DNA from: Candidatus Bathyarchaeota archaeon
GTDB taxonomy: Archaea > Thermoproteota > Bathyarchaeia > Bathyarchaeales > Bathycorpusculaceae
Reading direction: 5' to 3'
NCBI GenBank assembly: GCA_963770935.1
Contig: CAVYRJ010000014.1
Location: forward strand, 32,001 to 96,000
Length of the DNA: 64,000 nucleotides
Position numbers and translations under genes: made by a program. Shown here one piece after another: positions 1 through 64,000 of the stretch. The notes beneath the pieces are model-generated. The model had not been told where the DNA came from and ran no database searches. It was given only the letters and a program-made list of their open reading frames with translations. Within the stretch, counting starts at the first letter, position 1. Each line of letters starts with the position of its first letter.

Positions 1-666
1 CCACTCCGCGAAGGCGCAGACTTCATCACTTCTTCAACCCACAAGACTTTCCCTGGACCGCAAGGCGGCGTTGTCATGGGAAGTCCAACTAACCCAGCAT
101 TGGAGAAAGCCGTGAAGAAGATTCAATTTGCCATTTTTCCGCTTAGTGCTTCAAGTACGCATCTTGGAAGGTTGCCAGCGCTCAGTATAGCTGCTTTGGA
201 AATGAAGGTTTTCGGCGCTCAATTAGCTAGGCAAATAATCAAGAACGCTCAAACCGCAGGACAATACCTGTGTGAAAATGGCGTTAAAGTTCTAGCCGAA
301 CACAAAGGCTTCACACAGTCGCATCAGATTGCGCTTGACATACGTAACTTCGGTGGAGGTAACAAAATCGCACAGGATCTCGAAGACGCAAACATTATCC
401 TAAACAAGAACCTGCTTCCCTACGATGACCAAAGCTCTAAAGAAAACCCTTCAGGCTTACGCATTGGCTTCCAAGACATAACCAGACGGGGCTTTGGCGA
501 AGGAGACATCAAACACCTCTGCGACCTAATGCTTGACGTAATCAAGAGCAAACGCAAACCAGCCGAAGTAAAATTGGATGTTTTGGCGTTCAAGAAAGAG
601 TTTACCCAAGTAAAATACGGGTTCCAAAATGTGGAAGAAGCCTTAAGTCTCATAAAAAAGGTTTAA
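1..666 (+). CDS. glyA: Serine hydroxymethyltransferase (5' end outside window)
   Basis: Frame is open from base 1 and reads ...ITSSTHKTFPGPQGG (PLP-lysine motif); NKNLLP and SGLRIG motifs follow. Confidence 0.96.
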   Translation, partial: PLREGADFITSSTHKTFPGPQGGVVMGSPTNPALEKAVKKIQFAIFPLSASSTHLGRLPALSIAALEMKVFGAQLARQIIKNAQTAGQYLCENGVKVLAEHKGFTQSHQIALDIRNFGGGNKIAQDLEDANIILNKNLLPYDDQSSKENPSGLRIGFQDITRRGFGEGDIKHLCDLMLDVIKSKRKPAEVKLDVLAFKKEFTQVKYGFQNVEEALSLIKKV

Positions 667-737
667 ACCCTTCTCCTTTCCAAAAAATACCCCTAAACAT
701 TAATTAACCCACATTTCGCTTTTAGCACTGAAAACTC

Positions 738-1028
738 ATGACGATAGACTTTCTATCGATTCTCTTCTTAATTGCTTTTATAGGAGCTCTGTTGCTTTTC
801 ATTCTGCTTCCTAGGTACGGTCCACATTATACTTCTAGGCTAACCTGTCCAAACTGCAAAAGAATCTTCAATTTCCATTGGATACCCGGTGCCACAATAA
901 CCTCACTGGTTTATAGGAATAAACGGGCTCTAAAATGCCCCTACTGCCACGTAAAATCAACCTACGAAATAATGTCCACAAGAGTCAGAAAACCAAAAAA
1001 AGCTCCAAAAATCAAGCAAAGAGCATAA
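738..1028 (+). CDS. Membrane-anchored zinc-ribbon protein
   Basis: N-terminal TM helix, CPNC and CPYC motifs, basic tail. Confidence 0.7.
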   Translation: MTIDFLSILFLIAFIGALLLFILLPRYGPHYTSRLTCPNCKRIFNFHWIPGATITSLVYRNKRALKCPYCHVKSTYEIMSTRVRKPKKAPKIKQRA

Positions 1029-1107
1029 GCCTCAGAACGTTCCATCAGAGAACTTTATTATCCAGATCTGCAATCAACTTTTCAATTAAACTGCGGAGAC
1101 ACTTAAC

Positions 1108-2292
1108 ATGAAGGTTCTGTTGAATGATGGTTTGGAGAAAGAAGGCTTAAAACTCTTCCAAGAAGCTTGCATAGAAACAGATACGAAAAAAAGAGACATA
1201 ACAGCTCTTGTGGCAGAAATTGGACAGTTTGACGCATTAGTTGTCCGCAGCGCCACCAAGGTTACCCGCGAGGTTTTGGAAGCAGGTGCCAAGGGCAAAC
1301 TCAAAATCGTCGGAAGAGCAGGCGTAGGATATGACAACATTGATGTCGTTGCCGCCTCAGAAAGCGGCATTGTAGTAAAGTCTGCGCCCTACGGAAGCAC
1401 TAACGCTGTCGCAGAACTAACCATTGGTTTAATGTTAAGCATCTCGCGAAACATTCCCCAAGCCCACTCTTCACTAAAGAATTGTGTATGGAAAAAAGAT
1501 AAACTCAAAGGCAAAGAATTATCGTACAAAACAATGGGCCTTTTGGGCTGCGGCAGAATTGGGCAAAAAGTTGCTCAGATAGCCAAACGCGGCTTTGACA
1601 TGGAAGTTATAGGCTACGACATTAAACCCTGTTTTGAATCAGGAATAAAATTCATGACAAAAGAGGAAGTGCTATCAAGGTCCGATTACATCTGCGTCCA
1701 TACAGGTGGCAAAGAAGCAATAGTTGGCGAAAAAGAATTTGCCCTAATGAAACCCACCGCTTACTTAATCAACACCTCCAGAGGCAACAACATTGACCAG
1801 CAAGCACTCTACAAAGCTCTTAAAGAATGTAAAATCGCTGGAGCTGCAACGGACGTTTTCAAAGAAGAGCCCAAAGTAGAAGGGGCCGAATTCAAAGACC
1901 CGTTAAAAGAACTCGACAACATCGTTTTAAGCAGTCATCTTGGTGCTTCAACGACTGAGGCTCAACGGGAAACCTCAATTGAGATTGCCCGCGTTATTTC
2001 AGGTTACCTATTAGGCGGAGACTTTACGAACTCAGTCAACGCGGGGGAAAGCATTGAAGTTGAGAAAAAACCTGTTTACACACTATTTATCCATCACCGT
2101 GATGTGCCAGGCGTTTTTGCAAACATCGACAAGGTCCTAGCGGATAACGACATAAACATACGAGCAAACTATTCTCGGCAAATCGGCAACAGTGGCTATG
2201 CAATCTCAGTCTATGGGCTCCACAAAAAAGTTAATGAGGAAATCGTTAACAAACTCAAAGCTATCCCAAACGTTTGTAACGTAAAAATTTAA
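1108..2292 (+). CDS. serA: D-3-phosphoglycerate dehydrogenase with C-terminal ACT domain
   Basis: GRAGVGYDNID, GCGRIG Rossmann motif, INTSRG, HLGAST, ACT motif HRDVPGV. Confidence 0.9.
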   Translation: MKVLLNDGLEKEGLKLFQEACIETDTKKRDITALVAEIGQFDALVVRSATKVTREVLEAGAKGKLKIVGRAGVGYDNIDVVAASESGIVVKSAPYGSTNAVAELTIGLMLSISRNIPQAHSSLKNCVWKKDKLKGKELSYKTMGLLGCGRIGQKVAQIAKRGFDMEVIGYDIKPCFESGIKFMTKEEVLSRSDYICVHTGGKEAIVGEKEFALMKPTAYLINTSRGNNIDQQALYKALKECKIAGAATDVFKEEPKVEGAEFKDPLKELDNIVLSSHLGASTTEAQRETSIEIARVISGYLLGGDFTNSVNAGESIEVEKKPVYTLFIHHRDVPGVFANIDKVLADNDINIRANYSRQIGNSGYAISVYGLHKKVNEEIVNKLKAIPNVCNVKI

Positions 2293-2345
2293 GATTACGC
2301 CTGTTTAAGCAGGCATATAAACCACCCTTCTTCTTTAGAGTAACC

Positions 2346-3026
2346 ATGCGATTAGGAGTCCTATTCTCAGGCGGTAAAGATTCAACGCTTGCTTTGCACT
2401 TAGCTGCAGATAAAGTAGAAGTGGCATGCCTAATCACGGTAGTTTCTGAGAACAAGGAAAGCTACATGTTCCACACCCCAAACATTGACATTACAGCACT
2501 TCAGGCAGAAGCTTTGGGATTGCCGCTTGTTTCGGTAGTCACTGAAGGAAAAAAGGAAGAGGAGCTTGTCGACTTGGAGAGGGTAATCACTAAAGCCCAA
2601 AATAAATATCAAATCGACGGTATTGTTACGGGGGCGGTGGAATCAGTTTATCAGTCTTCACGGATACAACGCATTTGTAACCATCTTGATGTTTGGTGTT
2701 TTAACCCGCTATGGAAGCATGATCAAAAGGCGCTTTTGGAAACGCTTGTCGAAAAGAATTTTAAGGTAGTTATTTCGGGGATTTTTGCGTATCCGCTTGA
2801 TGAGAAGTGGCTCGGAAAACAAATAGAGCCAACGGTAATAGCTCGCTTGATGGAACTTCAAAGTCAATACGGTATTAGTCCGTCAGGGGAGGGTGGCGAG
2901 ATTGAGACGACTGTTTTGGATGCTCCAATGTTTAAGCAGAGAATTGAAATCCTAGATTACTCGGTTGAGGCGAGAGGAAACTGTGGAGTTTTCCAAATTA
3001 AACAAGCAAGGCTGGTCCCCAAATGA
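2346..3026 (+). CDS. dph6: Diphthine--ammonia ligase (Dph6, PP-loop ATPase)
   Basis: SGGKDS PP-loop, SYMFH, GEGGEIET motifs. Confidence 0.88.
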   Translation: MRLGVLFSGGKDSTLALHLAADKVEVACLITVVSENKESYMFHTPNIDITALQAEALGLPLVSVVTEGKKEEELVDLERVITKAQNKYQIDGIVTGAVESVYQSSRIQRICNHLDVWCFNPLWKHDQKALLETLVEKNFKVVISGIFAYPLDEKWLGKQIEPTVIARLMELQSQYGISPSGEGGEIETTVLDAPMFKQRIEILDYSVEARGNCGVFQIKQARLVPK

Positions 3027-3577
3027 TTTTGGTCGTGGACATGAATTGGAAGCGGGATTCTTTGGCTTTCAACGAGTTCGTTTCCCCCATCGTTTCTGGT
3101 GTCCAACCGCTTGAGGAATGCACGGTGAAGCATTTTTTGGACATTGCCTCTTCGGAGCTAAGCGGTTGCAGCAAGGTTGTGCTCTCAGGAACAACACTAA
3201 AAGACCATGCGACGCTAAAACAGATTGACAGGTTCAACTGGATACGTGAGTTTGACAAGCCCATTTTGGGTATTTGTGCAGGCATGCAAACAATCAGCCT
3301 GGTTTTTGATGGCTCCTTAACTTCTTGCCTACAAATCGGCATGACTGAAATCGACACGCTAAAAGACAATCCTCTGTTCCAAGGCAACTTCAAAGCCTAC
3401 GCTCTACATAACTACTCGATTAAGCGCTCTCAAGATTTTGAAATCCTAGCGAAATCCGCAAAATGTATCCAAGCAATAAAACACAAGCAGAAAGACATCT
3501 ACGGAGTACTTTTTCACCCTGAAGTACGGAACCAAGAAATCCTAAAACACTTCATACAACTTAACCAATACGTTTAA
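3023..3577 (+). CDS. Class I glutamine amidotransferase (GuaA-A-like)
   Basis: PILGICAGMQ nucleophile elbow and FHPE; ATGA overlap with dph6. Confidence 0.85.
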   Translation: MILVVDMNWKRDSLAFNEFVSPIVSGVQPLEECTVKHFLDIASSELSGCSKVVLSGTTLKDHATLKQIDRFNWIREFDKPILGICAGMQTISLVFDGSLTSCLQIGMTEIDTLKDNPLFQGNFKAYALHNYSIKRSQDFEILAKSAKCIQAIKHKQKDIYGVLFHPEVRNQEILKHFIQLNQYV

Positions 3578-3682
3578 GACAAAACTCAGTGGCTTTAGAG
3601 TAAAGCGGAAATTAGCCGTTTAAAGGAGTTTTTTTAAAGTGACGCGATTACTCTATAACCAGCGATGTGCTTATTAGTGGAA

Positions 3683-3883
3683 ATGCAGCCGAATCAGCAG
3701 AGAAGCCAAATTAAGGTCGGTAACCGAGTAAAAATCGTTTTAAAGCAAGACCAGCGAAGCGGGAAATTAACTGAGGGAACTGTCAAAGATATTTTAACCA
3801 ACAGCTCAACTCACCCCCACGGAATCAAAGTGCGATTAACAGACGGCAAAGTCGGCAGAGTACAATTAATAATTTATCCATAG
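3683..3883 (+). CDS. YwbE (DUF2196) family protein
   Basis: LKQDQRSGKLTEG..ILTNS..HPHGIKVRL..G.VGRV signature. Confidence 0.85.
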   Translation: MQPNQQRSQIKVGNRVKIVLKQDQRSGKLTEGTVKDILTNSSTHPHGIKVRLTDGKVGRVQLIIYP

Positions 3884-3958
3884 CATGTTGCCGCTTGGCA
3901 GAAAGGGTTAAAAGTTAAATGTGTGTTTTTTTTCATGTATTTATAGGAGATTTTTGTC

Positions 3959-6373
3959 TTGGTTAATCAATTGCCAGTAGAAAAATTACGAAATGTGTGT
4001 GATGCTAGCTTTCTGCATTGTGAATCAACCAAGGACTTGGTTCCACTTAGTGAAATTATCGGTCAAGAAAGAGCTGTCCGTGCCTTAAAATTCGGACTCG
4101 GGATTAAAGACCATGGCTTCAACGTGTATGTGGCGGGGTACCCTGGAACAGGCAGAAAAACTGCGGTCAAAAACTTCGTGGAAGCCCAAGCTAAAACCCA
4201 ACCGGTGCCGCCCGACTGGTGTTACGTGAACAATTTCGGCAACCAATATGAACCAAAAGCTATCAAGCTGCCAGCCGGGAAGGGTAAAGAATTCCGCGAA
4301 GAAATGAAAAACTTTATTGAGGACGTCAAGACGGCGCTTCCGAAGGCTTTTGAAAGCGAAGACTACGTTGCCAGGAGGGAAGCCACAATCAAGGTTTTAG
4401 AGAATCAGCGTAAACAGATAATCGCCGAATTAAGTGTCAAAGCTGAGCGCGAAGGATTTGTAATTCAAACTACCCCAATTGGTATACTGCTTATTCCAGT
4501 GTTAAACGGGAAACCGCTTAGCGAAGAAGAAATGCTTTCGTTACCCCAAAAAACAAAGGACAATATTAACGAGAAAAGAGAAGCATTGGAAACTGAATTC
4601 CGAAATACAATTCGCCAACTAATCGATATGGAACGCAGAATCCACGACGCCTTAAAGAAACTCAACAAGGAAGTTGCTCTTTACGCTCTAGGTAACCAGG
4701 TGGAGAGCCTCATGGAAAAATATCCCGCTAACTCGGAAGTTGTAACTTACCTTAGAGAAGTACAAAACGACATCCTAGATAACCTACAGCAATTCATAAG
4801 GAGAGGCGAACCTGAACAGCAACTGCCGTTTCCTGTGCCCTGGATGAAGGATGAACCCTACAAGAAATACGAGGTGAACATAGTCATCGACAACTCTAAA
4901 ATTGCAGGCGCGCCAGTTGTGGTGGAAACCAACCCAACTTACCATAATTTGCTTGGTAGAACAGAGAAAGAAGCCCAGTTTGGCGCGCTCACAACCGACT
5001 TCAGTATGATCCGTCCGGGAGCTATTCATAGAGCCAACGGCGGCTATCTAATCGTTCCTGTCGAAGACTTGTTGCGAAACCCGCTTTCCTACGACGGTTT
5101 AAAGCGCGACATCAGGGATTCAAAGATGTCAATCGAAGAACCTGAAGAACGTTATGGCTTTTTAAGCATTAAAACTCTTAAGCCTCAGCCTATTCCATTA
5201 ACAGCGAAAGTCATCCTAATTGGCACCCCGTATTTATATCAACTCATGTTCAGTTTAGATCCCGATTTTCATGAACTCTTCAAGATAAAAGCAGAATTTG
5301 ATACAACTATGCCTAGAACTGACGAAAAAGTACTGCAATACGGTGCGTTTGTATGCGGGCTCTGCGAGAGGGAAGGCCTCAAACATCTTGATGGAAGCGG
5401 CTTGGCGAAACTTGTTGAGTACAGTTCAAGGATCATAGAAGACCAATTCAAATTATCGACACAGTTTAACTCCATTGCCGACATCATTCGTGAATCAAAC
5501 TATTATGCGGTACAAGACAATGCCGAGTATATTACTGGAAACAATGTCAAAAAAGCCATTGAAGAAAAGATTTACCGTTCCAGACTAATCCAGGAAAAAA
5601 TTCAGGAGATGATTACCCGCGGCTTTTTCTTGATTGACACAGTTGACCAAAAGGTTGGGCAGGTAAATGGTTTGTCGGTTATAGGGCTGGGAGATTTTGC
5701 TTTTGGTATGCCCTCACGTGTGACCGCAAGCATCGGACTTGGCAGAGAAGGTGTCATGGACATTGAAAGAGAAGCCAAAATGGGTGGACCCATACACACC
5801 AAAGGAGTCCTAATTCTCAGTGGCTACATCACTGACAAATATGCTAGAGACAAACCTTTGAGCCTCTCAGCTAGGTTGGTCTTTGAACAAAACTACGAAG
5901 GGGTCGAAGGCGACAGCGCATCAAGCACAGAACTCTACTCCATACTCTCATCGCTTTCTGGGTTGCCGATTAAACAGAATTTAGCCGTCACAGGTTCAGT
6001 TAATCAGAAAGGAGAAGTCCAGGCGATCGGCGGCGTGAACGAGAAAATCGAGGGCTTCTTTGAAGTGTGCAAAGCCAAAGGATTAACCGGTGAGCAAGGC
6101 GTTATGATTCCTAACAGCAACGTTCAGAATTTGATGCTTAAAGAAGAAGTTGTTGATGCTGTTAAAGCAGGTAAATTTAGCATTTACTCAGTTAAAACAA
6201 TCGATGAAGGCATTGAGGTGTTGACGGGAACAAAAGCGGGGCAGCAACGAGCAGACGGAACTTACGAAGAAGGCACTGTAAATTACTTGGTGGATAAGCA
6301 GTTGCGAGAGATGGCGGAGAAACTTAGAGATTACTCAGGCGTGCAGGCACAACAGAAAAAAATCGTAGACTAA
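3959..6373 (+). CDS. Lon-like protease, LonC type (no TM segment, coiled-coil insertion)
   Basis: GDSAS...GGVNEKIEG Ser-Lys dyad; AAA-like domain with GYPGTGRKT; long helical insertion. Confidence 0.88.
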   Translation: MVNQLPVEKLRNVCDASFLHCESTKDLVPLSEIIGQERAVRALKFGLGIKDHGFNVYVAGYPGTGRKTAVKNFVEAQAKTQPVPPDWCYVNNFGNQYEPKAIKLPAGKGKEFREEMKNFIEDVKTALPKAFESEDYVARREATIKVLENQRKQIIAELSVKAEREGFVIQTTPIGILLIPVLNGKPLSEEEMLSLPQKTKDNINEKREALETEFRNTIRQLIDMERRIHDALKKLNKEVALYALGNQVESLMEKYPANSEVVTYLREVQNDILDNLQQFIRRGEPEQQLPFPVPWMKDEPYKKYEVNIVIDNSKIAGAPVVVETNPTYHNLLGRTEKEAQFGALTTDFSMIRPGAIHRANGGYLIVPVEDLLRNPLSYDGLKRDIRDSKMSIEEPEERYGFLSIKTLKPQPIPLTAKVILIGTPYLYQLMFSLDPDFHELFKIKAEFDTTMPRTDEKVLQYGAFVCGLCEREGLKHLDGSGLAKLVEYSSRIIEDQFKLSTQFNSIADIIRESNYYAVQDNAEYITGNNVKKAIEEKIYRSRLIQEKIQEMITRGFFLIDTVDQKVGQVNGLSVIGLGDFAFGMPSRVTASIGLGREGVMDIEREAKMGGPIHTKGVLILSGYITDKYARDKPLSLSARLVFEQNYEGVEGDSASSTELYSILSSLSGLPIKQNLAVTGSVNQKGEVQAIGGVNEKIEGFFEVCKAKGLTGEQGVMIPNSNVQNLMLKEEVVDAVKAGKFSIYSVKTIDEGIEVLTGTKAGQQRADGTYEEGTVNYLVDKQLREMAEKLRDYSGVQAQQKKIVD

Positions 6374-6499
6374 TCAGAAATGTTATAAACGGGGCATTTT
6401 TCTGCTTTTTCTTCTATTTAAAAAATGTTGAGTTTTAATCCTTATTCTGGCTAATCAAAGCTTATTTGTCAATCAGCAGATTGGTAATCAGGTGCACGG

Positions 6500-6736
6500 T
6501 TGGTTTATCAAAAAGTTAAACCCAAGCGCAGCAAAGCGCTCATTATTATGCTTCTTCCAGCACTCATTTTCATAGCTGTCGTTGGATGGTTCATGTACTC
6601 TATAGACAATAAAAATTCAACAGGCCGAAAACAAACACACAGAAGAACAGTCGAAGAACGCAACGTAACCCTACTGCCCATCGATTTTGAAGAACAACGG
6701 CAAATTAGAATCAATAATGCTATTAGAAACCGCTAA
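6500..6736 (+). CDS. Small single-TM hypothetical protein
   Basis: AGGTG RBS before a TTG start; one TM helix. Confidence 0.6.
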   Translation: MVYQKVKPKRSKALIIMLLPALIFIAVVGWFMYSIDNKNSTGRKQTHRRTVEERNVTLLPIDFEEQRQIRINNAIRNR

Positions 6737-6840
6737 TTCTTAGTTATTTGCCAATTTTTAATTTCCTTTTGCAATTGGGCTCGCATGCTTGTTGTTACTA
6801 TAGCACAACCACAACTCCATTTATAGTCGACAAATATTTG

Positions 6841-7020
6841 TTCTCTTGCGAGAAATAGCCATCCAAGAGGTACACCCACGCTTGACGGGTCAGCCGTTAA
6901 CCATGATGCGCATCGTTCTACCCCTAAAGAAGGATTAGGGACCTATTTCTGATCCGCGTCTTGGGTTAACTCTGGCGATCCGTCAAGCCTACTTTTAGTT
7001 ACAGCGGTCGCTAATGGTGT
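6841..7020. ncRNA. Putative structured non-coding RNA, family unknown
   Basis: GCTTGACGGGTC-A-GCC-GTTAACC (6880-6902) pairs with GGTTAAC-TCT-GGC-GATCCGTCAAGC (6964-6988) around internal hairpins. GCAA-tetraloop hairpin on the minus strand at 6841-6854. GC-richer than the flanks. Confidence 0.55.
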
Positions 7021-7082
7021 AATTAGTTTCTAGTATATAATTTATAAGGTTTAAGATGCAATGCTACCTTTCGTGAGCCACT

Positions 7083-7442
7083 TTGAGCTATAAAGAACGC
7101 ATGCATCCAAAAGTCAGCCGGGCAGAAATAGAAGTTTTTAAATCATTAAGTATGGCTGGGTTAACCAGCGGCATGGTAACACAGCAACCGATCATCCTCA
7201 AATCAACCATACCTGACTTCTGCTGGATGGAAAAACGCAAAATCGTCTATTTAGATGGCAAACCTGTTCACAGAAAAGACAAACAAATCGAACGCGACGA
7301 AGAAATCGATAACCTCTTAACCGCTCAAGGATGGGATGTCCTGCGTATTCCCTACGACCCACCCATAACACAGAAGGGCTTAGAGAAGATTATGGTAACC
7401 ATAAAACAGTTCCTCAACATAGATGAAGAAGTTATAGAATAG
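7083..7442 (+). CDS. DUF559/Vsr-like PD-(D/E)xK endonuclease domain protein
   Basis: PDF...YLDG..H....RD...L...GWDVLRI pattern typical of Vsr/DUF559. Confidence 0.75.
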   Translation: MSYKERMHPKVSRAEIEVFKSLSMAGLTSGMVTQQPIILKSTIPDFCWMEKRKIVYLDGKPVHRKDKQIERDEEIDNLLTAQGWDVLRIPYDPPITQKGLEKIMVTIKQFLNIDEEVIE

Positions 7443-7997
7443 CCCTTTTGGGTTAACCGCCTTCTTTTTCAGTTTTTCGCATTATTAATTTTAATACTTT
7501 CCTGCTCTGCAATATGCTTGGGGCAAAAGGTTGACTTCTTAAAAATACTATTGTTTGTCTGAACTTATCGGGCACTTTTAACTTCTTGCGTCATGGTCAA
7601 TTGAAGTTTGTGCGTTTCGCTCAGGGAATAAAACTCAGTAAAAATGACATCAAATGTTTTTTGATGGAAAAGGCAGTAAGCGATGTAAAGTACTCTCTGA
7701 AAATCCCTCATGACCACAACCCCTTTGATATTACATACCCATTCTATCAGAACAAGCGTCCATGACCATAGTTGTTGAAAAATTGAAAATAGTTAATAGA
7801 ATGCAAAAATCTTTCAAAGAAGCAAGTTAGACCACAGTCTTTCGCAAGATTGGCTCGAGTAAGAACATTGTCAAAAGACTTCTTTTTCTAATTGCTTATT
7901 ACTGGATGCTGTTATTACTCGTGACAAAAAGACTTTTCGCGCTGGGTAATTTCACAGTATCTACTAACCAAAGGGTTTAACAGGTTAAAACACAGAA

Positions 7998-8192
7998 GTG
8001 CTTTTGGCGGATTTGAAAATGGTATCAAAAAATTCTAATGTTGGTAAGCTTTTTGATTTTAGCGAAAACGGATATGGCATAGTAACCCATGAAGCAAGAG
8101 TAGACTATAAAACTTGGTCACCTGTTATTCACATTTTGAAGTTTACAGATGATAAACATAAAGAACCGGACAACAAATTAAAATCTCGCTAA
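7998..8192 (+). CDS. Short hypothetical protein, possibly truncated
   Basis: ORF with protein-like composition after a TTTAA element. Confidence 0.35.
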   Translation: MLLADLKMVSKNSNVGKLFDFSENGYGIVTHEARVDYKTWSPVIHILKFTDDKHKEPDNKLKSR

Positions 8193-8657
8193 ATATTTTT
8201 TTTGAACAGATATTGTGCATATTATGGAGTAGAAAAGCGTTCTTGATAGCAAAATTAATCAAAGCATCGACTGATTAGCAACCAAAATCTCTACTTCTGA
8301 CCAGAATATAGAGGCAAGTTAGTCTGATTCAGTTTTCTTTAAAACTAAATACCATACTGTTCCAGCAAAGTGCATTGTCGATGCCTTAGCTGAAAAGCGT
8401 TCTGAACCGCTAAGTAGACCAAGTAGAGAGAGAGCATTAAATTTTAATCCAACCAACCAAAACTACGACCTTTTGCCATGTTACCAGTGTTAAAAAACAG
8501 TCGGGGTTGGTTGCAGAAGGTTAGGATAGTTAACTTACGGTTGAGGGATAAAAAATAAACAATTATTTATCCCTCATAAAATAAGAAAGTTAATAATACA
8601 ACAGAAGTAAAAAACAACAGAATACTTACCCTCATAATTAAAAATAAAATAACCTTA

Positions 8658-9029
8658 TTGGAAGTAAAAGAGATAAGAAAACTTAACCCTTCGAAAAATA
8701 TGCATTCAAATTCCAATATCAACTTGAAGAAGGACAGGCATTATTCAGGGAGCGTCGCTCAAAAGTCTCTGAACAGCAATGACCACAGAAATTGGCATGA
8801 AGAGTGTTCCATTTTGGAACAACCCACTGTTTGCTTGTTCTTTGAGTTCTCATGTGTTCTCGTTGCATAGATTTTGATGGCTGTCATAATTTCAACCAAT
8901 AGGAAAAACACATCTGAAGGTACTTCAGCACTGTGGACAACTGACACCAACCTTATCGACGTGCTGAGAGGATACTTTGAGACCGCCTGGAATGAATCCG
9001 AAGAACTAATAAAAGCAACAAGCAACTAA
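8658..9029 (+). pseudogene. Remnant of a TrmB-like regulator C-terminal domain
   Basis: After an in-frame TAG at 8868-8870 the frame continues SALWTTDTNLIDVLRGYFETAWNES, which resembles TrmB C-termini. Confidence 0.4.
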
Positions 9030-9103
9030 AGTAGCTTTCAATAACAAACTATTCAGTAAAAGATTTATTCTAAGTAGGTAGGCTCTTCGACAAGTAACTC
9101 TGA

Positions 9104-9277
9104 CTATTCAAGTTCTTCACTTGAAACAAGAATTGTGGGGTACTGTTTTGAAACCCCTGATTTGTCACCTGTTTTATTATGGCCTTCCCTACATCTCATT
9201 CCGTATCTTGTTTTAGTTGCATTTTCCCAAACTTTTTCAGTTGATCCACCACATATTGGGCACTTAAAATTTTTCAT
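9104..9277 (-). CDS. 57-aa zinc-ribbon microprotein (not in ORF track)
   Basis: GGTGA RBS; MKNFKCPICGGSTEKVWENATKTRYGMRCREGHNK... carries CxxC and CxxxH ligands. Confidence 0.7.
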   Translation of the reverse strand: MKNFKCPICGGSTEKVWENATKTRYGMRCREGHNKTGDKSGVSKQYPTILVSSEELE

Positions 9278-9908
9278 TTATTTTCACCAAAACCAAAAAA
9301 GTCAAAAGTAAATAAGTCGTTGCTGTGTTTTCCCAAGTTCTTCCGCTCTGTATGTGTATTGTTGGCTTGTTTCTTTAAGCCTTCCTATCGGTTTTTCCTT
9401 CTTCTTTGTGAGAAGCTCTCCTTTCTCCTCAAATAAAGAAATCGCATCTAAGGGTTAAAAGGCATATTTCAGAGTTGGAATATATCAAAATCTATTTTTC
9501 ACTTAAATTTTAGCTTAAGTTATAGTTCTGTATTGTGTTTTTGAACGTGAAAATGATTTACTGCAACAACCACAAACATATGCTTCAAGAATAAATAAAT
9601 GATTACTTAATAACCTGGCAGGTTTCGCTATTTCTCTACCACAATTAAGACACTTAGCCACACGTCAACCCTACCCCATTTGAATTAAGGATAAAAACTC
9701 ATGTGACTACAAAAGGAAACAACAAGTCCCAGTCGAGCAAGTATCTGGAAAACTTTTTCACTCTTTCCTTTTTTATGTTTCTAGATCTAGCTATTTTTAG
9801 TTAAATATTGGCAGTTATTTGAATAAAGCAAAACTCAAAATTACACGTTTCGGGCACTCAATGTAAGACAAATTAAGAACAAAGTGCTATATAATTTAGG
9901 TGAATGTT

Positions 9909-10058
9909 TTGCGTAAACAACACAGACCAGAAGGAATGACAACCTCCCCAAACAAGGGCAGTATAGCAAGAAAAGCAAATGCCGCCAATCGTTCGAGACA
10001 GAAGCAAGCCAACGCCAATCGTTCGAGACAGACCCAAGCCGACAATTCAAGGAAGTAA
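9909..10058 (+). CDS. 49-aa basic microprotein with internal repeat (not in ORF track)
   Basis: GGTGA RBS then TTG; MRKQHRPEGMTTSPNKGSIARKANAANRSRQKQANANRSRQTQADNSRK. Confidence 0.5.
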   Translation: MRKQHRPEGMTTSPNKGSIARKANAANRSRQKQANANRSRQTQADNSRK

Positions 10059-10199
10059 AACAGCTTTTAGCAAAATACCAAAAACATCATAGTTGAATGT
10101 AAACATTCGTCTGTGTCTTGTTTGCGGGTTACTGTCAAGTCGGTGCGTCCTAACAGTAAATTCAGAGAAAAGTACACATCAACTATTTACTATTATTAG

Positions 10200-10406
10200 T
10201 TAGTTTTTGGGTGTCTCTTCATTTGAAATGGGTAAAAACGTCTCAATTCTTTTGTTGGTTTTTTGATTTTTCTTTTGGACCTCTTTGAGTCTATATTTGG
10301 AGTCTGTTTTGGGTGTTAAGCTATATGTTTTGGATTTTTTTGTTGTCATTTCTTTTCTGCCTCTAAAAATTTTTTGATTCGAAGAATTTGATTTCTTATC
10401 GGGCAT
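10200..10406 (-). CDS. Lys-rich small hypothetical protein (alternative start at 10349)
   Basis: ORF track; TATA-like CTTATACA upstream on the minus strand. Confidence 0.35.
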   Translation of the reverse strand: MPDKKSNSSNQKIFRGRKEMTTKKSKTYSLTPKTDSKYRLKEVQKKNQKTNKRIETFLPISNEETPKN

Positions 10407-10514
10407 GGAAACATTGTTTCCATTAATCCCTTATCTGAGGTGGTAGTGTATAAGCAGTTTTCGGTTTCGTATATTTCGCAGGGCGGAGGGGATTAAATTT
10501 TAAATAAAAAAATT

Positions 10515-10727
10515 CTATGGCGTGGAAATAGTCAAATAGTTGTTGTTCATTTTGCATGACAACTCTCGTTTTCTTACAAATAGTGCAATTGCGTGGCGGT
10601 CATAATCGCCTCTAATCTGCAATCTATATCTGTCTGGTTCTTTGTGTTCAATAAGAACTAACTTGGGATTAACAAGTTTGTTAGCTCCTAATTCATTTAA
10701 TAAAACTGTTGCCTCTTCCTTCTTCAT
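10515..10727 (-). CDS. Small hypothetical protein
   Basis: GGGGA RBS; 70 aa of globular-looking sequence. Confidence 0.65.
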   Translation of the reverse strand: MKKEEATVLLNELGANKLVNPKLVLIEHKEPDRYRLQIRGDYDRHAIALFVRKRELSCKMNNNYLTISTP

Positions 10728-10930
10728 GTGCTTTTCCCCATGTCGACAATGAGCAGTACAAGATTAAGATTATGCAATTGGATCAAAAAACTAATGGATT
10801 GATTCTGGCAAAAGAAAGTACATGTGGCTGACCTGACCCAAGTCTTTTTTTTAAATAAATTTTAAGCGCAAAAGCAAGCGATACAAAGGCTTAAAACGCC
10901 ACTCTGGCAATATATTTTCTGACAGCGATC

Positions 10931-11377
10931 ATGTATATGATTAAAAAAGTTAACTTGAAACCCATCAATCCTAGCACAATACCTATAACAAAAAGGGCAT
11001 ACAATACATTTTCTATTACACTTTTCTTAGATAACGCGCCTGAAGACGATTGGAAGGGAATTTTCACAGAAGAAGTACAAAGTTTCTTTCAACCGCCTGC
11101 ATCCCCAAAAAGGCAAGGTTTGGCAAATCCCCTCCCCCAAACAACCTATCAAGTTGATTTAGGAGAGGAAACAATTAAACTAATTACGAATTTGGATAAC
11201 TTCCAAAAAGACATCAAAACAGTTATGCGGTTAGTGGAAAGGGTAAACGATAGAGTTGATAAACAAAATTTAGAAGCAAAACATAGAAAGCAAGCAGAAA
11301 AAATGGAGTCTGAAAGAAACCAAAAACTCATAGAGGAAATGCGGGAATCTTTAAGGAAAAATCCGCCAACGCTCTAA
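10931..11377 (+). CDS. Hypothetical protein with C-terminal coiled coil
   Basis: 148-aa ORF with CTTAAAA promoter-like element upstream. Confidence 0.7.
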   Translation: MYMIKKVNLKPINPSTIPITKRAYNTFSITLFLDNAPEDDWKGIFTEEVQSFFQPPASPKRQGLANPLPQTTYQVDLGEETIKLITNLDNFQKDIKTVMRLVERVNDRVDKQNLEAKHRKQAEKMESERNQKLIEEMRESLRKNPPTL

Positions 11378-11528
11378 TAGTCTAACATCCATAACTTCCG
11401 CCAAGGGGTAATGGCTTACTTAATTTTTTTTCTTGAATGGTTAGAATTTAAGAAATTTAGAAACCTTAGCTTATTTTACAAAATTGGAAAACTAATAAAT
11501 TAGGAAATGAAGTATCTTGGTCAAAAGA

Positions 11529-11909
11529 CTATACAAAAATCTTTGATCTTGTGGATATATATGGAGCTACTTGTGGTATTTTGTTGTCGGCTACCATATT
11601 CTTACATATTAAGTTGAGTGAGTTTTCAGTGAAGCTCAGACAGTCTTTTCCTTTGTTAGTTAGATTGTATACTTTTCGTGGTCTTTCTGCATCCATGTTC
11701 CATACGCTCTTTACGTAGCCTTTCTTTTCTAGCAGTCCCAATAAGGGGTAGACGGTGCTTGGTCCAAAATAAACGCCAAAACCCTTGCGGATCGTAGTTA
11801 TAAGCTGGTATCCGTGCATTGATTCGTGTTCTAAATATTGGAGAATAATCATATCTAAGAGGCCCTTAGTGAGTTTTGTTTGGGCTTCTTTTTGATTGTT
11901 AATGTTCAT
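11529..11909 (-). CDS. PadR family transcriptional regulator
   Basis: MHGYQL...GPSTVYPLL..LEKKGYV...RPRKVYNLT.KG. Confidence 0.92.
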   Translation of the reverse strand: MNINNQKEAQTKLTKGLLDMIILQYLEHESMHGYQLITTIRKGFGVYFGPSTVYPLLGLLEKKGYVKSVWNMDAERPRKVYNLTNKGKDCLSFTENSLNLICKNMVADNKIPQVAPYISTRSKIFV

Positions 11910-12319
11910 TTTCTAAGTTTCGCTCCTGATGTTGTGTTGTTAAGGTGCAAAATGTCTTACAAAGACACATCTCTTACGTCTTCATAGTGCGTAAAGTGCC
12001 AGATAAACTCTCGCACATAACCAAAGCATACTAAAACGTCTCATGCAACCTAACTGTCCAACACCAGAACAAGTCAATACGTAAAATATATCTTAAAAAC
12101 ATTATTTCAATCACATGATTCACTTAAAGGGAACTGTACAACAGATAAACAGAAAACTCCCCAAGCTCAAGGCGGGAATGAGCATCTGATATGAAGTACG
12201 ATTCCCTTCCCCGTTAGGGTAAAAGAGGGTGTTTATTTTTTCCCAAGATTCTATATGTAGCAAATCAATAGTTTGAAATAACTCCAAATACGGCTCAAAA
12301 ATAGCCATAACTGGTAAAT

Positions 12320-12430
12320 TGGCGCCGGGAGGGGGATTTGAACCCCCGTGGCCCCGAGAGGCCACAAGCTAATTGGTGCCCCCAAAGAGCATCTCCAGGC
12401 TTGCTCCCTGCCTGGCTAGGAGACCCCGGC
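12320..12430 (-). tRNA. tRNA-Ser(GGA) with 22-nt intron at position 37/38 (12371-12392) and encoded CCA
   Basis: GCCGGGG/TCCCGGC acceptor stem, long variable arm, GGTTCAAATCC T-arm, CAAGC-CTGGAG^A-GCTTG anticodon arm, BHB-like splice motif. Confidence 0.93.
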
Positions 12431-12630
12431 ACAAACTTGACCTATGGTTGGTTTGCACCTTTTCTCTGACCTTTGCAGAATTTAAAGCTTTATTGAACTG
12501 AAGAAAATTTATCTTTATTTAATTGTGCAAACACACAAACATATCTGTTAATTTTATGAGCATTTATTTATTTCATCCGAGTCTATAACAATTTAAAAGC
12601 TAAATAGAATTTAGCGGTCAGCGAACGAAA

Positions 12631-13299
12631 ATGAACAGAAAGAAATTGATGCTGTTGGCGATAGGTTTAGCCATTTTAATTGCATCATCGGGATTAGCGG
12701 CGTTTTACATGTCCACACAGAATAATCCAAAAGACGGTAAAATTCGGGTTGCGTGCGTCGGCGATAGCATCACGGAAGGAACCTATTATCCAATAGATCT
12801 TGAGATTCTGCTTGGCACAAACTATTCTGTAGGCAACTTTGGAGTCGGTGGTTCTGCAGTCTCTTTGGACTCTGGGAAACCATACATGAATGAGGACGCA
12901 TTTCAAGGAGCCAAAGCATTTCAACCCAATATTGTTCTCATCATGCTGGGAGCAAACGACGCTTCCCCACTTAACAGTCCAAGCAACGACAGCTTTGTTG
13001 AGGGATACGTGCAGTTGATTGGAGCATTTCAGATGCTTTCAAGCAAACCCAAAATGTACATTGTGAAGCCGCCGCCAGTTTTCAGCGATGAAACGGGACT
13101 AAATCCTGAATTTTTCTTAAAAAACATAATTCCAAACATTGAAAAGGTAGCAGAGCAAACTAATTTGCCAATAATTGATGTGTACTCGGCTTTAGCTAAT
13201 AACTCGAATTTATTCCCGGATGGAGTCCACCCAAACGCTGAGGGTGCACAATTAATTGCCAACACTATTTACCAAGCAATAACCCAGCACCCAAATTAG
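12631..13299 (+). CDS. SGNH/GDSL hydrolase, secreted or membrane anchored
   Basis: GDSIT, GANDA and DGVHP blocks; N-terminal TM. Confidence 0.92.
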   Translation: MNRKKLMLLAIGLAILIASSGLAAFYMSTQNNPKDGKIRVACVGDSITEGTYYPIDLEILLGTNYSVGNFGVGGSAVSLDSGKPYMNEDAFQGAKAFQPNIVLIMLGANDASPLNSPSNDSFVEGYVQLIGAFQMLSSKPKMYIVKPPPVFSDETGLNPEFFLKNIIPNIEKVAEQTNLPIIDVYSALANNSNLFPDGVHPNAEGAQLIANTIYQAITQHPN

Positions 13300-13422
13300 C
13301 TATTCAGGATTTAACATGTAATTCTTCCAGAGTAGTCTTGTAGAATCATGGAATAATTTAAAATAACTCTTCTTGTTTATATCAGAGAAACACGTAAAGA
13401 AAACACGCAAGGAAGAAATGAC

Positions 13423-13632
13423 ATGAGCGAAGAAGGCGACACATTTTGGGTCTCTTTAGCTGAAAGACTCTTCGGATTACTCCTTATAGTAATTGGGGCA
13501 ATAATGATCTATTTCACAGCAACAAGCTCTGACTCTGCCGCTTTAGGCGGATTTAGCGTGCTATTTGGTGCCCTAAGCGTTATACTTGTGATCTTGGGCA
13601 TTTTCATGTTTCTCGTTAAACCGCCCCAATAG
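13423..13632 (+). CDS. Small two-TM membrane protein
   Basis: Two hydrophobic helices. Confidence 0.7.
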   Translation: MSEEGDTFWVSLAERLFGLLLIVIGAIMIYFTATSSDSAALGGFSVLFGALSVILVILGIFMFLVKPPQ

Positions 13633-13636
13633 ATTT

Positions 13637-13954
13637 CTATTCTCTTCTTTCAACTACAATTCGGCAATTGGCAACTAAAGCAGCGACAACACCTAAAGCC
13701 GCCAACCAAGGAGCCACAATCACTCCAACCACACCAACCGTTGCAGGAATCTCAAGCAAAGTTTTACCTACTTCATTCTTAACAATTACACGCGTCACAT
13801 TTCCCTCATGCAACAATTCCCCAACGCGGTCAACAAGATTTTTTCCCGAAACAGTGAATTCTTCGCGTGTGAACTTGGGAACGGCTGCACCACAAACCGT
13901 ACAAAACTTGTCATTTTCCTTTATTAGAGCGCCACACTTAACACAATAAGGCAA
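13637..13954 (-). CDS. Zinc-ribbon plus DUF4342 domain protein
   Basis: CVKCG..FCTVCG then ELLHEGNVTRVIVK..LLEIP; TTG start after GGTGA. Confidence 0.8.
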   Translation of the reverse strand: MPYCVKCGALIKENDKFCTVCGAAVPKFTREEFTVSGKNLVDRVGELLHEGNVTRVIVKNEVGKTLLEIPATVGVVGVIVAPWLAALGVVAALVANCRIVVERRE

Positions 13955-14106
13955 ATCAATCACCAACCAGAAAAACACATCAACAAAATAAAAACCTTAC
14001 CAACAAAGCAAAACTATACAAACCAGATGCAATAAAATGAGTATTTATTAATCAACACTCATAACAAATCAAACTAACTATCAATTGTTGAGGGAGAAAA
14101 AACTAA

Positions 14107-15891
14107 ATGCCCACGCGCCAACCAATCGTATGCGTTCTTGGTCACGTAGATACAGGTAAAACCTCGTTGCTTGATGAGCTTAGAAAAACCAGTGTTCAAG
14201 CACGCGAAGCCGGTGGAATGACTCAGCATATTGGCGCAAGTTTTTTCCCAGTTGAAACTCTCAAACAACTCATTGGATCATACATCTCAAACTTTAAAAC
14301 TGGAATCGAGATTCCTGGTTTGTTAATCGTTGATACTCCTGGGCATGAAGCGTTCACGAATTTAAGGCGCCGAGGCGGAAGTGTCGCTGATATAGCCATT
14401 CTTGTCGTGGACATCTTGAAGGGCTTTGAAGCGCAAACGTTGGAATGCATTGAAATTCTAAAAGCTCGCAAAACACCCTTCATTGTTGCAGTCAACAAAA
14501 TCGACCGCATTCCAGGCTGGAAACCCCAGCAATCCACACCCTTCCTAAAATCCTTTGGTATGCAGAATAGTTTTGTGCAGGAAGATTTCAACAACCGCCT
14601 CTACCAAGTTATGGGTGAATTCAGCCGCTTAAACTTCAAAACCGACCGCTTCGACCATATCCGCGACTTCACCATTAACATTGCACTTGTGCCTACCAGC
14701 GCCAAAACCGGTGAAGGCTTATCCGAATTAGTTATGGTTCTAGTTGGATTAACTCAGCAGTTCCTAAAGAAGCGGCTGCAAACCACAGATGGCGCAGCAA
14801 AAGGGTCCATTCTCGAAGTTAAAGAGGAACCAGGTTTAGGATTAACGTTAAACGCGATTGTTTATGATGGCACATTGCATAGAGATGATTTGATTGTTGT
14901 CGGGGGCAAAAACGGGCCAATTTCGGCGCGTGTGCGAACGATTTTGGTTCCTAAACCGCTTGATGAGATGCGTGACCCACGCGACAAATTTACCAGTGTT
15001 GAGTGTGTTTATGCAAGTGCAGGTGTGAAAATTGTTGCGCCCGATTTGGATGGGGCTTTGGCTGGAGCACCTTTGTTTGCTGTACCCGAAGGTGAAGACG
15101 TTGGCAAATACTGTAATCTCATCACGGAAGAAATCGGCAGAATCAGGATTACAAAGGAAATCGACGGAGTAATAGTAAAAGCTGACACTTTAGGTTCACT
15201 TGAGGCTATGGCTGAGATTTTAAAGGCCAACAATGTCCAAGTACGGATCGCCGATATTGGCGACATTAGCAAACGTGACGTCATCGAGGCTTCGGTTGTG
15301 AAGACGCGTCAACCCTTAGTTGGTGCAATCCTGGCTTTTGGGGTTAGAGTACTGCCTGATGCTGAAATTGAAGCTGAAGCAAACGGCGTAAAAATCTTCA
15401 AAGACCCAATCATCTACAACCTAATCGATAACTATCTGGAGTGGGCAAAGAATAAGCGGGAAGCTAAAAGCGAAGCAGAGTTTGAAGCGCTTGTTAAACC
15501 AGGAAAACTCACTGTGCTGCCAAACTGCATTTTCCGACGTGCCAAACCAGTTGTTCTGGGTGTGGAGGTGTTAGGTGGTAGAATAAAACCCAAAGTTTCG
15601 CTTTTGCGTGCAGAAGATAACTCAGATTTAGGTGATGTGGATCAGATTCAAGATCAAGGCAAAGCAGTCGGAGAAGCTAAAGTGGGGATGCAAGTGGCGA
15701 TTTCTATGGATAAACCCGTTGCAGGAAGACATGTGTTCGAACGAGATGTTTTGTACGTGAAGGTACCTGAGGCGGACGCGAAAAAACTTTTAACATCACA
15801 CATGGATGATTTGACTGGTGAAGAGCAAGAACTTCTCAAGGAATTCGTAGCATTTATGCGTAAGAAGACACTGTTCTGGGCTGGAGTTTAG
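14107..15891 (+). CDS. infB: Translation initiation factor aIF5B (IF-2)
   Basis: GHVDTGKT, EAGGMTQHIGA, DTPGHEAF, NKID. Confidence 0.97.
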   Translation: MPTRQPIVCVLGHVDTGKTSLLDELRKTSVQAREAGGMTQHIGASFFPVETLKQLIGSYISNFKTGIEIPGLLIVDTPGHEAFTNLRRRGGSVADIAILVVDILKGFEAQTLECIEILKARKTPFIVAVNKIDRIPGWKPQQSTPFLKSFGMQNSFVQEDFNNRLYQVMGEFSRLNFKTDRFDHIRDFTINIALVPTSAKTGEGLSELVMVLVGLTQQFLKKRLQTTDGAAKGSILEVKEEPGLGLTLNAIVYDGTLHRDDLIVVGGKNGPISARVRTILVPKPLDEMRDPRDKFTSVECVYASAGVKIVAPDLDGALAGAPLFAVPEGEDVGKYCNLITEEIGRIRITKEIDGVIVKADTLGSLEAMAEILKANNVQVRIADIGDISKRDVIEASVVKTRQPLVGAILAFGVRVLPDAEIEAEANGVKIFKDPIIYNLIDNYLEWAKNKREAKSEAEFEALVKPGKLTVLPNCIFRRAKPVVLGVEVLGGRIKPKVSLLRAEDNSDLGDVDQIQDQGKAVGEAKVGMQVAISMDKPVAGRHVFERDVLYVKVPEADAKKLLTSHMDDLTGEEQELLKEFVAFMRKKTLFWAGV

Positions 15892-15920
15892 CCCCTTAGC
15901 TTCTTCTTGTTAAAGACAAA

Positions 15921-16232
15921 TTAGCCACCGCCGACAGGTGGAAGAATTGCTAGAACATTACCATCCTTTAGCTCCGTTTCGAGCCCATTGAGTGTTGAGG
16001 TGCTTGTTCCATTGACGAGGAACTGGAGAAAACCTTTGGGGTGACCTGTTTCGTTATTGTAGACATAGTCGGTGAAGGGGTTGCCGTATTTTTTGGAAAG
16101 AGTTTTGAGAATCAAATCCACAGTGACCTTTTCACTGTTTGGAAAAAATAGTGTTTCCTCTCGTTTGTCCACGATTTCTCTTAGACTGGTGAAGAAGCGA
16201 ACTTTAATTTCCACTTTTGACACTTCAAGCAA
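15921..16232 (-). CDS. Ubiquitin-like SAMP/MoaD family protein
   Basis: Beta-grasp pattern ending ILPPVGGG. Confidence 0.9.
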   Translation of the reverse strand: MLEVSKVEIKVRFFTSLREIVDKREETLFFPNSEKVTVDLILKTLSKKYGNPFTDYVYNNETGHPKGFLQFLVNGTSTSTLNGLETELKDGNVLAILPPVGGG

Positions 16233-16341
16233 TTAATAGAAAAATGGAGGAAATTAACTATTATGCAATTTGGGATAGAAAAATTAGAAAGAAACCTTTA
16301 ACATAACTATTAAAAAAGGGAATTGGTAGAAGGCTTGGACA

Positions 16342-17109
16342 ATGAAGTTGAGTTTGTCTAATGGGATTTTCAGCAAACTGCGTTTGGATAGGAACTTTGC
16401 CGCTGTTAACCAGCTTGGATTCGAGAACATTGAGTTTAATATGAAATCGATCAAGAAAGAACATGACACGGACGTTTACCGTGAAAAAGAAGCACTATCT
16501 GCATCGGGCTTGAATTGTTTAACACTTCACTCGGCAGTTCTACATGTCAAAGACCCTATCGAAGTCCATCAGGCGGTTTACTATGGAAAAATCTCACTCG
16601 AATGTGCTCGTGCACTACATGCATCTCTGATGACTGTGCATTCGAATGTTTCAAAGAAAATGCCTAAACCGGTCAGGGAGAGATGTTTGAAGGAAGTTTT
16701 TGGGCAAATCACTCCTTTTGCCAAACAACTGGGCATCAAGTTGTCTTTAGAGAATCTGTCTTATACCTCGACGGGGTTTGGAAAGAACGTCGAGCAGCTT
16801 GAAGAAGTACTGAATATAATCGACCCTGAAGATGAAATGGGGATAACGTTTGATTTGTGCCATGCATTGGAAACCAAAGAAGTGGATAATTTGCTGGAAG
16901 CTTATGGCAAACGCGTTTGCAATGTTCACATGGCAAACAAATCCCATAAACCTTTTACAGAAGAAGCTCCAGAACTGACATCCTTCCTAGCTAAGATGCA
17001 TGAATTTGGCTATAATGGTCCAATAACTCTTGAATTAATACACAACACACCCATGGAAGAAATCGCCAAAACCAAAGCCCTATTCGAAAAAATACTAACG
17101 AAATATTGA
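16342..17109 (+). CDS. Sugar-phosphate isomerase/epimerase (xylose isomerase-like TIM barrel)
   Basis: LENL, FDLCH, NVH, TLE metal-ligand pattern. Confidence 0.85.
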   Translation: MKLSLSNGIFSKLRLDRNFAAVNQLGFENIEFNMKSIKKEHDTDVYREKEALSASGLNCLTLHSAVLHVKDPIEVHQAVYYGKISLECARALHASLMTVHSNVSKKMPKPVRERCLKEVFGQITPFAKQLGIKLSLENLSYTSTGFGKNVEQLEEVLNIIDPEDEMGITFDLCHALETKEVDNLLEAYGKRVCNVHMANKSHKPFTEEAPELTSFLAKMHEFGYNGPITLELIHNTPMEEIAKTKALFEKILTKY

Positions 17110-17124
17110 GCGCTTTTCTTTAAG

Positions 17125-17979
17125 CTACTTTTTGAAACTTACCGCTGCGTACCCAACTACGCTTGAGTTGTCGCCTGTGATGTCGCCGCTGTTATGGTAG
17201 CTTAAGAGCTTGGCTTCTTTTGCGCATATGCCTTGGGCGTAAGTGATTAAGGATGTAATTGGCGCGTAGCCGCATGCAGTGATGTTTTGGGCTTCAACAG
17301 TTTGATAGAAACTTTTTGCGTCCATATTTATTACGGCTTTGAGAGCTAAGTGGTCTTTTTCTGCGGCAACATTAGCTGGTTCATAGTGAGTCATGTCAGA
17401 TGAGGCAATAACGACCGAGTTAGTTGCATCTAAAGCTTCAACTAGAGCTCGTCCAACTTCGACGGCAGAGTCGTAATCTTGCATTAAGAAACATATTGGG
17501 ACGATTTTGAATGCGTTGCCGTAAAGAAACTGGAGAAAGGGAAGTTGAACTTCAAGAGAGTGCTCGTATTTGTGAGCTGTTTCATCCACATCAATGATTT
17601 TGGTTTCATTGAGTATCGCATCAGCTAATGCACCATCGATTTCGACGTCGCCAAGCGGCGTTCGCCAAACGCCCTCCCGCATCAACGCTAACGCGCTACC
17701 GTAGCCTGTGTGGTTGGGACCCAAAAGAACAACCGTGTCAGGTTTGCCATCTTGGGCTAACTCGTTAAAAGCATGTGCCGCTACAGGACCAGAATACATG
17801 TAGCCTGCGTGTGGGCAAATCAAGCCTACGATTCGTCGCGGGTGAATATGAAAATTGGTTTGGGGAATTTTTTTTGGACCAAGTGTATGGAGGAAACAAG
17901 CGCTGATTTGTGCTCTGAGCGCTTCGGCGTTGCCCTCATAAAATTGAGAAGCTACATTTGGACGCCGAATTGTCGGCAA
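17125..17979 (-). CDS. MEMO1 family protein
   Basis: PHAGYMYSG, GPNHTG, EHSLEVQLPFLQ, SSDMTHY, SVVGYA. Confidence 0.95.
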   Translation of the reverse strand: MPTIRRPNVASQFYEGNAEALRAQISACFLHTLGPKKIPQTNFHIHPRRIVGLICPHAGYMYSGPVAAHAFNELAQDGKPDTVVLLGPNHTGYGSALALMREGVWRTPLGDVEIDGALADAILNETKIIDVDETAHKYEHSLEVQLPFLQFLYGNAFKIVPICFLMQDYDSAVEVGRALVEALDATNSVVIASSDMTHYEPANVAAEKDHLALKAVINMDAKSFYQTVEAQNITACGYAPITSLITYAQGICAKEAKLLSYHNSGDITGDNSSVVGYAAVSFKK

Positions 17980-17985
17980 AAAATT

Positions 17986-18750
17986 TTAGGGCTCCTCTTC
18001 CTCTTCGCGTGTCACTTTAGCTTCAAAGTCTTCTATGGTTACTGGTGGATCGCGGTCTGGACCAAGTTCGCCTCTTTCACGGAGCACTTGTCTTGCGAGT
18101 AGCCAGAAGACGACTGCTAGTGCGCGTCTGCCTTTGTTGTTGGTTGGAATGACTAGGTCTACGCCTGCAAACTCGTTGTCTGTGCTGCATAGGGCGACAA
18201 TTGGGATGCCGACTTTGGATGCTTCTTTGACTGCTTGTGCGTCTGCTCTTGGGTCGCAGACAAGGATTACTTCGGGGTCTATGCGGCTTGAGTACTGTGG
18301 ATTGGAGAGTTGTCCGGGGATGAATCTGCCGATGAGCGGTGTTGCGCCTGTTAGTTTGCAGAACATTTTGACTGGTTCGTGGGCGTAAAGCCTGGTGGCT
18401 GCTACTGCTACGCGTGCTGGTTCATAACGTGAGAGGAATTTTCCTGTAACTCTGATTCGGTCATCTGTCTTCTTAACATCCAAAACAAATAAGCCGTCTG
18501 GGCGTACGCGGTAGATGAATGGCTCCATGTCGAGGGTTTTCATCCTGGTTCCGATGTGGATGCCTGCAGAAAGCAGGGTGTCTCTGGGTAAAAGAAGAGT
18601 TTCTTCTGGAGCTTGCGCTTGCTGAGTTTCTACTTCAGCTTCAGACTCAGTACTAACGTTTTCAGTTGTTTCTTCTTCCAAAGGAGCCTCTAATGCTTCC
18701 TCTTGTTGGTCTTCAACTGGTTGATTTTCTTTTCCTTCATCTTCAGACAT
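17986..18750 (-). CDS. rps2: 30S ribosomal protein uS2 with acidic N-terminal extension
   Basis: AGIHIGT, GRFIPG, IPTNNKGRRAL. Confidence 0.96.
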   Translation of the reverse strand: MSEDEGKENQPVEDQQEEALEAPLEEETTENVSTESEAEVETQQAQAPEETLLLPRDTLLSAGIHIGTRMKTLDMEPFIYRVRPDGLFVLDVKKTDDRIRVTGKFLSRYEPARVAVAATRLYAHEPVKMFCKLTGATPLIGRFIPGQLSNPQYSSRIDPEVILVCDPRADAQAVKEASKVGIPIVALCSTDNEFAGVDLVIPTNNKGRRALAVVFWLLARQVLRERGELGPDRDPPVTIEDFEAKVTREEEEEP

Positions 18751-18767
18751 TATTTTTTCATCTTCTC

Positions 18768-20021
18768 TTAGCGTATTTTTAGATCAGCCATTTTGGCTCT
18801 GTTACCAAGGAAATGCTCAATTCGGATGAGCTCATTTAGTTTGGCTATTCGTGCGCCTTCAACAACGCCTGTTTTGACAAGGGGGCACTTGTATGCTACA
18901 GCCAAATGAGCGATGTGCCAATCGCACGTGTCGCCGGAACGGTGGGACACAACAGCATCGTAACCGTGACGTTGGGCGGTTTCGATTGTTTCAGTTGCAT
19001 CGGTTAAGGTGCCTATCTGGTTGACTTTGATGATGATAGCGTTTCCAGCGTTAATCTTAATTCCATTATTTAACCTTTCAGTATTAGTTGTGAACAAATC
19101 GTCTCCGCAAATTAAACAATTCTTAGCTTTGCGGGTCAATTCAGCGAAACTGTCAAAGTCATCTTCATTGAAGGGGTCTTCGACATAGGCAAGATGGTAC
19201 TTTTCGATCAATTCCAGCATATACTCAAGCTGCTCGGCAGTGTCTCGTTTCTTTCCTTCACATTCATAAATGTACTTTTCTTCTTTTGACTTCCAAAATG
19301 AGGAAGCAGCTACGTCTAAGCCAAAACCGCACTCAAAATCCAGTTCGTTGCCGACTTCTTCACAGGCTTTCGCCATAAGCTCAAATGCGTCCACAGTGTC
19401 GATGTTAGCGATCCATGCGCCTTCATCACTTTTTCCCCCATTAAAAGTAGTGCTTTTCTTTTTGAGCAAGTCGCCGATTTTCTTGTGAATTTGTGTGTTT
19501 GCAGTCTGGGCTTCAAGAAAACTTTCTGCACCATGAGGGAGCGCAAGGTACTCTTGAATGTCAGGTGCTTTACCACGGGCATGTGCTCCGCCGCTTATGC
19601 AGTTGCCCAATGGATAAGGCAGGGTGTTTGCGGCGTTTCCGCCGAGAAATTGGAATAAGAGCAAACTATGAGAGTTTGCTGCGGCTTCAGCGTTGGCAAG
19701 GCTGATTGCAAACGCGGTGTTTCCGCCGATGTTCTTGAAGTCGGTAGTGCCGTCTATTTCGTGGAGGGTGTTGTCGATCTCTTCCTGGAAATCAGCGTTG
19801 AGCCCGGCAAGTTCAGGTGCAATTAAGTCGTCAACTTTTTTGATGGCTGCTTCCACACCACCCTGAGGATAATATTCCACCTCAGCTTTTCCGCGGCTTT
19901 TCCCTGCTGGAGCAGCAGCTCTTCCGAACCCGGAAGCAGTGATTACATCGACCTCTATGGTTTCTTCTCCACGATTGTTGAAAATTTTTCTAGCAATGAG
20001 GTCTTCAATGATGGATGACAC
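18768..20021 (-). CDS. eno: Enolase
   Basis: GGAHA, DEG, EDPF, GDDL, IKVNQIGT, SHRSG. Confidence 0.94.
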   Translation of the reverse strand: MSSIIEDLIARKIFNNRGEETIEVDVITASGFGRAAAPAGKSRGKAEVEYYPQGGVEAAIKKVDDLIAPELAGLNADFQEEIDNTLHEIDGTTDFKNIGGNTAFAISLANAEAAANSHSLLLFQFLGGNAANTLPYPLGNCISGGAHARGKAPDIQEYLALPHGAESFLEAQTANTQIHKKIGDLLKKKSTTFNGGKSDEGAWIANIDTVDAFELMAKACEEVGNELDFECGFGLDVAASSFWKSKEEKYIYECEGKKRDTAEQLEYMLELIEKYHLAYVEDPFNEDDFDSFAELTRKAKNCLICGDDLFTTNTERLNNGIKINAGNAIIIKVNQIGTLTDATETIETAQRHGYDAVVSHRSGDTCDWHIAHLAVAYKCPLVKTGVVEGARIAKLNELIRIEHFLGNRAKMADLKIR

Positions 20022-20316
20022 GCAGTGAACCTCAAGTGGCTATACTTTTGTTACGCACTTATTTTAGGTTTCGGAAAACCAAACTGAACGTTTCGGCGCT
20101 TGAGGAAGATCTTTTGGGATTGGTTTATTAAAGTTTAATGACCTGTTGAAGTGGAATTATTTTTTTAGCATGTATTTGGCTATTTTAAGGTCCGCAAACC
20201 TCTGCAAATATTACTATTTTATGTCAGAAATGATTTTAGCAACTGGTTGACTTCGATTTGGTGAAAGAATGTTTTTATTTTGTTTGTGTAATAGCTTTCT
20301 TTCAAGGTGTAATTTA

Positions 20317-21261
20317 ATGGGTAAAGGTTCAGGGTATGGAAAAGTAATCTTGTTTGGCGAACACTTCGTTGTTCACGGTGTCCCAGGCATTGTTTCAGCT
20401 ATAGATTCCACTACTGATGCAGAAGTAAAAAAAGCGCAGAACGGAATCAACGTTAAAGACGAGCGGAAAACCTCAAAGGGCTACAGCGACGAAAAACGAC
20501 TTCAGCAACTCGAGTCTATCGAGAGAATGCTGAAAGCCATGGGCATAGACCCCAAAATTGCGCTGGATATTTGGGTAGGTGGAACCCTTCCAGGTTTCAG
20601 TGGACTTGGTGCTTCAGCTGCAAGCAGCGTCGCCATCGCACGAGCCATAGCCCAAGAGCTGGGCATGAAAATTTCTAACGAAAAAATTAATCAAGTTGCT
20701 TATGAAGGTGAGAAAGCCTACGCCGGCAACCCTTCAGGTATCGACAACACTGCAGCAACATATGGCGGACTTATGTGGTTTAAGAAAAACATGGGTGGCG
20801 GACCCGACAAAGTCGAGCCCCTAAGCATTAAAGATCCTGTGGAAATCGTCATCGGAAGCACGGGCAAAGTTGCTAACACCAAAGCGATGGTCGAAGGGGT
20901 AGCCGAACGCAAAAACAAAAACCCACAAAAATACAATCCAATCTTCAAACGAGCAGAAGAACTAGCTTACGAGGGCAGAGCAGCACTGGAATTCTTCAAC
21001 CTAAAAAAAATCGGTGACCTCATGAACGAAAACCACCACCTACTTCAGGAAATCGAGGTTTCAAGCAAAGAACTCGACCTGCTTGTTAACCTTGCGAGAA
21101 AACAGGGCGCTTTTGGCGCTAAACTCACAGGCGGGGGAGGTGGAGGTTGCATTGTCGCTTTGACCCCAGGCAAAGAGTTGCAGAGCAAAGTTGCAGACGC
21201 AATAAAGAACTTAGGCTTTGAAGTATTAAGCACAAAAATTGGGGTCGTAACTCGAAACTAA
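20317..21261 (+). CDS. mvk: Mevalonate kinase
   Basis: GKVILFGEHFVVHG, PGFSGLGASAA, SGID, KLTGGGGGG (GHMP kinase motifs). Confidence 0.94.
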   Translation: MGKGSGYGKVILFGEHFVVHGVPGIVSAIDSTTDAEVKKAQNGINVKDERKTSKGYSDEKRLQQLESIERMLKAMGIDPKIALDIWVGGTLPGFSGLGASAASSVAIARAIAQELGMKISNEKINQVAYEGEKAYAGNPSGIDNTAATYGGLMWFKKNMGGGPDKVEPLSIKDPVEIVIGSTGKVANTKAMVEGVAERKNKNPQKYNPIFKRAEELAYEGRAALEFFNLKKIGDLMNENHHLLQEIEVSSKELDLLVNLARKQGAFGAKLTGGGGGGCIVALTPGKELQSKVADAIKNLGFEVLSTKIGVVTRN

Positions 21262-21389
21262 AATGGTTAAAAAACCCATTTTTACTCTAACCGATTATTT
21301 TGTTTTCCCGCATAAAAATTGGGTGTTAATCATTTTGCGATTCTTTTATAAAGAGAAAAATACAGGTATTTGAAATAGGCGAATGCAAC

Positions 21390-22700
21390 ATGGGCTTAAG
21401 AGATTTCATTGAGCAATTAAACAAAAACGGCGAACTAACCAGAATAGCGAAGCATGTTTCCACAGAGTACGAGATTGCTGGAATAATCAATGCTCTTGGC
21501 GAGAAACCAGTTTACTTTGAGAAAATAAAAGAATCCTCTTACCCCGTTGTTGCTGGGCTTGTCTCCTCGAAAGATTTGATTTCGCGGTCACTTGGCATAA
21601 GCAAAGACCAGCTCTTGCCAAAACTGTTAGCCGCCATCGACCACCCAGTTTCCGCAAACCTTGTACAGAAGGGCGCGTGCCAAGAAGTAGTGGAGACCAA
21701 CGTTGACTTAACCAAACTTCCAATAATGCATTACACTGAAAAAGACGGTGGAGATTACATTGCTTCAGCCGTGTCCATTGTTAAAGACCCCGAGTTTGGA
21801 CGCAACATGTGCTTCCACCGCCTGATGCTTCTTGACAAAAACCGTTTTGTTGCCCGAATAGTCGAGAACCGTGGTACTGATACGGCGCTCAAAAAAGCCG
21901 GCGGAGAACTTGACATCGCCATATGCATAGGCAACTCCACTGCGGTTCTGCTTTCGGCGGCTACAACATTGCCGATGGGCACCGATGAGTTAGGAATGGC
22001 AAACGCCTTAGAAAAAACTGAGCTTGTCAAATGCAAAACCGTAGACCTTGAGGTTCCAGCTGACTGCGAATTTGTGCTGGAAGGCAGAATAACAAAGGAA
22101 AAAGCCTCAGAAGGTCCCTTCCTCGACTTAACAGGCATCGTTGACCGCGTAAGACAGCAACCAATCGTTGAAATAAAATGCATAACCCACCGCAAAAACC
22201 CAATTTACCAAACTATCCTTGCAGGCAGAAACGAGCACAAGTTTCTAATGGGCATGCCAAAAGAACCAACCATTTACAGCGAAGTCAACAAAGTCTGCCA
22301 ATGCAAAGATGTCTACATTACGCCGGGCGGATGCAGCTGGCTTCATGCGGTTGTGCAAATCAAAAAGCAGAATGCTGATGACGGCAAAAAAGCAATCAAT
22401 GCCACGTTCGAAGGGCACAAATCTCTAAAGCACTGCGTAATCGTGGACGAGGACATCAATATCTATGACCCCGATGACGTGGAATGGGCAATTGCCACAC
22501 GTTTCCAAGCCGACAAAAACAGCGTCATCCTCTCGAACCAGCCTGGTTCGTCACTGGATCCCTCGGGCGACCTCTCAGAAGGCAAAAAAGCCACCACCGC
22601 CAAAGCAGGCTTAGACGCCACGGCGCCGATGGTTACGACGGGAAAAGGCTTTAGAAAAGTTGATTACATCAAAGTTGACCTAAACAAGTACCTGGGATAA
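21390..22700 (+). CDS. UbiD family decarboxylase, probably trans-anhydromevalonate 5-phosphate decarboxylase
   Basis: EGPF and VEWAIATRFQ..SSLDPS UbiD motifs; mevalonate gene context. Confidence 0.85.
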   Translation: MGLRDFIEQLNKNGELTRIAKHVSTEYEIAGIINALGEKPVYFEKIKESSYPVVAGLVSSKDLISRSLGISKDQLLPKLLAAIDHPVSANLVQKGACQEVVETNVDLTKLPIMHYTEKDGGDYIASAVSIVKDPEFGRNMCFHRLMLLDKNRFVARIVENRGTDTALKKAGGELDIAICIGNSTAVLLSAATTLPMGTDELGMANALEKTELVKCKTVDLEVPADCEFVLEGRITKEKASEGPFLDLTGIVDRVRQQPIVEIKCITHRKNPIYQTILAGRNEHKFLMGMPKEPTIYSEVNKVCQCKDVYITPGGCSWLHAVVQIKKQNADDGKKAINATFEGHKSLKHCVIVDEDINIYDPDDVEWAIATRFQADKNSVILSNQPGSSLDPSGDLSEGKKATTAKAGLDATAPMVTTGKGFRKVDYIKVDLNKYLG

Positions 22701-22702
22701 CC

Positions 22703-23902
22703 ATGGAACTGACTAAGCAAGAACAGGATATGCTGGATGGCAAAGAAGGTTATGCTGTCCGTAAAAGTATGGAAATCCTAACTGCACTCGGTGACATTTT
22801 CGGAGCAAAGAGCCTAATCAAAGTAGGCAGTGTCCAAGTAGCAGGAGTATCCTATCACAACCTAGGCGACGCAGGACTTGAATTTCTAAATGAATTGGCG
22901 GTTGATGGCAGAGTAAAAGTTCTCACTACATTAAATCCCGCTGGGATGGATTTGGAGAATTGGCAGCAACTCGGCATAAGCCCCGAATTCGCAGAAAAAC
23001 AAAACCTAGTAATCGACGCCTTTAAACGCATGGGCATACTCATCAGCTGCACCTGCACACCCTACCTTATCGGCAACTTGCCGCTTTATGGCGAGCACCT
23101 TGCATGGTCAGAAAGCAGTGCAGTCACTTTTGCCAACTCGGTTTTGGGCGCAAAAACTAACCGTGAAGGGGGACCATCAGCATTGGCAGCCGCATTCGTC
23201 GGAAAAACTCCCTGCTACGGGTTGCACCTTGATAAGAACAGAGTGCCTGATATACATGTTCAAGTTAACGCAGAATTAACCAAACTTTCCGATTGGGGCG
23301 CACTGGGCTACGCGATTGGCAAAAAAGCAGAGAACAAGATCCCATACATCACAGGCATTAAAGCGGCTGACCTTGACGATCTCAAGTCTTTCTGCGCTTC
23401 CGTAGTAACTTATGGTGCAAAACCTCTTTTCTACATGAAGGGCGTAACACCTGGAGCCGAACAACAACCGCAACTTAATGAAAAAGTAATCATTGAGCAA
23501 AGTGACCTCAAAAATGCCTACGACAACATCAACGACGACATAAATAATATTGAACTGGTTTGTGTGGGCTGTCCGCATTGTTCTATTAAGGAAATCTCTG
23601 AAATCGCTGATTTAGTCAAAGGCAAACAGGTGGCACAGGGCACGGAGTTTTGGGTCGCCACATCTCGAACCGCTAAACAACTTGCGGATAAACGCGGCTA
23701 CACAACAACTATTGAGGCAGCTGGGGGCAAATTCGCCTGCGACACCTGCATGGCAGTAGCTCCCTTAAAAGGTAGATTCAAAACTTTAGCCACAACGTCT
23801 GCGAAGGGATGTTTCTATTCAAGGCAGAATCTTATGAAAACCAAGATGGGCAGCATAGAAGAATGCGTACAAGCAGCGGTGACTGGAAAATGGAACAATT
23901 AA
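22703..23902 (+). CDS. Aconitase X large subunit (phosphomevalonate dehydratase L)
   Basis: CTCTPY, WSESSA, GCPH, DTCM motifs. Confidence 0.9.
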   Translation: MELTKQEQDMLDGKEGYAVRKSMEILTALGDIFGAKSLIKVGSVQVAGVSYHNLGDAGLEFLNELAVDGRVKVLTTLNPAGMDLENWQQLGISPEFAEKQNLVIDAFKRMGILISCTCTPYLIGNLPLYGEHLAWSESSAVTFANSVLGAKTNREGGPSALAAAFVGKTPCYGLHLDKNRVPDIHVQVNAELTKLSDWGALGYAIGKKAENKIPYITGIKAADLDDLKSFCASVVTYGAKPLFYMKGVTPGAEQQPQLNEKVIIEQSDLKNAYDNINDDINNIELVCVGCPHCSIKEISEIADLVKGKQVAQGTEFWVATSRTAKQLADKRGYTTTIEAAGGKFACDTCMAVAPLKGRFKTLATTSAKGCFYSRQNLMKTKMGSIEECVQAAVTGKWNN

Positions 23903-24276
23903 AAGGCAGAATAATCTACAAAGGCAAAGCGCAGGGCGAAGCCTTGGTAACTTCGATGCCAATTTCGTTTTATGGTGGCGTGGATCCCAACACAGGAGTC
24001 GTCCTAGAAAAAGGACACGATCTCCAAGGCATAAGCGTCAAAGGCAAAATCCTCGTCTTTCCCCAAGGCAAAGGCAGCACAGTCGGAAGCTACACACTCT
24101 ACCGCATGAAAAAGAACAACACCGCACCCGCCGCCATGATAAACAAAGAAACCGAAACCATAATCGCCGTCGGCGCCATCATCAGCGAAATCCCAACCAT
24201 AGACAAAATCGACGTGTCAAAGATTAAAACCGGCAATAAAGTCAGCATAGAAAACGATACCATCACCCTTTTTTAG
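23890..24276 (+). CDS. Aconitase X swiveling subunit (phosphomevalonate dehydratase S, DUF126)
   Basis: ISFYGGVDP..G..KGSTVGSY. Confidence 0.9.
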   Translation: MEQLKGRIIYKGKAQGEALVTSMPISFYGGVDPNTGVVLEKGHDLQGISVKGKILVFPQGKGSTVGSYTLYRMKKNNTAPAAMINKETETIIAVGAIISEIPTIDKIDVSKIKTGNKVSIENDTITLF

Positions 24277-24397
24277 GGCTTTTTTCTTTTCACGGACAAT
24301 TTTTAAGTATCCTCATGGACCAGTCTGATATAGGCAGAGAAAAACTGCAACGTTAAATTAGCCGAACTCAAATAGACATAGTCAGGTTACGATTACA

Positions 24398-25201
24398 ATG
24401 AACGATTCAAGACCTATAATCCTAAAGATCGGCGGCTCAGCTATCACTGACAAAACCGGAGAGTTAGCTGCAAAAACCGAAATCATAAACCGCTTAGCTG
24501 AAGAAATCAAGCGAGCAGACCTAGACAACCTCATCGTTGTTCATGGAGGCGGCAGCTTTGGTCATCCGACAGCAGAAAAATATGGCATAAAAAACGGCTA
24601 CAACGAAGACCCAACACAGAAATTAGGCTTTGCTGAAACCCACCATGTCATGACAGTGCTTAATGGCTTGGTTATGGATGCTTTGATTTGGCATGAAATC
24701 GCTGCCGTAAGCATCGCGCCATCTTCCTGTTTCTTGACTGAGAACGGCAAAATAAATTTCTTCAACGAAACCGTCCTTAAATCCATGCAAAAAATGGCAT
24801 TCACACCAGTCATGTATGGCGACGCAGTTTTAGATGAAAAGTTGGGCTTCACAATCCTCTCAGGAGACCAGCTTGTAGCTTACTTAGCCATAAAATACAA
24901 CGCGTCAAAAATCGTCGTCGGCACTGACACCGATGGCTTATTTGACGCAGATCCAAAAACCAACCCAGATGCAAAACCCTACAAAAAACTAACTTTAGCT
25001 GAGCTCAAAGCAATTCAGCCAAAACTTGGTAAATCCCAAGGTAAAGATGTTACAGGCGGCATGGCAGGCAAAATAGCCGCATTAATCCCGGCAATCGAAC
25101 AGGGAATACATGTAACAGTTACGGGAGCCACAAAAGGGTTATCTATTTACAGAGCCTTAACAGACCAAAGTGTGTTAGGCACTGAAATAGAGAAGACCTA
25201 A
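24398..25201 (+). CDS. ipk: Isopentenyl phosphate kinase
   Basis: KIGGSAIT, HGGGSFGH, SGD, DVTGGMAGK. Confidence 0.92.
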   Translation: MNDSRPIILKIGGSAITDKTGELAAKTEIINRLAEEIKRADLDNLIVVHGGGSFGHPTAEKYGIKNGYNEDPTQKLGFAETHHVMTVLNGLVMDALIWHEIAAVSIAPSSCFLTENGKINFFNETVLKSMQKMAFTPVMYGDAVLDEKLGFTILSGDQLVAYLAIKYNASKIVVGTDTDGLFDADPKTNPDAKPYKKLTLAELKAIQPKLGKSQGKDVTGGMAGKIAALIPAIEQGIHVTVTGATKGLSIYRALTDQSVLGTEIEKT

Positions 25202-25202
25202 G

Positions 25203-26299
25203 ATGGCTGAAAAAACCGGCAAACGTAAAGTAGACCACATACGCATTTGCTTAGACCAAAAAGCTCAAGCCAGAAACGTTACCGCAGGTTTCGAGGACAT
25301 CCAACTGGTTCATCGTGCACTGCCTGAAATTAACAAATCCAAAATCAACCTTTCAACCACTTTCTTAGGTAAAAAATTCAAAGCGCCAATTATTGTAGGT
25401 GCAATGACTGGGGGGGCGGAGGAAGCAACCTCCATTAACGCTTCGATAGCTGAAGCAGTGGAGAAGCTTGGGTTAGGCATGGGTTTAGGTAGCCAGAGAG
25501 CCGCCATCGAAAACAAAAGCCTTGAAAAAACCTACAGGATCGCACGGGAAAAAGCCCCAAACGCATTCTTAATAGCCAATGTCGGCGGAGTTCAGCTGGT
25601 GCATGGCTACGGCATCAAAGAAGTAAAAAAAATTGTAGAAATGATTGACGCGAACGCCGTCGCAGTTCATCTTAACGCATTGCAGGAAGTTGTGCAGCCT
25701 GAGGGACAAACCAACTTTCAAGGTGTCCTATCCAAGATCGGCGAAATCGCGGGAGAACTTGATGTGCCAGTCATCGTAAAAGAAACTGGGGCAGGAATCT
25801 CCTCAGAAGACGCAAAAGCGCTTGAGACTAGGCAGGCGTTAAAGCCATCGATGTCGGGGGAGTTGGCGGAACCAGCTTTGCAGCAGTAGAATACTACCGC
25901 TCAACCCAACAAAAAGATATTTACTTAGGCGAGGCTTTCTGGGATTGGGGCATACCCACCGCGGTGAGTCTTGTCGAGAATGCGCAGACTGTAAAGTTGC
26001 CCTTGATTGCTTCAGGCGGTATACGAAGCGGCACGGACATTGCCAAAGCTTTAGCTCTTGGTGCAAGCTTAGCCAGTGTATCCCAGCCCATTCTTGAAAC
26101 GGCAGTTAAAGGCGTCAAAGAAACCGAGGAAAAACTGTCCTGCCTAATCGAGGAACTACGCAACGTCATGTTCCTTGTAGGCGCAGAAAAACTAAACGAT
26201 TTAACCAAATCTCCTGTAGTGATAACTGGAAAAACCGCTCAGTGGCTGCAAGCCCGCAGATTCAACTTAGAAAAATACGCTAAAAGAGGCGCACGTTAA
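25203..26299 (+). CDS. fni: Type 2 isopentenyl-diphosphate isomerase, frameshift near 25830
   Basis: RKVDH, AMTGG, GSQRAA, QPEG, VKETGAG; continues GGTSFAAVE...ASGGIRSG in another frame. Confidence 0.9.
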
Positions 26300-26300
26300 C

Positions 26301-27371
26301 TTGGACATCGAAAAATACCTCGAAGAAACCGCCCCATTAATCGACAAAACCATCGAAAAATACCTACCACGCAAGTTCAGCAAGGACGCGGTACTCTTTA
26401 AGGTCACTCCGCCCATTTACAGCTACACGCTTGAGCCTATGAACAAGGCGGTAGCGGACCCCATCTGGGACATGTTGGACCGAGGCGGAAAACGTTGGCG
26501 ACCGGCTCTGTTCCTTTTGATTTGTGAAGCACTGGGCAAAAAAGCCGAAAACTGTTTAGACTTCTCAATTATTCCCGAAGTTATCCATAACGGCACCTTA
26601 GTCATCGACGACATTGAAGACTCCTCCGAAATGCGCCGCGGGAAGCCTTGCACCCATAAGATTTTTCAAATGGACATCTCCATTAACGCTGGAAACGCCA
26701 TGTATTACTTGCCACTTTTGCCCTTAATGGTGCAAAGAGAGAAGCTTTCTCCTGAGGTGCAACGGGACTTTTACGAGGTTTATGTTCAGGAAATGATTAA
26801 CCTAAGCATGGGCCAAGCAATGGACATTGCATGGCACAAGGGTATAGCTAACGCAGACGCCCTTGGTGAAGACGATTATTTGCAGATGTGTGCCTACAAA
26901 ACAGGCACCCTAGCCCGCATGGCGGCAAAAATGGCAGCAGTTCTCGCAGACGCCCCGAAGCCTCTTGTTGAAAAGCTTGGTCGTTTCGCCGAAAGTATCG
27001 GCGTTGCCTTCCAGATGCAGGACGACATCTTGGATTTGACGGGGCAAGAGTTTGCCAAAAAGAAGGGTGGCGTCGGACAAGACATCACTGAAGGCAAACG
27101 TTCCCTAATGGCTATTTACACTCTCAAAAAAGCCAACAGCAAAGACAAAAAGCGGCTAGTTGAGATTCTCAATATGCACACCTCCGACCAGAAACTCCGA
27201 GACGAAGCCATCGCACTCATGCAGAAATATGGTGCCATGGAACACGTCAAACAAACCGCGGAACGGATGGTTATGGAAAGCTGGAGTGAAACAGAAAAGC
27301 TTTTACCCACTCCCCAAGCTAAGGAAAAATTAAAAGCGTTCGCTGAATTCTTGATTAAACGAAACAAGTAA
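26301..27371 (+). CDS. Polyprenyl (GGPP) synthase
   Basis: GGKRWRP, DDIED..RRG, QMQDDILD, DITEGK. Confidence 0.93.
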   Translation: MDIEKYLEETAPLIDKTIEKYLPRKFSKDAVLFKVTPPIYSYTLEPMNKAVADPIWDMLDRGGKRWRPALFLLICEALGKKAENCLDFSIIPEVIHNGTLVIDDIEDSSEMRRGKPCTHKIFQMDISINAGNAMYYLPLLPLMVQREKLSPEVQRDFYEVYVQEMINLSMGQAMDIAWHKGIANADALGEDDYLQMCAYKTGTLARMAAKMAAVLADAPKPLVEKLGRFAESIGVAFQMQDDILDLTGQEFAKKKGGVGQDITEGKRSLMAIYTLKKANSKDKKRLVEILNMHTSDQKLRDEAIALMQKYGAMEHVKQTAERMVMESWSETEKLLPTPQAKEKLKAFAEFLIKRNK

Positions 27372-27392
27372 CACTGAGCGAGCGTAAATGAT

Positions 27393-29144
27393 TTGGCGTT
27401 AGAAAACGATATTGAACTCAGAGAACTTATTCGAAAAGCCGCCTTGCTAAACGCGGTTGGGCATGACGGGAAAGCACAAGATGGCGCAATGGTTGGAAAG
27501 GTTCTTGGAGAAAAACAGGAGCTAAGAAGCCGCGTAAAGGAACTCTCAGGCATAATTAACTCGGTTGTAAATGAAGTTAACAGTCTGTCTCTCTCTGAGC
27601 AGAAAGCTATCGTTGAAGCAAATTGGCCTGAAACCCAGAAAAAGCATGAAGCTGAAGAGAAACGTCTTTCGCCGCTGCCTAACATCGATAAGTATCCTCA
27701 GATAGTAACTCGTTTTTCACCTAACCCTGACTGCGTTTTACACTTGGGTTCAGCAAGAGCCATACTGCTAAGCCACGAATACGCTCGAATATACAACGGT
27801 AAATTCATTCTGCGTTTCGAAGACACAGACCCCAAAATCAAAAAGCCATCCTTAAAATTCTATGACAGCATCAGGCAAGATTTGAAATGGCTGGGCTGCA
27901 AAATCGACGAAGAATACATCCAAAGCGACCGACTCCCCATCTACTACGAGTACACTGAGCGGCTCATTGGGGATGGCAACGCATACGTTTGCGAGTGTGT
28001 GCCTGAAGAGTTCCGCAAAATAACGATAGCTAAGCAAGCATGTCCATGCAGAGCTGTGCCAGCTAATGAACAATTGGAGCGTTGGCATAGCATGTTGAAT
28101 GGAGAATACACAGAAGGGCAAGCTGTAGTTCGCGTGAAAACAGAACTTGAAAACCCAAACCCAGCAGTCCGAGACTGGCCTGCCCTCCGCATCGTCGATA
28201 CAAAGAAATATCCTCATCCACGCGTCGGAAGCAAATATGTAGTTTGGCCTCTCTACAACTTAGCCGCAGGTTTAGACGACCATTTAATGGGTATGACCCA
28301 CATCATTCGTGGCAAAGAACACTACACAAACATGGTCCGTCAAAAATACATGTACGCGCATTTGGGCTGGACCTACCCCGAAGCCATACATTATGGAAGA
28401 CTAAAAATCACAGGTGCCTTCCTCAGCAAATCAAAAATTGTTCAAGGCATAAAAGAAGGTCTGTACACAGGCTATGACGACCCGCGGCTGGGCACTTTTG
28501 CTGCCCTAAGAAAACGCGGAATCACACCCGAAGCCATCAAAAAAATGATAATCGACGTAGGCACAAAATCTAACGACGTCACGTTGAGTTGGGAGAACCT
28601 GTTTTCATACAACCGCAAAATCCTTGATGCCTCAAGCGACAGGTACTTCTTCGTGCCCCAGCCCGTCGAACTTAAGGTTTTGGACGTGCCAAAGACTTTC
28701 CAAGCTAAACTTCCATTGCACCCAGAGAAACCTGACCGCGGATTTAGAGAATATACGGTAACTCCATACGGTGGAGATAAAGTTGTTAGCTTTTGGGTTT
28801 CCCAGAAAGACGCAGAAGCCATGGAGCCAGAAAAAGTTGTAAGGTTTATGGAGCTTTTCAACATTAAAATTAAAAGCAAAACCGAAACTTCCATAACTGC
28901 AACGTTTGCCAGCGAATCCTACGAAGATGTGCGGAAAATCAAAGTCCAACTTATGCAGTGGATACCCAAAGGCACAGAATTCTCAAGCCAAGTAGTGATG
29001 CCTGACGCGTCAGTTGTCGAGGGTTTTGCTGAGGCTGACTGCAAAAAGTTAAAGCCAGACGATATCATACAGTTTGAACGCTTCGGTTTCGTGCGGGTAA
29101 ACGAAGTCGGCGAGAAACTAGTCGCTTACTACACACACAAATAG
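27393..29144 (+). CDS. gltX: Glutamate--tRNA ligase
   Basis: RFSPNP..HLGS, LRFEDTDP, LSKS, QFERFGF. Confidence 0.96.
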   Translation: MALENDIELRELIRKAALLNAVGHDGKAQDGAMVGKVLGEKQELRSRVKELSGIINSVVNEVNSLSLSEQKAIVEANWPETQKKHEAEEKRLSPLPNIDKYPQIVTRFSPNPDCVLHLGSARAILLSHEYARIYNGKFILRFEDTDPKIKKPSLKFYDSIRQDLKWLGCKIDEEYIQSDRLPIYYEYTERLIGDGNAYVCECVPEEFRKITIAKQACPCRAVPANEQLERWHSMLNGEYTEGQAVVRVKTELENPNPAVRDWPALRIVDTKKYPHPRVGSKYVVWPLYNLAAGLDDHLMGMTHIIRGKEHYTNMVRQKYMYAHLGWTYPEAIHYGRLKITGAFLSKSKIVQGIKEGLYTGYDDPRLGTFAALRKRGITPEAIKKMIIDVGTKSNDVTLSWENLFSYNRKILDASSDRYFFVPQPVELKVLDVPKTFQAKLPLHPEKPDRGFREYTVTPYGGDKVVSFWVSQKDAEAMEPEKVVRFMELFNIKIKSKTETSITATFASESYEDVRKIKVQLMQWIPKGTEFSSQVVMPDASVVEGFAEADCKKLKPDDIIQFERFGFVRVNEVGEKLVAYYTHK

Positions 29145-29154
29145 GTGAAACAAA

Positions 29155-29466
29155 ATGAGAAAACTCGATAAAGCAATAATCTGGCCAGTCTACTTTGACT
29201 GCAATAAATCAAGAAAAGAAGGACGGCGAGTCCCTAAAAGTCTGGCAGTGCAATCGCCAAAAATTGCTGAAATAAAAGAAGCAGCGGACAAACTTTGTTT
29301 ACAGAACGAAGTTAACTTTGAGGCTCATTTTCCCAAGACGCCGTGGGTTAAAGCTGGGATGCTACTTATTGAGAAACAGGAAGCGAAGGAAAAGATAATT
29401 CAAAAACTTGCAAAGCAACTATTGAAAATTAAAAACCAGCAACAACAGTTGCTTGCTAAACGTTGA
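29155..29466 (+). CDS. srp19: Signal recognition particle protein SRP19
   Basis: IWPVYFD...SRKEGRRVP...P. Confidence 0.93.
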   Translation: MRKLDKAIIWPVYFDCNKSRKEGRRVPKSLAVQSPKIAEIKEAADKLCLQNEVNFEAHFPKTPWVKAGMLLIEKQEAKEKIIQKLAKQLLKIKNQQQQLLAKR

Positions 29467-29483
29467 GAATTTAAAGAAATTTT

Positions 29484-29876
29484 TTAGGCTTTCTCTTTGG
29501 TTATGAGAACAGCGTTGATTATGCCATCGCTGCCGGGTCGACTAGTAACTTTCGCTAAGCCGAGTGCGGTCTCAATTTCTGCGCCTTTTGTGATGACGCC
29601 TCTGCGGTTGTAGTCAACGTTCGCTCCGTTTTTAACTACTCGGGTAATTTCTGTTTTTTCTGTTTTGCCGCTTTTAGGGTCAGTTACAGAAGCGTATTTG
29701 TCGCTGAGCACCTTGATTTTGCAGATGCCGCCCATGCCACGGGTGGTCTTGCGTCTTGGTTCACCAAGAGTTGTTTCAGCTGGGTATCCGCCTGCTTCGT
29801 ATTTTTTCTTTGATCGGTAAGCTCTTTTTTTGCCGCCTGTAAGTTTTCTTTTGCGCAAACTACTATGAGTAGACAT
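29484..29876 (-). CDS. rps8e: 30S ribosomal protein eS8
   Basis: RKLTGG, RRGVITKGA, VTSRPG.DG.INAVL. Confidence 0.96.
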   Translation of the reverse strand: MSTHSSLRKRKLTGGKKRAYRSKKKYEAGGYPAETTLGEPRRKTTRGMGGICKIKVLSDKYASVTDPKSGKTEKTEITRVVKNGANVDYNRRGVITKGAEIETALGLAKVTSRPGSDGIINAVLITKEKA

Positions 29877-30290
29877 ATTCTACATTTCCTTGATTCGAGT
29901 AGTCACTAAAACTGTTAATTTCAATATAAACATATCCGTTTTAAGGTAGTTGTTCTCCAGTTCGAATTATCGTTTTAAGTATGGATTTAACGATGTTTTC
30001 TCTAATAGGACGCTTGATAATGTTTGGGGAGCAAAAAGGTTTGTTAAGCGGATTTAGCCGTGGGCTAGCATCAAGGGGCGCAAAAGTAATTAACTGTCGC
30101 CTTCTTTTTGTTAGCCGCCAGACCCGCTCAACTGTTGGCTCTTAGTAAATTGCTTTCTCACTACCCCATAACGATTCGATTTGATATAAGGCAATGTTGT
30201 TACATAATGAAGCAACAATTGCTATGTTCTTTACTGATTTTTCTAAGAACAAAATATGGAATTATACGTGTAATATGGGAAAAATAATAA

Positions 30291-31415
30291 GTGCCTGCTC
30301 AGCGAATGGTTATTGATAGCTGTATGAAGAAAACAGCAGTATTCGTAGTATTCATTTTGGCGCTACTCATTTCCGCGACGTTTACGATTGGTATGGGAAA
30401 TTCGGCGCCCTCATATCCTGTCCCGACAGGGCCTTTAACTCCTCCAGTGATATCGCTGAAATCGCCGACAAGCACGACTTATGTGTCAAAGTTTGTACCA
30501 TTAGAATTTTCTATGAACGGAAATTGGGATGGTTATGTGAACCATTGTTCTGTTGAGATTAGTATAGACGGAGGCGATCGATATGTTATCTATTATCTTA
30601 GATTCCGTGTAAATGAGGTAGCTCAGAACTTTTCAGTAACTTTGGGGCCTCTTTCAGAAGGAATACACCAACTGCAAATCTTTGCTACCGTCGGTGGCAT
30701 TTACAGAACAGGTCCAAACTTTACTACTCTTGAGGTTAACGACTTTACTTCACAAGCTTCAGTTTACTTCACAGTTAACACTGCCAACCAAGCCCAAATC
30801 TCAATTCTCTCTCCACTAAACGAAACTTACAATGTAGATAAAATGATTCCATTGGAATTCACTATAGACAGGACAGAGTCAATTGTTAGCATGGGCTACA
30901 CTGTAGATGAGCAAGCGAATGTTACTGTGCCTAGAAACACAACATTGTATGGACCAATATCTGATGGCATGCACACATTGAAGGTTTATTCTTTATTCTC
31001 TGATATACTCCCAGTTTCTTCAACGGTTAACTTCACAGTTGATACCACGGCGCCAAATGTAGCAGTTCTTTCATTGCAAAACAAACTTTACAATTCATCC
31101 AAAATCCCTTTAGTTTTCACAGTTAACGAGTCAACTTCGTTAATTACCTACAACATGGACGGAAAAGTGTACACGATTGATGGAAATACAACTTTGACTG
31201 GGCTTCAAAACGTAGACCACAAATTAATAGTTTATGCGACAGATGAAGCAGGAAACGTTGGAGTCTCAGAAACAATTGATTTTAATGTACAAGTTCTACT
31301 TTCACCTCAGACGGCTCTACCGATTATACCGCCAATGATTGTAGTCCTTGTTGGTGGTCTAAGTCTTATGATTCTTATCAGGAAACGCAATCGAGCATCA
31401 GTAAACAAACACTGA
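30291..31415 (+). CDS. Cell-surface protein with Ig-like beta repeats and C-terminal TM anchor
   Basis: Signal peptide; repeated ILSP.N.TY...L.F, G.H.L.VYA.D.AGN; C-terminal TM and basic tail. Confidence 0.8.
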   Translation: MPAQRMVIDSCMKKTAVFVVFILALLISATFTIGMGNSAPSYPVPTGPLTPPVISLKSPTSTTYVSKFVPLEFSMNGNWDGYVNHCSVEISIDGGDRYVIYYLRFRVNEVAQNFSVTLGPLSEGIHQLQIFATVGGIYRTGPNFTTLEVNDFTSQASVYFTVNTANQAQISILSPLNETYNVDKMIPLEFTIDRTESIVSMGYTVDEQANVTVPRNTTLYGPISDGMHTLKVYSLFSDILPVSSTVNFTVDTTAPNVAVLSLQNKLYNSSKIPLVFTVNESTSLITYNMDGKVYTIDGNTTLTGLQNVDHKLIVYATDEAGNVGVSETIDFNVQVLLSPQTALPIIPPMIVVLVGGLSLMILIRKRNRASVNKH

Positions 31416-31521
31416 CAACTCATCTTGTACTCACTATCGGAAGCTGTCAGCTTTTGTCATATTTCATTTTCGGCTTGCTCGCGCATTACGATAAAATAGA
31501 TTCTTTGAGTGTTATTGTAGC

Positions 31522-32124
31522 TTAGTTTTTTTGTTGCAGCCAACTGGACAAGTAAACTTGGTTTGTGTTTCCCGTCTTTTCCAGTGAAACGATTCCTCTG
31601 TCAGCTAGGCGTGCGATTATTCGGTGGGTTTGGAGTCTGCTCAGCCCAGTTTCGCTTCGAATGTATTTTTGGAGGTATTTGCCTTGATGGCTGTTTAGGA
31701 CCTCAACCACTTTACGTTCTTCTTCGGTTAAGGTTTTAAGGACGGATTCATAGGCTGTTGAACCATTCGCGGCTGGCTGAATTGCCGCAATGTTTTGCGT
31801 AGCTTGAATTACTCCTACAGTTCCAACCCGAATTTGAGGATAGAGCAGATAATAGCCTACACCAATAATTCCAATAACTGTCACACCAATTAAGACCGCG
31901 AACAAGACGCCAAAGAAAGGCAGCAGACCGCTTGATGTTGTAGTTGTGGTTCCTCCCATCATGCCGCCCATTCCGTCGTAGTTGTTTGAGCCTCCCCACA
32001 TTTGGCTCATCCAGTTGGCTGGGTTTTGAGGTTGTGAGAAGATGGCAAAGCCGATGGCCGTTGCTGCTATAAGGGCTGCTATGGAAGCAATCAGTATGAT
32101 TAGAAACATGTTAGCTCTTTTCAT
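31522..32124 (-). CDS. Membrane-anchored winged-HTH regulator with Met/Gly-rich loop
   Basis: Two TMs flanking GMGGMMGG; C-terminal LTEEERKVV..QKYIRSETGLSRLQTHRIIARL..RG. Confidence 0.8.
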   Translation of the reverse strand: MKRANMFLIILIASIAALIAATAIGFAIFSQPQNPANWMSQMWGGSNNYDGMGGMMGGTTTTTSSGLLPFFGVLFAVLIGVTVIGIIGVGYYLLYPQIRVGTVGVIQATQNIAAIQPAANGSTAYESVLKTLTEEERKVVEVLNSHQGKYLQKYIRSETGLSRLQTHRIIARLADRGIVSLEKTGNTNQVYLSSWLQQKN

Positions 32125-32290
32125 GTTATATCTAAATTAGACTCATCTTGGAGAGATTTAAGGATTTTTCCATTTAAACCAAATTTCAACATCAAAATCT
32201 CAGAAACAGTTTCACCTAACCGTTTCAAAAATGTTTCAGCCAACCCTCAAACCAACCGCACCCAATAGATTTGTTGAGGTGAAAAGTGAA

Positions 32291-32551
32291 ATGACCAAAA
32301 CAAAAATCATCCTCGTGGTCTTAGCGTTGTCGCTTGTAATCATGGCGGCCGCTGGAGTAGCCTACGCACAATCAGTCAGCGCCCAAAACCAAAATGGAAC
32401 CTACAGACAAACGCCCGTACAAGAGGACAACGGCTACAACGGATGCTACCCATCAAACATTGGCAACGGCTACAGCGGTTACACGCAAAGTTCACAGCAA
32501 GGCGCTTGTCCCTACGGAATTGGAATGGGAATGTGTGGACGCTACTGGTAA
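32291..32551 (+). CDS. Small exported protein with Gly/Met/Cys-rich C-terminus
   Basis: GAGGTG RBS, signal peptide, ends CPYGIGMGMCGRYW. Confidence 0.7.
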   Translation: MTKTKIILVVLALSLVIMAAAGVAYAQSVSAQNQNGTYRQTPVQEDNGYNGCYPSNIGNGYSGYTQSSQQGACPYGIGMGMCGRYW

Positions 32552-32598
32552 AATCCAGCGGATCCAGAATTTTTACCCTTTTTTGTCGTTAATTTATT

Positions 32599-34227
32599 TT
32601 ATTCAATAGATGTTGGCTTGTATCTAGACAAGATTCCTTTGGTAATTTTTGGCGGTCTTGGTTTCCAAGCAGATAGGCGTGTTTTGAGTTCTTTGTCAGT
32701 TAAATCGACTTTCAGTGTTCGGTTGGGTATGTCAATTTTTATGGTGTCGCCGTTTTTGAGAACTGCGATTGGTCCGCCTTCAAAAGCTTCTGGTGCAACA
32801 TGTCCGATGCTGCCTCCGCGTGTGGCGCCTGAGAAGCGTCCGTCAGTAATCAAGGCAACGCTTTCAGATAGGCCCATGCCTGCGATAGTCGCGGTTGGAA
32901 ATAGCATTTCAGGCATTCCAGGTCCGCCTCTTGGTCCCTCATACCGTATGACGATGACGTCGCCGGGTTTGATTTCGTTTCCTCGTATGGCTTTGAGTGC
33001 TTCCTTTTCTGAGTCGTAGACTTTTGCTGGACCTGTGTGTTTCTGCATTTTTGGTGAGACGCCTGCGGTTTTGATGACTGATCCTTTGGGTGCGAGGTTG
33101 CCGGTTAAGATGGCGATGCCGCCTTCTTTATGAACGGGGTTTGCAAGGGTGTGGATGACTTCTCTGTCTAAGACCACTGCATCTTTGATGTTTTCGCCCA
33201 CTGTTTTGCCCGAGACAGTTGGCAACTTTAGGTTAAGCAGGGTTTTGAGTTCGTTCATGACTGCTGGGACTCCGCCCGCTGCATCCAAATCCTCAAGTGC
33301 ATAGGTTCCGCTTGGAATCATGCTGCATAAGTGTGGAACTTTTCTGCCGATTTCATCAAAGGTTGACAGGGGCAAGGTTAAACCTGCTTCTTTAGCGATG
33401 GCTGGTAGATGCAACGTCGTGTTGGTTGAGCCGCCAAGAGCCATGTCGAGTGCGATGGCGTTTTCGAAAGCTTCCTTGGTTAGAATCTGCGATGGCTTAA
33501 GGTCAGTTTGGACTAGTTTTATGATTTGTTTTCCTGTAGCTCTGGCTAATCGAAGTTTGAATGCGCTGTTTGCAAGAGATGTTGCACAATAAGGCAGCGA
33601 CAACCCTAAACCTTCGGTCATGCATGCCATGGTGTTGGCGGTGAACATACCGCTGCAGGAACCGCATCCTGGACAGGCGTTTTCTTCCATCTCGCATAAT
33701 TCGCCTTCAGTCATTTTTCCTGCCGCTACTTGTCCTAGTGCTTCTGGCATTGCGGAGTAACTTATTTTTTTGCCGTGGTGACGGCCTGCTGCCATGGGTC
33801 CGCCTGTAACCATTATAGCTGGGATGTTGACTCTTGCGGCAGCCATGAGCATACCTGGAGTGATTTTGTCACAGTTCGAAATCATAACAAGACCATCTAA
33901 ACTATGGGCTTGAAGCATAATCTCCACTGAATCCGCGACTATTTCCCTTGAGGGCAACGAATACCGCATGCCTTCGTGTCCCATTGCGATGCCATCGCAA
34001 ACGGCGATCGTGCTGAATTCGAAGGGTGTGCCGCCCGCAGCGAGGACGCCTTCTTTTACCGCTTCGCCAATCGTGCGGAGATGTATGTGTCCGGGAACAA
34101 TGTTTGTGTAGCTATTAGCTATACCAATCAATGGTTTTGCTATGTCATCATCTTGTAAACCTAAAGATTTTAAGAGCGCTCTATGGGGCGCTTTCTCTGT
34201 TCCCTTTCTTATTTGGTCGCTTCGCAT
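32599..34227 (-). CDS. ilvD: Dihydroxy-acid dehydratase
   Basis: [51 protein letters not shown]. Confidence 0.96.
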
Positions 34228-34312
34228 TCTACTAGCCTCATGATGCATTAAAACACCAATAATTTTATATTTAAGGTTGACCCCTTGAAAATGAATGTGA
34301 TTTAAATGGGGT

Positions 34313-35824
34313 ATTGCTTTATTCAACCGCTTCCCTAAACATCTAAAATTTTTAGACACCACCCTTCGTGATGGTGAACAAACACCTGGAGTTTCGCTTG
34401 TTCCTGAAAACAAATTGAGGATTGCGCAGCGCCTTGACGAGCTTGGTGTGGATTTTATCGAGGCTGGGTTCGCTGCTGTTTCTGAAGGTGAGATGGAATC
34501 TGTCAGCCTCATCGCCAAGCAGGGTTTGAGAGCTAAAGTTTACAGCGCTGCTAGAGGCACACGAAATGACATTGATGCTGTTTTGAAGAGTGGTGCTTCT
34601 GGCATAAGCATGATTGTTCCAACCTCTGACCTGCATATCGAATGCAAACTGCATAAAACTCGAGAAGAGATGCTTAAGGTAACAGCAGACTGCGTTGATT
34701 ATGCTAAAGATCACGGTTTGGATGTCGAGTTTTTGGCTGAAGATGCAACGCGATCAGATTTCGATTATCTAACGAAAGTCTTCTTAACAGCTATCGACTC
34801 TGGAGTAGATCGCATTGTTCCATGTGACACTGTGGGAATCTTAACTCCTGAACGTTCAGCAGAATTCTTTTCAAAACTCAGCGAAAAGATCAAGGTTCCA
34901 GTAGGTGTGCATTGCCACAACGATTTCGGCATGGCAGTTGCTAACACAGTTGCTGCTTTGGGTTCAGGGGCTCAAGAAGCGCATGCCACTATAAACGGCT
35001 TAGGTGAACGCGCAGGAAACGCTTCACTTGAAGAGATAGTTGTCACGTTAAAGTCGCTCTACAAGCTGGATTTGAATGTGAAGACTGAATTGCTTTACAG
35101 TACCTCTCAATTGGTATCACGGTTGACTGGGGTTTACGTTCAGCCAAATAAGGCAATTGTGGGCGAAAACGCTTTCACGCACGAGTCTGGCATTCATACG
35201 CAGGGTCTGCTTTCTAATCCATTGACTTATGAGCCGATTACTCCTGAACTTGTCGGTCGTACACGTCGCCTATCCCCTGGAAAGCATTCTGGGTCGCATG
35301 CTATACGAGCGAACTTGGAACATATGGGTCTTAAGCCTAGCGGACAGCAGTTTAAAGAGATTTTCCAACGGATCAAAGAACTTGGTGACAAAGGCAAAAC
35401 CGTTATGGATGCGGATGTTTTGGCTATCGCTGAAACCGTGATGGGTTTGAGTCAAGCTAAACCAATTCAGCTTGAAGAAATGACGTTCGTTGGCGGCGAT
35501 AAAGTTACGGCAACAGCTTCAGTTAGATTAAAAGTAAACGGCAAGGTTGTTTGGGGTGCAGCAGTCGGCGTGGGACCAGTGGATGCAGCTATAAACGCGG
35601 TTAAAGATGCCATCGCAGAAACCGAACCTATAACATTGGAGCAATACAACGTTAAAGCAATCACTGGCGGAACAGATGCAATGGTTGAAGTTGTTGTACG
35701 TATGCGTAAAGGCAACCGAACCGTTACAGCTTTGGGTGTGCGTGAAGACATCGTTAAAGCCAGCATGGAAGCGGTGCTAAGCGGCATGAACGTGCTAACA
35801 ACCGACTATAACAATAAAAGTTAA
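34313..35824 (+). CDS. cimA: Citramalate / 2-isopropylmalate synthase family (start codon irregular)
   Basis: In-frame [12 protein letters not shown] upstream of the ORF-track start; HCHNDFG, GERAGN, HESGIH; regulatory domain. cimA vs leuA cannot be resolved from motifs. Confidence 0.8.
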
Positions 35825-35916
35825 AAACAATAGCGATCAAAAAATCTTATTCCATTTTGTATAATAACGCTTTTTTGTCGTAAGGCTTATAATCTTTGTT
35901 TATCAAAACTCATAAA

Positions 35917-36297
35917 ATGAATAAAATTCAGAAAATTGGAATATTAGCGTTTATTGTCATAGTTCTTGTAGCTATTTCTACACTTTATTTTTTAAATAAC
36001 AGTAAAATCGCCTTAAAAGAATCTGAGGCGATTTCTTTGCTGAAAGATAAATATCCAGAATACAAAAACTATCCAAATGACCACCTGCCTCCACAATCAA
36101 TCCAAACAAAACAGACCTCAAACGGTTGGTACGTCGCTTTTGTACAGGAAGGGTCAGGCAGACCTATACTTGAAGCAAAATGTTACTTTATTACGGACGA
36201 CAAATCCATTATTTTCATTGGGGAATATTTGCCTAAAGTCGGAGAAGACCGTTTTGACCTTTCGGGGGAAAGCATTTTCAATCTTTGGCTCCAATAA
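35917..36297 (+). CDS. Hypothetical N-terminally anchored protein
   Basis: TM helix followed by a globular domain; AT-rich. Confidence 0.6.
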   Translation: MNKIQKIGILAFIVIVLVAISTLYFLNNSKIALKESEAISLLKDKYPEYKNYPNDHLPPQSIQTKQTSNGWYVAFVQEGSGRPILEAKCYFITDDKSIIFIGEYLPKVGEDRFDLSGESIFNLWLQ

Positions 36298-36474
36298 TTT
36301 TCGAAGACTTGACAGAACCGCAAAAACGATTGTTGTAGTATTGCAACTACTGCAAACACTTTTAGAGCTAAACCACTTGATTTTTTTGTCGCGGCTTGCT
36401 CCTAAGTGGCGGGTCCTTCTGATGAAAAACGGAATAAACTGGGGTTTTGTATGGTTTTAGTAGAAGGAATCAAT

Positions 36475-36801
36475 ATGAAAAGCGAATGTATACCCAAAAG
36501 GCGTCTCGCAGCAGCGTGGAGAACGCTAAGTCGCAAGCCTATGCCGAAAGTTAAAGCGTTTAGGTTAAACGACGACGACTTTAACCGTGCATTGTATCAG
36601 CGCCAATGCAAAGAGGATGATTTTCGGGAGATTGAAGAGTGGGGCAGACTTCTTTCAACTAAGGGTACGGATGCTTGTGTGTTTAATGGCGATGAAACTG
36701 ACGATTCTGACTACATTATTTTAGTTAGGGAAAATCCCTATCACAGTCTTGATGAAATTATCATTCATGAATTATCGCATATTGCAAGAGGAGACCTCTG
36801 A
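36475..36801 (+). CDS. Small protein with HExxH zincin-like motif
   Basis: IIIHELSH near the C-terminus; AGGA RBS. Confidence 0.6.
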   Translation: MKSECIPKRRLAAAWRTLSRKPMPKVKAFRLNDDDFNRALYQRQCKEDDFREIEEWGRLLSTKGTDACVFNGDETDDSDYIILVRENPYHSLDEIIIHELSHIARGDL

Positions 36802-37764
36802 CTAAATTTTCTGGGTAATAGCTTCTGAAAACAATTTTATCCCATCCAAGCTTGGCAAGTCTGCAAAGTACAGCATAAAATAAGTAACATCCAAATCCAA
36901 GTAAATATTCAACTGTTCTTTGCATTCGTCAGGTGTCACTGCCAAGGTGGATTTCCTGTAGTCTTCCAAGCTCATATTCGGAGGTTTAAATTTTGAAATC
37001 TTCTCGGTTAATTCGTTTTGGTTTTTGGCAATTAATATTTGTCCGCTTGGCCAGCATGAGCGCTCAATTTCACCAAAATCCCTGCCAACCGCCTTGCAGC
37101 GGTTCTCTAAAACTTCTAGCTTGTGCTTATATACGTCTACTGTTGGCAAGAAGCCCCAATCAAATCTGTCTGCGTAAGTCGCGGTAACTTTAAGGGTGTA
37201 CTTTTCTCCGCTACCACCTATTGTGATTGGTGGATGAGGCTTCTGCAAAGGTTTAGGTTCGCAAACAGCATCTTTGAGCGAATAGTGGTTGCCCAGGTAG
37301 GTTGCTTTTTCTTTGGTCCACAATCTTGTAATTACTTCTAAAGCCTCACCCAAATGGGCTGCTCTAACTCTAGGGTTGGGAAAGTCAAAGCCATAAGCAA
37401 CATGCTCGTTTTCTTGGACTCCTGCTCCTATGCCGAACTCTAACCTGCCACTCGAGATGACATCGAGCGTAGCTGCGGTTTTGGCGAGTAGTGCCGGGTT
37501 TCTGTGCTGATTGCAGGAAACCATTGTTCCCAACCGAATCCTGCTGGTTAAGGAAGACAGCGCGGAAAGAGTTGTCCAAGACTCAAAGATTGGCCAGCTA
37601 TTGTACATTAAATGGTCGTCAAGCCAAACCGAATCGTAACCTAACGTTTCGCATTCTAAAACAATGTTTTTGAGACGGTGAAATTGTTCTTTGGGATTTT
37701 TGGCTTGAAATCCATAGAAGGGTAAGAATACGCCGAATTTTAGTTTGCCCAAGCAATCCTCCAA
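36802..37764 (-). CDS. LLM-class flavin/F420-dependent oxidoreductase
   Basis: DSVWLDDHL, RNPALLAK.AATLD..S.GR, PKPLQKPHPPITIGG.GE. Confidence 0.9.
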   Translation of the reverse strand: MEDCLGKLKFGVFLPFYGFQAKNPKEQFHRLKNIVLECETLGYDSVWLDDHLMYNSWPIFESWTTLSALSSLTSRIRLGTMVSCNQHRNPALLAKTAATLDVISSGRLEFGIGAGVQENEHVAYGFDFPNPRVRAAHLGEALEVITRLWTKEKATYLGNHYSLKDAVCEPKPLQKPHPPITIGGSGEKYTLKVTATYADRFDWGFLPTVDVYKHKLEVLENRCKAVGRDFGEIERSCWPSGQILIAKNQNELTEKISKFKPPNMSLEDYRKSTLAVTPDECKEQLNIYLDLDVTYFMLYFADLPSLDGIKLFSEAITQKI

Positions 37765-38072
37765 CCTGCTAAGCTATGATTTAGAATCTATTTGGCGCAA
37801 GAAGGTTATAGACTTTAGCCAAAATGAAGTTACGCATTTGGGGTTTTGATCTTATTTGCTTCAAAGTTTTTTTGTTATTCAGAAGCAATTGTCCGTTGGA
37901 AGGTGGTGATGTCTCTGCTCAATTTCTTTATGATTTGACACTATCAGGGACTTTAGCCCTAACTCTTCAAAAGAATTAAATTATACGATGAAAATACTGA
38001 GACTTTTTGTCTTAAGAATGTGCAAAAACAATTTATTTCAAAAATAGTATTCATCAACTGGAGTTTTTAACC

Positions 38073-39554
38073 ATGTCTTCTAAGGAAACGAAAGTTAAAG
38101 ATAAGAAATCTGTCGCGATTGAAGAACGTTTTTTTGAACTTCGCGAAACTGGTAAAGCAATTAAAAAACTAGTCGAAGATGAAAAAGGTTTCAACGAGTG
38201 GTAGAAGCATTTCGAGCCCAAAATCAAGCCAGTTTTCAAGCAGAACTAGAAAAGAACGCGTTTAACTGAATATTGCAGGTGGATCTGTCAATGGCTATGT
38301 AGCAAGCACTGCGTATTTGTTTGCATTAAGCTTTGGCGGACCTCCAATAAATGAGCAGCCATCCATCGCTGAGATGCGAGAGTTTGCATTGGTAACCGCA
38401 CGTATTGCCGAAGATGATGCACTTCTCAAACAATTCGTTGATGTTGTTGATCGCGAGGAAGGCAAGCAATTTAAAGGTTTAATCGTAAAGAACAAACTGT
38501 TGTGTTTTTGCCATCAAGTTTGTCTTGGTTGTGCTCAGTTCGTTGTCGACGAGTTCGCGATTTAATGTGCCTGAGACCACAGATAACGCGGATTGGATCG
38601 ATTCCTATTTCCCAGATTGATTCTCAAGGATTCGGGGAACTGTACTCAAGCATGCCACCCTTTCAAGTACCGCCTCCAGCCCCAGCAAGCGGTGTTGTTG
38701 ACCACATCTTTTCTGGTGCTTCAGCTGAATTGAGAGGGGTATTCAATATGGCTGCTGCTACCCAGTATCTCGTAGAGATTTCTTCGAATCCCGGTGGACC
38801 ATATAAACCAATAATTACTGATGTGCAAGGGTACAACTACATCAGTGTATTTCCTTGGATTCAACCAGTGACGCGAAAGCCCTCTGGGGGCTCTGATCCA
38901 GGTGGATGGTTCAACGTACTCGATTCAACAGTAAATCGACTGAATTCATTTGATGGAATTCCTGACTCCAATGGAGGACCAAACGCAATTGCTGAAAAAC
39001 GCCTAATGGATTGGCTAACAACAACCTTTCCAGATGGAACGGCTGGGGCACCAGACGGGATCTACTACTTGCGTCTTAGAGTAAGGGATGGCGGTGGCAC
39101 TACATTAGTAAGTAGTCCGCAGGTAGTTCAAACTGACAACACAGGGCCTCCAACACCAGTGATAACGCTCCAATTACAGAAGAAAGATGGAACCCGTATT
39201 CCACTTAAGTGTGGAGGGTCAAGTAGTGTGAAGGTGTGATAGTGGTAACAGTTCAGGCGTATGATACAAGAAGTTTTAGTCGTCTAGGCGTCGCTGCAGA
39301 TGGAAACTCGAAACTCTTTCCGTTCCAATTGTAGAGATCAATGCTGTTACTTTGTCAAAAACCTGTAATGGAAATCTTGCTGACAAGGATACCCAGTATT
39401 AACGGAGTTCCTTTGGGATCCATGGAGCGATCCTCGGATTATTCCTTGTTGCTACGTAGTTAGAATAGATATCTGGACCCAAGCGGCGCTCAACAATAGC
39501 TGGAGCGGTGGACACGGAAACTCTGGTTGGGAAGCGATCGAAATTGGTTTCTAA
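38073..39554 (+). pseudogene. Large hypothetical gene with duplicated Cys-rich motif, multiply frameshifted
   Basis: GGAG RBS and ATG at 38073; fragments join across frames to the stop at 39552-39554 (…GWEAIEIGF). Confidence 0.55.
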
Positions 39555-39737
39555 TCCTGAAAGCTGCTAATGGATGCACAACATGTCTGGGGTTAAAATC
39601 CCCTTTTTTCCATTAATGTTTTGTCTTTTTTAATGCCATTAGCTTAGAAATATTGATCTTTGCTGCAATTTTGCAAGGTAAAAAAACGTACGGTTTACAA
39701 TTTTGTGAATTTCAGTGTAGACCCAACATCAACAGAA

Positions 39738-40565
39738 TTATTTTTTCTGCCAGAATTCGGCTAATGCAGTGAGTGCATTTTCAAACAAGTAATCTTGAGG
39801 TATAACGTCAACTTTTATTTCCATTTCCTTTAAGGATTCGGCGGTTGTGGGACCAATAGCCACTGTTGTCACTTTTTCATCGATTATGCTACGGAGTTTT
39901 TCCATAGATGCTTTTTCAGTGAGCATTTTGAAGATGTTCTTGGCGCTCAAGCCGCTGCCGAAAACAATAGCGTCGATCCTTCCGCTGGTTAGGTCTTCAT
40001 AGAACTTGGCTGTTAGTTTCTCATCCACGGGCAAACCTGACTCGTAAACGTAGATTTCCTCTACGTCGGCATCCATTTCTTTGAGTTTCTCAGTTAAGGT
40101 CGGGGTTGCGTTGCTGGTTCTTGGGATGCGGATTTTTTTGCCGGAGAGCTGTTTGCCCTGGAGAGATTCGATTATTCCCTCAGAACTGTACTTTGTCGGC
40201 ACCATGTCCACTCGGACGTTTTTTTCTTTTAGGGCTTCGGCTGTTCGTGGACCAACCGCAATAACAAACGCCTTATCCAATCCCTTTTGCAACTTGCTGG
40301 TTAGCTTTAATTCGTCAGCGTCTTCAAAGAGGTACTTGACGCCGTTGGTGCTCATCAAAATAACATAATCAACCTGTTCCTTTTGCAGTTCGATGATGAA
40401 TTTTTTTACGGACGCAAAATTGCTTAAGCCCTTGATCTCTATGGCTGGAATGTAGTAGGGTATACCTCCCATGTCGCTGATTAGTTTACCAGCTTCTTCC
40501 GCCTGACCCGCCGGACGCGTTAAAGCAACGGTTTTGCCTATTAGGTTAGGGGTTTTTTGAACCAT
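39738..40565 (-). CDS. hemD: Uroporphyrinogen-III synthase
   Basis: ALTRP, AVGPRTA, VYES, AIGPTTA. Confidence 0.9.
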   Translation of the reverse strand: MVQKTPNLIGKTVALTRPAGQAEEAGKLISDMGGIPYYIPAIEIKGLSNFASVKKFIIELQKEQVDYVILMSTNGVKYLFEDADELKLTSKLQKGLDKAFVIAVGPRTAEALKEKNVRVDMVPTKYSSEGIIESLQGKQLSGKKIRIPRTSNATPTLTEKLKEMDADVEEIYVYESGLPVDEKLTAKFYEDLTSGRIDAIVFGSGLSAKNIFKMLTEKASMEKLRSIIDEKVTTVAIGPTTAESLKEMEIKVDVIPQDYLFENALTALAEFWQKK

Positions 40566-41300
40566 GCCAGTTTCCTGCCTAGATTAGCAACTTCACCGAT
40601 GACTATGACGGATGGAGGCTTGATTTGTTTGGCTTGAGCTTCTTTAACAATCGTGTCAAGTGTGGCGATTAGTGTTCGTTGTTTGGGATAGGTTCCTGAC
40701 TCAACCATTGCAACGGGTTTCTGTGGGCTTATACCTCCTTCCAGCAATTTGCTGACGATGCCGTCGAGGGATTCTACACCCATCAAGATGACCATGGTGT
40801 CGACAGCGTTGGCGATTTTTACCCATTCGATGGGTTTCTCGGCGTCGCCTGCGCGGTGACCGGTGATTATGGCTACAGATGCCGCGTAATCCCGATGTGT
40901 GAGTGGTATGCCTGCGTAGGCAGGAGCAACGACTGAGGAACTGACACCGGGCACAACTTCAAATTCGATGCCGTTCTCAACAAGTGCCTCTGCTTCTTCG
41001 CCGCCTCTGCCGAAGATGAATGGGTCGCCGCCTTTTAGCCGAACGACTTTACCGCCTTCTTTAGCTTTCTCAACAATTAACTCGGTAATCTTCTCCTGAG
41101 GCACTTCATGCAAGCCAGCTCGTTTGCCGACAAAAATTCTCTCAGCTTTCTCAGGCACTAAACAAAGGATTTCTTCTCCGACACCTAGTCCTGTCATAGA
41201 TTACTACGTCGGCTTCTTTTAGCACCTTAACCGCTTTAATCGTGAGCAGTTGGGGGTCGCCTGGTCCAGCGCCCACAAGGTATACTTTACCATACACCAT
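40541..41300 (-). CDS. cobA: Uroporphyrinogen-III C-methyltransferase, frameshift near 41190
   Basis: [36 protein letters not shown]. Confidence 0.9.
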
Positions 41301-42219
41301 ATTTTTCTCTCCACTCCTTCTCAAAATCTTTAGCGCCTTGATTAATGAGGTCTTCGCCCACTTTTCCGCCCTATCTCTTCAGCTTGGGATAATGTGCCTT
41401 TTGCGAAAGCGCTGATTTTTTTTCTCGAAGTTAATGAAAAGATGCAGCCAAAAAGCGACAACTCATTACGGTTTGTTTGTCCGACAGCTCCTATTGGTAC
41501 TCGGCAGCCGCCCTCCAACTTTAGCACCAAGCTGCGTTCAGCTGTAATCTCAGCTCGAGTTGCTTTGTCTTCGACCGCCCGCAAAATATCTATAACTTCT
41601 GAGTTTCCTTCTTTTGCCACAATAGCAATTGCACCTTGCCCTGCAGCAGGGGGAAATTGGTCTAGTGGAAGACGCTCGGTGATTTCGTTTGTTATGTTCA
41701 TTCGCTGCAACCCTGCCTCGGCGATTACAATGCCTGCTAATTCGCCTTTTCTAACTTTGCCGATTCTAGTGTCGACGTTGCCCCTGATGGGTTCAACATT
41801 AAGGTCTGGGCGTATGTATTTGATTTCAGCCAGCCTTCGCAGGCTGCCCGTTCCGACAACTGCACCCTGCGGCAACGCGTTTAGAAGCAATTTGTCTTTC
41901 GAAATGAATACATCACACTGTGAATCCCGCTTTGGAATTGCAGCTAAAACAGTGCCTTTTTGCTGCTCAACAATGGGCACATCTTTTAAGCTGTGAACAG
42001 CAAAATCGACTTCGCCGCTAGCGACTTGTTGGTCAATTTCCTTCTCAAAGATCCCTTTACAATCGATAGCAAAGAGCGGTTTGCCGTGTTCTTTATCGCC
42101 TATGGTTTTGATAACTTTTAGCTTAAATTCAACGTCTGGGCGTTGTTGTTTAATTTGCTGTAGGGTGCGGTTTGTTTGGGCAAGTGCGAGTTTGCTGCCT
42201 CGTGTGCCAACGGTTAGAA

Positions 42220-42223
<4 letters not shown>
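41287..42223 (-). CDS. hemC: Hydroxymethylbilane synthase, frameshift near 3' end
   Basis: [34 protein letters not shown]. Confidence 0.93.
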
Positions 42224-44499
<2,276 letters not shown>

Positions 44500-44514
44500 T
44501 TTTATGTCTCCTTT

Positions 44515-45147
44515 TCAAAGTTTCATGGCTAATTCTTCAGCCTCACAAAGCTTGCCTTCTCTTAAAGCTTGTTTAATGTTATCGTTATTAAGTATCTCGT
44601 ATAACACTTTGCTTCTAATTTTCGAGTCAGAAACCTCGTCTTTAAGGATACTGCGTACATTAGCCTGCAACTCGATCTCAAGCAAGTCCTCAGGCGTAAC
44701 CAGTTTCTCTATCCGTTGCCTTAGTACCCGTGCCATCGCTGGGCTTTTGCCGCCAGTGGAAACCGCAATCTTGACGTCGCCAACTTTCGCGACTGCTGGC
44801 AAAATGAAATCGCTAAGGGCTGGGTTATCAACTGAGTAAACGATGCAGTCCCCAGATTTTGCGCTTTAATCAGTTCAAGGTTAAGTTTGGGGTCGTTTGT
44901 TACTGCTAAGAAGTACGTCTGGTTTGGGGTTAAGGCTGTCAACAAACGCTTTGGCGTCTTGAATTTCAGTTTTTAGCAGAGCAACCTTTTTTTCTTCACC
45001 AAGCTTCTGAATGCCACCTGAAAAATCTTTGCTTATAACCCAGATTTTTGCGCCAGAATCAACGAAGCTTTGGGTTTTGCGGTAAGCCTCCGCGCCTCCG
45101 CCGACTACTATAACGGTTTTTCCGTCAAGCTTGAGGTCTATGAGCAA
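44515..45147 (-). CDS. sirC: Precorrin-2 dehydrogenase (SirC/Met8-like), frameshifted
   Basis: VVGGGAEAYRK Rossmann motif; IAVSTGGKSPAMA. Confidence 0.85.
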
Positions 45148-46703
45148 CTTTTTGTTTTGCCACCTTCAGAAACGTTAAAGCTATAGTTGGTTAGCAATTT
45201 TTTGAACTTTTCCATAAACGCCTTGTAATCAACCTCAACTTTCATTGGGGGAGAGGCAACTTTAGCCAGCAAATCTAAATCAATATATTTTTCAGCTGCG
45301 TCGATGGCTTGGGCGCCAAAATCTTCGTAGCGGATTTCGATTTCCGGAATCATACCTCTGCCTTCCAAATCCAGACGCGGCACCATCCCCAACAGCTCAA
45401 TGCCTGCGTTTTGGAAAGCATTTTTCATGGTTTGTTTTATTTCGTCGGTTATGTAGCTGACGCGCAGCTTGTTTAGTATTACGCCTGTTGTGTTTACTCC
45501 GAGACGTTTTAGGATGTTAACGTAGTTTAGAGTGTTGATTAATGCGCCTTCGATGCCTTCTTTGTCACAGCCCACGACAACTATGGTAGATGCGCCCAAA
45601 GCCGCGGCAACTTCGGCAGTGGACATTGGTCTTTTATAATTCTCATTTAGTAAACCTGTGAATGCGCTCATGGCTCCTTCAACGAAAAGGAAATCATGTT
45701 TCTCGGCTGCCTTTCTACAGCTTGCTCAAGTGGTGTCCAGCCGCTTTCGCCAATTTTAATCGACGAGTAATCCTTAATCGGTTCCTTAATGAGATAGAGC
45801 GATGGCACGGAGTCGCGTATGTCTCCGCCGACTTTTATGATGCCAACTTTGAAGCCTCTCTTTTTTAATGCTCCAGCGATGCCTGTTACTATGAAGGTTT
45901 TTCCTGAACCGCTCCCAGTCGCCGTCACCATCAGCAATCGTGGCTCTTTTTGGGCTTTTTTTGCTTGACGGATGTTGGTGGCGATTCCGATTTCGCCCTT
46001 TGATTTGCTCTAACAGTTTCGCGTTGCTTTGCCGTATGGCTTCAAGTTCAATTGGTTTATGCCCAGCGATTTTGTGATGCTTTCAATAATGGTTGGGTTT
46101 TGGTCTAAGAGTCCATGGATGAATATGCCGACGACGTTGCCTTGCTTGTTGGCGACACCTGAAATCAAGTCTTGAGGGTCTTTTTTGTAGTTGACCCGTT
46201 TAGCATGGGTAATTATGATGGGTTTGGCGTCTTTGTGGAGGACAATTTTACCGTAGGTGTGGCAGTGGAAACCTGAAACTTCCTTGCCGACCTCTTGGGT
46301 TATGAAGCTTTTGTCAACTATTGTGGCTTTTACGCGGTCAGTGCATACAAGCGGCTTAAACTCTGCATCCAGCAAACCCAAGCCTTCACGGGTTATCGGA
46401 ATGGTTGATAGGCGTCCAACATCGGTTTCTTTGGCAAGCACTTGAAAACCTGAGCAGATGCCAAGCACAAACTTGCCTGAGTCAGCCATTTTTAGTATTT
46501 CGCGGGTGACCTCTGTGTTGACGCTTTGGGATTCAACTAGGCTTCCGCCTGGAATGATTAGCATGTCTAAAACTTCTGAAGCTGGTTTGCCATCTACAAG
46601 CCCGTCGGCGCAGACTAGGTCAGTTGGCAGGTTTCCGAAGTCTTCAAAGCAGGGAAGAGCTCCTGGAAGGTAAACTAAGCCGATTCTGTGATCGAAATTT
46701 CAA
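45138..46703 (-). CDS. CobQ/CbiA-related amidotransferase with N-terminal GATase and C-terminal P-loop synthetase, frameshifted
   Basis: IIPGGS, LGICSGFQ, GFHCHTYG, HG, then TATGSGSGKTF and GVILNK. Start position approximate. Confidence 0.75.
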
Positions 46704-46751
46704 TCCAAAGTGCCCCGAGGGCTATTTACGGTAAGCCTTATATTTAAGCCG

Positions 46752-46769
46752 CATGGTTTATCCAACCAT
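46752..46769 (+). promoter_or_regulatory. Putative operator CATGGTTTATCCAACCAT after TATA box CTTATATT (46737-46744)
   Basis: Perfect 8-5-8 palindrome at 46751-46771; 15/18 identical to the site upstream of cbiM. Confidence 0.65.
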
Positions 46770-48048
46770 GCATTCCTCGGCAAAGACAGACCACGTCATC
46801 AACGTTAGAATAACGCATAAAACAGCGCGAGTGCCGTTGATGGAGGCTGTAGCGTTTAAAGAGAAGGAAAAAGGGCTTGCCGAGATACTTTCTCTTGAAA
46901 ATGTGGAAGAATGTCTGATTTTGCAGACTTGCAACCGTATTGAGCTTTTCATTGTAACTGAAACGGCTGAAGAAACGGCAGATGTTGGTTAAGGATTACT
47001 TGGCAAAACGGGCGGTATCGAATGCTGAGGAAGCGTACAAAGCAATAGAAACCTCCATTGACAATGACACCTTCAATCACCTGCTCAGAGTCACTTCAGG
47101 CTTAGAATCGATGGTTATCGGCGAAGACCAAGTCCTTAACCAAGTCTGGGACGCCTACTGAAGCCGACAACGCCAAAACCTTAGGCCCAATCCTTAAACA
47201 CCTGTTTAACCGTGCAATGACAGTTGGCAGACGCGTTAGGAATGAGACAGGCATCAACAAAGGCGCCGTTTCAATCGGTTCAGCAGCCGTTGAATTGGCA
47301 GTTAATTTACTGGGAAACTTGGAAGACAAAAAAATCCTCGTTATGGGCGCTGGAGAAATCGGAACGCTCGTCGCTAAAGCCTTAGCTCGCCGCTGTCTTA
47401 GCCCGATTTTTATTGCTAACAGAACTTATGCCCGAGCAGTAACACTAGCCGAAGACCTCTCAGGGAAAGCGGTAAAGTTTGACCAGTTTGAAGAAGTCCT
47501 TGTTGACGCCGATGTGGTTATTTGTTCCACTGCTGCACCACATTACTTTTAACCAAAGACATTGTTTCTCGGTTGATGAGCCAACGCGTAAACAAAACTG
47601 ACTAGTAATTATTGACATTTCTAATCCTCGTAACGTTGAAAAAACCGTTCACGAAGTAGAAGCTACCAAACTTTACAACATCGACGACCTGCAGTTTATC
47701 GCCGATAAGAACAAGCTGGAACGAGAAAAAGGCATCGAGAAAGCCGTCAAAATCTTCGGAGACGAACTCATAATTCTAGACGATGACATGAAAAGCTTCT
47801 CGGTTCGTCTAATTGTTTCATCGCTTGCTATCCCGCGCTGAAGCAGATCGGCAAAAAGAACTCGCAACAGCCCTAAACATGCTTGGGTAATTGATGAAAG
47901 ACAAAAGCGGATATTGACGATCTAACTTCCATTTTGCTTAAGCAGACGTTTATTCCGATTGTTGAGAATTTGAGGTCAGCCGCCAAGAACGGTGATAAGA
48001 AGTCATTGATATTGCGGTTAAATTGTTTGAGAAAACGGGGAAAAATAA
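46768..48048 (+). CDS. hemA: Glutamyl-tRNA reductase, several frameshifts
   Basis: LQTCNRIE, SGLESMVIGEDQV, VMGAGEIG, IANRT, DISNPRNVE. Confidence 0.92.
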
Positions 48049-48049
48049 C

Positions 48050-49121
48050 TTGTCAAAATAGCCCTTGATAATGTTGGTTTAATTCTGATTGGGCACGGAA
48101 GCAAACTGCCTCATAACCGAGAAAACCTTGAAAAACTAGCAGATATTCTGCGTAGCCGCGGCAAATTCAAGACTGTAGAAATCGCTTTCATGATACGTGA
48201 CACCCCAACCGTTAACGAAGCAATTGATGCAATGGCGAAGAAAGGCATATCAAAAATCGTGTTAGTTCCAGCTTTTCTTGCGCCCGGAGTCCACACTACC
48301 GAAGATATTCCAGGTTTATCGGCGTAAAAGAAAAAGAACCCCAACTAAAAGCCAAAGGCATCGAACTTGTTTACGGCGAACCATTAGGCAGCGACGAACG
48401 CATCGCCGACATTCTGGAAGAAAAAGCCTTCAAAGCCTTGGGTGCAAGGCTAAAAAAGACGGCGAAATCGTAGATGCCTATTCAGTGTCTGAGGCAGGCA
48501 AAATCGTTGACAAAAGCATGATGCTTATACGTCAAGCAATCGGCGACGACTTGGCAAAACTGCCCAAAGATAAAGTTCCCATCGTCGAACGGGTTGTCCA
48601 CACAACGGCTGACCCAGAATTCGCTAAACTCATAGTAATCAGTGACGACGCGGTTAAAGCAGGCGTAGCAGCCATTAAGGCAGGCGCAAAAGTTGTAACC
48701 GACGTCAAAATGGTTAAAGCAGGCATCAACGAGGCACGCCTCAAAAAGTTCGGCAGCACAAGTCTACACTTACATGAATGACGAACGCGCCATGGACCTT
48801 GGCCAAAACGGAAGTCTTAACCCGTTCCGCGGCTGCCATGCGTTTAGCCATAAAAGACGGCTTAGACGGCGCAATCGTGCTTATTGGCAACGCCCCAACC
48901 GCAGCCTTTGAGTTGGCAGAACAAATAAAGCAGGAAAAGTTAAACCAGCATTAATCGTTGCTGTTCCAGTGGGCTTTGTCGGCGCTGCAGAATCCAAAGA
49001 AGTCGTCGCAAAACTTCCAGTTCCATACGTGATAACTAGGGGACGCAGAGGCGGCAGCACCATTGCAGTTGCAGTCTTCAACGCTTTGCTGTCTATGGCT
49101 GAAGGCAAGCTTTACGGTTAA
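48050..49121 (+). CDS. cbiX/cbiC: Short CbiX cobaltochelatase fused or tightly coupled to CbiC (precorrin-8X methylmutase), frameshifted
   Basis: IGHGSKLPHN..FLAPGVHTTEDIP (CbiX); RVVHTTAD, GNAPTA, PVGFVGAAESK, GGSTIA (CbiC). Confidence 0.85.
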
Positions 49122-49133
49122 AGGTGACTAATT

Positions 49134-50237
49134 ATGGCGCGGTTTTTCAAATACGGCATAACAACAGGCGCAACCGCGGCGGCAGCAGCAAAAGCCGCAG
49201 TAATCGCGGCACTTAAAGAGCCAGTTGACCGTGTAGTTATCCCAACACCGATTGGTTTGCGTTTTGAAGTGCCAGTGAAATCCAGCAGAAAACTCGCCAA
49301 GAGACACTGCTGAAGCAGTAGTCGTTAAAGATGCGGGACAAGACATTGACGCCACCGACAAAATGGAAATCACCGCCACCGTCAAACTAACAGACGACGG
49401 CAAAATCACCATTAAAAGCGGCGTAGGCATCGGCAAAGTCACTAAACCAGGTTTGCAGGTTCCCATCGGTGAAGGCGCAATCAACCCAGTCCCAAAAGCA
49501 TGATAACTGAAGCCGTCAAAGAAGTCCTACCAGCCGGCAAAGGCGCAGAAATAATTATTAGCGCTCCTGAAGGGGCAAACATAGCCAAAAAAACAATGAA
49601 CGCCAAACTAGGCATAAAAGGCGGCGTCTCCATCCTTGGCACAACAGGCGTAGTCAAACCCCTATCGCTTGAAGCGTGCCGACGCTCACTTGGTTCCCCA
49701 AATTGACGTTGCAATCGCGCGAGGTTACAAACGGTATTGTTTTTGTTCCGGAAACATTGGAGAACGCATTGCTAAAGACAAAGTTCAAAGTCCCCGAGGA
49801 CGCGATTGTTCAAACAGGCGACTTCGTGGGTTACATGCTTGATAAAGCCGTTGAGAAAGGCGTTAAAGAAATCATATTCATTGGTCACTCAGGCAAAATA
49901 GTCAAGTTGGCGGCAAACATTTTCAACACGCACCACAAAGTTGGGGATGCACGAAACGAAGTTATCGCTTCCTACGCAGGCGCTGTCGGAGCATCAACCC
50001 AAACAATCAACGAGGTTTTAGTTGCTAACACGTCAGATGAAGCCTCAGAAATCCTAAAACCAACAGGCCTTTTAGAGAAAACTTACGACAGAATCTGCTG
50101 CCCGAGTTAACCAGCGTATTAGCGACAGGGTGGAAAACAAGATAAAGCTAAGCGTCGTCATTGTTGCTATGGATGGCAGTGTCCTTGGCATGGACGAAAA
50201 CGCTAGGTGCAATAAGCCTTGGCTAAACTTAACATAG
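49134..50237 (+). CDS. cbiD: Cobalt-precorrin-5B C1-methyltransferase, frameshifted
   Basis: [48 protein letters not shown]. Confidence 0.9.
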
Positions 50238-50909
50238 TCGGCGTTGGACCAGGCTCAGCAGATTACGTTACGGCAGCGGCACGAAACACGGTAGCTCAAG
50301 CCCAAATAGGTAATCGGGGCACAACGCAGCCTTGACCTTTTCCCACCGACATCAAAGGCGAAACCCTGCTTTTAACCGCAAAAAACCTTAACGAATGCCT
50401 CAAACATCGGCTGTTGAATCGCCAAAAAAGGCAAAAACGTGACGATTCTGTCAACAGGCGACCCAGGATTCTCAGGGCTTTTCAAATCGGTTTTAAATAC
50501 TAAGCTTATTAGAGCCTGCAGAAATCAACGTTGTTGCAGGTGTAAGCTCGATTCAAACCTGCGCTGCTCGACTTGGGCTAGTTGGGATGAAGCATGCCTT
50601 TTCACTTTTCCATCAGGGCAACGTGACCGCGAGAGAAAAATGAGTTGGCAGTCGTTGCCTTAAAGGTGGCAGAGACGCGATACTTCTGCCTGACTCCAAG
50701 GGCTTCTCCGCCAAAAGAAATCGCAGCTTACCTTATCAAAGCTGGTTTTGACAACCAGCAAACACCAGTTTTATCTGCGAAAACCTAACCTTAAGAGCGA
50801 CGAACGGATAACCTGAAGCAGCCTTGTAGCAGGTTCTTTGGCTGCGGATTTTGGCGCTTTATGCGTAATGGTTATCAAAGCAAACCGTGCATGTAATGTG
50901 TACAGTTGA
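50219..50909 (+). CDS. cbiE: Cobalt-precorrin-7 C5-methyltransferase, heavily frameshifted
   Basis: [26 protein letters not shown]; position between cbiD and cbiT. Confidence 0.8.
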
Positions 50910-50915
50910 CTTTCG

Positions 50916-51512
50916 ATGGCTAAGATTTGGACTTACAAGACCCCCGGCATACCTGACGAACTTTTATTCAGAGCGATAATGTTCCTGGACCAACCAAAGA
51001 GGACGTTAGAGTTTTAACGATTTCTAAAGCCCGCTTAAACGAGGGCGACATCGTGATTGATGTTGGTTGCGGTACAGGCGGTTTAACTGTTGAGGCTGCA
51101 CTGCAAGTTGCTCCCTAAGGCAAGGTTTACGCGATTGACGAAGACCAAGCTGCGGTCAAGTTAACGCAAAGTAATGTTGAAAAGTTTGGTGCACAAGGCA
51201 ATGTCTTGGTTAAGCGGGGTAAAGCTCCTGAAGCCTGTTAACCCTTCCAAGGCTGATGCAGTTATGGTTGGTGGCGGCGGAATTCCCTGGAGCAATTCTT
51301 CAAATCGCCAAAAAACTGAAACAAACGGCCGAGTTGTGGTTAACGCGATTCTTTTGGAAACCGCCACTACCGCGATTGATGAACTTAAACAGTTGGGCTT
51401 CAAAGATATCGATGTTACGCATATTTCGGTGTCTAAGGGAAAACAAATAAACAGCGGCACCATGATGATGGCAAGAAACCCCATTACAATAGTTTCAGCT
51501 TCAAAACTTTAG
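50916..51512 (+). CDS. cbiT: Cobalt-precorrin-6B C15-methyltransferase (decarboxylating), frameshifted
   Basis: PGIPDELF, PTKEDVR, DVGCGTGG, ARNPITIV. Confidence 0.88.
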
Positions 51513-52298
51513 GTGAAAAAAGATTTGATTGGAGTATTCATTGGTATTGGTGTTGGTCCAGGCGACCCAGAATTAATCACGTTAAAAGCAGCAAAAGCAT
51601 TGCAAACAGCTGATGTTATTTGTGTTCCAAAATCTAACGCTAACAAGCCAAGCATTGCTGTTAACATGGTTAAGCCAATTCTTGATGAAAGGCAGAAACC
51701 GCCTGAAATGCTTGAACTAATTTTTCCCATGACCAAAGATGACCTAAACAATCGAAGCATTTGGGTAGAAAACGCGGCTATCGTCGCCGCGAAAGCAAAA
51801 AGGTGACGTAGCTTTCATCACACTTGGCGACCCAATGTTTTACAGCACCTTTTTGTACCTCTACGAAGCCGTAAAGGAAAGTTACCCAGAAGTTGAACTT
51901 GAAATCATCCCTGGCGTAACCTCCGTAACTGCTGCCGCAGCAAGCGCAAACTACCTTTGGCAGAAAAAGAGGAAGTGGTTACAGTTATCCCCTCAGACTT
52001 ATCCCTTGCACACATCGAGGAAGCCGCTAAACACGCCGATAACTTGGTTTTCATGAAGTGCGCTTTTCACATTAAGGAGTTTCTTCCAATTCTGTTCAAG
52101 GCTGGCTTTACTGAAAACTCAACCATTGCCCTAGTCAGACGATGCACTTTGCCAGAAGAGAAAGTTCTCGTGGGCAAACTCGGCGATGTAGACAGGTGGG
52201 ACATAACGGAGGATTACTTCTCTGTAGCAATTGTTAAGAAAAATCAGGTTCCTATTCATTGGAAACAAAACGGAAACGGTAACGGTGGAAGAAAATGA
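51513..52298 (+). CDS. cbiL: Cobalt-factor II C20-methyltransferase, frameshifted
   Basis: [34 protein letters not shown]. Confidence 0.88.
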
Positions 52299-53057
52299 AC
52301 AAAGTTGTATTTATAGGTGCAGGTCCAGGCGACCCAGAACTAATCACGCTTAAGGGCAAAAGATGGCTTGAACAAGCAGACGTCGTCATCTACGCGGGAA
52401 GCTTGCTGAACCCAGAATACCTAAAATACTGCAAAAACGGTGCGGAACTTTATGACAGCGCCAAAATGGGTTTGCCCGAAATGCAAAAAGTCATGGTGGA
52501 AGGCGTTAAAGCAGGAAAACTGTTGCCCGTCTTCACGATGGTGACCCAAGCTTCTACGGTGCAATCCAGGAAGTGATGACTGGTCTTGACAAGGAAGGAA
52601 TTGATTACTTCCGTATTCCAGGCGTAAGCTGCCTTTTAGGTGGAGCTGCCGCGTTGAACCGTGAATTGACTCTTCCAAACATTTCTCAAACAGTCATCAT
52701 TACTCGTCCCGAAGGCCGAACTCCAGTTCCAGAAGTGAAAGCATCAACAAACTGGCGCTGCATCAAGCAACCATGGTTATTTTCCTTGGCACACCGCACA
52801 TAGCCAAAGTTGTGGATGAGCTCCAAAAAGGCGGTTACCCCAAAGATACACCGGGCCAAGTGGTTTACAAGGCAACTTGGCCTGAACAAAAAATTGTTAA
52901 GGGCACTCTCGCAGACATAGTTGGGAAAGTCAAGGCTGAAGGCATAACTGAGACGGCGCTTATTTTTGTAGGAAAAGTCCTTGACCCGCAAGCCTATGAC
53001 TTATCTAAGCTGTATGACCCCAAGTTTACGACGGGGTTCCGTAAAGGCGAAGACTAG
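52295..53057 (+). CDS. cbiF: Cobalt-precorrin-4 C11-methyltransferase, frameshifted
   Basis: [46 protein letters not shown]. Confidence 0.9.
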
Positions 53058-54144
53058 ATGTATGCTAAGGGCATTGCTGTTGTTGCAATTACGAGGCGTG
53101 GCGTAGAGACCGCACTAAAAATCAAAGAAGCCCTAGATAGAGTTGGCTTGAATGCGACGGTTTATGCCCCAAAAAAATACAGCCAAACTGGCGTTGTTGT
53201 TTTAGAGAAAAAAGTGGGTGACTTTATTAAGGACATCTATAGCAGGGTAGATGCTTTAGTTGCTGTTATGGCAACTGGCATAACAATACGTGCGGTTGCG
53301 CCTCTTTTAGAGAGCAAACTAACCGACCCTGCAGTCGTGGGGGTAGATGCGGCAGGAAAATTCGTTATCAGCCTCTTATCAGGGCATTTTGGCGGCGCAA
53401 ACGAGCTGTCAAGAACAATCGCCAAAGGTATAGGTGCAACGCCAGTAATCACCACAGCTTCAGACGTTATGGGAAAAATGAGCGCTGACGAAATCGCTAA
53501 AATCCTGCATTTAACAATCCAAAACCCTGAAAGCCTCGTCTCAGTAAACTCTGCCATAGTAAACGGCGATCACATAGTTGTTGTTCTAATTGGCGATGTC
53601 AAAATTCCTGTAAACATTGTTAGTTGCTACGAAATAAAAAAAGCTGAAAGCGGAATGCAGGCCATTAGAAATTATCAGCCAATATGATGCGGGTGTAATA
53701 ATCGCCCATGAACCGTTATCGATTGCCAAGTTTGTGAAACCATTTACTATCCTAAAAACCAAAAATATAGTGGTTGGTTTGGGCGCAAGAAAAGACTCAA
53801 CCAAAGAAAGCATGATTGAAGCCGTTAACACAGTTCTCGAGCGTGTTCACATTCCTTTGGAGCGCATTGACCGTTTCGCCACAGTCGACATCAAACGAAA
53901 CTCTAAACAAATGGTAGAAGCGGTGGAAAGTTTGGGTGCCCCGCTTGAGTTTTTAAGTGTCGATGCACTTCGTTCAGTAAGTTACAGTGATCTTTCGCCT
54001 GATTCAGCAATGGTTCAGGAAAAAATCGGTGTTGGAGGAGTATGTGAACGAGCAGCATTACTAATAGCGGGAAAAAACTCAAAACTACTCATGAAAAAAA
54101 CCAAGCTAAACGGGGTAACGGTAGCGGTAGCCGAGGGCGAATAG
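53058..54144 (+). CDS. cbiG: Cobalt-precorrin-5A hydrolase, frameshift near 53670
   Basis: MATGITIR, DPAVV, LLSGH.GGAN, VITTASD, GVCERAAL. Confidence 0.92.
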
Positions 54145-54872
54145 CCGTTGTCGGCATCGGACCTGGCAGTCTTGAGCATTTAACGCCAAAAGCTCGAAAC
54201 GAAATAGAGGTCGCCGACGTAGTTGTAGGTTATGGCACTTACATTAAACTGATCCAATCTATAGTTAGAAAAGATGCCGAAATTTCATCTGGAACAATGG
54301 GCAAAGAAGTTGAACGTGCAAAAATTGCCGTAGATAAAGCCAAAGAAGGCAAACGCGTGGTGATGGTGAGCAGCGGTGACCCAGGTGTTTACGGTATGGC
54401 TGGTGTTGTTTTGGAAGTAGCAGCACAAGAAAAGACCCGTGTTCCTGTCGAAATTATTCCTGGCGTAACCGCAGCCACTGCAGCCTCAGCAATCCTTGGA
54501 GCACCATTGGTGAGCGACTTTGCAGTCATCAGCCTCAGTGACCTGTTAACGCCTTGGGAAAAAATTGAACTAAGACTCGAATCCGTAGCAGCCGCAGACC
54601 TTTCAATTGTTCTCTACAATCCACAGAGCCAAGGACGTGTCGAGCCGCTGACCAAGGCTTACGAGATAATGCTAAAGCATATCAAGCCAGATACGCCAGT
54701 GGGCATCGTCAGGCAAGCAGGGCGCGAGGGTGAAAATTACGTGATCACAACTCTTAAAGATATGTTAAACTGGGAAATCGACATGGTCACAACGATTGTT
54801 GTCGGCAATTCGGCGACAAAAGTCGTTAACGGGAAGATGGTGACAGCCCGAGGATACGACATAGCCCAATAA
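54141..54872 (+). CDS. cbiH: Cobalt-factor III C17-methyltransferase (no canonical start)
   Basis: In-frame IAVVGIGPG at 54141; SSGDPGVYGMA, ISLSDLLTPW, LYNP, RGY. Confidence 0.9.
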   Translation: MAVVGIGPGSLEHLTPKARNEIEVADVVVGYGTYIKLIQSIVRKDAEISSGTMGKEVERAKIAVDKAKEGKRVVMVSSGDPGVYGMAGVVLEVAAQEKTRVPVEIIPGVTAATAASAILGAPLVSDFAVISLSDLLTPWEKIELRLESVAAADLSIVLYNPQSQGRVEPLTKAYEIMLKHIKPDTPVGIVRQAGREGENYVITTLKDMLNWEIDMVTTIVVGNSATKVVNGKMVTARGYDIAQ

Positions 54873-54874
54873 AA

Positions 54875-55729
54875 CTATGCTTTTTCCTCTTTCTGCTGTA
54901 GTAATTGCAATATTTCTTTTCGGGCTTCACTGATAGTTAATGGCAACTCATGGTCAATAGAAAGGTTGTCCTTGTCTCTTAGCACCTCAAATAGGTGTGT
55001 TAATCGGGGAGAACGCAAGTTTACCTGGCGGATAAGGTCTCCGTTAGAGAATGATTCTTTCGGAGTACCCTCGGACACAAGTTTGCCTTTATTTAACACG
55101 TACATTTTAGTAGCGAAAAGCGGCACCATATCCACATCATGTGTTGCAAGCAGTAAGGTTATTCCCTTTTCTTTGTTTAGTTGCAAAAGCAGATGCAATA
55201 TTTCGCTTGTAGCCCTTGGATCTAGGTTTGATGTTGGCTCATCCATGATAATGACTTCGGGTTGCATAGCGAGCACTCCTGCAAGAGCGATACGTTTTTT
55301 CTGTCCAAGGCTTAAGAAGTGTGGTGGCTTTTCTGAGAATTCGCTCATCCCCACAGTTTTTAGCGCTTCCTCAACGATAGTTTTGACTTTTTCAGTAGTG
55401 TATCCTAAATTGAGGGGTCCAAACGCAACATCTTGTTTGACGGTAGGAGCGAAAAGTTGGTCATTTGGGTCTTGAAATACAAATCCAACGCGTTTACGGA
55501 GTTGAAGCAGTGATTTTGAATCGTATTGGAGAGGTTTGTCTTCAAAGAGGATTTTGCCTGAAGTGGGTTTTAGGATGCCGTTAAGGTGGTTAAGCAGCGT
55601 TGTTTTGCCTGAACCGTTGGTGCCCAATAGGGCAATGCGTTCAGCCCGGTCGAAGCTCAAAGTGATGTTGTCTAAGGCAAGCGTGCCGTCGGAGTATTCG
55701 TGGGTGAGGTTTTCGATTTTAAACAACAT
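54875..55729 (-). CDS. cbiO: ECF cobalt transporter ATPase
   Basis: GTNGSGKTT, FQDPNDQLF, LSLGQKKR, DEPT. Confidence 0.92.
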   Translation of the reverse strand: MLFKIENLTHEYSDGTLALDNITLSFDRAERIALLGTNGSGKTTLLNHLNGILKPTSGKILFEDKPLQYDSKSLLQLRKRVGFVFQDPNDQLFAPTVKQDVAFGPLNLGYTTEKVKTIVEEALKTVGMSEFSEKPPHFLSLGQKKRIALAGVLAMQPEVIIMDEPTSNLDPRATSEILHLLLQLNKEKGITLLLATHDVDMVPLFATKMYVLNKGKLVSEGTPKESFSNGDLIRQVNLRSPRLTHLFEVLRDKDNLSIDHELPLTISEARKEILQLLQQKEEKA

Positions 55730-55732
55730 ATT

Positions 55733-57523
55733 TTAGAGACTCCATATTTGAACTATGTTTGATGCAATTAACGCAAGCATAAAGTCGAAGACTAAGATGC
55801 CTGCGATGAAGGCTTTGCTGGGTTTAGGCTGGTCTTCAAGAACACGGATGTTGCCGTCGTAACCTCGGGCGTTCATAGCAATGAATGTGCGTTCACCCTG
55901 CTCAAGAGTTCTAATGAAGAGGTTAGCTGCAAGCAGCGATGTGGAGCGAATACGGTTAAACCAGCCAGTTTGTCCCAGCCGCAGTTTCTGTGCAGTGCTC
56001 ATTTTTGATGAAACTTCCATGAACACGAATACGTAGCGGTAAATGAGCAGGCTGATTTCGACGAGGATTTTGGGGATGTGAATTTTTCTTAAGCTTATAA
56101 AAACGTCATTCATGGATGTGGTGAGCACAAGGAAGAACAAACCTGAAACAGCGCCCAAGACGCGGAAGAAAGTTGTGAATGCAGTAACGATGCCGTTATT
56201 GTAGATGGCCCATTTAAACCATGGAAACGCAAACTCCACAAGTGGCGTGCCGTTGCCAAAGAACAACGCTATAAAAACGCAGCTTACCGCGGCAAAAATC
56301 AGCGGGTAAATCAACAGGTCAAAGTAGAAGCGCCCCGGAATCTGCGCTACCAAAACAATCAGCACGACTGCTATAATGAACACGGTTATGGGAACGACAG
56401 GTGAGGGTGATAGGACGCTAAGTATCAGCATGGAGACTGCGAAAAGGATTTTTGTTGTTGGACTTTTCTTAGCAAGCGAGTTGGTGTAGGCGTAGCTGTC
56501 GATTTGTGCGGACAGGTTGCTGTGGTCTTCGCCGTGACTGTGGTTTTGTCGATGCATGTTATGTTGTAACTGCGTTTTTGCTTGTTTTCGACGTGTCCGA
56601 ATAACTATGTAAGCGATTATGCAGGCACCGATTAAGGCTTGCACATAAAAAAGGATAGTTACCCACTCGCTCGGCAGAGTCAAAACGGGGCTAAACCATG
56701 GTTGATACCCCTGCGAAATAATGATGTTTGCCGCGGCGTCGTCCGTACCTGCCATGTTAGTAGAGACAAAAACTAGCGGTGTAATAAAGAGCGTTAATAA
56801 TAAAGCAATTAAAATTGCGTAATGTTTCTTTTTGAGTTGGAATTGCTTCTCGGGGATTCCCGCAATTGGGATATGGATAACTTTTAAAGCGGTCAAAATC
56901 TGGGTTTTGTATTTTATAAGAAATTCAAATATGAAGACAGCAAGAATTCCTTCGGCAATTGCGAGCGGTATTTGTGTAACTGCGAATATACCGGCAAATT
57001 GGAGAAACGCCTGCGTAAAGCCTGTTGCTGGAAAAGCAAGAGCCAACTGGAATGATGTTGTGAGGTAGGTAAATAGGTCACTTAAGGCTACTGCAAGAAA
57101 CACGCTTGCTTGAGTTGGCACACGAATTTTCCTGAACAAAATCCAAGTAACATATCCGACTAATGGCCCCACTATTCCCATAGAGAATACGTTTGCGCCC
57201 AATGTCGTTATGCCGCCATGGGCAAGTAGGGTGGCTTGAAAAATCAGGGCAATCATTGATAGAACCGAAGCGATTGCGGGTCCAAAAACTATTGCTGCTA
57301 ATCCTGAGCCTGTTGGGTGGCTGCTGCTACCAAAGAACGATGGCAACTTGAGGGCGGAAACAACGAATATGAATGCTCCCATGAGGGCGAGGAGAGGTTT
57401 TGTTTCAGGGTTCTTTTTTGCGATTTTGGAGAGCTTGTAAATTCCGTATGCTACGATTGGAATCATTATTGCCCACCAGATTTCCCACCAGGGGTGCGGC
57501 AGGAAGCCCTCCATAATGTGCAT
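55733..57523 (-). CDS. cbiM: Fused cobalt ECF transporter CbiM-CbiN-CbiQ
   Basis: MHIMEGFLP CbiM N-terminus, SHPTG, HGGITTLGAN; GTDD..YQPW (CbiN); His-rich linker; YRY..MNARGYDG (CbiQ). Confidence 0.9.
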   Translation of the reverse strand: MHIMEGFLPHPWWEIWWAIMIPIVAYGIYKLSKIAKKNPETKPLLALMGAFIFVVSALKLPSFFGSSSHPTGSGLAAIVFGPAIASVLSMIALIFQATLLAHGGITTLGANVFSMGIVGPLVGYVTWILFRKIRVPTQASVFLAVALSDLFTYLTTSFQLALAFPATGFTQAFLQFAGIFAVTQIPLAIAEGILAVFIFEFLIKYKTQILTALKVIHIPIAGIPEKQFQLKKKHYAILIALLLTLFITPLVFVSTNMAGTDDAAANIIISQGYQPWFSPVLTLPSEWVTILFYVQALIGACIIAYIVIRTRRKQAKTQLQHNMHRQNHSHGEDHSNLSAQIDSYAYTNSLAKKSPTTKILFAVSMLILSVLSPSPVVPITVFIIAVVLIVLVAQIPGRFYFDLLIYPLIFAAVSCVFIALFFGNGTPLVEFAFPWFKWAIYNNGIVTAFTTFFRVLGAVSGLFFLVLTTSMNDVFISLRKIHIPKILVEISLLIYRYVFVFMEVSSKMSTAQKLRLGQTGWFNRIRSTSLLAANLFIRTLEQGERTFIAMNARGYDGNIRVLEDQPKPSKAFIAGILVFDFMLALIASNIVQIWSL

Positions 57524-57539
57524 TTCTTTGGGTCCTCTT

Positions 57540-57557
57540 ATGGTTGGTTAGTCCATG
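57540..57557 (-). promoter_or_regulatory. Putative operator CATGGACTAACCAACCAT after TATA-like GTTAATAA (57572-57565)
   Basis: 15/18 match to the hemA site with the same 7-nt spacing from the TATA box. Confidence 0.6.
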
Positions 57558-57595
57558 TGAAGACTTATTAACTTTCGTTTAACTAAAGTTAAACT

Positions 57596-58441
57596 GTGGT
57601 TGAATTGAAAACATCCAAACAAACCAACGTCCTACTGCGGGACAAAGGCGAATTCACAAAATTCCAAATTCTCTTTGAAATAATGCGTAACCAGCCCCAT
57701 ATCAAACAAAAAGATATCGCCGACGTACTTGGAATAACAATTCAAGCTGTCTCGAAATACTTCAAAAAACTATCGAAAGAAGGCTTCCTTGAAGCTGGTT
57801 CAGAACGTGCAGACTATAGGTTAACTGCTAAGGCAACGGCAAAACTTCGCGATGACCTGGGAAACCTTGAGAATTATGTGTTATCGATTAAGCATGAAAT
57901 GAAAATTGAACGTGCCCTTCCAGCCTTAGCTACGCAGCCCGTCAAAGCAGGCGAAGAAGTTGGCATAATTATGAAAGAAGGCATTATGTACACAGTGTCC
58001 AAAGACAATCTAGCTGCAGAAGCAAAAGGCATAGCCATGACAAACGCCGATGCAGGAGAGGACATAGGTTTGAAGAATCTGCGTGGCAAAGTTAAGTTGA
58101 GACAAGGAAAAATCCTCATAATAAAACTGCCAAGTATAAGAAGAGGTGGCTCAAGAACTGTTGACTTGGCAAAAGTCAAGGCTATCTACGGAGAATTCAA
58201 ACCTGATAGAGTCGGCGTTATGGGCGCAGTAGGCAGAGCCGTTCTCAACAAGCTCGGGCTTAAGGCTGACCTAGAATTTGGCATAAGTAGTGCCGCAGCA
58301 ATAGCTGCTTCACGCGGACTAAATGTACTTGTGCTTGTTGTGGGCAGAATGGTAAACCGAGTGATCGAAGAAATAGATCTGATAAACATGAAGAATGCTG
58401 CAGAAGTAACTTACGAGGTCAAAGACGGAAAAATTATTTGA
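57596..58441 (+). CDS. Winged-HTH transcriptional regulator with C-terminal putative ligand-binding domain
   Basis: QKDIADVLGITIQAVSKYFKKL..EG HTH; divergent from cbiM. Confidence 0.85.
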   Translation: MVELKTSKQTNVLLRDKGEFTKFQILFEIMRNQPHIKQKDIADVLGITIQAVSKYFKKLSKEGFLEAGSERADYRLTAKATAKLRDDLGNLENYVLSIKHEMKIERALPALATQPVKAGEEVGIIMKEGIMYTVSKDNLAAEAKGIAMTNADAGEDIGLKNLRGKVKLRQGKILIIKLPSIRRGGSRTVDLAKVKAIYGEFKPDRVGVMGAVGRAVLNKLGLKADLEFGISSAAAIAASRGLNVLVLVVGRMVNRVIEEIDLINMKNAAEVTYEVKDGKII

Positions 58442-58637
58442 TCTAAAAATGGGGCGCGTGCCTGAGATTTTTTGTTTTTACGGATCCTAATCGATTGATT
58501 ATTTTGGAGATCACGACACTTTTCTATCGGGACCTAAAGTAATTCAGAACTTCAGAAACATAATGATAAGTTCCAAATCGATGGGATAAGTAATTATAAT
58601 TCATAAAGCCTATTTTTAAAACAAACCCGATTGAACC

Positions 58638-59135
58638 GTGATTCCCAATATGCCCTCAAAACCGCTTTCTATATTCGACTTGATGAATGAAGAAAGCGAA
58701 AACAAGGTTGATGAAGAGGCAGAAAAGCGAAAGCGACGTAAGGAGTTATTAGAGCCTACAGGCGTAAAGGAGCTCTTCAAAGAAGGCAAAATCGGCATCA
58801 ACAAGTTCACATGCGTGGGAGGGCAATGCAAACTCTGCATCAAAGCTTGCCCAACCAATGCTTTGTACTGGGGCACTGGCGGAGTTGGGGTAACTGAGGA
58901 TTTATGTGTTTACTGTGGAGCCTGCGTGCTTAGCTGCATGGTGGATGACTGCATAAAGGTTGAGCGGAAACGCGACGACGAGAAAGTGGAACGGTTTAGC
59001 AAGCCCAGAGACGTTATCAAGGTTGGCGAGAACCTCAATACGCAGAAGCGATTAGCAAGGGCTAAGTCAGTTTTACCGACCATTGAAGACTACTGCGAAA
59101 AACGCAATGGTAAGAAGGCAGACTTGCGTTCCTAA
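58638..59135 (+). CDS. 2x[4Fe-4S] ferredoxin-domain protein
   Basis: CVGGQCKLCIKACP and CVYCGACVLSC. Confidence 0.88.
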   Translation: MIPNMPSKPLSIFDLMNEESENKVDEEAEKRKRRKELLEPTGVKELFKEGKIGINKFTCVGGQCKLCIKACPTNALYWGTGGVGVTEDLCVYCGACVLSCMVDDCIKVERKRDDEKVERFSKPRDVIKVGENLNTQKRLARAKSVLPTIEDYCEKRNGKKADLRS

Positions 59136-59170
59136 AAAGGAAAAGGGTAACTAAGCAGGAGTCGTTGTAC

Positions 59171-60334
59171 TCAAAAACCAAGCTTAACGACTGAAGCCAC
59201 TGTTGCAGTTCGGGTGGTCAACTCCAATTTTCCCCCAAACCCTTTCTTTGCATAAACATTTTCCAAAACAACTTTGTCGCCGATTTTTAAATCCTTGAAA
59301 GCTTCCGCGTGTTCCCTCCAAGCCGAAACACGCACGAAGCCATGGTCGTCTTTTAGGTCGAAAACTGCCAGTTTGACCGTTTCGCCTTTAGATGTTGTGA
59401 CTTCTCTGTTTTCGCGCACAGCAGATACGATGCCTTCAAAGTTAACTATTTGATTCTCAGCCAACCTCGCAGTTTTTGTAAACTGTTTTGCGGCTGCTTG
59501 AATATCGATGAACGTGTTGGAGTCTACATGAACTTCTAAACCGCCGCTTTGCCCATCTTTTACCCTAGCATTAATCAACAATAACCGTGCGTTTGCTTTC
59601 ATGGTGTTTTCCAGTTCTGTTGCTTTCTCGTTCCAAAAAACAACAGTTACCTGACCAGAATCATCCGCTAAAGATAACCTTGTGACAGTTCCGACGCTTG
59701 TGTCGCTTTTAATGAAGGTGCTTTCGCCTAAAATCTCCTTCACCGTCCCTGAAAGGTTCACGTTGCCCGACAAGTTGTTTAGGGACCTAATTTTTGTAGC
59801 AAACTTCTCAACGGATGGATATTGATCGCCTTTGATATCTGTTTCAAATTCAACTTGGCTTTTGTTGCCAAGATGCAACTCAGTTTTACCATAACGGTCC
59901 TCCCGCGTGTACCCATGAACCAACCTGACCGCTTGCCCAGCCTTAAGCTCACCCCTCTCAACCAACTCAGCCTGCTCATTCCACAAAACAACCCGCAATA
60001 ACCCCTCATTATCCGCAAGCATTAAAGTGGCAAATTTTCCTGATTTTTCAGCACCTTGGAAAGTCTTAGCTGGAAAAACGGCGATTAAACGGCCTGCCAC
60101 AGTAACATCATACAAACCCGCAAATAACCTGCTAGTTGATAGGATTCCGCTGCTATGAATCGTGTTCTGCTGGACCACAACACCGAATTTGGCTGCTATC
60201 AACCTCAGAAGAGTTTCATCGCCAAGTAACCCCCCCGTTCTGGCTCTTTCAGCTTGCAGCCTTTCTAGGATTTGCTCTTGGCTGATTTGGGGGTTTTGTC
60301 GTTGGATTTCCTGAATTAAGTCTTGGGTGGTCAT
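59171..60334 (-). CDS. Replication protein A-like multi-OB-fold ssDNA-binding protein
   Basis: Three repeats of L.D..G.(L/V).V..W.E. Confidence 0.85.
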   Translation of the reverse strand: MTTQDLIQEIQRQNPQISQEQILERLQAERARTGGLLGDETLLRLIAAKFGVVVQQNTIHSSGILSTSRLFAGLYDVTVAGRLIAVFPAKTFQGAEKSGKFATLMLADNEGLLRVVLWNEQAELVERGELKAGQAVRLVHGYTREDRYGKTELHLGNKSQVEFETDIKGDQYPSVEKFATKIRSLNNLSGNVNLSGTVKEILGESTFIKSDTSVGTVTRLSLADDSGQVTVVFWNEKATELENTMKANARLLLINARVKDGQSGGLEVHVDSNTFIDIQAAAKQFTKTARLAENQIVNFEGIVSAVRENREVTTSKGETVKLAVFDLKDDHGFVRVSAWREHAEAFKDLKIGDKVVLENVYAKKGFGGKLELTTRTATVASVVKLGF

Positions 60335-60444
60335 TTTGCGCCGACACGATAAAGTATTGTTGGAGCTTTTAATTTTTTGCATTCCCGCAGGATACTGGCT
60401 ACGTTTATTAAAAACGCTGATTCCTCTTTATTTGAGGTAAAAAG

Positions 60445-60705
60445 GTGGATCTCACGGTTTTTTACACCCTCGGCATAGCATTGATTGTTGTCGGAATCAT
60501 TATCATTGTTACAGCAATCATTCTTGCCTCCGTGGGCGATGCAAAGAAGGGAAAGCTGAGTGCTGCGGGCGTTATTATGATTGGACCAATTCCAATAATT
60601 TTTGGCACAGACAAAAAATCAGTTAAAACCTTGTTGGCGCTGGCTTTAGCCTTAACCGTAGTTGCATTAATAATTATCATCATAAATTACTGGTTGCTGA
60701 GGTAA
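60445..60705 (+). CDS. DUF131 membrane protein
   Basis: GVIMIGPIPIIFG. Confidence 0.85.
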   Translation: MDLTVFYTLGIALIVVGIIIIVTAIILASVGDAKKGKLSAAGVIMIGPIPIIFGTDKKSVKTLLALALALTVVALIIIIINYWLLR

Positions 60706-60710
60706 TTTGA

Positions 60711-61007
60711 TTGTTGAGTGTTGATGAAGCTGAGGATGATGGCATCAGCATATCGAATCGGTTGCTTGGTTTTTTGCTTTTAGGGATAACGTTGGTTTTT
60801 GTTGGTATTGCGGTTTTGATTGTTGCATCATTTGTTTTTGGTGGGTCAGGAAGTGTTGGCGGAGTAATTTTGATAGGTCCTTTTCCAATTGTTTTCGGCG
60901 CTGGACCTGATGCAGGTTGGCTCCTTGCAATAAGCGTTATCTTGACTGTTGTAAGTGTAATCTTGTTTTTAGTAATGAATAGACGAGCAAGAAGACTTAG
61001 CTTTTAA
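60711..61007 (+). CDS. DUF131 membrane protein
   Basis: GGVILIGPFPIVFG. Confidence 0.85.
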   Translation: MLSVDEAEDDGISISNRLLGFLLLGITLVFVGIAVLIVASFVFGGSGSVGGVILIGPFPIVFGAGPDAGWLLAISVILTVVSVILFLVMNRRARRLSF

Positions 61008-61015
61008 AAAGGGGT

Positions 61016-61138
61016 TTACTCGTTTGTTTGTTCTTCTTCTTTGCCATAGTAAGCGTACATGAAGATGAGTAGAAGAGCAATAAACACTGAGCCTACTAGG
61101 ACATATTGTAAAGTTACGAAGTATGCGCCTACATCCAT
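61016..61138 (-). CDS. 40-aa single-TM microprotein (not in ORF track)
   Basis: GGAG RBS; MDVGAYFVTLQYVLVGSVFIALLLIFMYAYYGKEEEQTNE. Confidence 0.65.
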   Translation of the reverse strand: MDVGAYFVTLQYVLVGSVFIALLLIFMYAYYGKEEEQTNE

Positions 61139-61183
61139 TGAGGATTCTCCTTGTAATATCCTAATGTTGTAGCATCTTCATAT

Positions 61184-61597
61184 TTAAGCAGTAGCTTTTT
61201 TCCACTCATTCATCAACATATCAAAGCATTCGTCATTTTCCTCTAAAATTTCAAACCACCCCAAGTTTGCTGCGATTTTCTGCGTCAACAAATGATAGCA
61301 CATATGCACTTTCTTGTCTAAAACGCGAAAGTAAAAGTCGTCGCAGGTGCAGAATTCCGCCTCTGGCATAATCAGATAATCTCTTTCTCTGCCAACAACA
61401 ATCCAAACTGTTCTGCCACTGGGTTTGAAAATGTATTTTTTGACTCTTCCTTCTTTTAAGGCATCGAGCGATTTTGTGAATCTTGGTCCAAAAAGCTCAT
61501 AGAGCTCCGTCAGGTTTTCGCCGGACAGTTTGCCCGCTGTTTTTGCTTCTCTACAAATAACGTTTAACGTATCAATCTCTGAATTGCCGCTCATCAT
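61184..61597 (-). CDS. SWIM zinc-finger protein
   Basis: FCTCDDF...CYH. Confidence 0.85.
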   Translation of the reverse strand: MMSGNSEIDTLNVICREAKTAGKLSGENLTELYELFGPRFTKSLDALKEGRVKKYIFKPSGRTVWIVVGRERDYLIMPEAEFCTCDDFYFRVLDKKVHMCYHLLTQKIAANLGWFEILEENDECFDMLMNEWKKATA

Positions 61598-61645
61598 TAC
61601 ACTCGCTAATATGAAGGACTATGTGAAGGTGGAGTTGTTGGACTT

Positions 61646-62242
61646 TTAGACTATGTCGATTGGTTCGCCTTTCGGTTTGCCTGAAACCTCAGCTTTAGGA
61701 AGCACCACTTCTAAGACGCCGTTTTTGTAGCGAGAGTTTGCCTCTTTAACCCTCACTTTAACTGGCAACTCAACTTCCTTAAAGTACTTATACTGTGGCG
61801 TATCAACTGAAACCGTCAGTGAGTCTTCTGTGCCGTGGAGTTTTATGTCGGTTTTTTCTACTCCTGGCAATTCCGCGACTACATGGACATCGTCGATTGT
61901 TTCCATTATGTCAACAAGTGGTTCGCGTTCATCTTTAACCTGCGGCGTGCCCTTGAGTCCTTTTTTGATATTTCCAAACTCCTGGATATCTGGCTTGCCG
62001 TCTGGACCAATCTTCATGCTGTAACCGTAAACGAAGGGTCCAAGCTCTTTAACTGTGCTGCCGTCTGGCAGTTTGCGTTCCTTAACGTATTCTTTGGGGA
62101 CTTTTTCCGTAAAAGATTTGAGTTCTTCATCCATCATTTTTTCCATATCACGGAACATGTCATCTATGTTGCCAAAAGGGTCCTTCGATGGACTGCGACG
62201 TTTTCTGAACCATTCAGGAGTATCCTCGTTATCTGAAGACAT
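61646..62242 (-). CDS. hsp20: Archaeal small heat-shock protein
   Basis: GPFVYGYS..IGPDGKP..EFGN, AELPGVEK, YKNGVLEV. Confidence 0.94.
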   Translation of the reverse strand: MSSDNEDTPEWFRKRRSPSKDPFGNIDDMFRDMEKMMDEELKSFTEKVPKEYVKERKLPDGSTVKELGPFVYGYSMKIGPDGKPDIQEFGNIKKGLKGTPQVKDEREPLVDIMETIDDVHVVAELPGVEKTDIKLHGTEDSLTVSVDTPQYKYFKEVELPVKVRVKEANSRYKNGVLEVVLPKAEVSGKPKGEPIDIV

Positions 62243-62879
62243 ACAGTCACCAACCTATAGAGGAGATTTTCAATCCAATAAATTTATTGCAACAAATATC
62301 AGGATTAGGGTTGCAATAGTTTTTTCTTGGTATTTGATTTTAAGGGGTTAATATAAACAGCAACTTCTAGTCGATTGACCCAACAATGCTTCTTGATATT
62401 TAGGTCTGTTCTGGGTTGCAGGGGATTGTGCATATTGCTTCCAAAACCTAAAGTCAAATTTGACTTCAGTACCTCACAATCATGTCATTCCAATTCTCAA
62501 GGGTTAGACGTTAAGATGTATCCTGTCCAGAGGGGCGTACCTGTGGATGGCTCCTAAGGATTTGCAGGTGAGGCTTGAGCGTTTCAAAATTACTCGTTAC
62601 CAGATAAGCCAAAGAATTCTGAGAATGAACAAGCGTTTGGAAAAAGAACTCGGAGCGCATATAGCAGTGAAAAGAGTCTGGCATTGTGCACTGACTAGTT
62701 TTGCCTTTGATGCTTGGGGTGGAAGTGAAGAAGACAGATTTTAGTAATGATGCCTAAAATTCAAATTCTCTTAACTTCATCAAAATATGAATTAAGTGAG
62801 TTTGTGGTTTTTATCGATAATTATATATGGGCAAAACCATGCAGTTGTAATAAGTTTTGTATTCTGAGGGAAAAATAAC

Positions 62880-63905
62880 ATGGCAGTGCCAAAAAGACAA
62901 AAGTTCATAATTGTAGCCGTTATCATTTTGGTTATAGCCATTGTTTTAAGCTTATTTATTTACCTCAATTCCCAGAAATCATATGCTGGCAAGGTCGAGT
63001 CTATCACCCTTGGAATTTACCCTTCTGAATACTCTTCGTTAGTTTATATCGCAAACGACCAACAATACTTTTCAGTTAACGGACTTAAAATAACATTAAA
63101 GAACTATCCTTCAGGATCTGCGGCTGTTAGCGGAATGCTGAACGGGGAAGTAGACGTTTCCACGGCATCTGAGTTTGTCATTGCTAATAATGCAATGCGG
63201 AATGCAAGCATCTATGCATTTGGAAGCATTTCTAAGTACCTAAATTTGTATGTGGTTGCAAGAACTGATGTCGGTATCAATAATATCTCTGACCTTGAAG
63301 GGAAGAGAATTGGACTTGCCTTGGGAACTGGTAACCAATTCTATCTCGGCAGATTCCTCGATTTAAACGGCTTAAACCAAAGCCGAGTAACGATTGTTAA
63401 CCTCAACTTTTCAGAAACACCCAATGCTCTCGCAAACGACACCATAGACGCCGCAATTACGTTTCAACCATACATAAACCAAATTCAAAGCCTCTTAGGC
63501 AACAGAACTGTGATTTGGCCAGCACAAGCTGACCAATTTGGCTATTTTGAAGCAATTTGTCTCAAAGACTGGGCAATAGCGCATCCAGATTTGATAGTTC
63601 GGTTCTTAAATGCATTAGTTCAGGCTCAAAATTTTAACCTTGACCATCCAAATCAAGCCATGGATATAGTTGCAAAGGATCTGAATTTCACGAGTTCATA
63701 CATAAATTCTGTTTGGTCAGAATATCAATACTTGGTCACTCTTGACCAATCCTTTATTTTGCTTATGCAAGATGAGAGCAGATGGCTATTAGACAACAAT
63801 TTGACTAACGCGAGTGCAATTCCCAATTTTCTAAACTACATTTATGTCGACGGATTGAAATCGGTCAGCCCTGAATCCGTAAACATAATAGGCTTGGGCG
63901 ACTAA
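62880..63905 (+). CDS. NrtA/SsuA/NMT1-like solute-binding protein
   Basis: N-terminal anchor; I..ISDLEGKRIG, DAAITFQPY, PNFLNYIY. Confidence 0.85.
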   Translation: MAVPKRQKFIIVAVIILVIAIVLSLFIYLNSQKSYAGKVESITLGIYPSEYSSLVYIANDQQYFSVNGLKITLKNYPSGSAAVSGMLNGEVDVSTASEFVIANNAMRNASIYAFGSISKYLNLYVVARTDVGINNISDLEGKRIGLALGTGNQFYLGRFLDLNGLNQSRVTIVNLNFSETPNALANDTIDAAITFQPYINQIQSLLGNRTVIWPAQADQFGYFEAICLKDWAIAHPDLIVRFLNALVQAQNFNLDHPNQAMDIVAKDLNFTSSYINSVWSEYQYLVTLDQSFILLMQDESRWLLDNNLTNASAIPNFLNYIYVDGLKSVSPESVNIIGLGD

Positions 63906-63907
63906 AA

Positions 63908-64000
63908 ATGAGAATAAAAAACCAGTTTCGCATAAGTATTCTAATATTTATTTTAATTTTTTCAATAATCGCCGCGGCAATATTTGTATCTCAGCAGCTA
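63908..64000 (+). CDS. Membrane protein N-terminus (possibly a sensor), truncated by window end
   Basis: MRIKNQFRISILIFILIFSIIAAAIFVSQQL starts 2 nt after the binding-protein stop. Confidence 0.5.
   Translation, partial: MRIKNQFRISILIFILIFSIIAAAIFVSQQL

Follow-up and report, generated by a model that had tools for sequence, protein, structure and literature searches.

A conserved palindrome at cobalamin-related promoters of Bathyarchaeia and two winged-helix protein families as candidate regulators

The hemA-cbi and cbiM promoters of a bathyarchaeal genome (G000) carry two similar 18-mers which, on sequence comparison, are copies of a 17-bp palindrome, GGwTGGATwATCCAwCC (hereafter O1), that marks B12 genes. 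The wHTH-DUF7839 protein encoded next to cbiM had been proposed as the factor binding these sites, but a PH0730-like wHTH-DUF4443 protein is probably a better candidate for the reader of O1, and the site of the wHTH-DUF7839 protein itself is probably a second palindrome (O2) in its own promoter. The explanation that we prefer, to which we give roughly an even chance, is that O1 would be read by the DUF4443 protein, with the DUF7839 protein acting at O2 as a local regulator of cobalt uptake. What the sequences show is where the motifs lie, how well they are conserved, how motifs and proteins are distributed among genomes, how the proteins are built and that one gene fusion exists; we infer every protein-DNA assignment, the direction of regulation and the ligands.

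Results

Two promoter sites and the O1 palindrome

The window (the whole stretch of 64 kb analysed) belongs to a genome of 1.98 Mb. On its plus strand, the TATA box of the hemA-cbi promoter (CTTATATT, 46737-46744, read directly from the sequence) is followed, 7 nt further on, by the hemA-side 18-mer (CATGGTTTATCCAACCAT, 46752-46769); a cttatatttaa block is kept in 11 congeneric hemA loci, and also in G019 and G004. The cbiM promoter, on the minus strand, consists of a TATA box (GTTAATAA, 57572-57565), 7 nt and the second 18-mer (CATGGACTAACCAACCAT, 57557-57540). The two 18-mers are identical at 15 of 18 positions. The pattern CATGGNNTANCCAACCAT had three matches in the window with up to two mismatches, versus 0.08 expected from shuffled sequences, and the hemA and cbiM sites were its sole matches in the entire genome with up to one mismatch. 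The sequence-only reading had described this pair as a common operator lying, at both promoters, after the TATA box and before the expected transcription start, and in these respects it was borne out. It had also noted no B12 riboswitch: an Rfam scan of the window yielded no family at the gathering threshold, including the cobalamin riboswitch RF00174 and its relatives, and a B12 riboswitch is therefore considered absent from the window.

The third match in the window (43537-43520, two mismatches) was rejected: it codes for the conserved C-terminus of HemB, KSWLNQP, and the stop codon, and the same codons are found in G020. A perfect ATGGTT-N5-AACCAT at 30529-30545, within an ORF belonging to no family, was treated as a chance occurrence.

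The hemA-side 18-mer is enclosed by a perfect palindrome, GCATGGTT-TATCC-AACCATGC (46751-46771), pointed out in the sequence-only reading. Its left arm reads GGTCGG in four other genomes (G007, G014, G015 and G019) and, because this arm is not conserved, the 8+5+8 palindrome was rejected as a functional unit. The conserved hemA start is the ATG at 46768 (MHSS...) rather than the one at 46753; four congeners have no upstream ATG. The family-wide symmetry axis of O1 is the T of GGTT-T-ATCC. At hemA, O1 (GCATGGTTTATCCAACC, 46751-46767, plus strand) matches the palindrome consensus at 14 of 17 positions, contains the exact 14-mer TGGWTWATCCANCC and ends 1 nt ahead of the hemA ATG. The copy at cbiM (ACATGGACTAACCAACC, 57542-57558, minus strand) is weak, with 12 of 17 positions matching the palindrome and two mismatches to the 14-mer, and is one of 190 sites genome-wide at this level (≤2 mismatches). 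Stronger copies are present at the matching position of the cbiM promoter in relatives; in L135, the closest relative compared, the copy is weaker still, the TGG having been lost.

Distribution of O1

A Gibbs sampler run on 19 promoter segments returned a single 15-mer aligning the hemA, cbiM, btuF and C7 sites. A weight matrix for O1 was then built solely from the transporter promoters of 12 relatives, and the genes downstream of its sites were named by Pfam. Over the whole of G000, the top match of this matrix was the btuF promoter, and the C7 and C1 (cobT operon) promoters were also among the top matches. Five O1 units were recognized in G000. The concept of a regulon was thereby upheld, as a coherent cobalamin set larger than that claimed initially: hemA-cbi and cbiMNQ-O are joined by btuFCD, a Dph6-like-cobT-cobS/cobY operon and a gene for a secreted protein. 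This secreted protein has PQQ-repeat-like sequence, as judged by eye.

The O1 14-mer had 90 matches in 26 genomes, versus one for a reversed control, and this 14-mer core of O1 was present in 93 of the 111 genomes of the order (here, as in the other O1 and DUF counts, related genomes are non-independent samples). The sequence-only reading had named absence of the motif from related promoters as grounds for its refutation; sequence comparison indicates that the motif is conserved at these promoters across relatives. The perfect 17-mer was found at 120 loci at least (64 of the first 80 titles listed were archaeal), in several archaeal classes, beside B12-uptake genes and nrdD. Clustering of the genes neighbouring O1 at the 120 listed loci gave ECF S-components (31), BtuF-like binding proteins (22), FecCD (14), Dph6-like proteins (8) and NrdD (6). 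No regulator gene was seen within the O1 clusters of G005 and G003, the ORFs of which were read by eye.

State of the tetrapyrrole genes

The hemA-cbi operon is not intact: each of its genes (hemA, cbiX-cbiC, cbiD, cbiE/T, cbiL, cbiF and cbiG; 46768-54144, plus strand) falls into short ORFs that switch from one frame to another. A tblastn search with the intact operon of G020 located a frame change within each of them, and cbiL leaves the frame and then returns to it. The operon contains about 25 frame disruptions, which may have arisen from either decay or assembly error. The cbiH-like tetrapyrrole methylase gene that follows (54048-54872, plus strand) is an open frame with no ATG, GTG or TTG upstream of the conserved N-terminus, its first start codon lying at 54297. 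Among the divergent tetrapyrrole genes (39738-46747, minus strand), identified from ORFs, Pfam and tblastn, hemD, hemC and hemL are intact. A single frameshift is present in cobA (near 41190), hemB is split at about 44030, the sirC-like gene (44515-45147) leaves the frame and returns, and the cbiA/cobQ-like amidase gene (45138-46747) lacks a canonical start and is interrupted by a frameshift and an internal stop.

The cobalt transporter and the O2 palindrome

Both transporter ORFs, on the minus strand, are intact. That of cbiO (54875-55729) encodes an ABC ATPase (Pfam ABC_tran). The cbiMNQ genes are present as announced, but cbiM, cbiN and cbiQ form a single fused ORF of 596 aa (55733-57523; Pfam CbiM, residues 2-208; CbiN, 237-296; CbiQ, 348-557). 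A gap of 72 bp separates the cbiM start (57523) from that of the divergent regulator ORF (57596), as initially stated. Between O1 and O2 lies a common AT-rich TATA element (CTTATTAAC / GTTAATAAG, 57564-57572). O2, GTTTAAC-TAAA-GTTAAAC (57577-57594), is found between this element and the regulator start and is upstream of the TATA box when viewed from cbiM.

The order O1-TATA-O2-regulator was conserved among the loci of relatives compared. With TTTAAC-N4-GTTAAA as its core pattern, O2 was present with up to one mismatch at 44 of 52 non-identical regulator loci from metagenomes. The strict pattern was found in 5/18 DUF7839-positive genomes versus 3/93 negative ones. A looser pattern modestly exceeded its control (summed counts of 94 versus 44 in regulator-positive genomes, and 57 versus 43 in regulator-negative genomes). 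At other promoters of the loci compared, O2-like sites beside O1 were confined to genomes in which the regulator is present, whole or as a remnant.

The wHTH-DUF7839 protein

The regulator ORF (57596-58441, plus strand) encodes an N-terminal wHTH (HTH_24/MarR_2, residues 21-73), a beta domain and DUF7839 (residues 168-261). The Pfam scores were 67 bits for DUF7839 (PF25211; cut-off 27) and 36.3 bits for HTH_24 (residues 21-65), so that the protein combines the winged helix with a DUF7839 match above the cut-off and is a member of the wHTH-DUF7839 family. Its relatives comprise 245 cluster representatives (E≤1e-10), mostly of 250-290 aa; five of the seven representatives scanned had a wHTH, all five with DUF7839. 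Congeneric orthologues displayed 63-74% identity, and the AF2 model of the regulator had a pLDDT of 94.3. The protein falls outside the DtxR/MntR type, in which a Fe_dep_repress HTH is joined to a dimerisation domain that binds metal through His/Cys/Glu ligands (Fe_dep_repress scored 17.5 bits here, below the cut-off of 26), PDB profile matches to SloR and ScaR being confined to residues 14-76. It is also distinct from the MarR family proper, whose members are single-domain wHTH dimers of about 140-150 aa that hold their ligand between the dimerisation and DNA-binding lobes: Foldseek matches to MarR proteins span about 80-100 N-terminal columns, and two further domains are present.

No histidine or cysteine was found among the invariant or 90%-conserved columns of the sensor module. 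Its best structural matches are to the fold of tetrapyrrole (class III) methyltransferases, among them CbiL (8xj3), OphA, 3hh1 and CobJ (3nut), all weak (E 0.01-0.05, TM(query) of about 0.4, about 130 columns), and a search of the ESM Atlas with the module gave no usable match. The C-terminal extension of BtuD was rejected as a relative of DUF7839 (hhalign probability 2%). One protein, P0220, is a CbiO with the whole sensor module fused at its C-terminus (34% identity, E 8e-32). No larger fusion was found among proteins of 493-2000 aa, which constitutes weak evidence. A literature search found no paper naming DUF7839, COG1497, PF25211 or DUF4443.

Of the 111 genomes of the order, 18 had a DUF7839 match. 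The occurrence of DUF7839 follows that of cobalt transporters (cbiM or NiCoT) and of genes for de novo haem/corrin synthesis, the linkage being tight for cobalt uptake: the divergent neighbour of the regulator gene was cbiM at 39 and NiCoT at 3 of 52 non-identical metagenome loci, and hemA was present in 12/13 regulator-bearing genomes versus 2/13 genomes without the regulator.

The PH0730-like wHTH-DUF4443 protein

The DUF4443 gene of G000 (C1:110987-111622) encodes 211 aa, with a domain match at C1:110995-111291 (76.4 bits, cut-off 27). The protein matches PH0730 (PDB 2P8T) over residues 25-206 (E 1.2e-13), and its relatives have the Pfam domains PH0730-like_N and DUF4443. DUF4443 was found in 97/111 genomes of the order, and also in Sulfolobus acidocaldarius. 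O1 is present in 11 of the 14 genomes that gave no DUF4443 match, and DUF4443 in 15 of the 18 that lack an exact O1; co-occurrence says little here, because both are near-universal in the order. The two candidate families meet in some genomes. In G040, a DUF4443 paralogue overlaps the end of the DUF7839 gene, and the two are therefore considered to form one operon; in both G050 and G121, a single contig carries the DUF4443 and DUF7839 matches, about 450 bp from each other. As for a CarH-type factor with a B12-binding domain, none of the 15 PF02310 matches in G000 was of CarH-type length, and the 264-aa open frame, the one checked for an HTH, is a frameshifted radical-SAM enzyme.

Discussion

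How the sites are read

One model holds that O1 is bound by the wHTH-DUF7839 protein encoded beside it, which would repress corrin synthesis as well as cobalt uptake, and that an unrelated factor takes over O1 in genomes lacking this protein; the model now seems unlikely. The linkage of the DUF7839 protein to cobalt-uptake and de novo genes stands. Its co-occurrence with hemA argues for such a role, as do the presence of O1 in the intergenic region of the regulator at 41 of 52 non-identical loci (≤3 mismatches) and the larger number of O1 copies in regulator-positive genomes (14 in G050 and 8 in G121, for example). Binding to the shared 18-mer, by contrast, is unsupported. All 13 congeners lacking DUF7839 have the O1 core, and at their btuF, cobT and ECF-S promoters its sequence and position are unchanged; the core is also present in 76 of the 93 order genomes lacking DUF7839 and in archaeal classes beyond that of G000. 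Two unrelated proteins of identical specificity would be required, and O2, a different palindrome that is better conserved and lies in the regulator's own promoter, would be left unexplained.

As for O2, it could instead belong to the promoter or be bound by a third factor. It is similarly improbable that a third factor, from neither DUF family, reads O1 as a genuine B12 operator, O2 being no more than a part of the regulator gene's core promoter or start region. Conservation of the O2 block does extend to its spacer TAAA and to the GTCAGGTTGA that follows, beyond the needs of a binding site, and DUF4443 is encoded at just 12 of the 120 listed O1 loci and, within the order, adjoins O1 at only 2 of 12 loci, that of G000 not being one of them. 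However, 12 of 120 is far above the roughly 0.3% expected, by a rough estimate, for a single-copy gene and a random 5-kb stretch; eight of these 12 genes lie within 100 nt of O1 and, at two of the 12 loci, O1 overlaps the start of the DUF4443 ORF. O2-like sites are, moreover, found upstream of the TATA box at btuF-type promoters far from any regulator gene. The cbiM site, for its part, might be a decayed, non-functional remnant, its 15/18 identity having no present regulatory meaning and the synthesis pathway that it served being already dead. Its poor match to the palindrome, the 190 genomic sites at least as good, the loss of TGG in the closest relative compared and the lesions across the hemA-cbi operon are consistent with this view, but the cbiMNQ, cbiO and regulator ORFs are intact, the exact TATA spacing has been kept and the lesions may be assembly errors. 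We consider such decay very unlikely.

According to the preferred explanation, with DUF4443 at O1 and DUF7839 at O2, O1 lies in cobalamin-related promoters of Bathyarchaeia and several other archaeal classes, after the TATA box and before the start of transcription. From this position a dimeric repressor would keep RNA polymerase from being recruited when B12 is sufficient, and this reader of O1 would be the near-universal PH0730-like wHTH-DUF4443 protein, not the neighbouring wHTH-DUF7839 protein. The latter, at O2, across the common TATA element, would act as a repressor of its own gene while adjusting expression of the divergent cobalt transporter, and its C-terminal module may sense cobalt status, as Co2+ or an intermediate of the corrin pathway.

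A broader reading, which we put forward tentatively and with less confidence, is that the two wHTH families divide B12 control between them. DUF4443 would be the long-hypothesised archaeal B12 repressor, recognising a palindrome that is conserved in Nitrososphaeria, Korarchaeia and Methanomassiliicoccales as well as in Bathyarchaeia. The DUF7839 module, its fold resembling that of tetrapyrrole methylases, would respond to cobalt or to an intermediate of corrin synthesis and would gate cobalt import twice, once within a transcription factor bound to O2 and once within the CbiO fusion protein.

Archaea are not known to use B12 riboswitches, and for their control of B12 synthesis, B12 salvage and cobalt uptake this locus offers two palindromes, one of them a defined operator, and names two candidate proteins. 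O1 could be used to predict B12-responsive genes and, hence, producers and salvagers in uncultured archaeal genomes, and the CbiO fusion suggests a new regulatory module of ECF-type cobalt importers.

Comparison with known systems

The bacterial B12-element regulon spans corrin synthesis, cobalt uptake, btuFCD, nucleotide-loop assembly and the B12-independent isozyme NrdD. The genes associated with O1 resemble those of this cobalamin riboswitch regulon, from corrin synthesis and cobalt uptake (cbiMNQO, NiCoT) to btuFCD, nucleotide-loop assembly and NrdD. The bacterial riboswitch acts as a leader RNA, whereas O1 is a palindrome in the DNA itself, located after the TATA box and ahead of the transcription start. 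In archaea, Rodionov et al. reportedly predicted, in J Biol Chem in 2003, a 'CBL-box' upstream of B12 genes in some species, with a hypothetical regulator; that study is not known to have named a binding protein. O1 resembles the CBL-box in being a predicted DNA signal at archaeal B12 genes.

MDR1, LrpA, Phr, TrmB and NrpR are archaeal repressors that bind just downstream of the TATA box. Like them, the O1 system has its operator at about -17 to -1, and its sites are palindromic and would be bound by wHTH dimers. It differs from them in its sensor domains, DUF4443 and DUF7839, and in the two different palindromes flanking one TATA box. For PH0730 of Pyrococcus horikoshii, the PDB record (2P8T, 'hypothetical protein') gives no function, ligand or DNA site. 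The C2 domain of MetN and the TOBE domain of ModC are C-terminal regulatory domains of ABC importer ATPases that stop import when the substrate is plentiful. The DUF7839 module of P0220 is likewise C-terminal on an ATPase, of the CbiO type; it has a different fold and, in the window, is joined to a wHTH instead.

O1, a conserved palindrome at the hemA and cbiM promoters

Direct reading of the sequence bore out the elements that a sequence-only reading had placed at two promoters. On the hemA side, the TATA box CTTATATT (46737-46744, + strand) is followed, after 7 nt, by the 18-mer CATGGTTTATCCAACCAT (46752-46769, + strand); on the cbiM side, the TATA box GTTAATAA (57572-57565, − strand) is followed, again after 7 nt, by CATGGACTAACCAACCAT (57557-57540, − strand). 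The two 18-mers are identical at 15 of 18 positions. The gap of 72 bp between the cbiM start (57523) and the divergent regulator ORF (57596) was also as described, and no Rfam family scored above threshold in the 64-kb window, in which the sequence-only reading had seen no riboswitch either. A degenerate 18-mer with at most one mismatch matched only the hemA and cbiM sites in the whole 1.98-Mb source genome (G000), which the names of close homologues place in the Bathyarchaeia; with at most two mismatches, there were three matches in the window, versus 0.08 expected.

The block cttatatttaa...GGTTTATCCAACCATGCATTCC was kept nearly unchanged in the hemA promoters of 11 congeners, G019 and G004. 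The long palindrome previously read at this promoter is not the conserved unit, as four of the compared hemA promoters have GGTCGG where G000 has GCATGG. This variation in the left arm, together with the conserved hemA block, identifies the conserved hemA start codon as the ATG at 46768. In orthologous regulator loci, the transporter-side site occupies the equivalent position, with a sequence resembling TGGAT-N5-ATCCA(ACC), and a Gibbs sampler aligned all 19 promoter segments on a single 15-mer. The full element (hereafter O1) is a 17-bp palindrome, GGwTGGATwATCCAwCC, matched at 14 of 17 positions by the hemA copy and at 12 of 17 by the cbiM copy.

In 26 genomes, the 14-mer core TGGWTWATCCANCC matched 90 times and its reversed control once; across the order, 93 of the 111 sampled genomes contained the core. 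The perfect 17-mer GGATGGATWATCCATCC occurred at no fewer than 120 loci in a species-representative collection. Of the first 80 titles among the matches listed, 64 were archaeal, and the archaeal hosts were Bathyarchaeia, Nitrososphaeria, Caldarchaeales, Methanomethylicia, Korarchaeia and Methanomassiliicoccales. ORFs no more than 2.5 kb from the site were clustered for 120 perfect O1 loci among the matches listed, yielding ECF S-components (31 loci), BtuF-like binding proteins (22 loci), ABC ATPases (18 loci), FecCD (14 loci), a Dph6-like protein (8 loci) and NrdD (6 loci). In a Korarchaeum contig (L296) and five other loci among these matches, a perfect O1 directly precedes nrdD, encoding the B12-independent ribonucleotide reductase. 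The inclusion of a B12-independent isozyme of this kind in a regulon is a classic mark of B12-responsive control, known from bacterial riboswitch regulons.

The predicted O1 regulon in G000

A weight matrix derived solely from the transporter promoters of 12 relatives was scanned over the whole of G000. One of the best hits, at C8:281847, lies directly after a TATA box, 23 nt before a Peripla_BP_2 gene followed by genes for FecCD, an ABC ATPase, a radical-SAM/SPASM protein and DUF2284. Another (C7:125561-125581) is the perfect 21-bp palindrome TTGGTTGGATAATCCAACCAA, located after a TATA box and before the gene for a signal-peptide protein that looks, by eye, PQQ-repeat-like; the G002 and G012 orthologues of this gene likewise bear O1. 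A third, C1:24599, precedes a Dph6-like gene, a DBI_PRT gene (cobT-type) and a CobS/MobA-like (cobY-type) fusion. From the genes behind its sites, the regulon therefore spans synthesis, cobalt uptake, corrinoid uptake and nucleotide-loop assembly. In other families, O1 is followed by a different secreted protein of about 500 aa; the secreted proteins behind O1 may be surface corrinoid-binding proteins.

Several further features were observed. An ORF divergent from the cobT operon (C1:24696-25170; L069:3697-4168), with O1 in common, encodes 94 aa and is overlapped by a 93-aa ORF; the ORF at this position in relatives, which may be cobZ-like (PgpA-type phosphatase), has 161-169 aa, the G000 ORF being half that length. 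Apparently the same region is found on two G000 contigs (C9:901-4782 and C18:22890-26774), each segment having an additional cbiM paralogue and an identically spaced O1-like site, TGGTTTTTTCAGCCA; the segment may be duplicated or doubly assembled. More intergenic O1-like sites, with two mismatches, lie beside AT-rich blocks at C14:101167, C14:111601 and C3:1979, the second of these being near a gene for a B12-binding domain (C14:110375-110722). A perfect ATGGTT-N5-AACCAT palindrome at 30529-30545 of the window lies inside a 374-aa ORF without an NCBIfam match and was set aside as probably due to chance.

The wHTH-DUF7839 regulator and a second palindrome, O2

The regulator (57596-58441, + strand) consists of a wHTH, a beta domain and DUF7839. 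Of the other 40 genomes sampled, 12 have an orthologue with 63-74% identity, G016 has a broken copy and two more have short remnants only. DUF7839 was present in 13 of 26 genomes searched closely and in 18 of 111 of the order. The sequence-only reading had this protein bind the shared 18-mer. O1 is, however, present in 13 of 13 congeners and in 76 of 93 genomes of the order that are free of DUF7839, its position being unchanged at btuF, cobT, secreted-protein and ECF-S promoters, which argues against that assignment.

The regulator instead tracks de novo synthesis and cobalt transporters. hemA was detected in 12 of the 13 regulator-bearing genomes versus 2 of the 13 that lack the regulator, and among 52 non-identical metagenome loci, the divergent neighbour was cbiM in 39 and NiCoT in three; NiCoT also replaces cbiM beside the regulator in G020 and G016. 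The complete sensor module also occurs as a fusion with a CbiO-type ATPase in a single protein, P0220.

A second palindrome (O2), GTTTAAC-TAAA-GTTAAAC, lies at 57577-57594, between the shared TATA box (57564-57572) and the regulator start. It was conserved in every orthologous locus read and, with one mismatch allowed, in 44 of the 52 metagenome loci. The layout is transporter start, O1, TATA box, O2, regulator start; O2 is thus at a repressor position for the regulator gene and, as seen from the transporter, at an upstream (activator) position. In some genomes with the regulator or a remnant, btuF-type promoters likewise have an O2-like site ahead of their TATA box; none was found in 11 regulator-free loci. 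A strict O2 pattern was present in 5 of 18 DUF7839-positive versus 3 of 93 negative genomes; with a looser pattern, enrichment was only modest. Given this conservation, co-occurrence and modest enrichment, the DUF7839 protein is predicted, with moderate confidence, to be the reader of O2.

AF2 models were confident, with a pLDDT of 94.3 for the whole regulator and of 96.5 for residues 104-281. Foldseek returned only wHTH proteins as significant matches to the whole model; for the C-terminal part, the best matches were tetrapyrrole methylase folds (CbiL 8xj3, OphA, 3hh1 and CobJ 3nut), at weak scores (E 0.01-0.05, TM ~0.4). Most conserved columns of the sensor module are Gly, Ala or Pro; a GGSR motif and several acidic positions are conserved as well, but no His or Cys. 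The ligand may be Co2+, held via carboxylates, or an anionic corrin intermediate.

A DUF4443 protein as a candidate reader of O1

One protein of about 210 aa, combining a PH0730-like_N/CggR_N wHTH with DUF4443, recurs in 12 of 120 O1 loci among the matches listed; within these 12, its start lies less than 100 nt from O1 in eight, and the ORF start overlaps O1 in two. Its nearest solved structure is the uncharacterised PH0730 (2P8T). In G040 (C1:1501139-1502676; L360:2140-3677), the ORF of a 241-aa DUF4443 paralogue overlaps the stop codon of the DUF7839 gene; the two thus share one operon, in front of which there are two O1-like sites. In G050 (C32) and G121 (C59), about 450 bp separate the DUF7839 and DUF4443 domain matches, which share a contig. 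DUF4443 matches came from 97 of the 111 genomes of the order, mostly one per genome, and G000 has a single copy (211 aa). DUF4443 and O1 are each near-universal in the order, so little weight attaches to their co-occurrence; within the order, the gene is near O1 in just two of 12 DUF4443 loci, and it is not near O1 in G000. The genomic context makes the DUF4443 protein a candidate for the predicted reader of O1.

A damaged haem/corrin block

Proteins of the intact G020 operon, mapped onto the window, changed frame inside hemA, cbiX-C, cbiD, cbiE/T, cbiF, cbiG, cobA and the cbiA-like gene; the last of these, in addition, contains an internal stop and lacks a canonical start. In the sirC-like gene and in cbiL, the frame is lost and later regained, and hemB is split. 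About 25 lesions (frameshifts or stops) were counted, nearly all within 44.0-53.7 kb of the window, with an outlier at 41190; hemL, hemC, hemD, cbiMNQ, cbiO and the regulator gene are undamaged. A cbiH-like frame (54048-54872, + strand) lacks any ATG, GTG or TTG ahead of its conserved N-terminus (IAVVGIGPG); a start codon first appears at 54297. Among the six lowest ORF-poor regions, just one other had a normal G+C content, and this one was read, from its translations, as a probable rRNA operon.

The damage may reflect a recent loss of the de novo pathway in a lineage shifting to salvage, in line with the absence of hemA from roughly half the genus; in G000 the salvage genes are undamaged. Alternatively, this stretch of the assembly may be poorly polished. 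Frame disruptions extend beyond the cbi cluster, since a B12-binding radical-SAM gene at G000:C1:151570-152800 is split over three frames (122, 259 and 81 aa). We favour a local artefact or a population-variable block, because the damaged block (44000-54150) is contiguous and its neighbours are intact.

Two other features of the window were recorded. cbiM, cbiN and cbiQ form a single 596-aa ORF (55733-57523, − strand); G014 (613 aa) and G006 (601 aa) have comparably long frames, while most relatives have a separate cbiM of 220-280 aa. Positions 8000-12000 have a low G+C content (0.35-0.36), every ORF between 7442 and 10931 being shorter than 110 aa.

Comparison with known systems

A literature search on DUF7839, COG1497, PF25211, DUF4443 and PF14544 found no paper, and passages from a cobalt/B12 review, a cobalamin biosynthesis review and a comparative genomics paper on Ni, Co and B12 name no archaeal regulator. 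Three points appear to be new: the association of DUF7839 with cobalt transporters and O2, its fusion to CbiO, and the role of DUF4443 as a candidate B12 repressor; we infer each of the protein-DNA assignments (DUF7839 to O2 and DUF4443 to O1). O1 may already be a predicted signal: Rodionov et al. (2003) reportedly described, for some archaea, a “CBL-box” assigned to a hypothetical B12 regulator. The O1 regulon comprises the same set of genes as that controlled by bacterial B12 riboswitches, but O1 differs from these in being a putative DNA operator between the TATA box and the transcription start, the position occupied by the operators of classic archaeal repressors.
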